Origin: a bacterium
Lineage (GTDB): Bacteria > SZUA-182 > DTGQ01 > JAFGSM01
Direction of reading: 5' to 3'
Assembly: GCA_049472355.1 (NCBI GenBank)
Contig: JBLIRP010000004.1
Span: 1-64,000, forward strand
Length of the DNA stretch: 64,000 bases
Both the position numbers and the translations under genes were made by a program. Below, in pieces: positions 1 to 64,000 of the stretch. Within the stretch, counting starts at the first letter, position 1. Each line of letters starts with the position of its first letter. The notes below the pieces were generated by a model. The model did no database searches. It saw nothing but the letters and a program-made list of their open reading frames with translations, and was not told the origin of the DNA.

Positions 1-265
1 GGGTCTTCTCGCCCACCGGCACCCGGATGGGCTCGCCAGTATCCTCCACATCGATTCCCCGCGCAATCCCGTCCGTCGAGGAAAGGGCCACCGCCCTCAC
101 CTGCCCTGCCCCGATGTGCTGCTGCACCTCCGCAAGGATGGTGGATTTCCTTCCCTCAACCGTCAGGTCGATCTTGAGGGCGTTGAAGATGGCCGGCAGA
201 CTGCCGGGCGGGAATTCCGCATCCAGGGTGGAGCCGATAATCTGCACTACCTTTCCTTTTGCCAT
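1..265 (-). CDS. atpD: F0F1 ATP synthase subunit beta, N-terminal part (gene continues past the window start)
   Basis: Minus-strand translation from the ATG at 263-265 gives MAKGKVVQIIGSTLDAEFPPGSLPAIFNALKIDLTVEGRKSTILAEVQQHIGAGQVRAVALSSTDGIARG..., the conserved beta-subunit N-terminal barrel. It lies directly downstream of atpG as in the canonical operon. Confidence 0.85.
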   Translation of the reverse strand, partial: MAKGKVVQIIGSTLDAEFPPGSLPAIFNALKIDLTVEGRKSTILAEVQQHIGAGQVRAVALSSTDGIARGIDVEDTGEPIRVPVGEKT

Positions 266-282
266 TGGTCAATCTCCTCGTG

Positions 283-1182
283 TCATTCCCTCTGAAGCGC
301 CAAAACGGTGCCCATTATTTCGTTGAGTTCCCTGGTTATCTTGGATTTTCTGAGGGCATGGTAGTCATTGCGCATCTCGGTGATCATGTCCCTTGCCGAG
401 GTCGAGGCCTGCTGCATGGCCAGCCTGCGGCTGATATGCTCGGAAACGATGCTCTCCAGGAGGGCCTGGAAGAGCCTGTTTTTCACAAGCTCCGGCAGGA
501 GGCCGTCGATCATGTCGTGCACGTTCGGCTCGCATACGAACTGGACACGCCCATGATTGGTTGAGGAATGCAGATCCTGGAAGAATTCGTCGCAGGGAAG
601 GAGCGCCTCCACCACCGGGTGCCTGATGGCGGTGGATTCCATGTGGGTATAGATGATGAGCACCTCATCCATCTCCCCGTGTTCCAGGGAGGTGATCAGG
701 CTCTCCGCAAGGGGCAGGATGTCCTCGTAGGTAAACTTGTCCGAAAACTGCTCGCTGGAGAACTTGATCTGGATCCCCTGATTCCGGAAATGCTGGATCG
801 CCTTCTTACCCACCGCAAAGACCTGGGGGACCAGATTTCTCCGGGAGAAGTGCTCATAGGCCCTGTCCGCCTCCTGAAGCACGTGGTGGTTGTATCCGCC
901 GCACATGCCCTGATTGCTCGTGACCACGATCAAGGCAACGGAGGTGATGTTCTCCCTGCCGTGGAGGAGACACAGGTCCCTGAGGCTGTTTTCCTCCTTG
1001 ATGGCGGTGTAGAAAAGATCAGCGGCCATCGCCTTGAGCGCCTTGGAATACTCCCTCGTCTTCTCCAGCCTCCGATTGGTCCGAATGACTCTGACCGCGG
1101 ATATCTTCTCCATGGTCTGGGTGATCTTCTGGATGTTGGCCGCCGCCTCGATCCTCTTGCGTATGTCCCTGAGATTGGCCAT
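283..1182 (-). CDS. atpG: F0F1 ATP synthase subunit gamma
   Basis: The 299-aa ORF begins MANLRDIRKRIEAAANIQKITQTMEKISAVR and ends ...LNEIMGTVLALQRE, the typical gamma-subunit N- and C-terminal helices. It sits between atpA and atpD. Confidence 0.95.
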   Translation of the reverse strand: MANLRDIRKRIEAAANIQKITQTMEKISAVRVIRTNRRLEKTREYSKALKAMAADLFYTAIKEENSLRDLCLLHGRENITSVALIVVTSNQGMCGGYNHHVLQEADRAYEHFSRRNLVPQVFAVGKKAIQHFRNQGIQIKFSSEQFSDKFTYEDILPLAESLITSLEHGEMDEVLIIYTHMESTAIRHPVVEALLPCDEFFQDLHSSTNHGRVQFVCEPNVHDMIDGLLPELVKNRLFQALLESIVSEHISRRLAMQQASTSARDMITEMRNDYHALRKSKITRELNEIMGTVLALQRE

Positions 1183-1200
1183 AGTTGCGTCCTTACCCGA

Positions 1201-2793
1201 TCATCGTCGGGCGCGGCCCTCCTTGACGAACGGCCCGGGGATATCGTCGTCATCAGGCTCTTCACCCGGCAGTTCAATGAGCTTGTGGTCCCTCAGGAAT
1301 TTCTGGCTGTATTCCTCCCCGATCTCGTTCAGGTGTTTCTTATTGGTAAGCTTGCCTGTCTCCCTGATACCCTTCAACACCTCGGGATACACCCCGTGCA
1401 CGTAATCGAGGAACTCCCGCTCGAACTCCTTGATCTTGTCAAGCGGGATCTCGTCACAATACCCGTGGGTAGCCACATAGATGATGAGGACCTGGTCCTC
1501 CACCGCCATGGTCCTGAACTGGAGCTGTTTCAGGACCTCCACCAGGCACATCCCCCGCTTCAATTGTCGCTGCGTTGCAGGGTCGAGGTTGGTGCCGAGT
1601 TGGGAGAATGCCTGGAGCTCACGGAACTGGGCCATCTCCAGTCTCAAGGTGCCCGCCACCTCCTTCATGGCCGGGATCTGGGCGTTCCCTCCCACACGGG
1701 AGACGGATATGCCCGCATCCACCGCTGGACGTATGCCTGCTGCGAAGAGGTTGGGCAGAAGGTAGATCTGGCCGTCGGTGATGGAGATGATATTGGTGGG
1801 GATATAGGCGGAGACCTCACCCTCCTGTGTCTCGATGATGGGGAGGGCGGTCATGGAACCACCGCCGCACTCGTCGGAGAGCTTTGCCGCCCGTTCCAAA
1901 AGGCGCGAGTGCAGGTAGAACACATCGCCGGGGTATGCCTCCCTGCCGGGAGGACGATTCAAAAGCAGGGAGAGCTGCCGGTAGGCATCGGCGTGTTTCG
2001 ACAGGTCGTCGTACACCACCAGGGTATCCTGCCCCTTTTCATACATGAAGTATTCGGCAATGGCGCACCCCGCATAGGGGGCGATGTACTGGAGGGGAAA
2101 GTTGCTGCTGGCGCCCGCCGAGACCACCACCGTGTAGTCCATTGAACCGCACTGCTTCATTTTTTCCACAACCGCGGCGATGGTGGAGGTCTTCTGGCCG
2201 ATTGCCACATATACGCAAATCACCCCGGTGTCCTTCTGGTTCAGGATCGTATCGATGGCGATGGCGGTCTTGCCGGTCTTGCGGTCCCCTATGATAAGCT
2301 CGCGCTGTCCCCTGCCGATGGGGACCATGGCGTCGATCGCCTTGAGCCCGCTCTGCAGCGGGACCTTGATCGGTTTGCGGGAGGCGATGCCCGGTGCGTT
2401 TGACTCCACCAGGCGATACTTCTTGCACCGCACCGGTCCCATGTCGTCCATGGGCACGCCGAGGGGGTCGATAACCCTGCCGAGAACGGCCTCTCCCACC
2501 GGAACGGAGAGGAGCTTTCCCAGCCTCTTCACCTGAAAACCCTCCTTTATCTTCAGATAATCGCCGAGGATCACCACGCCCACCGTTTCGTGCTCCAGGT
2601 TGAACACGATCCCCTGGATCCCGTTCTCGAATTCCACCATCTCCGACGACATGGCATTGTGCAGACCGCTCACCCGGGCGATCCCGTCCCCCAACTCGAG
2701 GACGGTGCCGATCTCGTCCACCTCGAGCTGGGATTCGTAGGTTTCCAACTCCTTTTGTATAATTTGTGACAGCTCAGCCAGATTCACCTTCAT
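1201..2793 (-). CDS. atpA: F0F1 ATP synthase subunit alpha, with a short acidic C-terminal extension
   Basis: The 530-aa ORF carries the Walker A motif [19 protein letters not shown] and other conserved alpha-subunit blocks. The C-terminus ends in an unusual [20 protein letters not shown] tail. Confidence 0.95.
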
Positions 2794-3431
2794 CGCTTTC
2801 CGTCCCCCTCACACGGCTTCAATAGAATGTGTGATTTCAGTTTCTCAAGCTCCCTTTTCAACGACATGTCGATCTTGATCGAATCCGCATAACATACAAA
2901 TCCCCCCAGTATGTCCGGATCAACCTCGTTACGGAGAATGACCTCCCTTTTCAAGGATTGCTCGAGCCCTTGTTGAAGTCTCTTCTTCTGGATATCGTTC
3001 AAGGGAAAGGGCGATATGACCCGGACCCTGCGCCGCTCCTGAACGTCGTCCGCCATGTTGCTGAGCGCTGCATAGATCGCCGGAAGAAGATCGACATGAT
3101 TGTTGTCCATAACCTTTTCGATAAAATAGAGGACGCTCGCATGGACAAATGTGCCGAAGAAATGGCGAAGCCGTGCCTTCCTCATTGTGCGATTGATGGC
3201 GTGACATTCCAGAAACTGCTTCAATGCAGGCACCTCGCGCCATACCCTGATGAAATCCCCGAACCCCGTGCAGACCTGTTCCAGAAGGCCCGTATCCCGC
3301 GCAAATACGAAAAGTGCGCGTGCATACGCCATGGAGGCCTTATACCGCTTATGGCCCAGGCTTAAAAGAACATCCTGCTCCGAATCCGGGCCGGCTGTTT
3401 CAGGTGTGCACGACTTAACCCCTTTTGACAT
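2790..3431 (-). CDS. atpH: F0F1 ATP synthase subunit delta (OSCP). The true start is probably the internal Met near 3332.
   Basis: It lies between atpF and atpA, and the C-terminal region [62 protein letters not shown] is delta-like. The 213-aa ORF is about 30 aa longer than typical delta. MAYARALF at about 3332 gives a standard length. Confidence 0.8.
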
Positions 3432-3936
3432 GTTTCAGGTACTCCTCGAGGTATTTATCCATGAGACGTTCACCCTCGCCGGGATCGATCTGCTTGAGGA
3501 GAAACTTCCTGCTCATCTCGAAGGTGATGTTCACCAATTCCCCCTTGAATTCCTCCAATGCCTTGTCCCGGAGCTGCTCTATATCCCTCTGTGCCTTCTG
3601 GAGGAGTTTCTCCGCCTCCTTCTTTGCCTCGGTCAGGATATTGTTCTTGATCTCGACCGTGGACGCCTTGGTCCTGCTCACGATGGAAAGGGACTCCTCC
3701 TTCGCCTTGAGGAGCATCTTCTTTCGCTGCTCCAGGAGACCGTCCGCGACCTCCTTCTCCTGCCTGATATGCTCCAGGTCATTGGCGATCCTCGCGGAGC
3801 GGGCATCCAGGGCATGCAGGATGGCCCTCCACACGTACTTCCACAGGACAAATACCATGAGACCGAAGGTGATGAGCGTCCAGATCACCATCCCGGGCTG
3901 GATCTCTAAGAGCCCCTCTCTGATGATATCGAGCAT
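3415..3936 (-). CDS. atpF: F0F1 ATP synthase F0 subunit b
   Basis: 173 aa with a single N-terminal TM segment (MVIWTLITFGLMVFVLWKYVW) followed by a long charged coiled coil, the typical b-subunit architecture. Operon position supports the call. Confidence 0.9.
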   Translation of the reverse strand: MLDIIREGLLEIQPGMVIWTLITFGLMVFVLWKYVWRAILHALDARSARIANDLEHIRQEKEVADGLLEQRKKMLLKAKEESLSIVSRTKASTVEIKNNILTEAKKEAEKLLQKAQRDIEQLRDKALEEFKGELVNITFEMSRKFLLKQIDPGEGERLMDKYLEEYLKHVKRG

Positions 3937-3957
3937 CGGACCGTCCCCCTCCTGTGA

Positions 3958-4188
3958 CTACTTCGTGGCCACGATGATACAGATCACCAGGGCGAAGAGG
4001 GCGATCCCTTCGACAAGGGCTGCGCCGATGAGCATGGTGGCCCTGAGGGGATTCAGGGTATCCGGCTGCCTGGCTATCCCCTGAAGGGAGGCCCCGCCGA
4101 TCAGACCAATCCCGATGCCTGCGCCCACAGCCGTCAATCCTGCGCCGAGTGCGGCTCCTAATGCTGCGATGTTTGGTACCATTTCCAT
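3958..4188 (-). CDS. atpE: F0F1 ATP synthase F0 subunit c (proteolipid)
   Basis: MEMVPNIAALGAALGAGLTAVGAGIGIGLIGGASLQGIARQPDTLNPLRATMLIGAALVEGIALFALVICIIVATK is a two-helix hairpin with the conserved ARQP loop and carboxylate E. A strong SD (AAGGAGG) precedes ATGGAAATG. The upstream in-frame Met at 4260 is unlikely to be the start. Confidence 0.9.
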   Translation of the reverse strand: MEMVPNIAALGAALGAGLTAVGAGIGIGLIGGASLQGIARQPDTLNPLRATMLIGAALVEGIALFALVICIIVATK

Positions 4189-4231
4189 ACCCTCCTTTGC
4201 GTGCTGCACGTTACCTATCAAACGGCGCCTG

Positions 4232-5065
4232 TCAATGCGCCTCTCCCGCCATGCCCACAAAGATGGCGGAGAGAAAGGTGAATATATATGCCTGCAGCAG
4301 GCATATGAAGATCTCCAGGAGACTCACCGCCACTGCGGTGGGGACCGTGAAGATCCCGATGAACACGTTTTTGAACATGATGACCAGGTAGAGGATCACA
4401 AAGATGACGATATGCCCTGCCAGCATGTTGGCAAACAGCCGTATCATGAGGGCGAAGGGCTTGCTGAACATGCTGATGAATTCGTTCAGCCCTATGATCG
4501 GGGCCAGGAACCACGGCACCCCCTCGGGCACCAGGTGCTTCCAGTATGTCAGCGGCCCGTTCAGGACCATGCCGTACACCTGCGTAAAGACAAAGGTGAC
4601 CAGGGCCAATCCCATGGTAACCGCCAGGTTCGAGGTCACGGTCACCGAATGGGGGAGCAAACCCATCAGGTTGCACGCCAGGATGAACAGGAACTGGGTG
4701 CAGAAAAAGTGCAGGTATGCCCGCTCCCTGTCAGGTCCTATGAAGGGACGGACAATGTCATCCCTGACGAACTCGATGAACAGCTCGAGCATGACCATGG
4801 AGCGGTCCGGGGCGCCGGTCCCCCGCTTCCTGTACCTTCGAGCGATCATGTACAGGGCGGAAAAGAGCAATGCGGAGGTGATCCACATGAAGATCACGTA
4901 CTTCGTGATGCTCATATCCAGGCCGAAGAACCTCATCCGCACCACAACGCTGTCCGAAAGGTGATGAGTAAGAAGCTCGAATATGTTGTCCGAAGGATGT
5001 GTCATACCCTTCCCGTACCCCCATACTTCATGACAAGGTGCCACTATCGTCGATTGAAGTCGCAT
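4232..5065 (-). CDS. atpB: F0F1 ATP synthase F0 subunit a. The start may be the internal Met at about 5005 (MTHPSDN).
   Basis: Polytopic membrane protein with the conserved LMIRLFANMLAGH motif carrying the essential Arg of subunit a. It is the first gene of the operon on the minus strand. Confidence 0.9.
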   Translation of the reverse strand: MRLQSTIVAPCHEVWGYGKGMTHPSDNIFELLTHHLSDSVVVRMRFFGLDMSITKYVIFMWITSALLFSALYMIARRYRKRGTGAPDRSMVMLELFIEFVRDDIVRPFIGPDRERAYLHFFCTQFLFILACNLMGLLPHSVTVTSNLAVTMGLALVTFVFTQVYGMVLNGPLTYWKHLVPEGVPWFLAPIIGLNEFISMFSKPFALMIRLFANMLAGHIVIFVILYLVIMFKNVFIGIFTVPTAVAVSLLEIFICLLQAYIFTFLSAIFVGMAGEAH

Positions 5066-5416
5066 GGTGATGGATGGTGATAGACATCGGCACCGACACC
5101 TCTGTGTCTAATTCCTTTATCGGCCGCGTATGGCAAAAACTTTGCGCAAATCGCGCATGTAACAACGTAAGTGCTCTTAAAAATGCCCGTCAATTTGGTA
5201 TAAGAAACCTCCTCGGGAGGGTTGCCCGGTTCCAGAGAGTGGTCGTTGTATGGGATAAGGCCCGAAAAACCCGCATCACTCCTTGCCTCAGGGGTAGTAA
5301 AGGTCATCGGGTCGCGGGAGCGCGATTGTTGTTGCACCACGCCCCGCGCTTTAGTAAGCTATGAGAAACCACGATTCACTGGATGAACACCAAAGGACTC
5401 CGGAGGAGCGAGCAGT

Positions 5417-6385
5417 TTGGAAACCCATAATCCTCACAGAGCGATTACCGGCAACCCTCCCGACCCTATCACCCTGTCCGGGAAGGAATCCTATCACCTG
5501 CAGTTTCGTTTCGAATACGGCTTTCTGGACGATGGGACCCTCTGGATAAGGACCCCCGCAAAGGGCCTCTATCATGTGGATTGGCTCACGCTTCGCCTGC
5601 TCCTGGAACTGAACGCGGGTGTACCGCTGGACACGCTCTGCAAAAAGTACAAGGTTGATCCACAGGAACTCGGAAAGCTCCTGATCAACCTGCAGCAGGA
5701 GGGGGCCGTCGTTTCTCCCAGGGAGGGCAAGATCACCCAGGCACACCAGACGGATGACATCCCTATCGCCCCCTTCGTGTTTCTCTTCATCCTGCTCGCC
5801 GCGATTCAGATCGAGTACTTCCAGGGTATGGCCCACACCTTTCGCCTCAGGCATTGGTACGAGGCCCTGCTCCTGGGCCTGGTCTCCATGCTTCCCATCG
5901 TGCTGCACGAACTGGGACACTATCTCACCTCGCGCCCCTACTTCCCTTCGCGCCTCGGTTTCACCTTCCTGTGGGTCTTCCCCGCTGTTTACATCGACAC
6001 CCATCCATCCTGGTGCCTGCCGCGCAACATTCGACTGCTCATCAACTCAGCGGGGCTCCTCGCGGACCTCGTGTTCAACACCCTCCTGATCTTCCTGGTG
6101 TTCTATAACCCTTCTTTGGAATACTATGTAACCCCGCTGCTCATACTGCAGTACACCCGCTGGAGCATCATTCTCAACCCCCTGGTAAACGGCGACGGAT
6201 ACTGGCTCCTCTCCGACTTCACCCGCACCGTCAACATGCGCCAGAAGGCATGGAAGTACCTTCGCACCCGGCGTTTCCACTGGCTTTCACTCTACGGGTT
6301 CCTCGCACTCCTCTTCTCGATCTTCTCGGTGCTGGGACTCATCTGGTTTGCCGTGAACCTGTTTCGCATAGGTATATCACTATGA
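5417..6385 (+). CDS. PqqD-like RiPP recognition element (RRE) fused to an M50-family (site-2 protease-like) integral membrane zinc metalloprotease. It has a TTG start with a GGAGGAG SD 8 nt upstream.
   Basis: The N-terminal ~100 aa (YHVDWLTLRLLLELNAGVPLDTLCKKYKVDPQELGKLLINLQQEGAVV) fit the PqqD/RRE pattern. The membrane domain has HELGH (HExxH) within a TM helix and a downstream NPLVNGDGYWLL (LDG-type) motif, as in M50 peptidases. It is divergent from atpB and directly upstream of the rSAM genes. Confidence 0.7.
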   Translation: METHNPHRAITGNPPDPITLSGKESYHLQFRFEYGFLDDGTLWIRTPAKGLYHVDWLTLRLLLELNAGVPLDTLCKKYKVDPQELGKLLINLQQEGAVVSPREGKITQAHQTDDIPIAPFVFLFILLAAIQIEYFQGMAHTFRLRHWYEALLLGLVSMLPIVLHELGHYLTSRPYFPSRLGFTFLWVFPAVYIDTHPSWCLPRNIRLLINSAGLLADLVFNTLLIFLVFYNPSLEYYVTPLLILQYTRWSIILNPLVNGDGYWLLSDFTRTVNMRQKAWKYLRTRRFHWLSLYGFLALLFSIFSVLGLIWFAVNLFRIGISL

Positions 6386-6406
6386 GGGTCTAACCCTTCG
6401 AGGGAG

Positions 6407-8461
6407 ATGACAATGAACTATGCCTTTCTGAAGATACTGTTGATCATACTGGGCGGCATTGCCCTGGTAGGCTCTTCGATGAAGATCATGAAGGAATATG
6501 AACGGGCCGTGGTCTTCCGCCTGGGAAAACTCCTTGGCACCAAGGGTCCCGGCCTGATATTCCTTATACCCCTCTTTGACCGGATCAAGACGGTGGACCT
6601 TCGGCTGGTGTCCATCGACGTGCCGCGGCAGGACATCATGACCAGAGACAATGTGCCGGTCACCGTGGACGCGGTGGTCTATTTTCAGATCACCGACCCC
6701 TCGTGCGCGGTCATCACCATCCAGGACATCTATCAGTCCACCTTCCTCATCGCCCAGGCGACGCTGCGCAACGTGCTCGGGCAGGTGGAACTGGATGATC
6801 TGCTCAGCCAGCAGACCAAGATAAACGAACAACTGGAGAAGATCATCTCCGTACATACCAAACAGTGGGGGATCCGGATTTCCATCGTGGAGATCAAGGA
6901 GGTCACCCTGCCGGAGCAGATGAAACGGGCCATGGCCAAACAGGCGGAGACGGAGCGGGAGCGGAGGGCCAGGCTCATCGATGCCCAGGCCGAGTATCAG
7001 GCCTCCCGGACCCTGGCGGATGCGGGAAGGATCCTGGCCCAGAATCCCCAGGGATTGCAGCTCCGCTATCTGCAAACCCTTAGGGATATCTCCTCGAACA
7101 AGGGCTCCACCATACTCTTTCCCATGCCGCTAAACCTCCTGAGCCCCTTCCTGGACAGGGTGGGCGAGGTGTTCAAGACCGCACGGGGTACACAGCCATC
7201 TGAGGCGGAATCCATCCCTGCCGGAAGGAGCGCATCCACACCTGCAGTCGAGCCCCTCACGGAAAAGCATAAGTCCGCAACCCCGGTTGCCGAACCATTT
7301 CCGGTGAATGAAAGGCCAGCAGCCACGCCCGCCGAGCCCCTCTTCGCGCAGACAAAAACCGCACCCCAGGCAGCCGTTCCGCAGGGCGACCTCACAGAGC
7401 AATCGCTCATCGAACGATATACCAAACGCACCGCGGAAGGGGGGGTGGTGCCGCGGTTCGTGCAGTGGGTGCTCACCGATCGATGCCAGTTTCAATGCCC
7501 CCACTGTGATACCGCCGCCGGGGGGCCACAGGAAGGCGAGCTTACCACTGAGCAGGCACACAAGGTGGTGGACGACCTTGCCGCGATGGGATGCGAGTTC
7601 CTCTCCCTCACCGGCGGAGAGCCGATGCTGCGCGAGGATTTCTTTGCCGTCGCCTGCTATGCCAAGGAGAAGGGATTGCCCCTCGGCCTGACCACCAACG
7701 CGCAGGCCGTCGAGGAGCACCTTGCAGCGCTTGCCGATCTCAAACTCGATTCGGTGGTGGTGACCCTGGACGGCTACGGCGACGTCCAGAACAGGATACG
7801 CAATGCGCATGATTCCTACGAGCGGGGGATCAGGGGGATCGAGTTCTTCCACGATATCGGCGTTCCCAGGATCTGCGTGTCCACGATCCTTGTCGAGGAG
7901 AGCCTCGCCGGGCTCCCCCGTTTGACGGAGGATGTGTTCCGGTCAGGCGCCAATCTGATGCAGGTACAGCCGCAGGTATACCTGAATGGCCGACCGGAGC
8001 GCAACACGCCCGAGGTGGTGAAGGGGGCCTTCAAATTCATCCTGGGGGCCCGAACACGCGGATTTCCCGTGGAGGCAGGGGAACAATTCGGCTTTCTTGG
8101 CCCCCTGGAGCAGATCCTGAGGCCATCCCCGTTTTTCTGCGGGTGCGGGTGGAACACCTTTTGCATTACCAACAATGGAACGATCCAGGGCTGTCAGGCC
8201 TTGTCCCGTACGGATATCCGCGAGGGAAACTGCACGCAGGATACATTAAGCATAATATGGCAGGAGGGTTTCACGTCTTTTCGTAAAGAAACACCCGAAT
8301 CCCTTCCGGAGGGATGTCGGCGATGCCCTCACCTTTCCGTGTGCAGGGGGGGATGCTGGATCCTCCGCGTGTACGGGTTGAATCCCTGCTTCCTGCTGGA
8401 GGCGGAACAGGTTCACCGGGAGATTACCGATGCAGCAGCGCTATATCCTCAAACTCCTTAA
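6407..8461 (+). CDS. Fusion protein: N-terminal TM anchor plus stomatin/SPFH (band 7) domain, a Pro/Ala/Thr-rich linker, then a radical SAM domain with a C-terminal SPASM domain
   Basis: Residues ~25-245 align almost residue-for-residue with stomatin (EYERAVVFRLGKLLGTKGPGLIFLIPLFDRIKTVDLR...IAQATLRNVLGQVELDDLLSQ...GLQLRYLQTLRDISSNKGSTILFPMPLNLL). Residues ~345-684 carry the CxxxCxxC motif (CQFQCPHC), a GGEP motif (LTGGEPML) and a Cys-rich SPASM tail (FFCGCGWNTFCITNNGTIQGC...CRRCPHLSVCRGGC). The SD sits at 6400-6406; ATG 6407 and ATG 6413 are both possible starts. Confidence 0.8.
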   Translation: MTMNYAFLKILLIILGGIALVGSSMKIMKEYERAVVFRLGKLLGTKGPGLIFLIPLFDRIKTVDLRLVSIDVPRQDIMTRDNVPVTVDAVVYFQITDPSCAVITIQDIYQSTFLIAQATLRNVLGQVELDDLLSQQTKINEQLEKIISVHTKQWGIRISIVEIKEVTLPEQMKRAMAKQAETERERRARLIDAQAEYQASRTLADAGRILAQNPQGLQLRYLQTLRDISSNKGSTILFPMPLNLLSPFLDRVGEVFKTARGTQPSEAESIPAGRSASTPAVEPLTEKHKSATPVAEPFPVNERPAATPAEPLFAQTKTAPQAAVPQGDLTEQSLIERYTKRTAEGGVVPRFVQWVLTDRCQFQCPHCDTAAGGPQEGELTTEQAHKVVDDLAAMGCEFLSLTGGEPMLREDFFAVACYAKEKGLPLGLTTNAQAVEEHLAALADLKLDSVVVTLDGYGDVQNRIRNAHDSYERGIRGIEFFHDIGVPRICVSTILVEESLAGLPRLTEDVFRSGANLMQVQPQVYLNGRPERNTPEVVKGAFKFILGARTRGFPVEAGEQFGFLGPLEQILRPSPFFCGCGWNTFCITNNGTIQGCQALSRTDIREGNCTQDTLSIIWQEGFTSFRKETPESLPEGCRRCPHLSVCRGGCWILRVYGLNPCFLLEAEQVHREITDAAALYPQTP

Positions 8462-9536
8462 GGAGCGACCCAGGTACTTCCTGGACCGGATCAGGTTCTA
8501 TCCCAAGAACGTGGTGTGGGAGCTCACCCTGCGGTGCAACATGAACTGCGCCCACTGCGGGTCCACCGCCGGGCATGCCAGGCAGGAGGAGCTGAATCAC
8601 GATGAGGCCCTGGATCTCTGCCGCCAGCTCGGGGAGATGGGGTGCGAGATCCTCACCCTGCTCGGGGGCGAGCCCTTCATGCGGGAGGACTGGGACGACC
8701 TCGCCCGGTGTCTCGGGTCGCACGGGGTGCGGGTGAATGCCATCACCAACGGCTATGCCATGGACCAGGCGCTGGCCGACCGGATCAAAAAGGCACGCCT
8801 CACCAACGTGGCCGTCAGTATCGACGGTCTCAAAAAAACACACGAGAAGATACGAAGAAAGCCCGACTGCTACCAGCGGGCCCTGAACGCCCTCGACATC
8901 CTTCAAAAAAACGGGATATCCACCGCGGTGGTCACCACCATCTGCCGTGACAACCTCCCGGAGCTGGACGGCCTCTACGAGGTGATACTCCGGCAACGGG
9001 TGGAGATCTGGCAGATCCAGATCGGGGTCCCCCGGGGGAGGCTGTGCGAACACAGCGACTACATCATCCAGCCGGAGAACCTCCCGGAGCTCGAGCGGTT
9101 CACCCTGAAGATTCGGGAGGAACGACGACTGCGCCTGGATATCGCAGACAATATCGGCTATTTCGGCAGAAGCGAGGAGGTCCTGAGGGCGGGCCCCACG
9201 GCGAGGCTGCCCTTCTGGACCGGCTGCTATGCGGGGATCCAGGCCATGGGCGTCGATGCAAACGGGGACATCAAGGGATGTCTCTCCATGCCGTCGTTGC
9301 CCGAATTCATCGAAGGAAACGTGCGCAAAGAGCCCCTCAAGACGATCTGGGAAAGGCCGGGGGCCTTTTCCTACAATCGCGATTTCCGTGCGGATATGCT
9401 CGAGGGGGATTGCGCGGATTGCGAATATGGTCATATCTGCCGTGCAGGATGTAAATCCACGGCCTATTGCTTTACCGGTTCCTTTTTCAACAACCCCTAT
9501 TGCTTTCACCGGATCGAAAGCAAAGGAAGGGAGTGA
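8430..9536 (+). CDS. Radical SAM/SPASM domain peptide-modifying enzyme (second of a tandem pair)
   Basis: The motifs are CNMNCAHC (CxxxCxxC), LLGGEPFMRED and a SPASM C-terminus (GCYAGIQAMGVDANGDIKGC...EGDCADCEYGHICRAGCKSTAYCF). It overlaps the upstream gene by 32 nt, which indicates translational coupling. Confidence 0.85.
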   Translation: MQQRYILKLLKERPRYFLDRIRFYPKNVVWELTLRCNMNCAHCGSTAGHARQEELNHDEALDLCRQLGEMGCEILTLLGGEPFMREDWDDLARCLGSHGVRVNAITNGYAMDQALADRIKKARLTNVAVSIDGLKKTHEKIRRKPDCYQRALNALDILQKNGISTAVVTTICRDNLPELDGLYEVILRQRVEIWQIQIGVPRGRLCEHSDYIIQPENLPELERFTLKIREERRLRLDIADNIGYFGRSEEVLRAGPTARLPFWTGCYAGIQAMGVDANGDIKGCLSMPSLPEFIEGNVRKEPLKTIWERPGAFSYNRDFRADMLEGDCADCEYGHICRAGCKSTAYCFTGSFFNNPYCFHRIESKGRE

Positions 9537-9543
9537 TACGACA

Positions 9544-10080
9544 ATGCCGCATATATTCTTTGAACCCCTGGAAAAAAGACGGAGCACGCAGACACTCTTT
9601 CCCACGTTCGGCGGCAATACCGCCATAGCCATCTACTCGGCACCGGTGCCCGAATACGGGGTCGGGATCGGATACACCCCGCCCTCAAACAACTACCTCC
9701 TGTACGGGATCAATCCGCCTTCGAGCGGCTATTCACCGTGGTCGGGAGGGGGGCTCTTCGGGTGGTCGAATCCCTTTAACAGCTACAATCCCTGGGGCTC
9801 ATGGGGTTCATCATGGAGCTCCCCCTGGGGCTGGGGCTCATCCTGGAGTTCCCCCTGGGGTTCCGGAAGCTGGTCCTCCCCCTTCGGGGGCTTCTTCGGC
9901 GGTTTCTTCGGGGGACTCTTCGGAGGCTCTTCTCCCTGGTCATGGGGAGGCAGCCCGAGCTTCCCGGACATCCGGCTTCTGTACGGGGTTTTCCCCAATC
10001 CCACCCCTCCCACTGAAATCATCGCCTTTTACGGGGTCGGGATACCGAGTGTGAGTTCATTCTCGGGAACCCTCTGGTAG
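9544..10080 (+). CDS. Gly/Ser/Trp/Pro-rich repetitive protein (178 aa). It is the candidate precursor or substrate of the adjacent radical SAM enzymes.
   Basis: ATG lies 8 nt after the rSAM stop, with a GGGAG SD. High GC3 throughout. The sequence reads MPHIFFEPLEKRRSTQTLFPTFGG...YSPWSGGGLFGWSNPFNSYNPWGSWGSSWSSPWGWGSSWSSPWGSGSWSSPFGGFFGGFFGGLFGGSSPWSWGGSPSF..., with degenerate tandem SSWSSPWG-like repeats at protein and DNA level. There is no obvious Sec signal. The antisense ORF in the same repeats is shorter and non-operonic. Confidence 0.55.
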   Translation: MPHIFFEPLEKRRSTQTLFPTFGGNTAIAIYSAPVPEYGVGIGYTPPSNNYLLYGINPPSSGYSPWSGGGLFGWSNPFNSYNPWGSWGSSWSSPWGWGSSWSSPWGSGSWSSPFGGFFGGFFGGLFGGSSPWSWGGSPSFPDIRLLYGVFPNPTPPTEIIAFYGVGIPSVSSFSGTLW

Positions 10081-10228
10081 AAGACAGATAGCGTGTTGAC
10101 CTGAAATCGTACGAGCGCGAGGGCTTGCATTACCCATAGGATGTTCTGCTGTATGCCGAATGCGGCGTGAGGATTGCTCCGGGCTTGCGCCCCCGCAATG
10201 ACATTTGCCCTGCGCCCGATCAGAACGT

Positions 10229-10264
10229 CAACAGGCCCGGGGACGATCGTCCCCGGGCCTGTTG
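10229..10264. terminator. Perfect 36-nt GC-rich palindrome (CAACAGGCCCGGGGACGATCGTCCCCGGGCCTGTTG) about 150 nt downstream of the GSW-rich ORF. It is likely an operon terminator or protein-binding site.
   Basis: Read directly. It has a 16-bp perfect stem around a GATC centre and no T-tract, so it could be a factor-dependent or bidirectional terminator or a regulatory hairpin. Confidence 0.45.
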
Positions 10265-10724
10265 CTCTGTCGTCCGGCACTACAGACCCGCTTGTTATGG
10301 CTGCATGTTCGTAATCACTACCCCTGCCTCCTTCCGGTTGCAAACGGCATCCACCGGCACGAGATCTCCCAATGGATCGACAAGTACAACCGATGGCTCT
10401 TTGCCTTCTACTTCAATTTCGCCGGAGATGATCTCGAAGGCGATCTATCCAACCCCCTGGTATCACATTTGCTACGAAATGCCATAAAGGGGACCTGCCT
10501 CTCCGGTCCCTTAATACGAATAATACGTAAGGAACCGCGGACAGCGATTCGTATGCTGGGCATGTAAGGGAGTGACAAGCAAACATGTCCGCCCATAATG
10601 ATACAACGCCACAATCGCACATCGATGGACCACATAGGTGAAGTTTGCACTGAACCAAGTCCTCGAGTACAATGAACATGAGGGAATTTTATCCATATCT
10701 TTTACGATATAAGGGCAACATTTT

Positions 10725-11630
10725 ATGAAGGTTGGATGGTTTTTCGTTTTCTTGAAGTATTACTTCAACACCCGGTTATTGGGCAGAAGGACCCCGCTTC
10801 TTGCCGGGTTCAAGATCACCCACAAGTGCAACCTCACCTGCCGCCACTGTCCCTTCTGGCACGAAAACCTCCCCCAGATGACCTTCCAGGAGGTTAAGGG
10901 GGTTTTAAAACGCCTGCATGCCATGGGGATCAGAATCCTTCTCATCGAGGGCGGGGAACCCTTCCTCTGGCGTGATGGAGCATTCGGGCTCCAGGATGTG
11001 GTGAATGAGGCGAAGCGTTATTTCTTGAGCGTGGGGGTGACCACAAACGGAACCATATCCCTGGACCTTGATTCCAACAGCCTCTGGGTGAGCCTGGACG
11101 GACTCAGGGACACGCACAACCACATCCGCGGCCAGGACATCTTCGATCGGGTGGTCGCAAACATCGAATCCTGCACCCATCCCAACCTCTATGTCAACAC
11201 CACCATCAACAGCCTCAACTGGAAGGAGATACCCGATCTGGTCAAGTTTCTGAAGGACAAGGTCAAGGGGGTGACCATTCAGTTCTACTACCCTTATGAA
11301 AAAACGGACCGGTTGATGCTCACCAACGGACAGAGGATAACCGTGCTCGATGAGCTCATCCGGCTCAAACGGGAGGGATGGCCGGTGATCAATTCATTCC
11401 GGGCACTTGAAAACCTGAAGACCAACAACTGGACCCGCCGATGCAAGGAATGGATGATCACGAGCGTCGAGCCTGACGGCACCATCACCCAGGGTTGCTA
11501 TGTGAAGAACCGTGATACCGTGCAGTGCGAGGTATGCGGATTTTCCACCAACACCGAGATCACCCTTGCCTACGAGCTTGTGTTCGAGTCCATCAATGTA
11601 GGAAGAAGGGTATTCAACTACAGCCGCTGA
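10725..11630 (+). CDS. Radical SAM protein (third in cluster) with a truncated C-terminal Cys-rich (twitch/SPASM-like) region
   Basis: Motifs are KCNLTCRHC (CxxxCxxC), LIEGGEPFL and C-terminal cysteines (CKEWMITSVEPDGTITQGCYVKNRDTVQCEVCGF). It is preceded by an AT-rich ~650-nt spacer. Confidence 0.8.
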   Translation: MKVGWFFVFLKYYFNTRLLGRRTPLLAGFKITHKCNLTCRHCPFWHENLPQMTFQEVKGVLKRLHAMGIRILLIEGGEPFLWRDGAFGLQDVVNEAKRYFLSVGVTTNGTISLDLDSNSLWVSLDGLRDTHNHIRGQDIFDRVVANIESCTHPNLYVNTTINSLNWKEIPDLVKFLKDKVKGVTIQFYYPYEKTDRLMLTNGQRITVLDELIRLKREGWPVINSFRALENLKTNNWTRRCKEWMITSVEPDGTITQGCYVKNRDTVQCEVCGFSTNTEITLAYELVFESINVGRRVFNYSR

Positions 11631-11862
11631 ACCGCCACCCCCTCGAAACCCCATGAAGGTATAACCTTAAATTCTCTGTCAATCAATCGTTTTTCTTACC
11701 ATACCCGTTCTCAGTGACAGTTCCCATTCAGTGACAGTTCCGATTTTGACGGTCTACAGTGGAGGGAGCTATGTGTACGCAGCGATAGGGGAGGCATTCT
11801 ATGGACTACCTGTGTCTGCCCCGCTCTCGGGTTGGAGGTAAAAAAGTGGCATTGCCGTGCTC

Positions 11863-12990
11863 TCACAGGGCGAGGTTCGGTATCTGATCGATCACCAGGA
11901 ACGCAAAGGAGACCCTGCTCACGGCGTTCTCCAGAAGCATCCTGGAGTAGGCGGGATTGTGGGCACCCCTGCTCCCGTCGGCCTTCACAAAGAGGTAAAC
12001 ATCCCGGGCAAGGGTATAAATCCCGTTGATCCGGCTTATGTCCTGCCCCATTTCCTCGGCCCTTCGAATGCCCTCGGCCAGCGCGGGAAGACGATCCTCC
12101 AGCGTCTTCAAGGTGCGGGCGATCACCGCCCTCTCCTGCTCCTCCTGCGACAAGGTTTGGGCATCGTGACACTCCAGGCATGTCTGGACAGGGCGGGGCA
12201 CGCACCCCTGAGTATGGCAGTCCACGCAGTCCAGACGGACACGCTGATGGGCGGAGGCCTCGCCTGCAGGGATGCCCCCCCCGATATTCCCCAGCAGCAT
12301 GGCCTCCTGATAGATGTGGCAGTATTCGCACTGACTCCGGGAGGCAATCTCGTCGTTGTGGCAGGGAAAACAGAAATCCTTCATGGTGGGGAGGTTTTTT
12401 CCTGCCGGATCGAAACCGTGGGCTATCCGGTCATGGCACACCACACAGGCATACCCTTTTGATATGTGGAGGGCGTGATTGACCCGGATCGAAGAGCCCC
12501 GGTCCATCGTCCACGGGTCGGTATGACATCCCCGGCGCACACAGTATACCGGTTTCTCCGCCTTTATATCATCATCGTAGTTGGCAGTCACATGGTTCCA
12601 CAGGAAAACGAGCCCCCCCAGCTTCGCCTTTATCTTCCCCCCAAAACCCGGGGCGGTGTGACATGCCAGGCAATCCTCCTTGCTCCCGGTGAGTGACCCG
12701 TGAAACGATCGCTCCCATGTCTCATGGGCGGGTTTCATTTCATGGCAGAGGATACAGGACTGCGGCCGGTAGGAATACTCGAGAATAAGCGACATGGCAG
12801 CAATTGCAACCACAAAGATTCCACCGGCCCAGAAGGCGAAACGGACCGGATCCTGGTGCCACAACCTCCTCAAGAAGAAGGAAAGCCCCCCGGTCGCCCC
12901 TGTTTTGTCATGCCCGGACTGGGCGTCGGTTCCCGGTTCAAATCCCATGGTACATCCCTGTTGTCTCGTGTGCTCAAAAGGGCACTCCAA
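11863..12990 (-). CDS. Membrane-anchored multiheme c-type cytochrome (seven CxxCH motifs; NapC/NirT/NrfH-like N-terminus)
   Basis: Heme motifs are CILCH, CLACH, CVVCH, CFPCH, CEYCH, CVDCH and CLECH. The N-terminal TM helix followed by CxxCH...W..S.H is typical of the NapC/NirT family. Confidence 0.8.
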   Translation of the reverse strand: MECPFEHTRQQGCTMGFEPGTDAQSGHDKTGATGGLSFFLRRLWHQDPVRFAFWAGGIFVVAIAAMSLILEYSYRPQSCILCHEMKPAHETWERSFHGSLTGSKEDCLACHTAPGFGGKIKAKLGGLVFLWNHVTANYDDDIKAEKPVYCVRRGCHTDPWTMDRGSSIRVNHALHISKGYACVVCHDRIAHGFDPAGKNLPTMKDFCFPCHNDEIASRSQCEYCHIYQEAMLLGNIGGGIPAGEASAHQRVRLDCVDCHTQGCVPRPVQTCLECHDAQTLSQEEQERAVIARTLKTLEDRLPALAEGIRRAEEMGQDISRINGIYTLARDVYLFVKADGSRGAHNPAYSRMLLENAVSRVSFAFLVIDQIPNLAL

Positions 12991-13158
12991 GGCCGGCCCT
13001 TTTTATGCGTGCTCATTGACGCTGCTACTATTACTATCGACACTTGCACGGGGGGAACTTGCCCAATGGCATGATCATGGTCAATGGCTCAGGGGCCAGG
13101 GCCTCATATGCCCCTGAACGAAGCCAACGCAGGAAAGGGAGCACGCTCTGGCCCAGTC

Positions 13159-14136
13159 TCATTTCCCTATGTACTGGATATTCAATTCCTTGGGAAGTTC
13201 CATCTTCAGCTTTTTCAGGACATGGGCGTTGGCGTAGAGTCTTGTTTCCGCCTCCGTAGGCCGCATCACAGGAAGATCGGCAGGAGACGTCCCACTGAGG
13301 ACCTTCGCGGCCAGCTTCCCGGCCATTTTACCCACCTCCGCATAGTCAACGCTGATGCAGAGGGTCCCTCCCCGCTCCAGAACGGAGGTACTGGTCATAC
13401 AGGTGGGGATCTGCCTTCGATTGACCGTGGAAAAGATGCGCTCGATGTATCCCACCACATCACGATCGGTCGGCAGGTATATGCAACTGACCCGGCCGGC
13501 GATCCTGTCGACGTAGGCGCCGAGTGACGTAAAGTTCTTCGTGAATTCAAAGGAGATCAGCTCCATACCCTTCTTCTCCAGGATGGCCTCCATCTCCTCC
13601 TTCAATTCCATCGATCCCTTGTCCGTGGGGCTGTAAATCAGGCCGATGTTCCCCGCCCCGAACACCTTGTGCATCAGCTCTATCTGAAGGGAGGTGGGAA
13701 TGGCGATGGACACCCCGGTCAGATTCGGCTGTTTGCTGTCCCAGGATTCGATGATCCTGTAGCCTATGGGATCCAAAACCTTGTTGAAGACGATGGGGGT
13801 CTTTGTATACGCCTTGGCGACCCGCGACGTTATGGTCGAACCGTAGGTATAGATCAATTGGTACTGCGTTTGATCCGTCTGATCGATCAGGTCCTTCAGC
13901 CGATTTACATCCTTGTAGACGTCGAGAACCGTATAGTTGATATTCTGGTCGACAAATTCCTGGGCCAGCGCCTCCTTGAATCCCTTTTCGGTCCCGGTCT
14001 CACCCTGCCACATGAACATCAGGATATTCAGCCTCTTGGCCCGGGCAGGGGCGGGGAAAAGGCATACCAGGAGCGCCATCACCACACCTGTCGCCATGTG
14101 TCTGAAATGGTGCAATCTCATTATTCCTCCTTTCAC
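13159..14136 (-). CDS. ABC transporter substrate-binding protein (COG2984/ABC_sub_bind-like periplasmic component)
   Basis: A signal peptide (ATGVVMALLVCLFPAPARA) is followed by a two-lobed SBP-like sequence (IYSPTDKGSMELKEEMEAILEKKGMEL...). It lies in the same orientation and directly upstream of the cytochrome gene. Confidence 0.6.
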   Translation of the reverse strand: MKGGIMRLHHFRHMATGVVMALLVCLFPAPARAKRLNILMFMWQGETGTEKGFKEALAQEFVDQNINYTVLDVYKDVNRLKDLIDQTDQTQYQLIYTYGSTITSRVAKAYTKTPIVFNKVLDPIGYRIIESWDSKQPNLTGVSIAIPTSLQIELMHKVFGAGNIGLIYSPTDKGSMELKEEMEAILEKKGMELISFEFTKNFTSLGAYVDRIAGRVSCIYLPTDRDVVGYIERIFSTVNRRQIPTCMTSTSVLERGGTLCISVDYAEVGKMAGKLAAKVLSGTSPADLPVMRPTEAETRLYANAHVLKKLKMELPKELNIQYIGK

Positions 14137-14314
14137 TCAAAAACCACCGGAATCGCCTCCCTCAAGGATGCGACGAGTGGATTTTTTCCGCATTGTGAAG
14201 ACATGAATCCTTCTTAGTATACATCATATGCAAATCCGGTGCATGGGTCCTGCACTCATTCCCGCATGACATATCCCTAAACATTACCATTGCAGGTGCA
14301 CAAGATCAAGACCT

Positions 14315-14348
14315 TTTGTCCTTCCTTTGTCCTTCGCTTTTGTCCTTC
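14315..14348. promoter_or_regulatory. Three direct repeats of TTTGTCCTTC spaced about one helical turn apart, in the divergent promoter region between the SBP-cytochrome operon and argC
   Basis: Read directly at 14315-14324, 14326-14335 and 14339-14348. Confidence 0.35.
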
Positions 14349-14502
14349 CGGGCAATTCAATTTGGACATTTCATCAGTGGCGGGCAGACATGTTTACGGA
14401 GCGATATAGCAGGACTTGCCCTCCTTGCGGGGAACATGCTACATTATTTCGTGAGAATGCTGCGGATGCACTGAAACCATTTCGCGAAGAAAGGAACCCT
14501 CC

Positions 14503-15561
14503 ATGCTCAAGGTCAAGATCTTCGGCGCGTGCGGATACGGCGGTGTCGGCATGATCGAGCTCCTGGTCAGACACCCGGAGGCAACGATTGCGGCGCTGAT
14601 CGATGTCGAGAATGCCGGCATGCCCGTCAGCGAGGTGTATCCTCACCTGAGGGGATTCTGTGATCTCCCCGTCATCCCCCCCGAGGATGACGATCCCGGG
14701 GATGGAGCGGCCAATGCCCTCTTCTTTGCGACCCCGGACGGCGTGGCCATGGATCAGGCGCCCCGCTACCTGGCCAAAGGCGTCAAGATCGTCGACTATA
14801 GCGGCGATTTTCGTTTTTCCACCCCTGAATCGTATGCCGCCTATGCAAAGAGGATCGGCAAGCCAACCGCCCATCGAACGCCCGAACTCCTGAAAGAGGC
14901 GGCGTACGGGCTGACGGAGATCAACCGCAGCGCCATAGCTTCGGCGCGCCTCGTAGGGAATCCGGGGTGCTTTGCAGTGGCCACCATCCTGGCCTTCACC
15001 CCGCTGGTAAAGGCACGAGCGGTGGATGTCGGGAGGCTCACCTGCGACGCAAAGACCGGGGTCTCGGGTGCAGGCAAGAAACCCTCTGCGGCGTTCCACT
15101 ATCCGGGCAGGTACGAAAACATGAATGCCTATAAGATCGGCATGCACCAGCATGTGGTGGAGATCGAACGTCAGCTCTCGCTCCAGGCAGGGGGAGCGTG
15201 CAAGGTCTTCCTGAATACGCAGGTGGTTCCCCTCACCCGTGGTATCATGGTATGCGCCTATGGAACGATTGAGGAGGGATGGGGATTTTCCCGCCTGTTC
15301 GATCTCTACAGCGAATTCTATCGCAACGAGCCGTTCGTGCGCGTACTTCCTCCGGATCAGGCGCCCGCATCAAAGGACGTGAGGGGTTCCAATTTCTGTC
15401 TTTTGTCGGTGTACGTGAACGAGGCAACGGGAACCTGCCTGGTTATCGGGCAAATCGACAACCTGGTCAAGGGACAGGCCGGCTCCGCCCTTCAGAATAT
15501 GAACCTGATGCATGGCTTGGACGAAACCATGGGGCTCCGTTTTCCCCCCATGGTCCCCTGA
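14503..15561 (+). CDS. argC: N-acetyl-gamma-glutamyl-phosphate reductase
   Basis: N-terminal Rossmann GACGYGG motif. The active-site region GNPGCFAVATILAFTPL has the catalytic Cys. Length is 352 aa. Confidence 0.9.
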   Translation: MLKVKIFGACGYGGVGMIELLVRHPEATIAALIDVENAGMPVSEVYPHLRGFCDLPVIPPEDDDPGDGAANALFFATPDGVAMDQAPRYLAKGVKIVDYSGDFRFSTPESYAAYAKRIGKPTAHRTPELLKEAAYGLTEINRSAIASARLVGNPGCFAVATILAFTPLVKARAVDVGRLTCDAKTGVSGAGKKPSAAFHYPGRYENMNAYKIGMHQHVVEIERQLSLQAGGACKVFLNTQVVPLTRGIMVCAYGTIEEGWGFSRLFDLYSEFYRNEPFVRVLPPDQAPASKDVRGSNFCLLSVYVNEATGTCLVIGQIDNLVKGQAGSALQNMNLMHGLDETMGLRFPPMVP

Positions 15562-15649
15562 ATACACCCGCGTTCCCTGTGCTCCGGAAATACTGCATGA
15601 ATCCCGGCGTGCAGGTCACCAGGTGAGGATATCGAGAAAGGAACAGGTT

Positions 15650-16216
15650 ATGACCGAATCGGAAAAGAGGCTTCTTACACTGCTCGCCAACATTTCTTAC
15701 CACTACAGCCCCACACCCAGCTTCCGCCTGGCCTCGGGCAGGATGAGTCAGTTCTATATCGATTGCAAGACCACCACCCTCACCCCCGAAGGTCTCGTTC
15801 TGACCGGTGAGGTGATCTACGAAAGGATCAAGGGGTGCAACCTGCAGGGTGTGGGCGGGCTCGAATTCGGCGCCATCCCCCTTGCCCTCGCCACTTCGAT
15901 GCACGCCTTCCGCCAGGGGGTATCCCTCCAGCCCTTCGTCGTTCGCAAACAGGCAAAGGAGAGAGGCCTCAAAAAGGCCATAGAGGGACAGATCGATGAA
16001 GGTGCACGGGTGGTGGTCCTCGAGGATGTGGTGACCACGGGGGGGTCCTCTCTCACCGCAGTGGAGCGGCTCAGGGAGGCCCGCATCGAGGTGGATCACA
16101 TCCTGGCGATGGTGGATCGGGACGAAGGGGGCAAGGAGGCCTTTCTTCGAGCCGGCCTGCGGATGGAATCCATCTTCACCCTGGACGACCTCATCCATGT
16201 CCTCCAGGAGCAATGA
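15650..16216 (+). CDS. pyrE: Orotate phosphoribosyltransferase
   Basis: PRPP-binding motif VVVLEDVVTTGGS. The 188-aa product starts MTESEKRLLTLL. The longer upstream ORF extension is unlikely to be real. Confidence 0.85.
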   Translation: MTESEKRLLTLLANISYHYSPTPSFRLASGRMSQFYIDCKTTTLTPEGLVLTGEVIYERIKGCNLQGVGGLEFGAIPLALATSMHAFRQGVSLQPFVVRKQAKERGLKKAIEGQIDEGARVVVLEDVVTTGGSSLTAVERLREARIEVDHILAMVDRDEGGKEAFLRAGLRMESIFTLDDLIHVLQEQ

Positions 16217-17507
16217 ACCCATCGTGTCCCCTGACGATCTCCCCTCCCTTGTTATTGCAGACATGGAGGGAAGGATTTTCGACCATCCCTCTATGGGCAT
16301 GGCGGGCATGTCCGGACGCACCCCGTGCCTGCCCCAGCCCGGCGAAATGGTGCCCCTCCCCTTCGGAAGCACCCTTTTTTACATGCCCGGCCGAGTGCCC
16401 CTGGGATGGGACAGGGAGAAAAACCGTATCGGACCCTGTACCGAGGCAACGACCAAGGGCCGCACAGGAATGTGCTTCGCGGTTGCCGCCTTTCTCCCCC
16501 CCGGATACGTCAGGACACTCCTCCCGGCAACCCGCCTCCTCAAAGGTGCGCCAACCCTCCCCCTCTGGGCTTACGCCGCCGTGGGATGGAAGGAGGGCAA
16601 ATTCTGGGCTACCGGCATCCATGTGGATCCGAATCCGCACTGGGACCCGGTCTTCTTTCAGGATGACGAGGGGCTCACTCGACTGGTTCGCGAGGCACTC
16701 TCCCGCATGCCCGGCAACAGGCTGCTCAGCCATCTGGCGCGCTGCGCCATGGAGTATCATTGCTTTGCCGCCAAGAACTGCTTCTATCGCCGATGGGAAC
16801 TGCCGTTGCCCACCTCCCCCGGATGCAACGCCCGATGCCTGGGATGCATCTCCCTCCAGCCCGCCGGATGCTGCCCCGCCCCCCATGGCAGGATCAGCTT
16901 CGTGCCCACCGTGGAAGAGATCTGCGACATCACCCTCCCCCACCTCCTGGAGGCGGAGGACCCGATCGCCAGTTTCGGGCAGGGATGTGAAGGCGAGCCC
17001 ATCCTCCAGGCAGGAGTGATCGAACGGGCAGTGGAACGGCTCAGAACACACACCACGCGGGGGATCATCAACCTCAATACGAACGGGAGCAAGCCGGATG
17101 TCATCGACCGGCTCTGCAAGGCAGGGACGGACAGCATCAGGGTCAGCCTGAATTCACCCCATCCGCCGTTCTTCACTACATACCATCGGCCAATGGGGTT
17201 CTCTTTGCAGGAGGTCAAAGCGTCGCTCATCCTGGCCCGTGAGGCGGGCGCCTCCTCCGCAATCAATCTCCTCGTATTTCCGGGTGTCACGGACAGGGAG
17301 GAAGAGCGTGACCGGCTGGTCCGGTTTATCCGGGAAACCGGCATCGACCAAATCCAGATGAGAAACCTGAACATCGATCCCGATCTCTACTGCGCCGCAG
17401 TAACGACCGAAGGTCCCCGGTATCCGCTGCCCCTCGTGATGGCAGACCTCCAGGAGGTGTCTCCGAACCTCACCTTCGGCTATTTCAACCGGGCAAAAAG
17501 GGAATGA
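16197..17507 (+). CDS. Radical SAM domain protein, uncharacterized family, Cys-rich N-terminal domain
   Basis: CNARCLGC (CxxxCxxC) at about residue 215. It overlaps the pyrE stop by 20 nt. Its function is not recognisable from sequence alone. Confidence 0.6.
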   Translation: MSSRSNEPIVSPDDLPSLVIADMEGRIFDHPSMGMAGMSGRTPCLPQPGEMVPLPFGSTLFYMPGRVPLGWDREKNRIGPCTEATTKGRTGMCFAVAAFLPPGYVRTLLPATRLLKGAPTLPLWAYAAVGWKEGKFWATGIHVDPNPHWDPVFFQDDEGLTRLVREALSRMPGNRLLSHLARCAMEYHCFAAKNCFYRRWELPLPTSPGCNARCLGCISLQPAGCCPAPHGRISFVPTVEEICDITLPHLLEAEDPIASFGQGCEGEPILQAGVIERAVERLRTHTTRGIINLNTNGSKPDVIDRLCKAGTDSIRVSLNSPHPPFFTTYHRPMGFSLQEVKASLILAREAGASSAINLLVFPGVTDREEERDRLVRFIRETGIDQIQMRNLNIDPDLYCAAVTTEGPRYPLPLVMADLQEVSPNLTFGYFNRAKRE

Positions 17508-17510
17508 TTA

Positions 17511-19271
17511 TCAGCGACCCCTGACCAGGACCTCCTGTCCGGGATAGATCACGCTATGTCTGCTGAGATTGTTGAGGGAGAGAAAATCGTTAAGGCGCAT
17601 ACCGTGCATCCGGGCGATATCATAGGCACAATCACCCTTCCTCACCGTGAAGGTCTTCAATCCGCCGCCACCGCCGGCGCTTGCCAGGACGGGGATGCTT
17701 CCCTTGCGAACGGGGATCTTGAGCCGCTGCCCGATCCTGAGCCTGTTATATCGTCGGATGTTATTGGCGCGGGCGATTGCGCGGACGTTGGTGCGATACC
17801 TTTGGGCGATATGGGAAAGGGTCTCGCCCTTTCTGACTCGGTGATACACATACTGCGGCTGAGGCGGTCTCCAGGAGGGAATTTCATCCAGCCCGGCAAG
17901 GGCGGTCTCCGTCATAGAAACCGGGACCTTCAAGGCATACTCGCTGTCCGGGGTGACCTTGTGCCGCAATTCCGGATTCATATCGATCAATTCCTTGGCC
18001 CCAACCCCTATCTTGGCAGCGAGGTCGGAAAGCTGGATCTGCCTGTCCACGGTGATCTCCTCGTAAAGAAGCGGACCGAGGGGTGGAGGCAACTCCAGCC
18101 CGTACTGCTCCGGATTCTCTATCAGGTGGAGGGCAGCCATGAACCGCGGCACATAGCGGGCCGTCTCCGAAGGAAGATGGGAGTATAAATCCCAGAAGTT
18201 GTCCAGGTAGTTGATATGCTGGCTCCGGATGACCCGCAGTACGGTCCCCTCACCGCAGTTATACGCAGCCAGTGCCGTGGTCCAATCACCAAAGATGTGA
18301 TGGAGCTGCGTAAGGTATTCGATGGCGGCCCTGGTGGCCTTTACGGGGTCCATGCGTTCGTCGATCCAACGGTCGCGTTCGAGACCGAATTTATAACCGG
18401 TTGACGGGATGAACTGCCACAGGCCGAGGGCACGGGCACGGGAAAGTGCCCGAATCAGAAACCCACTCTCGATAAGGGGCAGCCAGGAAAGGGTGTCCGG
18501 AAGGCCCGCCTTCCTCAATTCATCGAGAATCATGGGACGGAATCGTCCGGACCGCGCATAGCTGTCCAGAAAAAACGTCCTCTCAGGCCCGAGGAATCCC
18601 TTGATTTCCCGCTCCACGATGTCGTTCATGACAAGCGGGATCTCCGTGTGCTTCCCGTTTACCACCCGTTGCCGTGAGGCGTAGATCTCGACGATCCTCC
18701 TGGAAATGAGGAACCGGATGTCTTCCTTCTGCTGAAAGATCTCCGCATCCCCATTGGTCTCCACGTTGATAAGCAATTCGTAGGCCCTGTCAAGGAGTTC
18801 CAGTGACAGCTCGCTATTTCCAGCCTGCCACTCATCCTGTGCCTCCTGGCAGAGTCCCAGGGCCTCGTCCAGCTTGTCCTGCTTCTCCTGGACATTATGA
18901 ATCTCCTCGATAGGCGCAGCGGACATAAGGGAGCCGTTCGGGCCGTAAAAAGAGGCGAGGCTGCTCTCCGAACCATACCCGCTCGCTTTGCTCTCTCCGG
19001 CATCAGTGGATTCGACGGGCCCGAAGCCGGCCTCCGTGCCGTCCTGAAATAAGGATTGCTCCCCTTCCGTTTCCTCTAAGGACCTTCTGCCGGATTCCGG
19101 GGAGAACCCCTCCTCCCCGTTCTCTGCAAAGATGCCCTGGTAGTCCTCGTGAAGAAAATTTGCATATTTTGGGCCTTGTTTTCCATAATTGTGCACATTC
19201 GCGTCATGAACACATCCGGTGACAAGAACGGGCAGGATCAGAAATAAAAATAAATAGTTCCTTGATTTCAT
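17511..19271 (-). CDS. mltD: Membrane-bound lytic murein transglycosylase D-like protein (SLT domain plus two C-terminal LysM domains)
   Basis: It has a lipoprotein-like signal (LVTGC) and an SLT catalytic region (LWQFIPSTGYKFGL...AAYNCGEGTV). The two LysM repeats are YHRVRKGETLSHIAQRY and TFTVRKGDCAYDIARMHG. Confidence 0.8.
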   Translation of the reverse strand: MKSRNYLFLFLILPVLVTGCVHDANVHNYGKQGPKYANFLHEDYQGIFAENGEEGFSPESGRRSLEETEGEQSLFQDGTEAGFGPVESTDAGESKASGYGSESSLASFYGPNGSLMSAAPIEEIHNVQEKQDKLDEALGLCQEAQDEWQAGNSELSLELLDRAYELLINVETNGDAEIFQQKEDIRFLISRRIVEIYASRQRVVNGKHTEIPLVMNDIVEREIKGFLGPERTFFLDSYARSGRFRPMILDELRKAGLPDTLSWLPLIESGFLIRALSRARALGLWQFIPSTGYKFGLERDRWIDERMDPVKATRAAIEYLTQLHHIFGDWTTALAAYNCGEGTVLRVIRSQHINYLDNFWDLYSHLPSETARYVPRFMAALHLIENPEQYGLELPPPLGPLLYEEITVDRQIQLSDLAAKIGVGAKELIDMNPELRHKVTPDSEYALKVPVSMTETALAGLDEIPSWRPPQPQYVYHRVRKGETLSHIAQRYRTNVRAIARANNIRRYNRLRIGQRLKIPVRKGSIPVLASAGGGGGLKTFTVRKGDCAYDIARMHGMRLNDFLSLNNLSRHSVIYPGQEVLVRGR

Positions 19272-19385
19272 AAGGATAATACCTCCATGGTCACAGTAAC
19301 CTTATACCTGTTTATCGGAAAATATCCCAAAATCATTTTCTTAAACTGCAAAATACAGACCATGTTATTATGGACACCCAAGGAA

Positions 19386-20369
19386 TCATGCATCGGTTGC
19401 CTGGGCGATCACCCTGATGACCTCTCCGCACCCGCATGCCGCAGAAAAAATGGAGATGAAGAGCGCGGGAACCGCGGCGAAAAACGCCTGAAGAAAGAGG
19501 CCCCACCCCTGCCCGTGCCCTCGCCTCAGTGCCCCCATCCGGTGATTGGCAATGCTCATGTGCTCGAAAAGGGCGTTCCTTCTCACAAAGAGGTTTAAAA
19601 TGCTTTGGAGCGTGGTAAAGGGCCCGTATTCCCACGAGAGGAAATCCCATGAGATGGGTGAAAACCCAGCCTTGTGCAGGGCAAGGCGAACGGTGGAAGG
19701 GGTGTAATGGTGCATATGGTGAAGGGGGTCCCACCCCATCCAGGCGGTCTTGGTCATCCTCGCAGACCAGCTTGCCGCATTGGGGACCTCGATCAGCAGA
19801 TAGCCGCCGGGTCTTACCAGACCCCGGCAACAGCGCAGATAGAGAAGCGGATCAGGCAGATGTTCAAGTACATGCCACATGGTAACGATGTCGAACGAAT
19901 GCCGGCTGAACGACGCATGGGGCAGTTCGCCGATGAAACAATCGATCCCGAAGGTCTTGCGGATAAATGACCCTGCGGTAGCGGAAACCTGGGTCCCCGC
20001 CACCTGCCACCCCCGCTTGTGCAGCTCGTGGATCATGATTCCCCTTCCGCAGCCGACATCCAGGATCGACCCCTTTCTCCCGAGCACCCTCTCCACGTAT
20101 GATGCCCTTTTAATACGGAAAAATCGGCAGACCCGTTCCGCCGATTTGGAAAACCGCTCCCCCGCGGGGGAGTAAAACGAATCCTGATACCTGGCATGAA
20201 TCTGTTCTTTGTCAGGAAGGGGATGCGTGACCATCAGGCCACACCCCCGGCATACCAGGAGCGACGTCCCGAACTCGCGAAAGGTGAAGCGAGGAATGAG
20301 GGAAGACCCTCCGCATAGAGTGCATATCTGATCAGGCACCGCCGTCCTGTTCGTGTCACGGATAGCCAT
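19386..20369 (-). CDS. Class I SAM-dependent methyltransferase
   Basis: Motif I ILDVGCGRG and post-I region. Methyltransf_11/23-like. Has an N-terminal Cys cluster (CTLCGG...CRGCG). Confidence 0.7.
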   Translation of the reverse strand: MAIRDTNRTAVPDQICTLCGGSSLIPRFTFREFGTSLLVCRGCGLMVTHPLPDKEQIHARYQDSFYSPAGERFSKSAERVCRFFRIKRASYVERVLGRKGSILDVGCGRGIMIHELHKRGWQVAGTQVSATAGSFIRKTFGIDCFIGELPHASFSRHSFDIVTMWHVLEHLPDPLLYLRCCRGLVRPGGYLLIEVPNAASWSARMTKTAWMGWDPLHHMHHYTPSTVRLALHKAGFSPISWDFLSWEYGPFTTLQSILNLFVRRNALFEHMSIANHRMGALRRGHGQGWGLFLQAFFAAVPALFISIFSAACGCGEVIRVIAQATDA

Positions 20370-20782
20370 TCATACCAGCCACGGAAAAAACCGCTGTCGA
20401 TTCAGGGGTGAACTATACCATACGCCATTCATGTTGACAACCGCCCCGGACCACCGATCGGGAATTCCAATTGTGAACCTTCAGCCAGGGAGCACAAGCA
20501 GACATAGTTGCTCCGCTCGACACGAAGGGGGGATACGCCTTTAACCAAACATTGTTGGAGCGAAGCGAGGCTGCTCTTTTGTTACGAAAATATCCTGTAT
20601 TCATCTGAAAATATTATATTTTCATCCTTCGTGGCGCCACGAAGCGGCATGAGAGTTTGCTCCTTTCAACGACGGAAATGGCGACTGAAGGCATCCCTAT
20701 ATCGTTCCGTAGCCACGTATGCATGGCAAAAATCAACATTGACGGATCATCGTTGATATCATTGCCGGACCTTGCCAAGGGA

Positions 20783-21571
20783 TCAGGGCCTTGCCAGCTT
20801 CCTGCCGCCGGCGCTGAATATCGGGGTCTGGTAAAGTCCCATCTTCTGTCCGATCACCTGGAACGTGGTTTTTATCACCCCCAGGGCGTAGCGACAGCTC
20901 TTCCAGAAACCGATGGTTGACGCCTCTGCAAAGTAATGGGCCGGACAACTTACCTCCCCGATCCTGAACCCGAAAAAGATGACCTGGCAGAGCATCTGGT
21001 TATCAAAGAGATAATCATCACTGTTTTCAAGGATGGGCAGGGTCTCCAGCACCTCTCTGGTGAATCCCCGGTACCCGGTGTGGTATTCCGAAAGGCCCTG
21101 GGCGAGCACCAGGTTCTGGAAGGTAGTGAGGACACGGTTGGCCACGTACTTGTACCACGGCATTCCGCTCTTGATGGCCCCCCGTCCCAGCATCCGGGAG
21201 CCCTGCACATAGTCGTAGAACCCGGTGCCCAGGAGGTAGGCGATGGCAGGGATGATCCTGGGGGTGTACTGATAATCGGGGTGCACCATGATCACGATGT
21301 CGGCACCGATCTCGATCGCCTTCCTGTAACAGGTCTTCTGGTTCGCCCCGTACCCCATGTTCCGGTCGTGCTGCAACAGGACAAGCTCAAGATCGCGGGC
21401 TATATACAGGGTATCGTCGGAGCTGCAATCATCGGTAAGGATGATCTCGTCAACCAGGGTGCGATCGATCTCGTGGTAGGTCTTCTCAAGGGTCTTGGCC
21501 GCATTGTATGCCGGCATCACCACGATGAGCCGTTTCCCGAGAATCATCTCCCCTGCCCTCTCCCTCTGCAT
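20783..21571 (-). CDS. Family 2 glycosyltransferase (dolichyl-phosphate mannose synthase-like)
   Basis: GT-A fold motifs LIVVMPAYNAAKTL and DDCSSDDT, with a DxD-type acidic pair. Confidence 0.75.
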   Translation of the reverse strand: MQRERAGEMILGKRLIVVMPAYNAAKTLEKTYHEIDRTLVDEIILTDDCSSDDTLYIARDLELVLLQHDRNMGYGANQKTCYRKAIEIGADIVIMVHPDYQYTPRIIPAIAYLLGTGFYDYVQGSRMLGRGAIKSGMPWYKYVANRVLTTFQNLVLAQGLSEYHTGYRGFTREVLETLPILENSDDYLFDNQMLCQVIFFGFRIGEVSCPAHYFAEASTIGFWKSCRYALGVIKTTFQVIGQKMGLYQTPIFSAGGRKLARP

Positions 21572-21791
21572 GCATGGTTTCGATCCATTGCGGGCAAATC
21601 ATCCCCTACTATAGAATCCATGAGGAATCGTTGTCAAATGGCAAGTGATCAATAGGGTTGTTGCCCACAATGTGTTGAGCAGTTACCTCACATGACATCT
21701 TTTCAGGTTCCGCAGCAAGAAAAGCCGAACAATCCGATTCTATTCCGCCTTTAACGGATGCCTAATCGGCCTTGTCGAGCGCCGTTCCGTA

Positions 21792-23024
21792 TTGTCTTAT
21801 CCGGGCGGTAATGATAGATTGGTGCCAAAAGGAGCACGGATGGAGCAGAAAAAACAGGGCATGAAGAATGTGTTCCTGCTGGGTGTGGTGAGTTTTCTCA
21901 ACGACTTGAGCAGCGAAATGATCATGCCCATCCTGCCTTTGTTCATCGCCGCACTCGGCGGCAAGGGGATGGCGGTGGGACTGGTCGGAGGGGTGCGCGA
22001 GGGCGTATCGAGTGTTGTAAAGATAGTGAGCGGATATTTCTCCGACCGGACCGGCCACAGAAAACGGTTTGTAGTTCTCGGATACCTTAACTCGGCCCTG
22101 TTCAAGCTCCTTTTGGGGGCCTCGCGCATATGGCAGCACGTGCTGGTGGTCACGGGTCTGGAGAGGATCGGAAAGGGCCTTCGTACGGCTGCCCGGGATG
22201 CGATCATTGCGGAATCGACCCCCCTGCACAGGGGAAGGGGATTCGGCATCCACCGTGCCTTTGACACCGCCGGGGCCGTAGGGGGCGCCGGGGTAGCACT
22301 TCTTTTGTACTGGCTCTTCAGGCTTGATTTCAGGGCGATCATCGTCGTTGCTGCGATCCTCTCGTTCACCTCCCTCATCCCTCTGATATTCGTGGCCGAG
22401 ACAAGGGGCGTTCCCCAGCGGGTCTCCTTTTCTCTCAGCATTCGCAGCCTCTCCCCCCGGCTCAGGGTCTTTCTTCTCATCGCCGCCATATTCTACCTGG
22501 CAAATCTCAGCTACATGTTCTTCATCCTGCGGGCACAGGAATATTTTTCGGGAATCTATCCTGAAAAGACCGCAAATCTCCTCCCCATCATCCTTTATAT
22601 TGTCTCCAATGCCGTCTATGCAGCAGGGGCCGTTCCGTTCGGCGTTCTCTCCGATAGGGTGGGAAGAAGGCGGGTGCTCGTGTCAGGCTACCTCCTTTTT
22701 TCCATCACCTCACTCGGGTTCGCATTCCTTCAGTCCCTCCCGGCATTCCTCCTGCTCTTTTGCGCATACGGTGTTGTGAACGCCATTGTGGATGCAAACG
22801 AGCGGGCATATATCGCTGACCTGGCGCCGTCCCATCTCAAGGCCACCGCCCTGGGAACCTTCCACGCCACGATCGGGTTGATGAGCGTGATTGAAGGCGC
22901 CGTGGCGGGCGCCCTCTGGGAGTGGATCTCCCCGCAGGCTGCCTTCCTTTACGGTGCTGCGCTGACCGGATGCGCCGCATGGATGTTTCTTCTGTTCGGC
23001 GGATTCCTCGCACGGGCCGAGTAG
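21792..23024 (+). CDS. MFS transporter
   Basis: 12 predicted TM segments with the MFS signature FSDRTGHRKRF between TM2 and TM3. The start is possibly the Met at 21840. Confidence 0.75.
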   Translation: MSYPGGNDRLVPKGARMEQKKQGMKNVFLLGVVSFLNDLSSEMIMPILPLFIAALGGKGMAVGLVGGVREGVSSVVKIVSGYFSDRTGHRKRFVVLGYLNSALFKLLLGASRIWQHVLVVTGLERIGKGLRTAARDAIIAESTPLHRGRGFGIHRAFDTAGAVGGAGVALLLYWLFRLDFRAIIVVAAILSFTSLIPLIFVAETRGVPQRVSFSLSIRSLSPRLRVFLLIAAIFYLANLSYMFFILRAQEYFSGIYPEKTANLLPIILYIVSNAVYAAGAVPFGVLSDRVGRRRVLVSGYLLFSITSLGFAFLQSLPAFLLLFCAYGVVNAIVDANERAYIADLAPSHLKATALGTFHATIGLMSVIEGAVAGALWEWISPQAAFLYGAALTGCAAWMFLLFGGFLARAE

Positions 23025-23545
23025 CAAGCGTGGAAGGACCCAGGCATTATCTGCATCCCTGCAAACAAAGTACATAATGAAATGCAGAAGGTGGCTACCG
23101 AGAAATAGGGTTCGAAATCGTCAGGATCTACGTCACGGATAACGTCTCTTCCCATATGGAGAGGATGATGAACGAAACCTCCGTGTCAATGGACACCTTT
23201 CTTGCAAGTCCGGTCAAGAAAGGATATTCCCCACTGCCCCCCTGATTGCAGCCACCACAACGGCTCCTGTCCGCGCTCACCACATCCTTTTCAGGACATT
23301 CCATCATTTCTCTTGCCATACAATACCTATTGATACCCGCAACTTTCATTATATGGCTTTCTTATGCCATTGCTTTATGAGTCGACAAGACTTGCCGGGT
23401 GCATGTGCGATAACCTTGATCTCCCTTCCCAGGCCCTGGCATCTGCTATTGGTTTTTCGGTTTCCGAAATTTCACTTGAAAATCTCCTTTGGGGCATTTT
23501 CATGCTTCTTTGTGAGCCGAAGTCTCATGTGCGTTTCACTTCTGC

Positions 23546-23584
23546 ATTCTACATTCTACATTCTACATTCTACATTCTACATTC
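23546..23584. repeat. Heptanucleotide microsatellite (ACATTCT)x~5.5
   Basis: Read directly: attctacattctacattctacattctacattctacattc. Confidence 0.9.
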
Positions 23585-23637
23585 GCAGTTTCATCCGGCT
23601 CATGAGCGTTTCATCACATTCTCCATCAGCTTTTCTT

Positions 23638-23982
23638 TCAGGACTTCTCCTGCGCGAGCAATGGTTCCAGAAGAGCGACGAGCGCAGGGAGATCATCCTG
23701 CACGGTACGCCAGAGAATATCCAGGTTGATATCGAAATAGGCATGAACCAGCTTGTGGCGCATGCCGATGATGTCGTCCCAGGGGATATCCTGGAGTTGG
23801 TCCTGCGTGATTTCAGAGATTTGATAGGCAGCCTCGCCGATGATCTCGATATCCTTGACCAGCGACAAAACCAGCATGCGATCGCCGTCCAAGTCGCAAC
23901 GAACCCTGTTCCGTGCAAAACATATGGCCTCATGTGCGGCATCCAACATGTGTCGCAAGCGAACCGCATCATCCTTGTGCAT
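23638..23982 (-). CDS. hepT: HepT-like toxin (DUF86, nucleotidyltransferase substrate-binding family) of a HepT/MNT toxin-antitoxin pair
   Basis: Conserved R(x)4HxY-type motif (MRHKLVHAY) in a ~115-aa protein. Its start overlaps the end of the MNT gene by about 14 nt. Confidence 0.75.
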
Positions 23983-24271
23983 ACTGCAGCTCCGCTTCTT
24001 GCAGGACATCCTGGCGAAAATACCGGCTGAGGTCCTCCGCAGTCCTGAGGTCTACTTTTCGGCCACCGAAGATACCTGAAAGTTCGCGCTCCAATCGAGC
24101 AATGCCGAAAAGCCCTGGCGCATGTTCAGGCTCAAACTCGACCAGAACATCCACGTCGCTATCCGGTCCAAAATCCTCCCGCAGCACCGATCCAAAAAAC
24201 GCCAGACGCCGAATGTGATGCTGCTGACAGAAGGAGGCAAGTTGTTTTTGATCGAAAGATATGTTCACCAT
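23969..24271 (-). CDS. mntA: MNT-type minimal nucleotidyltransferase antitoxin (MntA)
   Basis: GSxxRGxxxxxSDxD motif ([20 protein letters not shown]) in a 100-aa protein. It lies upstream of and overlaps hepT. Confidence 0.8.
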
Positions 24272-24317
24272 CAGTGTGCCTCCATAATCTTGAAACTCTC
24301 TATACTCCAGTCTTCCA

Positions 24318-24539
24318 TGTTTAAAAGCTATCCTCTTGTAATTGAAGGCTTAAAAAGCGGCGAAACAGCTTTTCATGTGCACCCCCGTCATGGGCATGGA
24401 TTAAAGTCAAACATCTCCCTGTCGATGGACCATATGGTCATTTTTTTAGATGATATACAGACGACTATTGAAAGGCAAGGGCTAAGACAATGGAATTATG
24501 AATTCGAGTCCCTTGTGATTCATGATCTCCCTTGAATTC
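24318..24539 (+). CDS. Small hypothetical protein (73 aa)
   Basis: Open frame [29 protein letters not shown]... in the low-GC islet. No recognisable domain. Confidence 0.25.
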
Positions 24540-24548
24540 AACCATTAT

Positions 24549-24578
24549 ACGTTAGACGTTAGTTGCGTTAGGCGTTAG
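24549..24578. repeat. Short tandem repeat (ACGTTAG/GCGTTAG) x4
   Basis: Read directly: acgttagacgttagttgcgttaggcgttag. Confidence 0.8.
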
Positions 24579-24596
24579 GTGGCTCCAGACTTGCTG

Positions 24597-25330
24597 TCAA
24601 TTCTCAAGCCTCCTGATCAGGTTCAGGCAGTGCTCATTTCCTGGATGAAGCTGTATTCCTCTCATGGCAATGTCTCTCGCGCGATCCTCCCTGCTGATGT
24701 TTAGATACAGCCATAATAGGCGGGAGCATTCTGTCGCAGAAAGGTTGGGCAGGTGACGTTCCATTGCGCTCGCCACCTGTTCGATGAGCAGTCGGACTTC
24801 AGGTGACCAGGCATCCTCCAATCGCCGACCCTTAAGCTCACGAATCCTATTGTTTATTCGGTTTGCGAGGGTGCCAATCTCGCTGGCGGTGACGTATGGC
24901 AGGAGGGCAGCCTCGGATAGTGCATGGACCTCTCCAACTACGTCTTCTGTAGAATGGCACAAATCTGCCAGCTTCAACCATGCGCCCCTCCTATCATGCG
25001 CATCTGCGGTCTCGAGGAATCGCCGGAGGTATGTCCTGCAAAGTCTCGAAAGCGAGTGGTGATGAGAACCTTGTTGGGTGGACGGATGTGAGCGTCTATC
25101 CAGTTAAAGACATCGGCTGGATTATCAAGTGTTTCAAAATTATCGAGGACGAACAAGCTCGGTCCAGCCGCGCCATTCGCAAGGCAGCATTGAAAGTAGA
25201 CCTCGGGTTGAAAATTAGGGCTGTATACTTCCGATGGCTCAAGGAGCTTAACTGCTGCTTGTGCGATATCCTCTTCGCGGACGACCCGGGGACAAACAGG
25301 CTTTGGGCCAAATTATAGAAGATCAATGTC
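24597..25330 (-). pseudogene. Probable frameshifted or degraded remnant of a larger NTPase (STAND/NB-ARC-like) protein, split into two or more ORFs
   Basis: Two abutting minus-strand ORFs (24974-25156, then 24597-24977) are separated by a stop/start junction. The upstream fragment reads ...GPSLFVLDNFETLDNPADVFNWIDAHIRPPNKVLITTRFRDF, which resembles the hhhhDD / hhhTTR Walker B-to-sensor region of NB-ARC/NACHT ATPases. The region is low-GC. Confidence 0.3.
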
Positions 25331-25716
25331 TCGGGCATGATCCAAAGAATTACATCATAGGGTGTCGTTCAAGCTCGGCTATCGACTGGATCGCTGCGAT
25401 GGTTTTCATATGCATAGATTGACTATGACAAGATGCCCTTATGGAACCCTCACATCTGGACAGCAGTTATTGAATATGGTATAAATAATATAGAAATTTT
25501 TATGTCATTTTTGTTATCCATCGTTCTTTTTGACCGGTAGTGCGATATACCAGGGTATGTTCGGATAATAAGGGAGTCTTCCTTTTGAAGGATCCGGCAC
25601 ATAACCATTAATTCCGGAATTCATTCTCTTGACGGGGATTTTCATAAAGGGACGAGGCAACACGGGTGCATCGCTTCACCCATTTAGAAAAAGCGCATGG
25701 TAAGGAGGAGTGCATA

Positions 25717-26229
25717 ATGGAGGGTCCAAATCGTTCAATTGACAAATACCTGCGGCAGGCGGCGTGCATAGTGAGCATGCTGCTCATCGTTGCAGTGACA
25801 ACACCGACAATGGCTTCAGCCCAAATCTGGTATGGATACGGCGGTGGCTACCGGCCCACAGGGGGATGGACCCCCATGGGTATGGGTTATAACACCATGG
25901 CGGGTATGCCGAACTATTGGGGTATGGCAGCGCCCGTGTCTTATGGTGCAGGGGGCTGGGCCAGGCAGGGCAGCGGGTACTGGGGAGCGGCATCACCCAC
26001 CTGGGGAACGGGGATAGGTTACGCGGGATTCCAGTCAATGGCGCCCAGATATTATGGCTCCTCAGGACCATACGGCACTGGACCGCAGGCGCAATGGATG
26101 AATACGCCTACCTTCCCGCAGCAGGGGTGGCCCTCGTATGCCGGTTATTCTGCCGGTGGGTGGCAGCAGCCTATTGCCGACATTCCTTCCGGGTGGATAG
26201 GCCCGAACAGTTTCGTGTCAACCGGGTGA
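25717..26229 (+). CDS. Secreted Gly/Trp/Tyr-rich low-complexity protein (signal peptide plus about 140 aa of GW/GY-rich sequence)
   Basis: Strong SD AAGGAGG 8 nt before the ATG at 25717. The signal peptide is MEGPNRSIDKYLRQAACIVSMLLIVAVTTPTMASA|QIW. The mature part reads YGYGGGYRPTGGWTPMGMGY...GGWARQGSGYWGAASPTWGTGIGYAGF... An AT-rich promoter region lies at 25440-25660. Confidence 0.6.
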   Translation: MEGPNRSIDKYLRQAACIVSMLLIVAVTTPTMASAQIWYGYGGGYRPTGGWTPMGMGYNTMAGMPNYWGMAAPVSYGAGGWARQGSGYWGAASPTWGTGIGYAGFQSMAPRYYGSSGPYGTGPQAQWMNTPTFPQQGWPSYAGYSAGGWQQPIADIPSGWIGPNSFVSTG

Positions 26230-26506
26230 GGCTGCTAACAGTTCCGGCGGTCAGCCGGACAACGGTCAAGCGGCTTCAGGAAAATAAAGTCTTCCTTAAC
26301 GATGACGGGGAGAGACGGCGATGTAACGTATCGGGCGCACCGGGATCGGGTACGGCGGGAAGGTTGACAACCTCCGGGACCTATGTTTAAATGAAACGTT
26401 ACGATGGGAGCGCACTGGTGCCGTTTAGGGCACCTTTTTTTTAATTCATTTTTCAAACCCGCCTGCTCGCGCGGATGGATTCGGAGGACGTACTTACGGC
26501 GGCATC

Positions 26507-27721
26507 ATGGATGTGAAAAAACCACGATACGTAGTCATTGTCCCGGATGGCATGGGGGACTATCCGATCCCGGAACTCGGGTGGAAAACCATCCTCCAGA
26601 GTGCACGAACGCCCAATATGGATCTCATCGCCTCCAGGGGATTGATCGGGACCGTTCGCACGGTGCCGTCCGGGTTTCAGGCGGGAAGCGACGTGGCGAA
26701 CCTTTCCGCACTGGGATTCGATCCGGTGATATACTACACCGGACGCGCCCCGCTGGAGGCAGCCAATATCGGGGTTGCGCTTGCCGACGGTGACGTCGCC
26801 TACCGGTGCAACCTGGTGACCCTCGGGGATGGGAGGATGAAGGATTTCAGCGCCCAGCACATTCCCACACCCGAGGCCGCCGCGCTCATCCGGCACATCG
26901 ATGAACACCTGGGAGGCGACCGGGTGCGGTTCTATCCCGGCACCAGCTACCGGCACCTTATGGTATGGTCGGGAGGAGAGGCAGGCCCTGAGTGCACCCC
27001 GCCCCATGATATCTCAGGCAGGGAGTACGCCCCATACCTGCCGAAGGGACCGGGGGCCGATTTTCTGATTGCACTCATGAAGCAGTCGCAGGGGCTTCTT
27101 CAGGGACACGCGGTGAACAGGGAACGTCTGGAGGCGGGGAAATTACCTGCAACGAGCATCTGGCTCTGGGGCCAGGGGACGCGTCCCCACCTTCCGAAGT
27201 TTCATGATACGTACGGCCTGAAGGGCGGGATCATCTCGGCGGTGGACCTCCTGAAGGGGATCGGCATCTACCTGGGGCTCGAGGTGATCACGGTGCCGGG
27301 GGCAACCGGCTATTTTGACACCAACTACGAAGGGAAGGCGGAATACGCACTCAAGGGGCTGGAGCACCTCGATTTCGTGTTCATCCACGTCGAGGCGCCT
27401 GACGAGGCGGGTCATAACGGCGACACCAAGGGGAAGATACAGGCGGTGGAGGACGTGGACCGCCTCATCGTGGGAAGGATACTGGAGGGACTGAAGCGGT
27501 TTCCCCGCCACCACGTCATGGTCCTCCCCGACCACTACACCCCGATCAGCGTGCGGACCCATACCAGCGAGCCGGTGCCCTTCTGCATCTACACCTCGGA
27601 GGGAAGGCAGCAGGGGCAGGGGCAGGCTGCGCAGTTCGACGAGGAAACCGCAGGAAAAAGCGGCCGCTCCTTTTCAAACGGTCAGGAGCTTATGGCCTTC
27701 TTTCTCAAGAAGGATGGGTAG
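26507..27721 (+). CDS. apgM: 2,3-bisphosphoglycerate-independent phosphoglycerate mutase, archaeal type
   Basis: Metal-binding motifs VPDGMGD and HVEAPDEAGHNGD. About 400 aa, typical of the ApgM family. Confidence 0.85.
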   Translation: MDVKKPRYVVIVPDGMGDYPIPELGWKTILQSARTPNMDLIASRGLIGTVRTVPSGFQAGSDVANLSALGFDPVIYYTGRAPLEAANIGVALADGDVAYRCNLVTLGDGRMKDFSAQHIPTPEAAALIRHIDEHLGGDRVRFYPGTSYRHLMVWSGGEAGPECTPPHDISGREYAPYLPKGPGADFLIALMKQSQGLLQGHAVNRERLEAGKLPATSIWLWGQGTRPHLPKFHDTYGLKGGIISAVDLLKGIGIYLGLEVITVPGATGYFDTNYEGKAEYALKGLEHLDFVFIHVEAPDEAGHNGDTKGKIQAVEDVDRLIVGRILEGLKRFPRHHVMVLPDHYTPISVRTHTSEPVPFCIYTSEGRQQGQGQAAQFDEETAGKSGRSFSNGQELMAFFLKKDG

Positions 27722-27816
27722 GATTTCATTCGGTCGGAACATGAAACAGTGCCCCTCTTTTCCGGGGGTCTTTCCCTGAAGGCCTTCTGACCGGACATGG
27801 AGGAACGACATACGGT

Positions 27817-29088
27817 ATGAGCAGGATCATCGTTCAGAAATACGGCGGTACTTCGGTCGGCTCCATCGAGCGGATAAAGGCGGTTGCCCACCGGGCGGTG
27901 AAGACCCACAGCGAGGGGCATCGCGTCCTGGTGGTGGTGTCCGCAATGAGCGGACAGACCGATCACCTCGTCAACCTTGCCTATGAAATCACGCCCCAGC
28001 CGAACGACCGGGAACTGGACATGCTGCTTGCCACCGGCGAGCAGGTGACCATCGCCCTGCTTGCCATGGCCATCCAGCACATGGGCGCCCCGGCCATCTC
28101 CATGACCGGATTTCAGGCGAATATCCTGACCGACATGGCTCACACCAAGGCCCGGATCATGGATATCCCCACGGACCGGCTGCTCAGGGAGTTCGAAAAG
28201 GGAAGGATCGTGATCGTGGCCGGGTTCCAGGGGGTCACCGCAAACGGCGACATCACCACCCTGGGCCGCGGGGGTTCGGACACCTCCGCGGTGGCCCTGG
28301 CAGCCGCGCTCAAGGCGGAACTGTGCGAGATCTACACCGACGTGGACGGGGTCTTCACCACCGATCCCAACATCGTGCCCGAGGCGCGCAAGATAGATCG
28401 CATCTCCTACGAGGAGATGCTGGAGATGGCGAGCCTCGGGGCCAAGGTGCTCCAGATCAGGTCGGTGGAGTTCGCCATGAAGTACGGGGTGACCATTCAT
28501 GTGCGCTCCAGCTTCAATGACAATCCGGGGACGATTGTCACCAAGGAGGAACCAGTAATGGAACAGGTGCTCGTGCAAGGGGTAACATACAGCAAAAACG
28601 AGGCGAAGCTGACGGTGATGGGGGTTCCGGACAGGCCGGGGATAGCCGCCACCATCTTTAATCACCTCTCCGAGGCGAATATCATCGTGGACATGATCAT
28701 CCAGAACGTGAGCGAGCAGGGGCTCGCGGACATCTCCTTCACCGTGTTGAAAAACGAGTGTGAAAAGGCGCTGCAGGTGATCAAGAGGCTGATCAAGGAC
28801 CCCCTGGACGCACGGGAGGTGCAGTGCGATGACAAGATCGCCAAGGTTTCCATCGTGGGCGTGGGCATGAAGAACCACTCCGGGGTGGCTGCCACGATGT
28901 TCGACACCCTCGCCAGGGAGGGGATCAACATCCTGATGATCTCCACCTCCGAGATCGCGATCTCGTGTGTGATCGATTCAAAGTATACCGAGCTGGCGGT
29001 CAGGTCGCTCCACGAGGCATTCGAGCTGGACAAGCCGCGGCCAAGCCCAAGCCATGCAGGGAGCAAGGAATGTCCGACAAGGTCTTGA
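27817..29088 (+). CDS. lysC: Aspartate kinase (with two C-terminal ACT domains)
   Basis: N-terminal [10 protein letters not shown] motif and [11 protein letters not shown]. The C-terminal ACT repeats are [20 protein letters not shown] and [22 protein letters not shown]. Confidence 0.9.
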
Positions 29089-30692
29089 TCTATGACACCA
29101 CCCTCAGGGATGGCACCCAGGCGGAGGGGGTGTCCCTGTCCGTGGAGGACAAGCTGAGGATAACCCGGAAACTCGACGAGATGGGCATCGATTACATCGA
29201 GGGGGGGTGGCCCAGTTCCAATCCCAAGGACATGCTCTTTTTCAAAAAGGTTAAGGACTACTCCTTCGCCCATACCAGGATCGCCGCCTTCTCCAGCACC
29301 CGGAATCCCAGGCATGCCATCGACAAGGATACCAACATCCAGGGGCTGCTGGAGGCCGAAACCACGGTAGTGACCATATTCGGGAAGAGCTGGGACCTCC
29401 ACGTGACCGATGCGCTCGGCATCCCGCTCGAGCAGAACCTGGACATCATCAGGGAAAGCGTGGCATATCTCAAGGCACGGGTTGCGGAGGTGATCTACGA
29501 CGCGGAGCACTTCTTCGACGGGTACAAAAGAAATCCCGCGTATGCGATGAAAAGCCTTCTCGCCGCAGAGGAGGGGGGCGCCGACTGCCTGGTGCTGTGC
29601 GATACGAACGGCGGCACCATGCCCTTTGACCTCGAGCGCATCATCGCCGACATCCAAAAAAGGGTACGCGCACCCCTGGGGATACATACCCACAATGACT
29701 CTGAGACCGCGGTGGCGAACTCTATCCTGGCGGTCACCATGGGGATCAGGCACGTGCAGGGCACCATCAACGGGTACGGGGAGCGGTGCGGGAACGCCAA
29801 CCTCTGCTCCATCATCCCCAATATCCAGCTCAAGATGGGATTGACCTGCATCAGCCCCGAGCAGCTCCGGCAACTGCGGGAGACCTCACGGTTCGTGAGC
29901 GAGATCGCCAACCTCAAGCACTGGGGACACCAGCCCTTCGTGGGGGACAGCGCCTTCGCCCACAAGGGGGGCATCCACGTGAGCGCCATCCGGAAAAACA
30001 AGCTGACCTACGAGCACATCGACCCGGAGCTGGTGGGCAATCACCAGCGTATCCTGGTGTCGGAGCTCTCCGGCCGAAGCAACGTGCTCTCCAAGGCGGC
30101 GGAATACCAGATCAACCTCGCCGCTGACCGGCCCGAGGTGCAGCGGCTGGTGAGGGAGCTGAAGGAGCTGGAAAACCAGGGCTTCCAGTTCGAGGGTGCG
30201 GAGGCGTCCTTCGAGCTCCTGATGCGCAAGGTACTCGGGACCTACAGCCCGTACTTCGACCTGGTGGGGTTCAGGGTAATCGTGGAGCGCAGGGAGGGGG
30301 ACGAGCAGACCCGGTCCGAGGCAACCATCAAGGTCAAGGTAAAGGGGATCGAGGAGCATACGGCCGCGGATGGAAACGGCCCGGTGAACGCCCTCGACAA
30401 CGCCCTTCGCAAGGCGCTGGAGGAATTCTTTCCCGATCTGAGGGAGGTCAACCTGATCGATTACAAGGTCAGGATACTGGAGGGACGGGAAGGAACGGGT
30501 GCACGGACACGGGTGCTGATCGAATCCGCCGACCCGGACAACAAGTGGGGCACCGTGGGGGTCTCCGACAACATCATCGAGGCGAGCTGGCAGGCGCTCG
30601 TGGACAGCATCGAATACAAGCTGCTCAAGGACGAAGACCTGGCGAGCCGGGCAAATGACTGCGAGAGGACTGATCCGGATCAGTCCTCGTGA
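29070..30692 (+). CDS. cimA: (R)-citramalate synthase (LeuA/CimA family). The start is the Met at 29070 rather than the upstream ORF extension.
   Basis: [27 protein letters not shown], plus [13 protein letters not shown] and the C-terminal regulatory domain. The ~540-aa length matches CimA (TIGR00977-like). Confidence 0.8.
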
Positions 30693-30885
30693 CCACAGGC
30701 AATTATACATTCCATGGTCACTCATTCAGTTTTGTTTTTACCACAGAGGGCGCAGAGAGATTTAATAGCTCCGTGTTCTCGGTGTATTTGTGGTTAATTT
30801 AAAAGGGCAGTCTATGCCCGATGCGAGTGTAACGTTGCAGACGCCATCCACCGGCATGGTTTTGGCTTCAGCGGTTATGTGACAC

Positions 30886-31797
30886 ATGAAATACCAGGCA
30901 ACCGGGATCTCCCTATCCGAGTATCTGAGGGGCAGGCAGGAAACCATCAATGCATGGCTTATCCGGCTCTTACCCCCTGTGGATGCATTTCCCCCCACCA
31001 TCCACCGATCCATGCACTATTCGATTACTGCAGGGGGAAAGCGCCTGAGGCCGATCCTCGCCATCGCCGCCTCCGAAGCAATGGGAGGAGGGATGCAAAC
31101 GGTGCTTCCCTTTGCCTGTGCCGTGGAGATGGTCCATACCTATTCCCTCATCCACGACGACCTGCCCGCCATGGACAACGACGACCTGCGGCGCGGAAAG
31201 CCCACAAGCCACAAGGTATTCGGTGAAGGGATCGCCATCCTGGCGGGGGATGCACTCCTCACCCACGCATTCATCACCATGAGCAGGCCGGACCTGGGGG
31301 GAGACATCGATTCGGGAATCCGCCTGAGGATCATCCACGAGCTTGCCCATGCCTCGGGCACCGAGGGGATGATCGGCGGGCAGGTGCTGGACCTGGAGGC
31401 ACAGGGGAGGTCCCTCTCGATCGAGGAACTTGCCGTAATCCACCGGCTCAAAACCGGGCGTCTCATCAGGGCGTCGGTGCGGATCGGCGCCATGGCGGCA
31501 GGCGCCGGGGAGAAGGAGATTGAATCCATGTCCGCGTACGGCGAGCACCTCGGCCTCGCCTTCCAGATCATGGACGATCTTTTGGACATCGAGGGCTCGG
31601 AGGAGGTCATGGGAAAGACATCAAAGAGCGACCTGGCCAATCACAAGTCCACCTACCCCGCCCTCATGGGCATCGACGCATCGCGGGTGAAGGCACGGGA
31701 ATCCATCGAGCAGGCGCTCGACGTACTTGCCCCGTTCGGCCTGCGCGCGGATCCCTTGCGTGAGCTTGCCCGTTACACCATAACCAGAGAGAAATAG
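30886..31797 (+). CDS. ispA: Polyprenyl synthetase (farnesyl/geranyl diphosphate synthase)
   Basis: First and second Asp-rich motifs LIHDDLPAMDNDDLRRGKPT and FQIMDDLLD. Confidence 0.85.
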   Translation: MKYQATGISLSEYLRGRQETINAWLIRLLPPVDAFPPTIHRSMHYSITAGGKRLRPILAIAASEAMGGGMQTVLPFACAVEMVHTYSLIHDDLPAMDNDDLRRGKPTSHKVFGEGIAILAGDALLTHAFITMSRPDLGGDIDSGIRLRIIHELAHASGTEGMIGGQVLDLEAQGRSLSIEELAVIHRLKTGRLIRASVRIGAMAAGAGEKEIESMSAYGEHLGLAFQIMDDLLDIEGSEEVMGKTSKSDLANHKSTYPALMGIDASRVKARESIEQALDVLAPFGLRADPLRELARYTITREK

Positions 31798-31799
31798 GC

Positions 31800-33692
31800 A
31801 TGGACACACTCCTTTCCCGGATCGAGGGTCCCGAAGACCTCAAAGACATCCCCGTTGCGGATTTACCTTCGGTCGCCGAGGAGATACGGGACCTCATCAT
31901 CGCCACGGTGTCGAAACGGGGGGGACACCTCGCCTCCAGCCTAGGGGTGGTTGAACTGGCCATTGCCCTCCTCTACTGCTACGACACCCCGCAGGACAAG
32001 ATCATATGGGACGTGGGACACCAGTGCTATGCCCACAAGATCCTCACCGGCAGGAGGGATCGATTCTGCACCCTCAGGGACTACGCGGGCATCAGCGGAT
32101 TCCCCAAGTGCGAGGAGAGCCCCTATGACTGCTTCAACACCGGTCACAGCAGCACCTCCATCTCCGCAGGGCTGGGCATGGCGGTGGCCCGGGACCTCCA
32201 TGAACAAGACTACAAGATCGTCTGCGTCATCGGCGACGGCGCCATGACCGCCGGGATGGCATTCGAGGGCCTCAACCAGGCCGGTGCACTGAAGAAGGAC
32301 CTGTGCGTCATCCTGAACGACAACGCCATGTCCATATCGAAAAACGTGGGCGCCCTTGCCACCTATCTGAATCGCATCATCACCGGCCAGCTCTATAACC
32401 GCATCAAGGAGGACATGGAGACCGTACTCCGCTCCATCCCCCAGGTGGGTGCATCCATCTTCAAGTTCGCCGCCAAGATGGACGAGGCGGTCAAATCACT
32501 CTTCATCCCCGGCATCATGTTCGAGGAGCTGGGATTCAAATACGTGGGCCCCGTGGACGGGCACTCCCTGCCGAACCTCATCGACACCCTCAATGCGGTG
32601 AGGAAGCTGCGGCGTCCCATCCTGCTCCACGTGATCACCACCAAGGGGAAGGGATACAACCCGGCGGAGGAAAACGCCTCCTCCTTTCACAGCGCCCTTC
32701 CCTTCAGCATCGAATCGGGCAGATTCGAGCGGGGAGAGGGTTCGAGCATCACCTTTACCGAGGCATTCTCACAGGCCGTCTGCAGCCTGGCGGAACATGA
32801 CGAACGGATATGCGCCATCACCGCGGCAATGCCGGAGGGGACCGGCTTGGACCGTTTCGGGGAGCGGTTTCCACAGCGCTTCTTCGATGTGGGGATTGCG
32901 GAGCAGCATGCCCTGACCTTTGCCGCAGGCATGGCCACCCAGGGTATGAGACCGGTGGTGGCGATGTATTCCACCTTCCTGCAGCGGGGCTATGATCAGG
33001 TACTCCACGACATCTGTCTCCAGGGTCTTCCGGTATGCATCGCCCTGGACAGGGCAGGCATCGTGGGACGGGATGGTCCCACCCACAACGGCGTCTTCGA
33101 CCTCTCCTACCTGCGCCACCTGCCCAATATGATCCTCATGGCGCCGAAGGACGGGGATGAACTGGCGAGGATGCTCGCCACCGCCCTCGCGAGCAATCAG
33201 CCGGTCGCAATCCGGTACCCAAAGGAACGCACCAATGCTGATACGCTCCATGGGACCTTTGAGCCGCTTCCCATAGGCAAAGGAGAGGTCCTCAAGGAGG
33301 GGAAGGACTGCCTGCTGGTGGCCATCGGCTCCATGGCTTCCATGGCGCTCAAGGCGGCGGAAATCCTGGAGAGTGAAGGAATAGAGGCAACGGTGGTGAA
33401 CGCACGGTTCGTAAAGCCGCTGGACAGGGAGATCATCTGCGCCCTTGCTCAAAAGACGGGAAACGTCATCACCATAGAGGAAAACGTCCTGGCGGGGGGA
33501 TTCGGGAGCGCCGTCATGGAGATGCTCAATGAGGAGGGACTGGCCCAGGCTGTTCGGGTCTTTTGTATGGGTATTCCGGACACCTTTTCCCCGGCGGGCT
33601 CCCAGGAGAAGATACGCGGCCTGTACGGCCTCACCCCGAAGGGCATCGCCAAGTTCTGCCGCGGCGTGATCGCTCAAACCAAACTTTGTTAG
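31800..33692 (+). CDS. dxs: 1-deoxy-D-xylulose-5-phosphate synthase
   Basis: 630 aa with the TPP-binding motif GDGAMTAGMAFEGLNQAG and a transketolase-like C-terminal domain. It lies immediately downstream of ispA, a common arrangement. Confidence 0.95.
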   Translation: MDTLLSRIEGPEDLKDIPVADLPSVAEEIRDLIIATVSKRGGHLASSLGVVELAIALLYCYDTPQDKIIWDVGHQCYAHKILTGRRDRFCTLRDYAGISGFPKCEESPYDCFNTGHSSTSISAGLGMAVARDLHEQDYKIVCVIGDGAMTAGMAFEGLNQAGALKKDLCVILNDNAMSISKNVGALATYLNRIITGQLYNRIKEDMETVLRSIPQVGASIFKFAAKMDEAVKSLFIPGIMFEELGFKYVGPVDGHSLPNLIDTLNAVRKLRRPILLHVITTKGKGYNPAEENASSFHSALPFSIESGRFERGEGSSITFTEAFSQAVCSLAEHDERICAITAAMPEGTGLDRFGERFPQRFFDVGIAEQHALTFAAGMATQGMRPVVAMYSTFLQRGYDQVLHDICLQGLPVCIALDRAGIVGRDGPTHNGVFDLSYLRHLPNMILMAPKDGDELARMLATALASNQPVAIRYPKERTNADTLHGTFEPLPIGKGEVLKEGKDCLLVAIGSMASMALKAAEILESEGIEATVVNARFVKPLDREIICALAQKTGNVITIEENVLAGGFGSAVMEMLNEEGLAQAVRVFCMGIPDTFSPAGSQEKIRGLYGLTPKGIAKFCRGVIAQTKLC

Positions 33693-34076
33693 GGCGCAGC
33701 GTAAGCGAAGGCTCAAACCAAGCTTGCCAGGGCGGAGCGCAGCGGAGCCACTATGCTCCCCTTCCAATCCACCAAAAGGCCTTGCGACAACACCTTTAAA
33801 AAGCTTGCCAGGGCGGAGCGCAGCGGAGCCACTATGCTCCCCTTTCCATTCTCCCAAAAGGCCCGCAACTCCGCCTTTAAAAAGCTCCTCAGGCCTGGCG
33901 CAGCAAAGCTAATCGATCTCTTCCTATCACACAAAGGCAGCGTCTGGAATATCTACCTTTCCTTTGGGATCACAATCGCAATCACATCAGGCAGGCTGGC
34001 GAATATCTGCCCTGTCAACAGCGGGATTCGTAGAGCCATTGATAAATAATATGTAATTGATTATATTTGTAATATA
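33674..34076. repeat. Composite repeat element, copy 1. Partial unit overlaps the dxs stop, then two tandem ~82-bp units, a spacer, and a ~170-bp conserved module ending in a sigma70-like promoter.
   Basis: Units: aagcttgccagggcggagcgcagcggagccactatgctccccttccaatccaccaaaaggccttgcgacaacacctttaaaa, present twice. The module 33930-34076 is about 85-90% identical to 41090-41246. Confidence 0.85.
34040..34068 (+). promoter_or_regulatory. Near-consensus sigma70 promoter TTGATA-17nt-TATATT at the 3' end of the repeat module. It faces the hypothetical ORF and giant-protein gene.
   Basis: The -35 TTGATA is at 34040-34045 and the -10 TATATT at 34063-34068, with exactly 17-nt spacing. The identical promoter is found at 41207-41235. 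Confidence 0.5.
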
Positions 34077-34126
34077 CCTGAGATTGCTTCGGCTCTCGCC
34101 GTGCGCTTTGCTCGGGGCTTCTGCTA

Positions 34127-34236
34127 CACCGCCATGATCTTCTGATCACAACGAAGCATGAACGTTTTTAGAAACAAGTGATTATTTGAAAACCTTCACA
34201 TAAACCGCCATGATCTAGCGATCACAACGAAGGATG
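34127..34236. repeat. Two 34-bp direct repeats (ACCGCCATGATCTnnnGATCACAACGAAGnATGA) separated by 76 bp
   Basis: Copies are at 34127-34160 and 34203-34236. Each contains an internal TGATC...GATCA inverted repeat. Confidence 0.7.
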
Positions 34237-34359
34237 AAAATAAATAAAACAAAGGGCTGTTAAATTATTTTCTTATAAACGCAATGGCATCTTGGGGACC
34301 CCGTATCGAGTCGTCAAGGGCACCATTATAGAAAAAAATTACTGAATCGGAAAAGATAA

Positions 34360-34767
34360 ATGCCCTGGAGCAGGCGAAACGATTGCGAAATCCCTCTTTC
34401 TCGGACAGTTGCCGAAACCGAGGTTGAATGTTACGAAAAAGATGGATTACAGGAGAGGATAGATCTTTTAGGATATAGACACCGGAATCTCATTACGATT
34501 TTTGATGGTAAGATGTCGAATGTCATTGATTTCACAAACATAGTTGATCCGACCTGTTTTGATAGGCGTGACCCTGGTGGAACTGCATCACGTGCTTATT
34601 TACTGCGAAGTCAAAAAAACTGTTTATCCTCTTCCGGGGATTCCATTTTTTGCAGGGTGTTTGGGCGCTTATACCGTGGCGACCGAGGAATCTCTTCAGA
34701 AGAGACAATTTTTTCAATGACTCTCCATAGATCTGCCAGTAACAATTTTATTCCTTCCTTGCTTTAG
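34360..34767 (+). CDS. Hypothetical protein (135 aa)
   Basis: ORF between the promoter module and the giant gene. No recognisable domain and lower GC than neighbours. Confidence 0.25.
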   Translation: MPWSRRNDCEIPLSRTVAETEVECYEKDGLQERIDLLGYRHRNLITIFDGKMSNVIDFTNIVDPTCFDRRDPGGTASRAYLLRSQKNCLSSSGDSIFCRVFGRLYRGDRGISSEETIFSMTLHRSASNNFIPSLL

Positions 34768-34802
34768 CTTTTCCTTGTTTTAACAAAGTTAAGGGGGCAT
34801 AT

Positions 34803-37800
34803 ATGGCTTCAAAAAACCGTCATAAAAAAATCAGTTTCATAACCTTGGCAGGCTCGATTCTTCTTCTGTTTTTCTGGGTAAATACTTCCCGGGCGCAAAC
34901 GGCTGCCGAATACATTGCACAGGGGAGGGCGCATCTCTCACAGCATACGATGGAAGGTCTCATGAATGCCCATTCGAAATTTCAGGCAGCACTGGTGATT
35001 GAACCCAATAATCCAGAGGCCAATTTTTTCTTTTCGCTCACTCGCCTGCCTGCACTTTTGGATAATTCCGCATCATATACCGATGGTTTTCCCATTGAAA
35101 ATGCCAAGGAACTCTTGGATGGTCTTGATGTGGATGCGGAAGGGAGGGACCTCTTTGAATGGGAAGCCAAATTCACTGAAGACGGCAGCGGGGATGTCCT
35201 TTTGCCTTCTGATTCCCCCACAGGTGATGTAGTTCAGGATTTTTTAACATCTGTCATCATGTCCGAGATTGAAGGGGTACTTACCGATCTCACCAATTTG
35301 GATGCGACATTTACTACCGTGTTGACCGCTTCGGAGACCGGAGAGGAACAAGATATTGAGATCGATTATGGGGATATCCTTTTGTACCGATCCCTACTGA
35401 ATGTCGCCAAGATGGGGCTCTCTTTCATATCCGCCTACGACATGGATGTGGATATCGATACCTTAGTGAATATGAACAGCGAGCTTTTTGATGTGGACGA
35501 GGATCTTCTCGATGTTTATCCGAACCTGTTGACACTGCTCTTGGATGGCGACGATCTCATGGCTGATGCAGGGAATGCCCTGCTCTCGGCCATTGATGCC
35601 TTTGATGAGGCCTCTTTGTTCATTCAGGAGACAGAAACGGACAACCAGGAGGACGATCTTGTCACCCCTGATGAAATAGCCGGAGGTGGTGATTTCAAAT
35701 GCAAACCAATAGTGGAACAGATCAAAGGCTCCCTGGTGAACAAGGAGCCTGCAGACCTTTCGCGCATTGAGGAAACCTGGGAATTGACGGATGATCATGG
35801 AAATACCATCCTTATGAGAATAGAAAAAGACCATGCCGGCAATTTCCTGGGCGGGGACTTTCACGGCATCGATGGTTGCAGTTTTCTGGCCTGCCGCGGA
35901 TGGGTTGAAGACTTCTCAATGGTGGACTCAAATATAGTCATCACCACTGCATGCGGGGGCGGGTGTCCTTGCTCAGCCATACTCGAAGGTCGGATGAACG
36001 AAGATGGGACGCGAATCATTTCAGGGACGTATCTGTCGCAGGATTGTCTCGAAACTGTATCCGGGACCTTTACCGGACTAAGGACCGAATATGAAGAGAC
36101 TCCTATGAGGATTGATGTGAGCGAGTTCTTTGACGACCCCATCAGCATCCGGGATTATCTGCCTGGGCTTACCCATGATCCATACACACGTGAGATCATG
36201 CTGGCAAAAAGTCTTATGGAGTCTTTCCCGGACCGGACCCTGTCGGGCATCTTTCCTGACGGATTGCCGGTCGAAGGATTCGGGCTCGATCTGGTCACGA
36301 TCCGAGGGGGAAGCGCATCCGGGGGGTCTTCTTACGGCGTTGCTTCATGCCTTGTGTGGGGCCTTGCCCCCTGGGATATCGAGTCCCTCACCATTTATGG
36401 TCCTCTGGGTTTGCAGTATGAATTTGATCTGGAAAAGGACACCATGGTGTTTTACAAATACGGGATGATGTATAACGTTAGTGCTCCTTCCTATCCGCCT
36501 GAAGGGTGGTATGAATTTGTTTTGATCGACAAACAGGGTCGAAGCGTATCTGCAGGCAGATATTTCACCCCCAATCCCATCGATGTGGTGGATATAGCAA
36601 CAGGCGAATCTCCCGCAGACAAGGCCTATGTAAACACCCTGACGCCTGCCTTGAACTGGTCGCCTGTGACGGATGAACGGATTGATACGCTATATTACAG
36701 GGTGAATATCATGGACTGGAATGGGAAGGTCAATGTCTATTCATCCGACAGGGTTGCAGGCACGACAATAACGGTGCCGGCGGGTATCCTGATGCCCAAC
36801 GAGGTCTATCAATGGAATGTTCGGGTATTTGACAGCGCGAACGGCACCAGTGCGAATAATTTTTCTTCCAGTGATTGGAAGGTCTTTTGCACAGGCGGTG
36901 AAAACGATCCGCTGAATATCGAATTGGCCTTTGTTCATAGCAGGGTGGAGCCAGATGATATGCATGACATGACCCTTTTTGCCATCGATATAGACGGGCC
37001 TGCACCCTATGATATCGGCTCCCTGGCAGTGTCAGGCCCGGGAGGATTCTCGCATACCTTCGACCCCATCGATGATTACCATTCCGATATCTACCTGCAC
37101 CACGAAGACGGTATCCTTACGGACGGGACCTATACCTTTACTATTGTGGATGATCGAGACGGCAACACACTGTCTGTTGACCGGGATTTTACTTTCAATC
37201 GCCTGCCCGTCCCTGAAGAGCTGCATACCCCATCCTTTGAGTCATATGTCCGGACGACCACGCCAACCTTCAGCTGGAGCAGGGCACATGACGAGACGGT
37301 GGATCCCCTCTCCTATCGGGTGATGATCTATGATTATAATCATAACATTATTTACAAATCTCCTCGCTCCCCGGAGACATCCGCAACGGTTCCCCCGGAT
37401 TGCTTGAAAATCCATAACCCCTATTTCTGGCGCGTTCAGGTGTTTGATGGGACCTCCACGATTCAAAACAGCGCGGTTACGAATATGATGCCCTTTTATG
37501 TTGTAGCGGACAATCCACCTTCGATCATTTCAGGACAGATTGAGACAGGGATGAGCGGTTATACGGGCGGCGATATCTTCGTCTGCGTGTTCGATCAGGC
37601 CCTGCAACCTCTTGCATCTCCCCTCTTCTGTGTCACCCTTTCCGATATAGGTTCGTATACCCTGTATGACCCGCCTACCAATACGGATCTTTATATCTAT
37701 GCCCTCTGGGACAAGGACGGGAGTGATTGTTACACAGCCGGTGACTGGGCGGGGATATACGCTGAAAATCCGGTTGTGCTCGACGACGGCGGTATTTTTA

Positions 37801-40784
37801 CGAATGCCGATATCGCCTTAAATAACGAGATCCCATCGGCATCGGTGACCGGGCATGTCAGTTGTGATGATTTTGAGCCGGGTCTCGGTGACATCTCTAT
37901 TTTTGCATTTGACGGGGAAGATCCCTCAGATGCGCATCTGCTTGATTCCACGTCCATTGGGAGCCCATCCGAGGCATACACCCTGTCCAATCTTCCGGTC
38001 GATGTCTATGCCTACCTGTTTGCCCGTTGGGATAGGGATGGTAGCGGGACGAAGACACCACCGGACTGTCTGGGAAAATATTCAGAGAATCCGCTCCTTA
38101 TAGAAAGTGGGGGCCTTACGGGCATCGATATTGCGCTTATTCCAACGCTCATTGACCCATTTTCCGTAGATATTCACTGGATCTATTACAATGACAATTC
38201 CGGCAGAACGATTGATTATGATTATTTCGATGCGGATGACATCAATGAAGATGGAGATATCACCTTCCCCCCGGAGGCTCTCATATCCGTTCCTGATGAG
38301 GAATCAAATGCCATCTTCACCTGGGAATCCGTAATGGGAAATCAGGAAACATATATTTCCGGCGGGGTATATCAGGTGGCAGTACCCCAGGCCCAGGACG
38401 CGGTCAAGGCAATTCCCACTGCAGATATCAGCATATATAGTCCAATCGAGGAATGGGATGGGATCCCGTTATATATCGAGGATGCATTGCTCGATAATCC
38501 ATCGTGGATCCCCGAAGGTGCGGATGCGGATATGCACTATCTGAAATTGGCTTATAGCCCTGATCTTTCTAAACTCAATATCCTCATGAAATTGGAGGGT
38601 GAGGCGAATCCGAACGTCTGGTATCGTCTCTTCCTGGATAAGGATTTGGATGGAAGGACGGATGAACCGGGAGACTATCACATAGATTTTCAAAATCAAG
38701 CCGGTATTTGGGAGGTCGTAAGCCAGGGTTGGAATTCTGAAAATGGCTGGGACCGGTATCCGGTTGAGGAAAATGGCATGGTTGTCATATCCGGCGAATT
38801 CATACAAGCGACCGTAAACACCGCATCTTTCGGGCTTCCGGGTGAAGTCAATATCTACGGCCGTACAATGCAAAATGACTATCCTTACAGCAATTATGAC
38901 ACCTTTTCCACTAATTATTTAGAGGCGAACGGCCTATCCGTGATAGGCGGGCATAACATTACGGCATCATCTCCGACGGAATGGGAGTTTGCCCTGGGCA
39001 CTACGAACTTCCGAAATGTGTCGAAGGATCAGCATTATTACGATGTGTGTGTCGGGATCGGGGGTTCACGTTTTGCGAGAGGAAATGTAGAGGCCGATAT
39101 TGATGCGGCATGGTTTACCGGCACATACCAGGGCGTTTTTTATGAAGATGCCCTGATATTCACGGCACATGTTTACAATCAACTGGGTGGGGACGATCAC
39201 TATGCATGGGATTGGGACCTCGAAACCGGAGAGGGGCTCATCCTGACCGGGCTCGATCCGACAAGCACGACGTTGGACTTCAAGGTGACAACCACGGATG
39301 ATGGTCGGACCTTTTCCGGCTATTATCGCATAAACAGCAATGATGAATCGGACTGGCAGTTATTGGTCACGCATACCTTGCCCCCGGATACCGGAGTAAT
39401 ATGTGGCTTTCCTGAATGCTCCCCTTCGGTACATTTCGAGACGGGGATAATCCCGCTCGAATATCTTTGTGATGGTGATATCAATCACGATGATGAAATA
39501 ACCCCCATCGATGCCCTATGTGCCTTCCAAACCTATTTGGAGATATGTCCGACAAGATGCGGGCCATGTGAGGGCATATGCTGCGATGTGAATATGGATG
39601 ACGACTGCACGCCGGCCGATGCGCTGTGTATTTTCCGGAAATATCTCGGAATCCCCTGTTGTCTGGATAAAGAAAATCTCAACATAGGTAAGGCCTTTGC
39701 TCTTCTGAATACGGGGGAGCAAGGCACAACTCGGCTTATTGTGCTTGCGGATATCAGAGACGATACAGGGGCACAGGTGCCTTTTGCCGATGTATGGGTG
39801 GTTGATCCTCAAGGGAATACGATACAGCTAAGACGAAATAACGGGCACGGTCTTTATGAAGGAAGTCCTGCCGGTTCCGAGATCTTGCTCGGAGATTATA
39901 CGTTTTATGCCGAATACGCGATTCATGAAGCAGCGCCGGTAGTGAAAAATGTAAGTAGTTTAGAGATCCTTGAGCCTCCGGTGTTGTTAAATTTTCAGCT
40001 TCCTGAGGAAGGACAGCCCTGGGCTGTTTCCTGGGAGCAGGTTCCGGGAGCGCAAGGTTATCTTGTCATGCTCAGGTATGACAATAATGACGACCAACCG
40101 CTCTTTACAAATGTTGCTGATATTTTTTCAAGTACGTTGCCGACCGCTCATTCGGTGGAGATCCCTGCAGGATTGGTGCATCCTCATGCGGATTATGAGC
40201 TGGAAGTGATTGCGGCCAACGGCACGACTCTTGAAGGTACGACCGCGATTTCTTCGCTGCAAGAGGAATTCAGTACCAGGCCGCCATTTTCTGTTCCCTA
40301 TAAGACGATAGCTATTGATGGAAATTACAACGACTGGTCGGATCCAAACGACCTTGTGTATTGGGACACGGACGGCCCGGATTGTGCTGGGGGGCAGGAT
40401 ATCCAAAAGGTATATCTTGCGCAGGACGATACCTTCCTGTATGTGCGTTATGTGCTTGGCGGCCCGTTGGACCAGTCATTTGGATATAAGTTTGGTGACG
40501 GCCGGTTGCACACCTACGTTTCAAATACCAATGGTCAGAAGCGTTTATTCTGGGCCTGGGATCATACAGAGTATGACATAGATGATTTGGGTTATCCCTT
40601 GAGCAGCCAAGAGCAACCTGCTGATTTCGTTTCAATAGACGGGAATCAATTTGAAATAAAGTTCCTTAAATCAGACGCTCGGATTTGGCAAGGGAGGGAC
40701 ATTGATGCCTGGAGCGACCAAGGTCATGAAACTGTCTGCACGGACATGTGCCGGTTGCCGGAGATATTGGATTTGGATTTCTGA
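34803..40784 (+). CDS. Giant secreted repetitive protein (1993 aa). It has an N-terminal signal peptide and TPR-like region, multiple FN3/Ig-like beta modules, and a Cys-rich dockerin-type double calcium-binding repeat near residue 1560.
   Basis: Signal peptide MASKNRHKKISFITLAGSILLLFFWVNTSRAQT. Repeated modules include YVNTLTPALNWSPVTDERIDTLYYRVNIMDWNGKV...YQWNVRVFD and TPTFSWSRAHDETVDPLSYRVMIYDY...YFWRVQVFD. The dockerin-like segments are CDGDINHDDEITPIDALCAFQTYLE and CDVNMDDDCTPADALCIFRKYLG. Confidence 0.85.
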   Translation: MASKNRHKKISFITLAGSILLLFFWVNTSRAQTAAEYIAQGRAHLSQHTMEGLMNAHSKFQAALVIEPNNPEANFFFSLTRLPALLDNSASYTDGFPIENAKELLDGLDVDAEGRDLFEWEAKFTEDGSGDVLLPSDSPTGDVVQDFLTSVIMSEIEGVLTDLTNLDATFTTVLTASETGEEQDIEIDYGDILLYRSLLNVAKMGLSFISAYDMDVDIDTLVNMNSELFDVDEDLLDVYPNLLTLLLDGDDLMADAGNALLSAIDAFDEASLFIQETETDNQEDDLVTPDEIAGGGDFKCKPIVEQIKGSLVNKEPADLSRIEETWELTDDHGNTILMRIEKDHAGNFLGGDFHGIDGCSFLACRGWVEDFSMVDSNIVITTACGGGCPCSAILEGRMNEDGTRIISGTYLSQDCLETVSGTFTGLRTEYEETPMRIDVSEFFDDPISIRDYLPGLTHDPYTREIMLAKSLMESFPDRTLSGIFPDGLPVEGFGLDLVTIRGGSASGGSSYGVASCLVWGLAPWDIESLTIYGPLGLQYEFDLEKDTMVFYKYGMMYNVSAPSYPPEGWYEFVLIDKQGRSVSAGRYFTPNPIDVVDIATGESPADKAYVNTLTPALNWSPVTDERIDTLYYRVNIMDWNGKVNVYSSDRVAGTTITVPAGILMPNEVYQWNVRVFDSANGTSANNFSSSDWKVFCTGGENDPLNIELAFVHSRVEPDDMHDMTLFAIDIDGPAPYDIGSLAVSGPGGFSHTFDPIDDYHSDIYLHHEDGILTDGTYTFTIVDDRDGNTLSVDRDFTFNRLPVPEELHTPSFESYVRTTTPTFSWSRAHDETVDPLSYRVMIYDYNHNIIYKSPRSPETSATVPPDCLKIHNPYFWRVQVFDGTSTIQNSAVTNMMPFYVVADNPPSIISGQIETGMSGYTGGDIFVCVFDQALQPLASPLFCVTLSDIGSYTLYDPPTNTDLYIYALWDKDGSDCYTAGDWAGIYAENPVVLDDGGIFTNADIALNNEIPSASVTGHVSCDDFEPGLGDISIFAFDGEDPSDAHLLDSTSIGSPSEAYTLSNLPVDVYAYLFARWDRDGSGTKTPPDCLGKYSENPLLIESGGLTGIDIALIPTLIDPFSVDIHWIYYNDNSGRTIDYDYFDADDINEDGDITFPPEALISVPDEESNAIFTWESVMGNQETYISGGVYQVAVPQAQDAVKAIPTADISIYSPIEEWDGIPLYIEDALLDNPSWIPEGADADMHYLKLAYSPDLSKLNILMKLEGEANPNVWYRLFLDKDLDGRTDEPGDYHIDFQNQAGIWEVVSQGWNSENGWDRYPVEENGMVVISGEFIQATVNTASFGLPGEVNIYGRTMQNDYPYSNYDTFSTNYLEANGLSVIGGHNITASSPTEWEFALGTTNFRNVSKDQHYYDVCVGIGGSRFARGNVEADIDAAWFTGTYQGVFYEDALIFTAHVYNQLGGDDHYAWDWDLETGEGLILTGLDPTSTTLDFKVTTTDDGRTFSGYYRINSNDESDWQLLVTHTLPPDTGVICGFPECSPSVHFETGIIPLEYLCDGDINHDDEITPIDALCAFQTYLEICPTRCGPCEGICCDVNMDDDCTPADALCIFRKYLGIPCCLDKENLNIGKAFALLNTGEQGTTRLIVLADIRDDTGAQVPFADVWVVDPQGNTIQLRRNNGHGLYEGSPAGSEILLGDYTFYAEYAIHEAAPVVKNVSSLEILEPPVLLNFQLPEEGQPWAVSWEQVPGAQGYLVMLRYDNNDDQPLFTNVADIFSSTLPTAHSVEIPAGLVHPHADYELEVIAANGTTLEGTTAISSLQEEFSTRPPFSVPYKTIAIDGNYNDWSDPNDLVYWDTDGPDCAGGQDIQKVYLAQDDTFLYVRYVLGGPLDQSFGYKFGDGRLHTYVSNTNGQKRLFWAWDHTEYDIDDLGYPLSSQEQPADFVSIDGNQFEIKFLKSDARIWQGRDIDAWSDQGHETVCTDMCRLPEILDLDF

Positions 40785-40953
40785 TCTGATAAGAAATTTA
40801 ATTGTAGTCGGTGCCCAAATGGTGCCCATCGTTATGGAAAAATCGAAAACATGTAAAATCCCGAAAGGTTCATTAAGAGGGATTCTCGGCGAAAAATTAA
40901 TAAGTTCATGCCATTAAACAGATTATCCTCGACGAGTTAAGCGAACCAAAGCC

Positions 40954-41258
40954 TCAAACCAAACTTTGTTAGGGCGGAGCGTAAGCGGAGCCTCTATGCT
41001 CCCCTTCCAATCCACCAAAAGACCCTGCGATTACGCGTTTTAAAAAACTCTGTTAGGCCGAAGCGTAAGCGAAGCCACCAGACCTCTTCCTGACACACAA
41101 GGGCAGCGTTTGGCAGTACCTTCCTTCCCTTTGGGACCGACAATCGCAACCAAAACAGGCAGGCTGGTGAATGTCCGCTCTGTCAACAGCGGGATTCACT
41201 CAGCCATTGATAAATAATATGTAATTGATTATATTTGTAATATATATGCATAGGGTTT
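40954..41258. repeat. Composite repeat element, copy 2. It begins with a 24-nt duplicate of the dxs 3' end (ctcaaaccaaactttgttagggcg), then a degenerate unit and the conserved ~170-bp promoter module.
   Basis: 40954-40977 is identical to 33674-33697. 41090-41246 is about 85-90% identical to 33930-34076, including the TTGATA-17-TATATT promoter at 41207-41235. Confidence 0.85.
41207..41235 (+). promoter_or_regulatory. Second copy of the TTGATA-17nt-TATATT promoter, about 90 nt upstream of the 619-aa secreted protein gene
   Basis: Identical -35/-10/spacer to the copy at 34040-34068. Confidence 0.5.
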
Positions 41259-41323
41259 TCTCATGATTCTCCAAATTTGATGGGCCTCACTACATGATTT
41301 CGACAAGGTCATAATTGTGACAG

Positions 41324-43183
41324 GTGGACGCAATGATGCAAAGGGCAAGATGTCTATGCATCCTGACGGTCTTTATCGTGCTGCTTACCTTGATGACAGG
41401 TATGGCCGGGGCGAAGACGGGGACCGAGCACCCATTCCTTTTGGACGTTCCCGCCTCCTATAACCTGCCGTTGTGGATGTATTCCTGGAATCCCTCTTTG
41501 GCCTGGAAGGGCATGGCCGGGGCGAAGATAGAGATCCAATATCCAGTCCCTTTGGACATTCCCGGCTCTTATACATCATCGATAGGGATGCCTTTATGGA
41601 ATACACCCTTAGGCCGGATCGGGAATGGCCCTGCCGATCACCTCAGTCATGCCTATTATGCATGGTTGTATCCATCAACCCTCAATTATATTCCCCTGTG
41701 GTCCCATCCATGGTTCTATTCCTCTTCCCCATCCCAAAAAGCGGCAAAACCGTTCCACCCTGTTTTTGAGAACCTGAGTCTTTTCAAAATGGGCCCTCTC
41801 TATGCCCAAATCGATGAGCCCTACCGATATCTGTTCATCGCTGATTATACATATCATACATCCGAGAGCATAGAGTTGTACTTTATGGATGGTGATCAGC
41901 TCTCATGTACCAGTATTTTTGATCTCTTGCTTCATCCCGTAGAATTCCTCCTCTTTGTCAACGACCCCAATGATCCGAATGATCCGGTGGCGAAATACTG
42001 GATGGATCTCGGGGCGGACCCGGCCCTGTTTGGTGAAAACGATCCGCATATGGCTGCCCTTTTCGGCAGGGCATCGTTCAAGGTCGATCTCGACCTGCCC
42101 ATCTTTGCTGACCCGAATCTAAGGTTCGGTGGTCATTTGGCGGAGAGGATCATCGAACAGGGCCATATGGGGTGGAAGGTAACCGTGAATGGAGCTGTTC
42201 AGGGGCAGCCCCTGCAGATCAATCCGCTCCCGGTGGACCCCTATGATGGTATGCCCACCTATCTGCCGGCAAACTATACCGCGGTCAAGACGATAGATGC
42301 CTATGCCAAGCCATTCTATCGTATGGACGTTGTGTTCGTTCTGGAGGGCGCGCTGTGGAACTCCGGTGTGTCGGTCTGGCCGAATGTGGCTGCACTGGAT
42401 TACACGCCGCAGGATTTTGAAGACCTGATGGTGACCATCGAGGTGACCAACGGAATAGATTCGGAGGTCAGCATCTTTCCCATCACCGTACTTGATTACC
42501 CTGTGGAAAATTATGATCCTGTGCCGGCATCCGATGAGGTCGAACTGACAGTATATGTGGGAGAATCGTTTCGTTATGCTCTTTGGTGCATCGACCCGGA
42601 TTGTTTCATCTTCTCACAGGCTTACAATCTGTATGGAGAGGTCCCTGACACCACGCATGTGCCTTGGAATGCCCCGGGCATGGCATTCAGGACTGACATG
42701 TCCTCCCTGGAATGGGACATTCCGGGGGACTACTCCATCAGCAACTTCAATCCATCCTCGGGGCTCATCTCATGGGTCCCGGTGCGTGAAGGGATTCATA
42801 CTATGGTCGTGACCTGTTCGGACAACCATGGCGGTACCGCCGACATCGAATTGAAAATCTCCACTGAATGCCGCGGAGGCCCCTGCAATAATCCGCCCAT
42901 CATCACAGGCGCTCCCACACAAATCCTGACAATCATTGCCGGACAGGAGTTCGTCCTGGGTCCACCCGATTTCTCAGTGGAAGATCCGGATTACGATGAG
43001 ATCTACGCATCCTGCAATGTCGGTTCCTGCGAGAGGGATGGGGATGGCAACTTTGTGTGGAAATTTCAGAGCGACTTCCCAGGCTCTTATATGGTTGAGA
43101 TCATCTTCCACGATATCAGAGGGGGACATGCAATAATGGAATTCTTTGTGGACGTGCAACCATGGTGGGTGAATCCTTCATGA
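41324..43183 (+). CDS. Secreted hypothetical protein (619 aa) with an N-terminal signal peptide. The likely start is ATG 41333.
   Basis: MMQRARCLCILTVFIVLLTLMTGMAGA signal. There is an internal duplication (MAGAKTGTEHPFLLDVPASYNLPLWMYSWNPSLAW / MAGAKIEIQYPVPLDIPGSYTSSIGMPLWNTPLG). C-terminal beta-rich Ig-like regions. No catalytic motif recognised. Confidence 0.6.
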   Translation: MDAMMQRARCLCILTVFIVLLTLMTGMAGAKTGTEHPFLLDVPASYNLPLWMYSWNPSLAWKGMAGAKIEIQYPVPLDIPGSYTSSIGMPLWNTPLGRIGNGPADHLSHAYYAWLYPSTLNYIPLWSHPWFYSSSPSQKAAKPFHPVFENLSLFKMGPLYAQIDEPYRYLFIADYTYHTSESIELYFMDGDQLSCTSIFDLLLHPVEFLLFVNDPNDPNDPVAKYWMDLGADPALFGENDPHMAALFGRASFKVDLDLPIFADPNLRFGGHLAERIIEQGHMGWKVTVNGAVQGQPLQINPLPVDPYDGMPTYLPANYTAVKTIDAYAKPFYRMDVVFVLEGALWNSGVSVWPNVAALDYTPQDFEDLMVTIEVTNGIDSEVSIFPITVLDYPVENYDPVPASDEVELTVYVGESFRYALWCIDPDCFIFSQAYNLYGEVPDTTHVPWNAPGMAFRTDMSSLEWDIPGDYSISNFNPSSGLISWVPVREGIHTMVVTCSDNHGGTADIELKISTECRGGPCNNPPIITGAPTQILTIIAGQEFVLGPPDFSVEDPDYDEIYASCNVGSCERDGDGNFVWKFQSDFPGSYMVEIIFHDIRGGHAIMEFFVDVQPWWVNPS

Positions 43184-43439
43184 TACCCTTGCGGGAGAAT
43201 TCAGGCGCGCGGTCACGGAGATGCTCAATGAGGAAGCGCTCGCCCAGGCCACATCCAGGTCTTCCATATGGATATCCCGGACAACTCTTGCCCGGCGGGC
43301 TCACAGGAGAAGATCCGGGGCATCTGTAGTCTCAGCCCAAAGGGCATCACCCCCGGTTCTGCTGACGCGTGATTATTTTATCCTGACGCCCCCTCGAATC
43401 AAAAATTGAAATCCTGTCATTGCGGAGGAAGCAACCCGG

Positions 43440-43650
43440 AGCAACCAAGCTTGCCAGGGCGAAGCGCAGCGGAGCCACTATGCTCCCCTTCCAAACTACC
43501 AAAAGGCCTTGCGACAACACGTTTAAAAAGCTTGCCAGGGCGAAGCGCAGCGGAGCCACTATGCTCCCCTTCCAAACTACCAAAAGGCCTTGCGACAACA
43601 CCCTTAAAAAGCTTTGTTAGGGCAAGGTGCGGCGAAGCCTCTACGCCGAC
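43440..43650. repeat. Composite repeat element, copy 3 (two complete ~82-bp tandem units plus a partial unit, without the promoter module)
   Basis: The unit aagcttgccagggcgaagcgcagcggagccactatgctccccttccaaactaccaaaaggccttgcgacaacacgtttaaaa is present twice (43449-43530, 43531-43612). It lies downstream of the 619-aa gene. Confidence 0.85.
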
Positions 43651-43769
43651 TTCTCCAGCAACCTATACATTATTATATACGTTCTCAGGTACAGATTCCT
43701 TAATGAATCCATACCGATGAAGATGAACTGCCTCTCAATCAATAATCCCTCACAGCGCCTTCACCGGCA

Positions 43770-44435
43770 TCAGAACCGGTACACGATCCCCAGTGCATAC
43801 CCGACTTCCTGGACCATGTTGACCTCCATCCGCAGGTGCATGTTCTCCAGGATCGGTGCATACACCCCGGCTGCGATCAGCATTGAGGTCTGGTCGTGAT
43901 CCTGCCCGGGTGCCTCCAACTCGGAATAGAGGATGCCGAAGTTCAGGTAGGGCACACTGCGCACATACCGCCACTCCAGCCCGCCCGTGGCGATGATCCG
44001 CCGATGGGTGACATCCTCATCTTTATTCTCTCTTTCGTGCTTTGCCGTGCTGTACGAGAAGGAGATGGTGAAGTCCGCGGGCACCCCCATGGGAATGGCG
44101 CGCACTGCGTACGCCTTCCCCCCTATCCGGAAGGCAAGGGCGGGATCGAGGTCGTATGTCGTTCCGGCCAGCCGGACATCCATGTCCTGCCAGCTCAACC
44201 CGACGAAGATATCAAAGGTCTGGGGAAGGGAATAGCCGATCCTGGCGCCTCCCTGGGATACATCCAGCTCCTGGCCGTCCTTGGACTGCTCCTCGTAAAA
44301 CTCCCACTCCAGCCTCATGTCGAATCCCGGGGGGTACCCCTGGGCGTACATCCTCGGTGCAGAGACGAGGAGCAGGCACAGTGAGACTCCCACAGAGATC
44401 AAAAGCATACGGTACTTGTGGTGCATTCTGGGCAT
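43770..44435 (-). CDS. Outer-membrane beta-barrel protein (small OMP, 221 aa)
   Basis: Signal peptide, alternating amphipathic beta strands and a C-terminal aromatic terminus ...GIVYRF, the typical BAM recognition signal. Confidence 0.6.
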   Translation of the reverse strand: MPRMHHKYRMLLISVGVSLCLLLVSAPRMYAQGYPPGFDMRLEWEFYEEQSKDGQELDVSQGGARIGYSLPQTFDIFVGLSWQDMDVRLAGTTYDLDPALAFRIGGKAYAVRAIPMGVPADFTISFSYSTAKHERENKDEDVTHRRIIATGGLEWRYVRSVPYLNFGILYSELEAPGQDHDQTSMLIAAGVYAPILENMHLRMEVNMVQEVGYALGIVYRF

Positions 44436-44447
44436 CCTTTCTTTCTG

Positions 44448-45038
44448 TTACCAGCCGAAAACCGCCTTCTTGGCCTGCTTGCGGATCTCCTTTTCCTCGG
44501 ACCACTCGATCAATCCGGTGGTGAGGTCCGCGAGTTCGAGGTTGATCTTATAGTAGACATCCTTCTTTCGATTCGCCGTCTTGACGATGGAGATGATATC
44601 CCCGTAGAGCATCAGGTCGGCACCCACCTGCTTCCCGATCGCGGTGCGGGTCCTTGGGTCCACCATCCCGGACTCCGATTGATACCGAAGCTGGTCGATC
44701 ATCTCCTCGTTCACCTCGCTGACGGCGGTGAACCGCACCTTGCCCGACTTGAGCATCGCGGTCTTGATCTTGTCGGTGATCGCCTCGGTATCGATGTGCT
44801 CGGAGGTCTTGTTCCGGATCCTGCTCACGTATACCACCGGCCTTCCCTCGAGCACCGGGTGCACGAGGAGGGATTCAACCATCTTTTCCGCTATCGACTG
44901 AAGGTCGGTCGATCCATAGTCAACGCTTACGGTCTCCACAGCATCCGGGTCACCGTAGTTCACCCGCATCCCCCCGCAGCCTGCCACCAAAAAAAGGGCT
45001 GCGAAGAGCGCAGGCACGGCCATTCTCATGTTCATCAT
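44448..45038 (-). CDS. lpoB: LpoB-like lipoprotein (COG3417 family, penicillin-binding protein activator LpoB-like)
   Basis: Lipobox LVAGC. Conserved core ...VYVSRIRNKTSEHIDTEAITDKIKTAMLKSGKVRF...GKQVGADLMLYGDIISI matches the LpoB family pattern. It lies adjacent to a YcfL-like gene, as ycfL-lpoB in E. coli. Confidence 0.65.
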   Translation of the reverse strand: MMNMRMAVPALFAALFLVAGCGGMRVNYGDPDAVETVSVDYGSTDLQSIAEKMVESLLVHPVLEGRPVVYVSRIRNKTSEHIDTEAITDKIKTAMLKSGKVRFTAVSEVNEEMIDQLRYQSESGMVDPRTRTAIGKQVGADLMLYGDIISIVKTANRKKDVYYKINLELADLTTGLIEWSEEKEIRKQAKKAVFGW

Positions 45039-45048
45039 CGTCCCCCTC

Positions 45049-45513
45049 TCATCGAATGGGATGTGCCTCCCGTAGATTTACCCTGAACTTGACCGCCTCC
45101 GGGTTCGGAGCGGTGGCAACAATGGTTTTCACCTCCTGGCCATAGATCAGGACCGGGGTCCAATGCTCCTTTACGGACCCGATCTCGAAGCCGTTGTCGT
45201 CGAACCATTGGAATCGGTACTCGAAGTTGTAATTCCGGTCATTCTTGTTCATGACCTGCACCTGCGCCTGAAACAGGTCATTCAATCTCCGGCCGGTGAT
45301 GTCCACGATCTGCAGATTCCGCGCAAGCTCCTGGTTGTTGATCAGCACGTATTGACTGAAGGAATAGTTCCCCTCCGGTGTGTAGGCAAGCTCCCCGATA
45401 CCCACGTTGCTCGTGGTGGCGGAGCAGGCGCACAGGAGGGCCAAAAAAACAGCCGGCAGGAAAAAACGTTTCTTCATCGCTGCTTCCCCCTTATGTTTGG
45501 AAATGTCACCCAT
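45049..45513 (-). CDS. ycfL: YcfL-like periplasmic lipoprotein (DUF1425 family). Probable start at the Met near 45477 (MKKRFFLPAVFLALLCACS).
   Basis: Lipobox LCAC. It is the right size (about 140 aa) and in the ycfL-lpoB order. Conserved FEYRFQWFDDNGFEI-type block. Confidence 0.55.
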   Translation of the reverse strand: MGDISKHKGEAAMKKRFFLPAVFLALLCACSATTSNVGIGELAYTPEGNYSFSQYVLINNQELARNLQIVDITGRRLNDLFQAQVQVMNKNDRNYNFEYRFQWFDDNGFEIGSVKEHWTPVLIYGQEVKTIVATAPNPEAVKFRVNLREAHPIR

Positions 45514-45516
45514 CGT

Positions 45517-46905
45517 CTATGAAAGATGGGCGACCATCCTCGATCCAATGGTACGGACATCCAGGATATGGTATCCCCCCGGTTGTATCTCCACCTCGAC
45601 CTGCATGCTCCCCGCGCCTTCGACGAGATCCAGATGAACCACGTGCCTTCCCGGCGGCAACCGCAATCTGCCCGCCTGGATGGAAAGCGGGATGGTCAGC
45701 CAGGAACGGAGGTCTGCCCGTTCACTCACAATATTATATATAGTTGTCACCATGGAGGCAAGGCTCCCCCCCTTTCGTGATACCTCGCGGGAGGCGGTCG
45801 CCTTCACCAGCATCCTCGCCACCTGCCGGGTAACCATGCCGGGGATGCGCTCCCTGAGGGATTCCAGTGCCAGTGAATAGACGTCCACCAACTCCTGGGT
45901 TTCACACCTCTCCCCGCCGGCGGTGACCGCAAGATGCATGGGCGAAGGGGCGCCCTGGGCATAGACGGGAATCGCCATGATAACGACCTGCCCCTTGATC
46001 TCGACCGGCACCCTCAACTCCTGCAACTCGGGAATAAGCCCCTGATGATGGATAATGAAAAGCTCCCCGGTCTCCTTCCTCCTCTGCCCTCCCCCCGATC
46101 CCCATGAGGATTGCATCCGCTTCTCGAGCTGCGATACCAGGGGGCCAAGGTATTCCTGCCTCACCCCCAGGTCCCGGAGCCGCCGGTAATCGATGAGGGC
46201 CTCGTCAGGATACCCCTCCCTCTCATACAGCCATCCGGACAGATAGTAGACAAGGGGATTCAGGCTGAAGGAGGAGTAGTGTTCGGGCATACCGTACCGC
46301 GTTTTGTAGACATCCAGCACCTTATCCTCGGCCGCCTTGGCTTCGGGGGCATCCCTGAACTGGGCCGCCCTCTTCTCCTGCCACCGGTCAAATGCCTTCT
46401 TTTGCACCTGTTCGGCCTTCTTGATCTCGATCCTCGCCCCCTCCTGATCATTCTCCATGAGGTAGGCAAGCGCCAGGTAGAGGTGCACGAGGACCCGCTC
46501 GTAGGTCATACCCTGGTAGGTGATGAGATAATCGTTCACGGCAAGGGTGCCGATCTGTTCACTGACCTCCCTGACACTCACCGTTGGACGGTAGTCGAAC
46601 CGCTCCATCATTTTCTCGGCTTCGAGCCATTCCGGGATGCACTTCCCGAAGTCCCCTTCCAGGTAGTACACCATGCCCGTTTCCATGGAATGCAGCAGTT
46701 GATCCTGACCTGACCGGACCCGGGCCTCCAGTTCCTTTACCGCCAATTGATCCCGACCCTCGATGAGATACATCCTGGCGCGGGATACGCGCATGGGGTA
46801 GTGGACCCATACGCTGGTCGAGCAGCCGAACGTGAGCATGAGGCACCAGGCCCCTATACATGCTATACCGGCATGAAACGTGAGATCCCTTTTCATCGCA
46901 CCCAT
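45517..46905 (-). CDS. Lipoprotein with TPR-like helical repeats (COG3014-like), first gene of the envelope lipoprotein operon
   Basis: Lipobox LTFGCS. Helical-repeat-rich 462-aa protein, translationally coupled to the ycfL-like gene (4-nt gap). Confidence 0.5.
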   Translation of the reverse strand: MGAMKRDLTFHAGIACIGAWCLMLTFGCSTSVWVHYPMRVSRARMYLIEGRDQLAVKELEARVRSGQDQLLHSMETGMVYYLEGDFGKCIPEWLEAEKMMERFDYRPTVSVREVSEQIGTLAVNDYLITYQGMTYERVLVHLYLALAYLMENDQEGARIEIKKAEQVQKKAFDRWQEKRAAQFRDAPEAKAAEDKVLDVYKTRYGMPEHYSSFSLNPLVYYLSGWLYEREGYPDEALIDYRRLRDLGVRQEYLGPLVSQLEKRMQSSWGSGGGQRRKETGELFIIHHQGLIPELQELRVPVEIKGQVVIMAIPVYAQGAPSPMHLAVTAGGERCETQELVDVYSLALESLRERIPGMVTRQVARMLVKATASREVSRKGGSLASMVTTIYNIVSERADLRSWLTIPLSIQAGRLRLPPGRHVVHLDLVEGAGSMQVEVEIQPGGYHILDVRTIGSRMVAHLS

Positions 46906-46944
46906 TCCATCATCCCGAATTCATCCCCCAACCGACATGTCCCT

Positions 46945-47514
46945 TCAATCAAAAGGCCAGGGGCCGAACACCAGATCCCTCAACTCCTTCCGGTCCCTGT
47001 TCCCTTCCCCCCCGGCACCCTCCTTCGGGTACCCCACAGCCAAAACCGCCATCAATTCATATGATTTTGGAGCGTCGAGGAGTTCCTTCACCTCCCGCGC
47101 CCTGTTGAGGATCTCGCCCATCCAGCACGCCCCCAGTCCGATTGCCTGGATTTGAAGGAGCATGTTCTCTATGCATGCGCCAACGGCAAGGATATCCTTT
47201 TCCCGTGAGTAGCTCGCCTCCTGGTCGAGAAACACGGCAATGGCGGTGGGCGCCTGCAGGATGATGGAGGAATACTTGGTCATCGATGCGAGCTTGAGAA
47301 GCGCATGTTCCTCCTCCACCACCGCAAACCTCCACGGCTGGTTATTCAAGCCGGAAGGCGCCCAGCGACCCGCCTCCAGGATCGAGGCCAGGGCCCCACG
47401 CGTGACGTGGCGTGATTCGAATCCCCTGATACTCCTCCGGTTAAGGATTACCTCCAGCACCCCGGCCCCTTTCTCGTCCATGTCCCCCTCCCCTACAATT
47501 TCAACAATATCCAT
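46945..47514 (-). CDS. Nitroreductase family protein
   Basis: RRSIRGF...GLNNQPWRF motif typical of the NfsB/FRP nitroreductase superfamily. 189 aa. Confidence 0.8.
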   Translation of the reverse strand: MDIVEIVGEGDMDEKGAGVLEVILNRRSIRGFESRHVTRGALASILEAGRWAPSGLNNQPWRFAVVEEEHALLKLASMTKYSSIILQAPTAIAVFLDQEASYSREKDILAVGACIENMLLQIQAIGLGACWMGEILNRAREVKELLDAPKSYELMAVLAVGYPKEGAGGEGNRDRKELRDLVFGPWPFD

Positions 47515-48058
47515 CTCTCCTCAGCCACGATTAGTGACTATTTATTGTAATATACATGAAACGAAATTGAAATCATACCCCAAAGAATACCCCGGAATAA
47601 TACCTCAGGAAAAGGCATCCAAAAACCCTGAAGCGACACCCCCTGCCACGCACAATACCCCGCGCCTCCTGCGCAGAGAGCACCCAATCGGATTCCTTAA
47701 CCCATGAAACGCGAGTGCACCCATTCGTTCCCTGCAACGATATCCTTCACTCCCTGCCGAACAAAGACCACAGCAAAAAAATCAGTGAGTCACCTTCTTT
47801 CATGTACCATCGAATAAGCGGAGAGCAAATGCCGAATAAGAGGCATACTGTTAAGCCATAATTATATTATTAAAAAAATGATAATCGAAAATATTTTGTT
47901 TTACTTACCGATTAAAACCCTGCATATCATGGGTTCCATTGGGAAGGCATGAACTTTTTTAACAACAATTAAAGGCAGGTAAACCAGGTGGTTTCAGGGT
48001 TGGTGTAGAGGCCTCGCGTACATTGCGGATGTAAAGGTCATAGCAGAAGGGGGTTATT

Positions 48059-49744
48059 GTGGACCTCGATGACAAAAGGGAATTGATCAAGGATTTTGTC
48101 GATGAATCCTGTGAGTTCATTGACGGGTTTGAAGGCCTGCTCCTTGAGCTGGAGCAGGGGGTGGGAGGGACCCCGGACGCAAATCTGCTGAGCGAGATCC
48201 TGCGGCAGCTTCACACCTTTAAGGGCAATTCCGGGATGATGGGGTATTCCCACCTCCAAACCTACGCCCACCGGATGGAGGACCTCTTCAAGGCGCTCCA
48301 GGCTGGTGATGCAGAGTGCGATGCAGAGCTCGTCGAATTTGTCATGCAGTGCACGACCATCATCCGCACCGCTATTGATCAAATCTCTAAAGACACCAGC
48401 GTCGAGCCCTCCCTTGCCAAAGAAATTGAGGCACTGGAGGCATTTCTTGACCAAAGGCGGGAGAGGGAATCCGAAAATACGGTGATTCATCACGTCGCCT
48501 CGGCCAAGGAGCACTTCAATCCCTTTGCGCAGAAGACCAATCTGCTCAAGGTCGATTTCGAGCGTATGGATCACCTGCTGAACCTGATGGGAGAGATGGT
48601 CATTCAACGAACCCGCCTCGGGCAGATTGATGTCCAGTTCAAGGAGGCATTCGGGGAACGGGGAGTGGTGATGGACCTTTCCAACACCGCGGAGCAGATG
48701 GGCAAGGTCACCACCGAGCTTCATGAGGCCATCATGAAGGTGCGGATGCTCCCCATTAAGCAGGTGTTCATGCGGTTTCCCCGATACGTAAGGGACTTTT
48801 CCCGTGAAAGGGGAAAGGAGATCAACCTCCGGTTCGAGGGTGAGGAAACGGAGCTCGACAAGACCGTGATCGATGAGATCGGGGAGCCCCTCATGCACCT
48901 GATCCGCAACGCCATCGACCATGGTATCGAAAAACCCGAGGAGCGAAAGGCATTGGGGAAGCCTCCGGCAGGGTTGATCAAGCTCAAGGCATACCAGGAA
49001 TCAAGCCACATCATCATCACCGTCGAGGATGACGGCAAGGGCATTGATGAGGAAAAGCTGCGCACAAAGGCCGCACAATCCGGACTCCTTAAAAAGAATG
49101 AGACATCCTCACAGGATCTCATGAACCTGATCTTCATCTCCGGTTTCTCAACCGCAGAGCGCGTTACCGAGGTCTCAGGCCGCGGTGTGGGGATGGATGC
49201 AGTCAAAAAGAGCCTGGCAAAAATCAACGGTTCCATCGAGGTCGAAAGCATTATCAACATGGGGACCCGTTTCACCATCAAGCTTCCCCTTACATTGGCC
49301 ATTATCACTGCACTCATGGTTGACGTCTCCGGCGAGCAATACGCCATTCCCCTCACCTCGGTGGTGGAGAGCATTCGCATCGGGGATGAAGAGATCCATC
49401 TCGTCAACAACCGGGAGGTGACCCGGGTCCGGGACCGCATCCTTCCCCTTGTCCGGGTGTCCGACCTGTTCGGGCTTGCTCGGGCCGCACACAAAAAGGG
49501 GAACTATGTGGTGATCGTTCAGAGCGGCATCCGTGAAATGGGTATCGTCGTGGATGCCCTCCTCGGGCAACAGGAGATCGTGATCAAGGCCCTGGACGAC
49601 TATATCAGTGGCTCGGCAGGGATTGCAGGGGCCACCATCCTGGGAGACGGAAAGGTGGTCCTCATCCTGGATGTCCTCGAGATGATCAATGAAGTCAGGG
49701 AATTCCATGAACAGGAAAAGCCATTGGAGGTACAGAATGCTTAA
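48059..49744 (+). CDS. cheA: Chemotaxis histidine kinase CheA (Hpt-dimerisation-HATPase-CheW-like domains). GTG start.
   Basis: Hpt phosphorylation site LHTFKGNSGMMG. HATPase G1/G2 boxes HLIRNAIDHGIE and GRGVGMDAV. C-terminal CheW-like regulatory domain. Confidence 0.9.
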   Translation: MDLDDKRELIKDFVDESCEFIDGFEGLLLELEQGVGGTPDANLLSEILRQLHTFKGNSGMMGYSHLQTYAHRMEDLFKALQAGDAECDAELVEFVMQCTTIIRTAIDQISKDTSVEPSLAKEIEALEAFLDQRRERESENTVIHHVASAKEHFNPFAQKTNLLKVDFERMDHLLNLMGEMVIQRTRLGQIDVQFKEAFGERGVVMDLSNTAEQMGKVTTELHEAIMKVRMLPIKQVFMRFPRYVRDFSRERGKEINLRFEGEETELDKTVIDEIGEPLMHLIRNAIDHGIEKPEERKALGKPPAGLIKLKAYQESSHIIITVEDDGKGIDEEKLRTKAAQSGLLKKNETSSQDLMNLIFISGFSTAERVTEVSGRGVGMDAVKKSLAKINGSIEVESIINMGTRFTIKLPLTLAIITALMVDVSGEQYAIPLTSVVESIRIGDEEIHLVNNREVTRVRDRILPLVRVSDLFGLARAAHKKGNYVVIVQSGIREMGIVVDALLGQQEIVIKALDDYISGSAGIAGATILGDGKVVLILDVLEMINEVREFHEQEKPLEVQNA

Positions 49745-50111
49745 AAAGGTATTGATTGTGGAGGATTCGGCCCTCCAGGCCAAGATGTACCGGATGGTGT
49801 TCAGCTCATACCAGGGATGTGAGCTTCTCTTTGCCGAAAACGGCATCGAGGCCATGAACCAGCTTGCCCTGCAAGGGGATATCGATCTGATCATCTCGGA
49901 TATCAATATGCCCAAGATGGATGGCATCACCTTTCTGCAGGCCATGAGCAGGGAAGGCTACAGTCACATTCCGGTCATCGTCATCAGCACCGAGGACAAG
50001 GACGATGACATCCGGAGGGCCATCGATCTGGGGGCGAAGGCATATGTGAAAAAACCCTGGAAACAGGACGACGTGCGGGCAATCGTCAACCGGATAAAGA
50101 ACTGGAACTGA
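49737..50111 (+). CDS. cheY: CheY-like single-domain response regulator
   Basis: MLKKVLIVEDSALQ...DLIISDINMPKMDG...VIVISTEDK...AYVKKP: the receiver-domain acidic pocket, phospho-Asp and conserved Lys. Confidence 0.85.
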   Translation: MLKKVLIVEDSALQAKMYRMVFSSYQGCELLFAENGIEAMNQLALQGDIDLIISDINMPKMDGITFLQAMSREGYSHIPVIVISTEDKDDDIRRAIDLGAKAYVKKPWKQDDVRAIVNRIKNWN

Positions 50112-50124
50112 CAAGGAGGAAGCA

Positions 50125-50862
50125 ATGGGAGAAAAGGGAAGAAAAAAACGGGAGGCACACTCACAACCCCCACCCCTGCCCTCATGCGGGCTTGCAGAGG
50201 ATATCCTGAGGCCGGATCTCTCCTCTGAGACCAAGGCGTCCGAGGGGCCCGGCACAGGAAGAAACAGAGCACAAAAAAAGGGGGAGAAGGAGGCCATGGA
50301 GCAACCCCCACCCCTGCCCTCATGCGGCCTTGCCGAGGATATCCTGAAGCCGGACTTTTTTGCCGAAATGAAGACTGCGGAGAAGCAGGAGCAGAGAAAA
50401 TCAGGAAACAACAGCACCATCAGGAGGGAAGGATTGACAAAATTCGTCACCTTCTTCCTTGACGCAGAGGAATATGCCCTTCCCGTCTCACAGGTCAGGG
50501 AGATCAAGCGGGTGGGAGAGATCACCCGGGTTCCCAATGCACCTCAGCACATCAGGGGCGTGATGAACCTTCGGGGGCGGATCGTCCCGGTGCTCGAGCT
50601 CAAGAAACGCCTTCAACTCGGGGAGGCGGCCATCGACATGGACAGCAGGATCGTGGTGGTGGAGCAGGGAAACAGGGTGCTCGGGCTTATGGTGGATCGG
50701 GTCTCCCAGGTCATGAACATCGCAGCCGAGCAGATCGACAATGCCCCGGAGGAGGTGGTGCAGGTGAATGAAAACTACCTCAAAGGGGTGGGAAAACTTG
50801 ACGAGCGGATGATTATCCTGCTGGACCTCGAACAGATAACGGGGAAGGAGGTGGAGTCATAA
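50125..50862 (+). CDS. cheW: CheW-like coupling protein with an N-terminal low-complexity extension containing a tandem duplication (QPPPLPSCGLAEDIL[RK]PD x2). The alternative start is ATG 50297.
   Basis: The C-terminal ~150 aa form a CheW domain (TKFVTFFLDAEEYALPVSQVREI...VPVLELKKRL...VLGLMVDRVSQV). DNA 50163-50217 and 50301-50355 are about 90% identical direct repeats, each preceded by SD plus ATG. Confidence 0.75.
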   Translation: MGEKGRKKREAHSQPPPLPSCGLAEDILRPDLSSETKASEGPGTGRNRAQKKGEKEAMEQPPPLPSCGLAEDILKPDFFAEMKTAEKQEQRKSGNNSTIRREGLTKFVTFFLDAEEYALPVSQVREIKRVGEITRVPNAPQHIRGVMNLRGRIVPVLELKKRLQLGEAAIDMDSRIVVVEQGNRVLGLMVDRVSQVMNIAAEQIDNAPEEVVQVNENYLKGVGKLDERMIILLDLEQITGKEVES

Positions 50863-51122
50863 TTAAGGAATCAGGGGGCAAGTCTCTATGCCTTATGCCT
50901 TTTCGTATTGCTATCTACGATCATAATTAAATTTTTCCCCTATTTGTAAGAGCGAGGGAGGGACTGCACAAAGTGAATGTAATTGTTTGGTTTACCTTCC
51001 AATGTTGAGAAGACATACGGAGGTGTAAATCCGGGATCGGCTTTTCCCATTTCTTACCCAGGAACAAGCCGAAATGGTCAAGAATCGAGGTTGCCGACAC
51101 TGAGAAACAAACAGAGAGCACA

Positions 51123-53537
51123 ATGGAGGGAGGAAAGATGAAATTCACAATCGGAACAAAACTCATCGGGGGATTTATCATCGTATCACTTTTAGTCGCG
51201 ATTGCCGGAGGTTTGGGACTCTCTGCCATGAAGCGTATAAGCACTGCAGCAGATCAAGTAATCAACGAGGAAGTACCAATCGTCAAGGAAACCCTGAACC
51301 TGAAAGCCTATTCTGTTGTTGCCCGGGATGCCATGGCGGAGTATCTCCTGAAAGATACGGACAAGATCGAAGAACTCACCGACATTAATTCCGAATTCAG
51401 GAACACCATCCAGGCAATCGAAATGCGCACCCAGGCCATCATTTCAGGGAATGAAGACCTGCATATCAAGGCGGCATCGTCGGACTCAAAGATCATCCCA
51501 AGCTGTAGAGAGATCCTCAGCATCAATAATAAATTAAAAGACAACGCGAATGAGCTCATGAAGACTCACCGAGAGGCCCTCGAGTTGAAGACTCAGCCCG
51601 GAGCCAAGATGGAAGAAATGGATGCCATGGCAGATGAACTTCTCGATACTGCCAGGGAAGAAAATTTTTCCGTTGAAACAATTACCTCTCTCTGGGCACA
51701 GGTAATGGCGGTAAATGATTTCCTCATCACCGGGGAAGACGAAGAAATAAAGGCCTTCAAGGAATCGTTTGATATTGTTCGCTCCGATCCAAAATACTAT
51801 ACCATCAAATCGATGCACTCCAAGGTCACCCAACTGGGTGAAGAGACGATCAATCTCTTCAAAGAATACAAAAAAAAGGCGGATACCACGTTCGCCCTCA
51901 TGGAGATTGTTGATGAAACCAGTGAACAGCTTATGGATCTTTCCGATCATGTCTCCCAGGAGGCAATCAGAGGCATGAACGAATCCGTTCTCTCCGCCCA
52001 GGGGGTGAGAAAGGCCTCTCAAAATCTGCTTATATCAATTACGACAATTGCGCTTATATCAGCCATCTTGATTGGTTTCCTCCTCGCCAGAGGGATTACA
52101 AGGCCGATCTCCCTGTGCGTGGAATTCGCCAAGCAGGTGGCCCGCGGCGACCTCTCCAGGCAGGTGGAGATCAATACCCAGGACGAGACCCGCGACCTGG
52201 GCGACGCCCTGAACGGCATGTTCGGGTACCTGAAGGGTATGGCGGAGGTGGCCGACGGGATCGCCGGGGGCGACCTCACCATGCACGTGAAGCCCGCCTC
52301 CGAGCACGACGTGTTCGGCAACTCCTTTACCAGGATGGTGGGGAGTTTGCGGGACATGGTCGGCAAGGTGCGCACCTCCTCCGAGTCGGTGGCGAGCGCC
52401 GCCGACGAGATCTCCGCAGCCACGGACCAGATCACCAAGGGGGCCCAGAACCAGGCGAGCGCCTCGGAGGAGACCGGCTCCACCATGGAGGAGATGTCCG
52501 TACAGATCCAGAACGTGGCAAAGAACGCCGAGGGGCTTGCCCGGAACGTGGACGAGACCACCAGCTCCATCCAGCAGATGGGGAGCACCGCCGAGGGTGT
52601 TGCCAAGATGGCCGAGTCCATGGCGAGCAACGTGGCGGAGACCAGCTCCACCATCGAGCAGATGATCGTGACCCTGGAAAAGACCGCAGCCAATGTGAGT
52701 GAGGCGGACAAGCTCTCCAAGCAGGCGAGCGATGAGGCAGTCAACGGCGGTGACGCGGTCATGAAGATGGTGGAGGGGATGAAGATCATCGGCGAGATGA
52801 TGGGGAACATCACCGGCGTAATCCAGAGCCTGGGACAGCGCTCCGAGGCCATCGGCTCCATCGTGAAGGTGATCGAGGAGATCGCCGACCAGACCAACCT
52901 GCTCGCCCTGAACGCCGCCATCGAGGCCGCCCGGGCAGGCGAGGCGGGACAGGGATTTGCGGTGGTGGCGGACGAGGTGCGCAAGCTCGCCGAGCGGTCG
53001 GTCAAGGCCACCAAGGAGATCGGCGACGTGATCAAGCAGGTGCAGGCGGAGACCACCTCTGCGGTGAAGGCGACCGAAGAGGGTGCAAAGAGCTCCAGGG
53101 AGGGATTGGGCCTTGCCGATCAGGCAGCGAGCGCCATCGCCCGGATCATGGATTCGGTAAAGTCCACCTCCAACATCATGCAGGAGATCTCACGGGCCAC
53201 CACCGAGCAATCCACCGCGGCAAGGAACGTGGTGGCAGCGGTGGAGGAGATGAACAGGCTCACCCAGTCGGTCACCCAGTCCACCAGCGAGCAGGCTGCC
53301 GGCATCCAGCAGGTGGTAAAGGCAGCGGAGGCAATGAGCCAGCTCACCGAACAGGTGAAGAACGCCACCACGGAGCAGAAGAGAGGCGGCGACAACGTGC
53401 TCAAGGCGGTGGAGAACATCAGCGAGATCGCCAAGGGAAACCTTTCGGCGGTGGAGCAGCTCTCCCGTTCCGCCAAGGACATGGCCAGGCAATCAGAAGG
53501 GCTTCAGGAACTGGTCCAGACATTCAGGCTGAGCTAA
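51123..53537 (+). CDS. Methyl-accepting chemotaxis protein (MCP) with a large periplasmic/helical sensor region, HAMP and a 40H-class signalling domain
   Basis: Highly conserved signalling hairpin [38 protein letters not shown] motif after the second TM. Methylation-site heptads. Confidence 0.9.
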
Positions 53538-53559
53538 CAGGCGATCGTGAAGAAGTGTG

Positions 53560-53780
53560 ACGGGGGGGTTGATTCGGATGCACCTGGCAACCGGTTGTGA
53601 CGGGGATTCGATTCGAATTACCTATTAATCCGGTTGTGACAAGAAGTGTGAATCGGATGTACCTGATCGCAAGGTTATGACAGGGTGAAATTGTGACAGG
53701 GGTTTGATTCGAACATACCTGTTCGCAGCGTAGCGACGGAGATTGCGATTCGAACATACCTGTTATTGTTTAAAGTTGTG
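53560..53780. repeat. Intergenic array of five ~40-48-bp direct repeats (GATTCGRAYRTACCTG...GTGACRGGG) between the MCP and cheW genes
   Basis: Copies start at about 53568, 53606, 53650, 53702 and 53745. Read directly. Confidence 0.75.
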
Positions 53781-53793
53781 GGAGGGACACGCA

Positions 53794-54309
53794 ATGATCG
53801 GGCAGATGAGCAAGGCGAGCGACACAAACCAACTGGTCACCTTCCGCCTGGGCCAGGAGACTTACGGAATCGATATATTCAAGATCAGGGAGGTGATCCA
53901 CCTCAAAAGAATCAATGCAATTCCGAATGCCCCGAAGTTTGTGGAAGGGGTGATCGATGTCCGCAATCAGATCATACCGGTGGTAAACCTGAAAAGGCGC
54001 CTGGGAATCAAGGACGATAAAAACGAACGGCAGCGGATCGTTATACTGGACCTCGATGATCAATTCCTGGGCGTCATCGTCGACGACATCTCAAAGGTCC
54101 TCAAGCTGGAGACGGAGCGCTACGAGACCCTTCCCGACATGGTGATGGACTCGCGAGAGAAGGCATGCATCACCAGACTGGCGAAAACCGAGGATGGCCT
54201 GATCATCGTCATTTCCCCTGAGCGAATCCTGACCAGAATCGAAAAAAAGGCCCTCAAGGATTTCGAACAGGCACACGAGCAGGCCCTTACGGAGGCATCA
54301 GCCGCATAG
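53794..54309 (+). CDS. cheW: CheW coupling protein (canonical, single domain)
   Basis: LVTFRLGQETYGIDIFKIREVI...IPVVNLKRRLG...FLGVIVDDISKV, a canonical CheW fold. 171 aa starting at MIGQMSKAS. Confidence 0.85.
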   Translation: MIGQMSKASDTNQLVTFRLGQETYGIDIFKIREVIHLKRINAIPNAPKFVEGVIDVRNQIIPVVNLKRRLGIKDDKNERQRIVILDLDDQFLGVIVDDISKVLKLETERYETLPDMVMDSREKACITRLAKTEDGLIIVISPERILTRIEKKALKDFEQAHEQALTEASAA

Positions 54310-54394
54310 TCACGGCCGGAATAGCAACTGCACATGTCGTTGTTTGCACCGGCATGCCATTCCACCCGAATGAGGAGACAACGGGGACCCGTAC

Positions 54395-55324
54395 ATGGCA
54401 CATTGTTCATCCGATGTGTTCGAAGATCTTCAGAAGCTCATCTACGATCATTGCTCCTTGCGATTTTCGCCCTCCCGGCTGAACGGCCTGAAGACATACC
54501 TTTCGGAGAGGATGCACAGGCGGGAGCTTTCCTCGCTGGAGGACTATTACCGCCTCCTCCGGAGGGACAATGAGGAATTCGATGCACTCGTCAACGGCAT
54601 CACCACCAAGGAGACCTATTTCTTCCGCCTCCCCGATCAATTCAAGGCGATCACCAGCCTGGTCATCCCCCGGATCGAACAGCGGCTTTTGCAGGATGCC
54701 CAGCGGGTGATCACCAAACAAGGCTGGTCCGGCCCCCGCATCATTCCCTTCCGGATCTGGAGCACCGGGTGTGCGACCGGTGAAGAGCCTTATTCCATCG
54801 CCATGACCATCCTGGAAGGCCTCAGGTATCCGAAGGCATGGAAGGTGGATATCATGGCAAGCGACATCAGCAGGGAGGCGGTGACCACTGCATGCACCGG
54901 GCGTTATGAATCCGATGTGCTGAAACGCATCCCTGTACAGTATCAAAAACGGTATCTGAGACAGTCCAACGGCAGTGCAGTGATGGGTGATGATCTCAGG
55001 GAACGGATCGCGTTCCGTATCTTTAACCTGCGTAATCTCGCCCCGCGGCGAGGGTGCCCCTGCACCTTCACAAAGCTGGACGGGACCAGCGACATGATTG
55101 ACCTGCATGAGTATTTCGATATCGTCTTCTGCAGGAACGTCATGATATATTTCGATTTCGCTGCCCAGCAGCAGCTCATCGATCGACTCTATGCATGCCT
55201 GAAACCCGGGGGGTATCTTTTCACCGGGGATGCGGAACTCCTCCACATCTATCAGCACCGATTCCAGACCCTGGAATGCGAAGGCGCCTACTTTTACCAT
55301 AAACCGGAGGGGCAGCCATGTTAA
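54395..55324 (+). CDS. cheR: Chemotaxis protein methyltransferase CheR (copy 1)
   Basis: N-terminal CheR all-alpha domain (FEDLQKLIYDHCSLRF...ETYFFR) and the SAM-binding domain IWSTGCATGEEPYSIAM...FCRNVMIYF. Confidence 0.85.
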   Translation: MAHCSSDVFEDLQKLIYDHCSLRFSPSRLNGLKTYLSERMHRRELSSLEDYYRLLRRDNEEFDALVNGITTKETYFFRLPDQFKAITSLVIPRIEQRLLQDAQRVITKQGWSGPRIIPFRIWSTGCATGEEPYSIAMTILEGLRYPKAWKVDIMASDISREAVTTACTGRYESDVLKRIPVQYQKRYLRQSNGSAVMGDDLRERIAFRIFNLRNLAPRRGCPCTFTKLDGTSDMIDLHEYFDIVFCRNVMIYFDFAAQQQLIDRLYACLKPGGYLFTGDAELLHIYQHRFQTLECEGAYFYHKPEGQPC

Positions 55325-57708
55325 GGAAACCGCACACAACGAATCTTCTCGAAGGGGCACCCGCACGGCTGCGCTCCAGGGTCGAGGAGACACGCTATGC
55401 AGCGGTTAAGGAACTATCCCGGATCCAATCGGTCGATGTGCTCCCCCATCTCTTGAAAGCGGTCGGAGACACAAGCTTAAGGATCAGGGAGGAGGCCCTG
55501 CAGGGCATCTGCTCCTTCCCGCAGGAGGTGATCTTTCCAAGGCTCGAGGATTTATTAAGGGACCAGGAGCATGCGCATTTCCGTACCGCGGCCATGGAGG
55601 CATTTCCGCGCTACGGCAAGGAGGCAACTCCCTGGCTTCTCGGATTGCTCAAGGATGGCGATGAGGAGGTCCGCATGTTCAGCGCCGCCATCCTCGGGGA
55701 CATCAGGGACCCGGCAGCAGTGGAGGATCTCATTAATGCCCTCAACGACCCGGATGATAATGTAAGGCATGCATCCGCTGAAGGCCTCGGCAAGATCGGG
55801 GATGCACGGGCGGTGCGCCCCCTCATAGACTGCCTTCACCAGGACTTCTGGATTCAATACCCGGCAATCATCGCCCTCGGAAGGATCGGTGACCCCTGTG
55901 CCATCGAACACCTCCTCCCGCTTCTTGATGACGAGATGCTCCGGCAGGCGGTGGTCGAATCCCTCGGACAGATCGGTGATGTTGCGGCAATCCCCGCGCT
56001 GACGGGGGCGCTTTCCTGCAACGATCCTGCCCTACGGAACGATACGATCGCCTCTCTGGTCAATATCCAGCGAATGGCAAAACCGAAGGGAGGGTGTCTG
56101 CCGGGCATCAAACACGCCCTCAGGAATGGCGATCTGATCGAGCATTTGCTGCGCTCCCTCCAGGACGGCGATCTGGAGATACGGAGGAATGCCGTCATCG
56201 CACTGGGATGGCTCAAGGATAAACGGGCAGTGGCGCCCCTCGTGGCACTCATGACCAGCTATGACCTGGAGGAATATGTGGTCGGAGCCCTGGTTTCCAT
56301 CGGCGACGGCGCTGTTCCCTGCATCATCGAAGGGCTCCACAACCCAGATCCGAGAATCAGGGCATGTATCATCCGCTGCATCGACTGGATAGGAAACAGA
56401 CAGGGGGTAGAGGCCTGCATCCCCTGCCTCAAGGATGAGAACATTGAGGTACGCAATCAGGCGGCAATGGCCATGGCAGGGTGGCTGGATCTGGCGGCGA
56501 TAGAGGATGGTCTCTTCGAGTCCCTTTCCGACCCTGAGCCGGAAATGAGATCCCTTGTGGCGGAGATCCTGGGGAGGTCCTCATCGAAGCGCCTGGTCGA
56601 CAGGCTTTTGCCCGAACTCTTCGTGAAGGACCGCTCAAGGAGGCTCCTTGCAATCACTATCCTTGGTCGATTAAAAAATCCCCGCACCTGCAGTCCCCTC
56701 AAGGGTCTCCTTGAAGACCCGAGCGACGAGATACGGTCCGCGGCGTATATCGCACTGAGCAGCCTGACGGTTAAAGGGCTTTCCGAAGAGCTCCTCGCGA
56801 GGGGAATCACCGATGCAAGTCCCAGGGTGCGCAAGGCCGTTGCATCGAGCATCACCGCTGAAACGGGAACTCCGCTCGAAGGCACGCTCCTCGTGCTCCT
56901 CGGGGACCAGGACCAGGATGTCAGGCTTGCGGCAATCGAGGCGCTGGGGAGGATCGGCGATCCGTGCTGTGCCGAGGATCTTGTCCGGGCCTTTTCCGAT
57001 ACGCCTAAGCACCTGGGTCTTGCAATCCTGAGGGCCATGGGGAACCTCCGCACCGCGAGGAGTCTCCGCTTCCTCACCGGGTTCCTCAAGAGACACGACC
57101 GTGACCTGAAACGTGTGGCCATCGAATCACTGGGGATGCTCAAGGACAAAGGATCAATCCCCGACCTGATCGTGGCCATGGATGATTGCGACTGGAGTAT
57201 CCGCAGCGCCGCCGTCCAGGCCCTTGCACAAATAGGGGACCGGCGATGTTCGGGCGCGCTCCGCAAAAAATTGAAGGACCCGGACGATATTGTCAGAAAG
57301 GAGGCGGTCCGTGCCCTGGGTATGCTCGGAGACCAGGCAGCGGCAAATGCCCTGCTTCCGTTCCTGCACGACGAGCACGTTCAGGATGAGGTCCTGAATT
57401 CCCTGGAGACGCTTGGGATCCCTGATCTGGTGGCCTTTGCCGAGCACTTCAGACGGTCGAATGCCCGGCTCAAGTGCCGCCTTATTGCCCTGCTCGGACG
57501 GCTCAGGGAGCCGGGGATGGTCGAGTTTCTCACCGGGATACTGGACGAGGAGTTTTTCACGGTACGATGCTGGATAGCCAAGGCCCTCGGCAACCTGGGG
57601 GACCCGCGGGCGATCCCACCCTTACGCAGGCTCCGGAAGGAAGACCCAAGCGAAGAGGTGCGGAAGGAGGCCACGGCTGCCCTGAAAAAATTGGGGGACA
57701 GGCGATGA
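55318..57708 (+). CDS. HEAT/PBS-lyase repeat protein (about 20 tandem HEAT-like repeats) embedded in the chemotaxis operon
   Basis: The PBS-lyase HEAT-like unit (..R..A..ALG.IGD..A...L...L.D.D..VR..A...L) recurs across all 796 aa. The stop overlaps the cheR2 start (ATGATGA). Confidence 0.75.
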   Translation: MLRKPHTTNLLEGAPARLRSRVEETRYAAVKELSRIQSVDVLPHLLKAVGDTSLRIREEALQGICSFPQEVIFPRLEDLLRDQEHAHFRTAAMEAFPRYGKEATPWLLGLLKDGDEEVRMFSAAILGDIRDPAAVEDLINALNDPDDNVRHASAEGLGKIGDARAVRPLIDCLHQDFWIQYPAIIALGRIGDPCAIEHLLPLLDDEMLRQAVVESLGQIGDVAAIPALTGALSCNDPALRNDTIASLVNIQRMAKPKGGCLPGIKHALRNGDLIEHLLRSLQDGDLEIRRNAVIALGWLKDKRAVAPLVALMTSYDLEEYVVGALVSIGDGAVPCIIEGLHNPDPRIRACIIRCIDWIGNRQGVEACIPCLKDENIEVRNQAAMAMAGWLDLAAIEDGLFESLSDPEPEMRSLVAEILGRSSSKRLVDRLLPELFVKDRSRRLLAITILGRLKNPRTCSPLKGLLEDPSDEIRSAAYIALSSLTVKGLSEELLARGITDASPRVRKAVASSITAETGTPLEGTLLVLLGDQDQDVRLAAIEALGRIGDPCCAEDLVRAFSDTPKHLGLAILRAMGNLRTARSLRFLTGFLKRHDRDLKRVAIESLGMLKDKGSIPDLIVAMDDCDWSIRSAAVQALAQIGDRRCSGALRKKLKDPDDIVRKEAVRALGMLGDQAAANALLPFLHDEHVQDEVLNSLETLGIPDLVAFAEHFRRSNARLKCRLIALLGRLREPGMVEFLTGILDEEFFTVRCWIAKALGNLGDPRAIPPLRRLRKEDPSEEVRKEATAALKKLGDRR

Positions 57709-58544
57709 TGTACGAGTTCGAAATTACCGAAAAGGAATTCCGCCTGATACGGGATCTCATCCACGAACGATTCGGGATCTTCTTCAAGGACGAAAAACGC
57801 TCGTATATCCAAATGAGGCTCTATGCACGCCTGACGAGCCTTGGATTCGGTTCCTTCAGCGAATACATCAACTTCGTCAAATACGACCCTCATGCACACG
57901 AGGAACTCCTGCGGATGATCTCGCTGCTGAGCAACACCGAAACCTACCTCTTCCGCGAGCTGCCCCAATTGCTGATCTTTCGTGACCACCTCCTGCCGGA
58001 ATTCAAGGAAAAGGCCATCGCCAGGAATGAAAAGACGCTCAAGATCCTCTCGGCAGGGTGCTCTTCCGGAGAGGAGGCGTACACCCTTGCCATGCTGACC
58101 CATGATTCGGGCTCCTTCTTCTGGGGGTGGGACATCACCATAACCGGGATGGACATAAACGAAAGGGCACTTGAATCCGCCTGCCACGGAATATATTACG
58201 AACGGTCATTCCGGATGACCGACCCGGCGTACCAAAGGAGATACTTTACAGCGAACTCCGGCGATTTTTTGGTCAAGGAGAACATACGAAGGATGGTCTC
58301 GTTTATGTGCGGGAACATTGTCACCCCCCTCCCTATCAGGGATTTCGATATCATCCTGTGCAGGAATGTGCTCATCTATTTTTCCGAGGAAAAGACGAAA
58401 ACCGCCATAGGCAATCTCCATGACGCCCTGCGTCCCGGAGGCTGTCTTCTGCTCGGACATTCGGAGACCCTGACCGGGATATTCGACGAATTCGAAACAC
58501 GACGTTTTCCAGAAACCATCATCTACCAGAAGAAAGAACGTTAA
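57705..58544 (+). CDS. cheR: Chemotaxis protein methyltransferase CheR (copy 2). The start is the ATG overlapping the HEAT-protein stop.
   Basis: MMYEFEITEKEFRLIRDLIHERFGIFF...ETYLFRE then ILSAGCSSGEEAYTLAM...LCRNVLIYF: the CheR N-domain and methyltransferase domain. Confidence 0.8.
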   Translation: MMYEFEITEKEFRLIRDLIHERFGIFFKDEKRSYIQMRLYARLTSLGFGSFSEYINFVKYDPHAHEELLRMISLLSNTETYLFRELPQLLIFRDHLLPEFKEKAIARNEKTLKILSAGCSSGEEAYTLAMLTHDSGSFFWGWDITITGMDINERALESACHGIYYERSFRMTDPAYQRRYFTANSGDFLVKENIRRMVSFMCGNIVTPLPIRDFDIILCRNVLIYFSEEKTKTAIGNLHDALRPGGCLLLGHSETLTGIFDEFETRRFPETIIYQKKER

Positions 58545-58548
58545 GGAT

Positions 58549-59613
58549 ATGTCTTCGCGCAGAATAGGCGTATTGATCGTTGATGATTCGGCCTTCATCC
58601 GCAAGGCCATGAAACGGATGCTCGGCTCCGATCCGGCAATCAAGGTTGTCGGAGAGGCACGCGACGGGTACGAGGCAATCCAAATGGTCAAGGGGCTCAA
58701 CCCGGATGTGGTCACCCTGGATGTGAAGATGCCGGACATGGACGGCCTCCAGGCGCTTGAACGCATCATGCGCGAACATCCCGTCCCCGTTCTCATGGTC
58801 AGTTCCCTGACCAGCGAGGGAGGCGCCGTTACCCTCAAGGCGCTGGAGATGGGCGCCGTGGATTTTATCGACAAGTCCTCCTGTCATACCGCCATGGACA
58901 TTGCCGACATTGCCGCATCCCTCATCCAGAAGGTCAAGGTGATTGCAGGAGTGGACCTGAAAAAGGTTGTGGAGTCAATGCCGGAACACAGGCCGGTGTC
59001 GCCGGCCACCCCTTCCGCACTCAGCGCGACCCGGGATGAGAGCCCTGCCCTCCTGGTGGCCATAGGTACCTCCACGGGGGGGCCCATGTCCCTGGAGAAG
59101 GTTCTTACCCCGCTGCCTGCGAACTTTCCCGGCACCATCCTGGTGGTACAGCACATGCCCCTCGGATTCACCGGTTCCCTCGCCCAGCGCATGAACAACC
59201 AATGCCCCATGGAGGTGAAGGAGGCGGAGGAGGACGATCCGCTTTGTCCGGGAAGGATCTATATCGCGCCCAGCGGGTATCATCTCAAGCTCAGGCGGTC
59301 ATTGAACCGCTACCATGTGGTCTTGAGCAAGGAACCCCGGGATATGCCCCATTGCCCATCCGTGGATGTCATGATGGAATCGATCGCGCAGACGTGGCAT
59401 GGAAGGATGATGGGCGTGGTCATGACCGGGATGGGACATGACGGTTCAGAGGGGGTCAAGGCCATGAAGCAGCGGGGAGGAACCATCCTCGCCCAGAACG
59501 AAGAGACGTGTGTGGTCTACGGCATGCCAAGGGCCGCATACCTCACCGGGTGCGTCGACCGGATGCTCCCCCTCTATGAGATAGCCAACGCAATATGCCT
59601 GTTCGCACGTTAA
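58549..59613 (+). CDS. cheB: Chemotaxis response regulator protein-glutamate methylesterase CheB
   Basis: The receiver domain (VLIVDDSAFIRK...VVTLDVKMPDMDG) plus the methylesterase catalytic domain (IGTSTGGP...HMP.GFT..LAQR..., Ser-His-Asp triad context). Confidence 0.9.
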   Translation: MSSRRIGVLIVDDSAFIRKAMKRMLGSDPAIKVVGEARDGYEAIQMVKGLNPDVVTLDVKMPDMDGLQALERIMREHPVPVLMVSSLTSEGGAVTLKALEMGAVDFIDKSSCHTAMDIADIAASLIQKVKVIAGVDLKKVVESMPEHRPVSPATPSALSATRDESPALLVAIGTSTGGPMSLEKVLTPLPANFPGTILVVQHMPLGFTGSLAQRMNNQCPMEVKEAEEDDPLCPGRIYIAPSGYHLKLRRSLNRYHVVLSKEPRDMPHCPSVDVMMESIAQTWHGRMMGVVMTGMGHDGSEGVKAMKQRGGTILAQNEETCVVYGMPRAAYLTGCVDRMLPLYEIANAICLFAR

Positions 59614-59851
59614 AGAAAATATCCACGCCTCGACCTGTTGCATGGAGTCCTGACCTTCCCCGGATTGGATGCGACGGGTGTTCGGATCATGACCATTCCC
59701 TTTCCCAGCCGAATCCTGTAAATGGCCGATAACCGGAGCACGCCCAAAAGGATACCGAAAGGCTTTATTATAAGAGTGAACAAGGGGTGTGGTGTTGCAC
59801 TGTTTTAGTGTTGTGCCCTCCTTATTGCATCATCGCGCAATATTCGCCCGT

Positions 59852-59885
59852 TCCCCCGTGCGGGGACAAATCTTTTTTATCATTA
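59852..59885 (+). terminator. Rho-independent terminator-like hairpin (CCCCG-TG-CGGGG followed by ACAAATCTTTTTTA)
   Basis: Read directly, about 240 nt downstream of cheB. Confidence 0.45.
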
Positions 59886-60340
59886 ATATCAATTAGTTAT
59901 AATATTGCAGTGCTATGGGCATACGAAATGCAATTATACTATAACAAATCCCAACAATGACCAAAACTATACCTGAGGCAATTAATACATCGTTCTTAAC
60001 TGCTCTAAATCTCAAAAAACGGACTTTGTGAAAGGGGGTTTCCAAATGTTGTATCAATTGGTGTGGGTTCCGGTCCTTGGCAGCCTGAGCGTTCTGTGTG
60101 TCCTACTCTGCAACCGGGCGTAATGCTCTTTTAAAGGGAGGCATCCGGCAAGAGAACTCGTAAAAAATTAATCGTTCTTCATGACCTCTTCCCGGGCAGA
60201 CCCTGAAAGGAGCCCTTTTTCAAATCTAAATCCAACACAGTATATATCGATAACCTGTTACATTGAGATATTTGTTTAACAATGAGCGCTTTTTCCTAAA
60301 GGCTTCCCCTACGTATTTCTTTTAAGGCACTATCTCCTCC

Positions 60341-60380
60341 AAAAGGGGTACCGGATCCGGTACCCCTTTCTCTTTTTTCG
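60341..60380. terminator. Strong, possibly bidirectional intrinsic terminator. It is a perfect 22-nt palindrome GGGGTACCGGATCCGGTACCCC flanked by AAAA / TTTCTCTTTTTT.
   Basis: Read directly. The stem is >=11 bp with a following T-tract on the plus strand and an A-tract (T-tract on minus) upstream. Confidence 0.6.
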
Positions 60381-60823
60381 GCGACGAACGGGATACAAGA
60401 GCGAAACAGCATCACTTATCCGGCATCACAGGTGCTCGACTCATTGTATGAGGGAAGTGGGGCCGCTTAAAAAAATATGCTGCATCACATCCCCTTACGT
60501 AATTTTTATACGCAACCGATCATATTTTTTCCTTCCATCCCACAACAACTGCGTTCCCGCCTTCCGGGCCACATAACAGCATAACGATTTAACCTTTTGT
60601 TAAATATATAGTTCTTGAGAACAATCCCCATGGCATCTCCAAAAGTCGATCCCGCACTGCAATGGCATTGTATTTGCTCAACCTTACATTCGACAATATA
60701 TCACTCTAATACCGATGGTAATAGTAACAGGCGAAGTTCTATAAGGAGGTCGATGTCGTTTACCCACAAGCAGTTATTCGAGATTGGTTAACGTGCAAGG
60801 TTAGTTAACGCGGCAACGTAAGG

Positions 60824-63800
60824 ATGGAAATCATGATGAGACTCAACGTCAGAAGCATCGCCCACTTTTTGAGCCTTCTCCTTGTCATTCTTCTCCTTTG
60901 GGGCAGCAAAGGATTCCTGATTGCAAATCCCCTGGTGAGCGCACCGATTCTGCTTCTCTTTTCCATTCTCTATCTCGTCATCGGGCTGACGCTCGATTCC
61001 TCGTTCTTCGTCTATCCTGCGGTGGCCCTTTTCACCCTTGCTTACTATCTTGGCGCATATCACCTGCATCCCTATCCCATTCACGCACCGCTCCTCTCGG
61101 TCATCCTGGTCGGGATATTTCTGTGGGCCGCCTTCAAGTATCAGACGAAAAAAATCCTCTTTGCCCCTTTCAGACACGGCGCATACGGATTGGTAATATA
61201 CTTCACCATATTCCTGCTCGGCAAGGCGAATCATTATGTCCGGGCGGACCAGCTTATTCCGATGATCACCTTTGGCTCCTATGCGCTGGCGATCGGCATT
61301 CAAGGCCTCATTGACAAAAGGAGACGTTTTCGCTACTGGTCACTGATCAATGCATCCCTTGCATTTCTGTTTGCCCTGTATTCAATCAACCGGATCCCGC
61401 TGGGACACTATAGCATCTACCTCATGGCCTTCTTTGTCAGTATGATGCACATCGGCACCCTTGTTCACAGGAGGATGGGGTTCGGGGAGGCGCAACCGTT
61501 CTATTGGGTGGGGTTCTTCGGCCTTGCTTTCGGCCCGCTTTACTCCGTGCACAATCCGGGCATTCTCCTTTCACTTCAGGCGTTCTATGCACTTCATTTC
61601 TGGGAAATACACTATGAAATCAAAACAATAGAGCAAGGGGCCGTTACAAAGTGTAAAACATGCCGCGTATTCACTATGATGGTATATCCCTTGACCTTTG
61701 TCTGCCTTGCCCTGATCATCCAACAGCATTTTCCCATAACCTTTGCGGTCATCGGAGCCTGTCTCATCTTCGCATTCCTCTACTTCAAGATCGCCCACGA
61801 TCGTCGTGATTCCTGGAGGGGAAGGGACCTGTTCTTTGTCATTACCGGTACCATGTTTCTCACCATTGCATACCTCACCGGCCTGTTTCTCCTCCTGAAT
61901 CCGACCATCCATCCGTGGGCACTGCTTCTGTCCGTGCCGCTGGTGTGGCTCCTGCTCGCCATGGGGCGTATCTATACACACATAAAAAGCCAACAACTGG
62001 GAAGGGCTTTCTATTGGGTGCATTATGCAGTCATGGCAGTGTGTCTCGCTATGCCACTGTTTTTTAGAGCACAAAATATCACCGTTCTGCTGGTGCTCGA
62101 CAGCGCCTTCCTGGTCACCTGCCTCATGATGTACCTTATGGAACGTTGGTGGGGCTTTCTCTATGCCCTCCCCCTCACCCTGACCTATCTCTACTATCTG
62201 GCACTTCAGGAGGCCTTTGTCCCCCCACACTTCATCAGCCCGGCCTTCATCATTCCGGGGATCATTATCGTGTCCTTCGCCATCTGGCTGGTCAGAAAAT
62301 CATCCCGATGGCAGGGGATCTTTTTCCTCTGGTTTTATACCCTCAGTTTCTGTGCACTGATCACCCTTGATTGTTTTCATGTTACCATGGGGTACAGTCT
62401 GGCACTTTGGGGAGTCCTCTACCTCCTGGTGGGCACCTTCGCCAGGCTCCCTTCGGAACATCAGGGGTCATACTTTACCACCGCCGGACATACCCTGACC
62501 CATGCAGCCGCACTCGCCATCCTCCTGTTCTCCGCTCCGCAGGCAACGCTCCACGTATTCCTCATCATCGGCGTGCCGTATTTGATGATCTATCTCCATA
62601 CGAGGAGGGAAAGACACCTTTATACCGTTGCCGTTGCAGGCACAGTCAGTTACTTTCTCACCTTCCTGCACGGTCTTCCCTGGGACCTCGCCTGTCTGGG
62701 ATCGGTGCCCCTGGTCGCGCTCCTCTACGGCACCTGGGTCGCCATGGATCAGCGCCACCAAAAAGGCGCCGGCGTTCCACTCAAACGGGTCGGACATGCA
62801 ACGGCCATCGTTGTCACCCTCATGCTCATGTTCAATCTCTCCACGGCGACTGCCGGAGTGGCCATCACCGCATTCACGCTCTATGCAGTGATCTATTGCC
62901 TGCTCGCAATGCTTTACCGGACATACGATCTCATATTCCTGGGCATCGGCTTCGGCTCGCTGATATATTTCGAGATACTGGGTATCCCATCAACCATGCA
63001 GCCGGAAAGACACCTCCAGCTCTTCAGCCTCATCATGATCCCGCTGTCAGCCATCGGTTATTGGTTATGGAGGCGCACAAAGGAGGCATGGTCACTGCCC
63101 CTGCTCGATGCCGCGGTGATCGTCTCCCTTATCACCACACTCCTGTCCCTGTCCCAGGGCTTTGTGTGGACCACCCAGGTGATCCTGATCATCAGCGCCG
63201 TGCTGTTCATGCTCCTGTCCCTGGTCCTCAAAAAGGACCTCTACATCTTCCTCACCACGCTCTGTCTGGGGCTCTCCGCATACAATTCGCTCGTAGCCAC
63301 AAAGAATAAATTCGTCATCGATCTGGTGGTCTACTCGATCTATGCCCTGATCTTCATCGGGATCTTCTTCTTCCTTCCGGTATTCAAGCGTATCCTCAAT
63401 TTCCGGGGACCCCGTTACATGTTCAGGGCGATCAACTGGAAGGCGGTGCTCTTCTATGGATCATTCGGGGCGGTCATCGTGATCGTGTTCGTGTTCCTCT
63501 ACTCCCTCCAGCTTGCCAATTTCCCCGGATTCTGTACCAAATGCCACTTCATGAAACCCTATGCCGAGGCATGGGAGCATTCCACCCACAAGAATGTCAA
63601 TTGTGTTGACTGTCATTACGAACCGGGACTGAGACCGGTCGTTCAGGGAAAGATCAACGGACTGGTCTCGGTGGTCAAATATGTCACCAAGACCTATGCC
63701 ATCAAGCCAAATTCGGAAATAAGCGACGCAAGCTGCCTGCGAATCGGTTGCCACGACCGCATGGAGCTCCATAGCGAGATTACATTTAAAAACGACATCA

Positions 63801-64000
63801 AATTTAATCACTATCACCACCTCAAAAATCTCCGCAGGGGCAAACTACTTCGCTGCACCACCTGCCATTCGCAGATCGTGCAGGGTGAGCACATCACGGT
63901 CACCGAATCGATCTGCTTTACCTGTCATTTCAAGGGCAGGAACAGGCAGGGGGTGGGGATCGGACGGTGCATGATCTGTCATGATAATCCCTCCGAGCCG
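60824..64000 (+). CDS. Large polytopic integral membrane protein (about 30 predicted TM helices) fused to a C-terminal NapC/NirT/NrfH-type multiheme cytochrome c domain. The ORF is open to the window end.
   Basis: Hand translation from ATG 60824 (MEIMMRLNVRSIAHFLSLLLVILLLWG...) stays open for 1059 codons to position 64000. The C-terminal part has CTKCH...W..S.H...CVDCH, CLRIGCH, CTTCH, CFTCH and CMICH. The ORF is not in the supplied ORF track, presumably because no stop falls inside the window. Confidence 0.7.
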   Translation, partial: MEIMMRLNVRSIAHFLSLLLVILLLWGSKGFLIANPLVSAPILLLFSILYLVIGLTLDSSFFVYPAVALFTLAYYLGAYHLHPYPIHAPLLSVILVGIFLWAAFKYQTKKILFAPFRHGAYGLVIYFTIFLLGKANHYVRADQLIPMITFGSYALAIGIQGLIDKRRRFRYWSLINASLAFLFALYSINRIPLGHYSIYLMAFFVSMMHIGTLVHRRMGFGEAQPFYWVGFFGLAFGPLYSVHNPGILLSLQAFYALHFWEIHYEIKTIEQGAVTKCKTCRVFTMMVYPLTFVCLALIIQQHFPITFAVIGACLIFAFLYFKIAHDRRDSWRGRDLFFVITGTMFLTIAYLTGLFLLLNPTIHPWALLLSVPLVWLLLAMGRIYTHIKSQQLGRAFYWVHYAVMAVCLAMPLFFRAQNITVLLVLDSAFLVTCLMMYLMERWWGFLYALPLTLTYLYYLALQEAFVPPHFISPAFIIPGIIIVSFAIWLVRKSSRWQGIFFLWFYTLSFCALITLDCFHVTMGYSLALWGVLYLLVGTFARLPSEHQGSYFTTAGHTLTHAAALAILLFSAPQATLHVFLIIGVPYLMIYLHTRRERHLYTVAVAGTVSYFLTFLHGLPWDLACLGSVPLVALLYGTWVAMDQRHQKGAGVPLKRVGHATAIVVTLMLMFNLSTATAGVAITAFTLYAVIYCLLAMLYRTYDLIFLGIGFGSLIYFEILGIPSTMQPERHLQLFSLIMIPLSAIGYWLWRRTKEAWSLPLLDAAVIVSLITTLLSLSQGFVWTTQVILIISAVLFMLLSLVLKKDLYIFLTTLCLGLSAYNSLVATKNKFVIDLVVYSIYALIFIGIFFFLPVFKRILNFRGPRYMFRAINWKAVLFYGSFGAVIVIVFVFLYSLQLANFPGFCTKCHFMKPYAEAWEHSTHKNVNCVDCHYEPGLRPVVQGKINGLVSVVKYVTKTYAIKPNSEISDASCLRIGCHDRMELHSEITFKNDIKFNHYHHLKNLRRGKLLRCTTCHSQIVQGEHITVTESICFTCHFKGRNRQGVGIGRCMICHDNPSEP

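What the first reader, a model, noticed from the sequence alone, without database searches (positions are those of the whole stretch)
60824..64000. Very large polytopic membrane protein fused to a NapC/NirT-type multiheme cytochrome, missing from the ORF track
A single frame stays open from 60824 to the window end (1059 codons). It encodes about 30 hydrophobic helices, followed after residue ~890 by a membrane-anchored cytochrome module with at least six CxxCH motifs. This module includes the NapC/NirT signature CxxCH...W..S.H..NVNCVDCH. Quinol dehydrogenases of this family are normally about 200 aa. Fusing one to a giant transporter-like membrane domain suggests an unusual respiratory or extracellular-electron-transfer component.
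Basis: partly seen in the sequence, partly recalled or inferred. Interest (0 to 1): 0.55.

Follow-up and report, generated by a model that had tools for sequence, protein, structure and literature searches.

The report
Giant membrane cytochrome linked to Hdr
The open frame is real: it is the first 80% of a rare ~1,320-residue inner-membrane protein that joins 32 transmembrane helices of an unknown repeat fold to a 12-heme, NrfH-like cytochrome. In most relatives it heads an operon for an NADH-linked, electron-bifurcating heterodisulfide-reductase (Hdr) complex, so it probably connects that cytoplasmic machine to the membrane and periplasm.

Summary
Window 60824-64000 (+) is one open frame of 1,059 codons that runs off the window. 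The likely start codon is 60833.

- **Topology:** 32 transmembrane helices plus a 33rd anchor helix. The N-terminus is cytoplasmic and the heme domain periplasmic.
- **Heme motifs in the window:** five CxxCH and one CX4CH. Full-length homologues are 1,320-1,440 aa and carry 11 CxxCH plus 1 CX4CH.
- **Not an artefact:** the fusion is kept in more than 20 independent assemblies under at least six taxonomic labels. Natural split forms break at about residue 545, never at the membrane/cytochrome junction.
- **Membrane domain:** no Pfam, NCBIfam or PDB relative. It is built of ~104-residue four-helix repeats and has no invariant His or acidic residue. This argues against a b-type cytochrome or a conventional pump or transporter.
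- **Heme domain:** it starts with an NrfH-like quinol-dehydrogenase module whose CXXCHXM methionine is invariant.
- **Operon context:** in 16 of 19 distinct loci, hdrC-hdrB follows directly, then hdrA, mvhD and an NADH module (FlxCBA or NuoEF-like). Single-helix paralogues lack these neighbours.

My best reading is that this is the membrane and periplasmic subunit of a quinone/cytochrome-linked, NADH-dependent bifurcating Hdr complex. That role is inferred, not shown. It counts as a new variant of a known kind, and I found no description of it in the literature I could search.

The parts
60824..64000 (+). 5' part (1,059 of about 1,320 codons) of the giant membrane-cytochrome gene. The likely true start is ATG 60833. 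The gene continues beyond the window.
   Evidence: Translation. SD AAGGA at 60820-60824. Homologues P0001-P0005 of 1,321-1,336 aa cover 100% of the fragment at 57-92% identity.
60824..62458 (+). Membrane module A (aa 1-545): transmembrane helices 1-20, i.e. five four-helix repeat units. In some lineages it is encoded as a separate ~540-aa protein.
   Evidence: AF2 helices. Split forms P0012-P0022 match profile positions about 6-540 only. L070 has the 541-aa N-half gene 4 nt upstream of the C-half gene. Repeat analysis.
62459..63409 (+). Membrane module B (aa 546-862): transmembrane helices 21-32, i.e. three four-helix units. It is homologous to the start of module A and is always on the same polypeptide as the cytochrome. 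Its last ~80 residues are the best-conserved part of the membrane domain.
   Evidence: hhalign of A against B gives 98.7% probability, E 2e-16, 226 columns. Units U1, U2, U6 and U7 align in register with 91-97% probability, against at most 7% for reversed controls. Conservation.
63437..63520 (+). 33rd transmembrane helix (aa 872-899): the NrfH-type membrane anchor that takes the chain to the periplasm.
   Evidence: AF2 helix H872-899. Aligns to the anchor helix of NrfH, PDB 2j7a_C. The preceding loop is K/R-rich and therefore cytoplasmic.
63524..63868 (+). NrfH-like tetraheme module (aa 901-1015). Heme 1 is CTKCH-F-M (63533-63553, CXXCHXM). Heme 2 is CVDCH (63602-63616). Heme 3 is CLRIGCH (63734-63754, CX4CH). 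Heme 4 is CTTCH (63854-63868).
   Evidence: Motif positions. PF03264 at 29.9 bits. TIGR03153 NrfH model positions 8-136 of 138, E 2.7e-12. PDB NrfH 2j7a_C, E 7e-5 single sequence and 6.7e-10 profile. Met910 invariant in 30/30 sequences.
63869..64000 (+). Start of the further c-heme domain. Heme 5 is CFTCH (63914-63928) and heme 6 is CMICH (63968-63982). Six more CxxCH motifs and a helical tail lie beyond the window in homologues.
   Evidence: PF14522 cytochrome c7-like, E 4.6e-4. P0001 aa 1088-1306 resembles OcwA (PDB 6i5b), E 1e-3.

Best explanation
The frame encodes the first 80% of an inner-membrane protein of about 1,320 residues.

What is shown or directly computed:
- The N-terminus is cytoplasmic.
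- 32 transmembrane helices, built from ~104-residue four-helix repeats, form a large, sequence-variable domain with no sign of a cofactor site.
- A 33rd helix anchors a periplasmic c-type cytochrome domain. Its first four hemes form an NrfH-like quinol-dehydrogenase module with a CXXCHXM heme 1. Eight more hemes follow.
- In 16 of 19 related loci the gene is the first of a tightly packed operon: giant gene, hdrC, hdrB, hdrA, mvhD, then an NADH-oxidising module (FlxCBA or NuoEF-like).

What I infer:
- The protein is the membrane and periplasmic subunit of an NADH-dependent, flavin-based electron-bifurcating Hdr complex.
- HdrA splits the electron pair from NADH. One electron goes uphill to ferredoxin. 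The other goes downhill through HdrC to the CCG clusters of HdrB, which dock on the K/R-rich cytoplasmic face of the 32-helix platform.
- Menaquinone, not a soluble heterodisulfide, is the high-potential partner. It is reduced at the cytoplasmic face and re-oxidised at the periplasmic face by NrfH-like heme 1, releasing protons outside.
- The 12-heme wire then passes the electrons to periplasmic or extracellular acceptors. The whole path could also run in reverse.
- The 32-helix domain acts mainly as a platform, and perhaps as a quinone corral, rather than as a catalyst.
For: - **Real gene and real fusion:**
- **Topology:** K+R count is 333 in even-numbered loops against 63 in odd-numbered loops, summed over 9 sequences. 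This places the N-terminus inside and the heme domain outside. The helices come from a confident AF2 model.
- **NrfH-like quinone module:**. The CXXCHXM methionine is invariant in 30/30 sequences and K943 is kept in 28/30.
- **Operon:** hdrC-hdrB lie directly downstream in 16 of 19 distinct loci. Gaps between the giant gene's stop and the hdrC start are -23 to +37 nt in 12 of 15 measured loci. The carriers are MAGs labelled unclassified 'bacterium', Actinomycetota, Planctomycetota, Nitrospiraceae and Omnitrophota.
- **Downstream proteins are canonical:** HdrC has 2x CX2CX2CX3C. HdrB has 2x CCG plus CX2C. HdrA scores 2e-238. MvhD and a Flx-like NAD/FAD subunit follow. Other lineages use NuoE/NuoF-like subunits instead.
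- **Specificity:** about 50 single-helix 12- or 18-heme paralogues have no adjacent hdr genes. The one exception is a divergently oriented cluster. These paralogues sit beside NrfD-like or cytochrome b genes instead.
- **One non-hdr exception still fits the theme:** the L075 lineage has an overlapping NfnB/GltD-like NAD(P)H flavoprotein with Fe-S clusters.
- **CCG proteins can face quinone:** the HdrB-like protein scores as well against the menaquinol-reactive CCG protein SdhE (1e-50) as against HdrB (2e-46).
- **Precedent:** in Sporomusa ovata, HdrCBA-MvhD is membrane-attached and linked to quinone (PMC9430772).
- **Thermodynamics (established values):** NADH at -320 mV can reduce ferredoxin (about -450 mV) if the second electron goes to menaquinone (-74 mV).
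Against: - The hdr genes are not in the window. Their presence in this genome is inferred from two relatives that are 91% identical in DNA and syntenic.
- Three loci lack hdrC downstream. L072 has a convergent [NiFe] hydrogenase. L075 has the NfnB-like protein plus Rieske/cytochrome b genes. L069 has a cupredoxin-like gene on a short contig.
- No physical interaction has been tested.
- The membrane domain has no conserved quinone-site or docking motif. H14, H215 and H658 are kept in only 20-21 of 30 sequences.
- Without hemes b, the protein itself offers no electron path across the membrane, so the quinone shuttle is pure inference.
- Flx-Hdr complexes characterised so far are soluble and use DsrC (Ramos 2015 and Ferreira 2023, as cited in PMC10553843).
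Confidence: 0.55

Rival explanations
1. The protein is a stand-alone quinol:cytochrome c (or extracellular electron transfer) dehydrogenase, analogous to Geobacter ImcH or CbcL. It oxidises menaquinol and wires electrons to periplasmic or extracellular acceptors. The hdr-flx genes are co-regulated neighbours only, for example to balance NADH during the same respiration, and do not bind it.
For: - An NrfH-like module with an invariant CXXCHXM is present.
- Single-helix paralogues sit in Cbc-like clusters with NrfD or cytochrome b and other multihemes.
- The C-terminal part resembles the terminal reductase OcwA.
- Extra NapC/NirT and c554-like genes lie upstream in L004, L010 and L073.
- Three loci lack hdr.
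Against: - hdrC-hdrB follow directly in 16 of 19 loci, with overlapping or 10-37 nt spacing, across lineages whose membrane domains are only 15-21% identical.
- The association is absent from the single-helix paralogues.
- This reading gives the conserved 870-residue membrane domain no role.
Confidence: 0.22
2. The 32-helix domain is an ion-translocating or solute-transport module. Redox chemistry in the heme domain or in Hdr drives pumping, or the domain transports a substrate such as heme, lipid or quinone.
For: - The domain is large, and its size and helix number are strictly conserved.
Against: - No charged or polar intramembrane residue is conserved. Only Pro, Tyr, Gly, Trp and hydrophobic positions reach 85%.
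- There is no Pfam, NCBIfam or PDB sequence hit.
- Loops are only 2-12 residues long.
Confidence: 0.1
3. The long frame is an assembly or sequencing artefact, or a chimera that joins an unrelated membrane gene to a normal ~200-aa NapC-like gene.
For: None found. Only the a priori oddity of the architecture supports it.
Against: - The same continuous architecture appears in NCBI, JGI, ENA and Logan assemblies from different samples and taxa.
- Residues at the junction are conserved across clades: W872, and P901-F903-C904.
- The topology is consistent across the junction.
- Natural splits lie elsewhere, at about aa 545.
Confidence: 0.01

Closest known systems
NrfH / NapC / NirT / CymA tetraheme quinol dehydrogenases (PF03264; NrfH structure PDB 2j7a chain C)
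   Same: A membrane helix is followed immediately by heme 1 in a CXXCHXM motif, then three further heme sites within about 115 residues. Nearly the whole NrfH model is matched, positions 8-136 of 138.
   Different: - The anchor is the 33rd helix, not the only one: 870 residues and 32 helices precede it.
- Heme 3 uses CX4CH.
- Eight extra hemes follow.
- It scores far below the NrfH equivalog cut-off, 46.9 against 134.2 bits.
- The gene neighbour is Hdr, not NrfA, NapAB or a Tor/Dms reductase.
Geobacter inner-membrane cytochromes ImcH and CbcL (from my own knowledge; not compared by sequence here)
   Same: Multiheme c-type domains fused or anchored to extra membrane helices, exchanging electrons between the quinone pool and periplasmic carriers. 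The single-helix paralogues found here sit in Cbc-like clusters.
   Different: ImcH has about 3 helices. CbcL has a 6-helix diheme-b HydC/FdnI domain. This protein has 32 helices with no heme-b ligands and an Hdr operon.
TmcABCD, HmcABCDEF and DsrMKJOP transmembrane redox complexes of sulfate reducers (from my own knowledge; concept cited in PMC10553843)
   Same: A periplasmic multiheme cytochrome c is linked through a membrane subunit to a cytoplasmic CCG-domain (HdrB/HdrD-like) Fe-S protein.
   Different: - Those complexes cross the membrane with a diheme cytochrome b (NarI/HdrE-like) and/or NrfD subunits. This protein has neither.
- The partner here is a full HdrCBA-MvhD-Flx/NuoEF set with a bifurcating HdrA, not HdrD alone.
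FlxABCD-HdrABC NADH dehydrogenase/heterodisulfide reductase (Ramos et al. 2015, cited in PMC10553843)
   Same: The same seven soluble subunits lie downstream, in the order hdrC-hdrB-hdrA-flxD(mvhD)-flxC-flxB-flxA.
   Different: The described complex is soluble and uses DsrC. It has no dedicated membrane or cytochrome subunit.
QmoABC, HdrDE and the membrane-attached HdrCBA-MvhD-MetVF of Sporomusa ovata (PMC9430772)
   Same: Hdr-type modules that work at the membrane with quinone as redox partner.
   Different: QmoC and HdrE are heme-b membrane proteins. In S. ovata no membrane anchor is known. Here a specific, co-transcribed c-heme membrane protein is the candidate anchor.

Membership tests
NapC/NirT cytochrome c family (PF03264) | Pfam model matched above its gathering score | tested here: met
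   29.9 bits against a cut-off of 24.1, aa 875-959, model positions 10-100 of 174.
NapC/NirT cytochrome c family (PF03264) | A transmembrane helix immediately before a tetraheme domain with four heme c binding motifs | tested here: met
   Helix at aa 872-899. Three CxxCH plus one CX4CH within aa 904-1015. The variants are that the helix is not N-terminal and one motif is CX4CH.
NrfH subfamily | CXXCHXM at heme 1 (the methionine ligand of the quinol-site heme, from the NrfH structure literature) | tested here: met
   CTKCHFM in the window. Met910 is invariant in 30/30 family members. It aligns to CTSCHIM of 2j7a_C.
NrfH subfamily | Reaches the NCBIfam equivalog cut-off (TIGR03153) and is partnered with nrfA | tested here: not met
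   46.9 bits against a cut-off of 134.2. No nrfA neighbour in any locus.
NapC/NirT quinol dehydrogenases | Menaquinol oxidation or quinone reduction activity | not testable with these tools
   Needs biochemistry.
FlxABCD-HdrABC-type operon | hdrA, hdrB (two CCG motifs), hdrC (two 4Fe-4S motifs), mvhD/flxD and the NAD/FAD subunit flxA in one cluster | tested here: met
   Met in relatives L011, L003, L008 and L010. It cannot be tested in the window itself, which ends inside the giant gene.
Tmc/Hmc/DsrMKJOP-type transmembrane complexes | A membrane subunit that is a diheme cytochrome b (conserved His pairs) or NrfD-like | tested here: not met
   No Pfam hit. No invariant His: the best are H14 20/30, H215 20/30 and H658 21/30, all at the cytoplasmic surface.
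Tmc/Hmc/DsrMKJOP-type transmembrane complexes | A periplasmic multiheme cytochrome c together with a cytoplasmic CCG-domain protein | tested here: met
   12 heme motifs. A CCG protein is encoded next door in 16 of 19 loci.
Known transporter or respiratory membrane folds | Sequence or fold similarity to any solved or curated membrane family | tested here: not met
Cytochrome c synthases (CcsBA / ResBC) | WWD domain and conserved heme-handling histidines | tested here: not met
   No PF01578 or PF05140 hit. No conserved His or Trp-rich motif.

The most novel reading that the evidence does not exclude
The 32-helix repeat domain is a new kind of membrane module. Together with NrfH-like heme 1 on the outside and the HdrB CCG clusters on the inside, it would form a self-contained quinone redox loop. 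That would make flavin-based electron bifurcation directly respiratory: a previously unrecognised complex that oxidises NADH, reduces ferredoxin, sends the second electron to periplasmic c-hemes and builds proton-motive force. The loop could also run backwards, making NADH from periplasmic or extracellular electrons plus ferredoxin.
Probability: 0.3. Interest if true: 0.85.

Novelty: new variant of a known kind. Interest (0 to 1): 0.66.

Why it matters
How soluble electron-bifurcating Hdr-type complexes connect to membranes, quinones and respiration is an open question in anaerobic bioenergetics. Membrane association of HdrCBA has been seen without a known anchor (PMC9430772).

A dedicated, co-transcribed membrane cytochrome found in several uncultured lineages would be a concrete candidate for that missing link. 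It would define a new route between the NADH/ferredoxin pools and periplasmic or extracellular electron acceptors or donors.

Separately, an 870-residue, 32-helix transmembrane repeat domain with no relative in Pfam or the PDB is an unexplored membrane-protein architecture. The hypothesis is directly testable by co-purification, heme staining, cryo-EM and complex prediction.

Tried and rejected
- **Frameshift or chimera artefact:** rejected by conservation of the continuous gene and of the junction residues.
- **Known membrane family** (transporter, NrfD, cytochrome b, CcsBA/ResBC, DUF-type): no hit in Pfam even at E 10, none in NCBIfam, none in a PDB profile search.
- **Fold searches:**
  - The afdb50 library was not available.
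- **Heme-b or cofactor site in the membrane:** no invariant His, Cys, Asp or Glu.
- **More homologues through the word-indexed search:** a profile of nine membrane domains returned the same six proteins.
- **Universal hdr synteny:** tested on four more lineages and found not universal. Two had it and two did not.
- **Literature:** five full-text searches found no description of this architecture. One candidate paper was irrelevant.
- **Rfam on the window and on the upstream spacer:** nothing significant.
- **RNA covariation in the conserved upstream block:** none, because the sequences are too similar.
- **Taxonomy:** AtpA is 100% identical to an NCBI MAG labelled only 'bacterium'. The nearest named relatives are Spirochaetota, at about 66%. 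The phylum stays unresolved.
Full report
**1. Observation**

Window 60824-64000 (+) translates as one uninterrupted frame of 1,059 codons that runs off the window end. The ORF lister omits ORFs that run off an end, so its absence from the ORF track is trivial. An open run of this length would occur by chance with probability of about 1e-22 (my estimate from about 3/64 stops per codon).

- The fragment holds five CxxCH motifs (aa 904, 927, 1011, 1031, 1049) and one CX4CH (CLRIGCH, aa 971).
- The quoted signature CTKCHFMKPYAEAWEHSTHKNVNCVDCH is present.
- Pfam finds NapC/NirT (PF03264, 29.9 bits, cut-off 24.1) at aa 875-959 and a weak cytochrome c7 match at aa 993-1054. It finds nothing in the first 870 residues.
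- The real start is probably ATG 60833. An AAGGA Shine-Dalgarno lies at 60820-60824, and homologues begin MIRLN.

**2. The gene is real and the fusion is conserved**

A search of 5.8 billion protein clusters found six relatives.
- Four are complete, at 1,321-1,336 aa, 57-92% identical, and cover the whole fragment.
- One distant relative (P0006, 27% identity) is 1,005 aa.
- Database names are generic, for example 'NapC/NirT family cytochrome c'.
- Complete proteins carry 11 CxxCH plus 1 CX4CH.

A scan of one genome per GTDB species found the same architecture: 1,320-1,430 aa, with the first heme at about residue 900-1,005. The carriers are MAGs labelled 'bacterium', Actinomycetota, Planctomycetota, Nitrospiraceae, Omnitrophota and Hydrogenedentota.

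A full HMMER pass with the membrane domain alone found only 100 proteins at E <= 1e-3 among 1.84 billion representatives. The family is rare but widespread.

These hits include natural split forms:
- proteins of about 540 aa that match only positions 6-540 and have no heme;
- proteins of 590-820 aa that start at profile position about 550 and continue into an 8- or 12-heme domain.

In locus L070 the two halves are adjacent genes 4 nt apart. The break is therefore inside the membrane domain. The artefact hypothesis is rejected.

**3. Anatomy of the membrane domain**

AlphaFold2 with 27 sequences gives pLDDT 81-93 over aa 10-830. It predicts 32 helices of 19-30 residues joined by loops of 2-12 residues, then an anchor helix at aa 872-899.

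Counting K+R in alternate loops over nine diverse members gives 333 in even loops (including the N-terminus) against 63 in odd loops. This places the N-terminus and the even loops in the cytoplasm. The chain crosses the membrane 33 times, and the heme domain is periplasmic, as c-type heme attachment requires.

The domain is built from repeats.
- Residues about 11-250 align with about 550-790 (hhalign 98.7%, E 2e-16). Offsets of about 536 and about 102 residues recur.
- When the domain is cut into eight four-helix units, U1, U2, U6 and U7 align with each other in register (probability 91-97%, scores 37-54).
- Reversed-sequence controls never exceed score 18.2 or 7% probability.

Sequence conservation between clades is only 15-21%.
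- Positions kept in at least 85% of 30 sequences are Pro, Tyr, Gly, Thr, Trp or hydrophobic.
- No His is invariant. H14, H215 and H658 are kept in 20-21 of 30 sequences, and all lie at the cytoplasmic surface.
- No intramembrane acidic or basic residue is conserved.

There is no match in any library tried.
- Pfam at E up to 10 gave nothing consistent.
- NCBIfam gave nothing for the membrane part.
- PDB sequence search with a profile gave 0 hits.
- Foldseek against the PDB gave nothing at E <= 0.001 and TM at most 0.26.

I read this as a helical-repeat membrane platform of unknown fold. It is not a cytochrome b, an NrfD-type subunit, a cytochrome c synthase or a recognisable transporter.

**4. 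Anatomy of the heme domain**

The anchor helix and the first two hemes align to NrfH of Desulfovibrio vulgaris (PDB 2j7a_C), at E 7e-5 with one sequence and 6.7e-10 with a profile. The NCBIfam NrfH model is covered from position 8 to 136 of 138 (E 2.7e-12), but far below the equivalog cut-off.
- Heme 1 has the NrfH-type CXXCHXM motif. The methionine is invariant in 30/30 sequences, and K943 is kept in 28/30.
- The third site is CX4CH, as in cytochromes c3.
- In P0001, residues 1088-1306 weakly resemble PDB 6i5b (E 1e-3). This is OcwA, the nonaheme terminal reductase of Thermincola potens.

Heme number varies across the family: 4 in the Omnitrophota form, which has a separate 81-aa c3-like gene next to it; 8-9; 12; and 17. 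The NrfH-like module and the membrane domain are constant.

**5. Genomic context**

The window itself ends inside the gene. Two relatives, L001 and L011, are 91% identical in DNA and syntenic upstream through the same cheW-cheR-HEAT-cheR-cheB genes. In them the giant gene is followed after 12 nt by hdrC, then hdrB, hdrA, mvhD, flxC, flxB and flxA.

The downstream proteins are canonical:
- HdrC has 2x CX2CX2CX3C.
- HdrB has 2x CCG plus CX2C and no transmembrane segment.
- HdrA scores 2e-238.
- The MvhD-like protein matches VhuD/MvhD.
- The FlxA-like protein has FAD/NAD and Fe-S binding domains.

The HdrB-like protein scores as well against the menaquinol-reactive CCG protein SdhE (1e-50) as against HdrB (2e-46).

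The same order recurs in every clade of the GTDB scan, in the split form, and in two of four further lineages that I checked specifically to test the rule. In Actinomycetota- and Planctomycetota-labelled lineages and some others, a NuoE/NuoF-like NADH module is inserted.

In total, 16 of 19 distinct loci with downstream sequence have hdrC-hdrB directly after the giant gene. Gaps are -23 to +37 nt in 12 of 15 measured loci. The three exceptions are:
- L072, with a convergent [NiFe] hydrogenase;
- L075/L076, with an overlapping NfnB/GltD-like NAD(P)H flavoprotein carrying two 4Fe-4S domains, followed by Rieske, cytochrome b, cytochrome c, multiheme and molybdopterin genes;
- L069, with a cupredoxin-like gene on a short contig.

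About 50 single-helix paralogues (400-700 aa, 12 or 18 hemes; Aminicenantes, Marinimicrobia and others) are up to 53% identical in the heme region. They have no adjacent hdr genes, apart from one divergently oriented cluster. They sit beside NrfD-like or cytochrome b genes and other multihemes instead.

**6. Mechanism**

Shown or directly computed: the topology, the NrfH-like quinone module on the outer face, the lack of cofactor ligands in the 32-helix domain, and tight operon linkage to a complete NADH-linked HdrA-containing set.

Inferred:
- The protein is the membrane and periplasmic subunit of that complex.
- HdrA bifurcates electrons from NADH (E0' -320 mV), sending one to ferredoxin and one to HdrC/HdrB.
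- HdrB docks on the K/R-rich cytoplasmic face and reduces menaquinone (E0' -74 mV) in place of a heterodisulfide.
- The quinol is re-oxidised by heme 1 at the periplasmic face, giving a redox loop that releases protons outside.
- The 12-heme wire passes the electrons on. The reverse direction is equally possible.

There is precedent for parts of this.
- HdrCBA-MvhD is membrane-attached and quinone-linked in Sporomusa ovata (PMC9430772).
- A HotSeep-1 complex has been proposed that joins a c-heme CCG protein with HdrA (PMC10553843).

Weak points are listed under evidence against. No interaction has been tested, the synteny has three exceptions, and there is no recognisable quinone site or docking motif in the membrane domain.

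**7. Comparison and novelty**

The heme module is a member of the NapC/NirT superfamily, NrfH-like, but it is not an NrfH orthologue.

The system works like the Tmc/Hmc/DsrMKJOP family of complexes, which link a cytochrome c through a membrane subunit to a CCG protein. It fails their defining membrane feature, a heme-b or NrfD subunit, and it adds a full bifurcating Hdr-Flx set.

Five full-text searches found no description of this architecture. I rate it a new variant of a known kind, with a membrane domain that may be a new fold.

**8. Source organism**

The window carries housekeeping genes: atpA, dxs, leuA and a che cluster. Its AtpA is 100% identical to a protein of an NCBI MAG labelled only 'bacterium', on an 84,977-bp contig. 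The nearest named relatives, Spirochaetota, are about 66% identical. The lineage is uncultured and unplaced.

Noticed in passing
window 60046-60123 (+), and the same position in L001, L003, L005, L006, L007, L008, L011: A conserved 25-codon small ORF with a strong GAAAGGGGG ribosome-binding site encodes a hydrophobic peptide, MLYQLVWVPVLGSLSVLCVLLCNRA. It lies about 700-780 nt upstream of the giant gene in every member of the window's clade, down to 57% identity of the giant protein. It could be a small membrane subunit or a leader peptide.
   Followed up: partly
window 60297-60378 (+): A ~75-nt block (AAAGGCTTCCCCTAC...AAGGCACTATCTCCTCC) ends in a perfect 12-bp hairpin plus a T-run, an intrinsic terminator at 60342-60369. 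It is 86-90% conserved in loci whose coding DNA is only about 65% identical. It has no Rfam family and no covariation. A second terminator at 59850-59867 closes the che operon.
   Followed up: partly
window 54395-59613 (+): A chemotaxis cluster in which a 796-aa all-HEAT-repeat protein (55318-57708) sits between two CheR methyltransferase genes and is followed by CheB. An MCP (51123-53537) and CheA (48059-49744) lie upstream. The same arrangement occurs in L001.
   Followed up: no
window 34803-40784 (+) and 41324-43183 (+): A 1,993-aa ORF whose only Pfam hit is one Ig-like domain (PF25788, E 5e-8), followed by a 619-aa ORF with no Pfam hit at all.
   Followed up: no
window 6407-8461 (+): A 684-aa protein that fuses an SPFH/Band 7 domain to a radical SAM plus SPASM domain. 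This is an unusual combination.
   Followed up: no
L075 8001-19690 and L076: An 8-heme, 1,229-aa member of the family is followed not by hdr but by an overlapping NfnB/GltD-like NAD(P)H flavoprotein with two 4Fe-4S domains. Rieske, cytochrome b, cytochrome c, a 782-aa multiheme and a molybdopterin oxidoreductase come next. A UbiA prenyltransferase and a 50-54-aa sORF lie upstream.
   Followed up: partly
L072 950-7411: A 12-heme member with no hdr neighbour. An Rrf2 regulator lies upstream, and [NiFe] hydrogenase large and small subunit genes converge on it.
   Followed up: no
L004 8482-13354 (Omnitrophota MAG): The most reduced member (1,005 aa) keeps only the four NrfH-like heme sites and has a separate 81-aa c3-like cytochrome gene before hdrC. 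Alternative heme biosynthesis (ahb-like) genes, a 274-aa NapC/NirT gene and a c554-like gene lie upstream.
   Followed up: partly
L018-L068 (single-helix paralogues): In a rough neighbour-joining tree of the NrfH-like region, the single-helix 12- and 18-heme cytochromes form one clade beside the window's subclade of giants. The giant architecture may therefore be ancestral to them, or the heme module may have been exchanged. The tree is not robust.
   Followed up: partly
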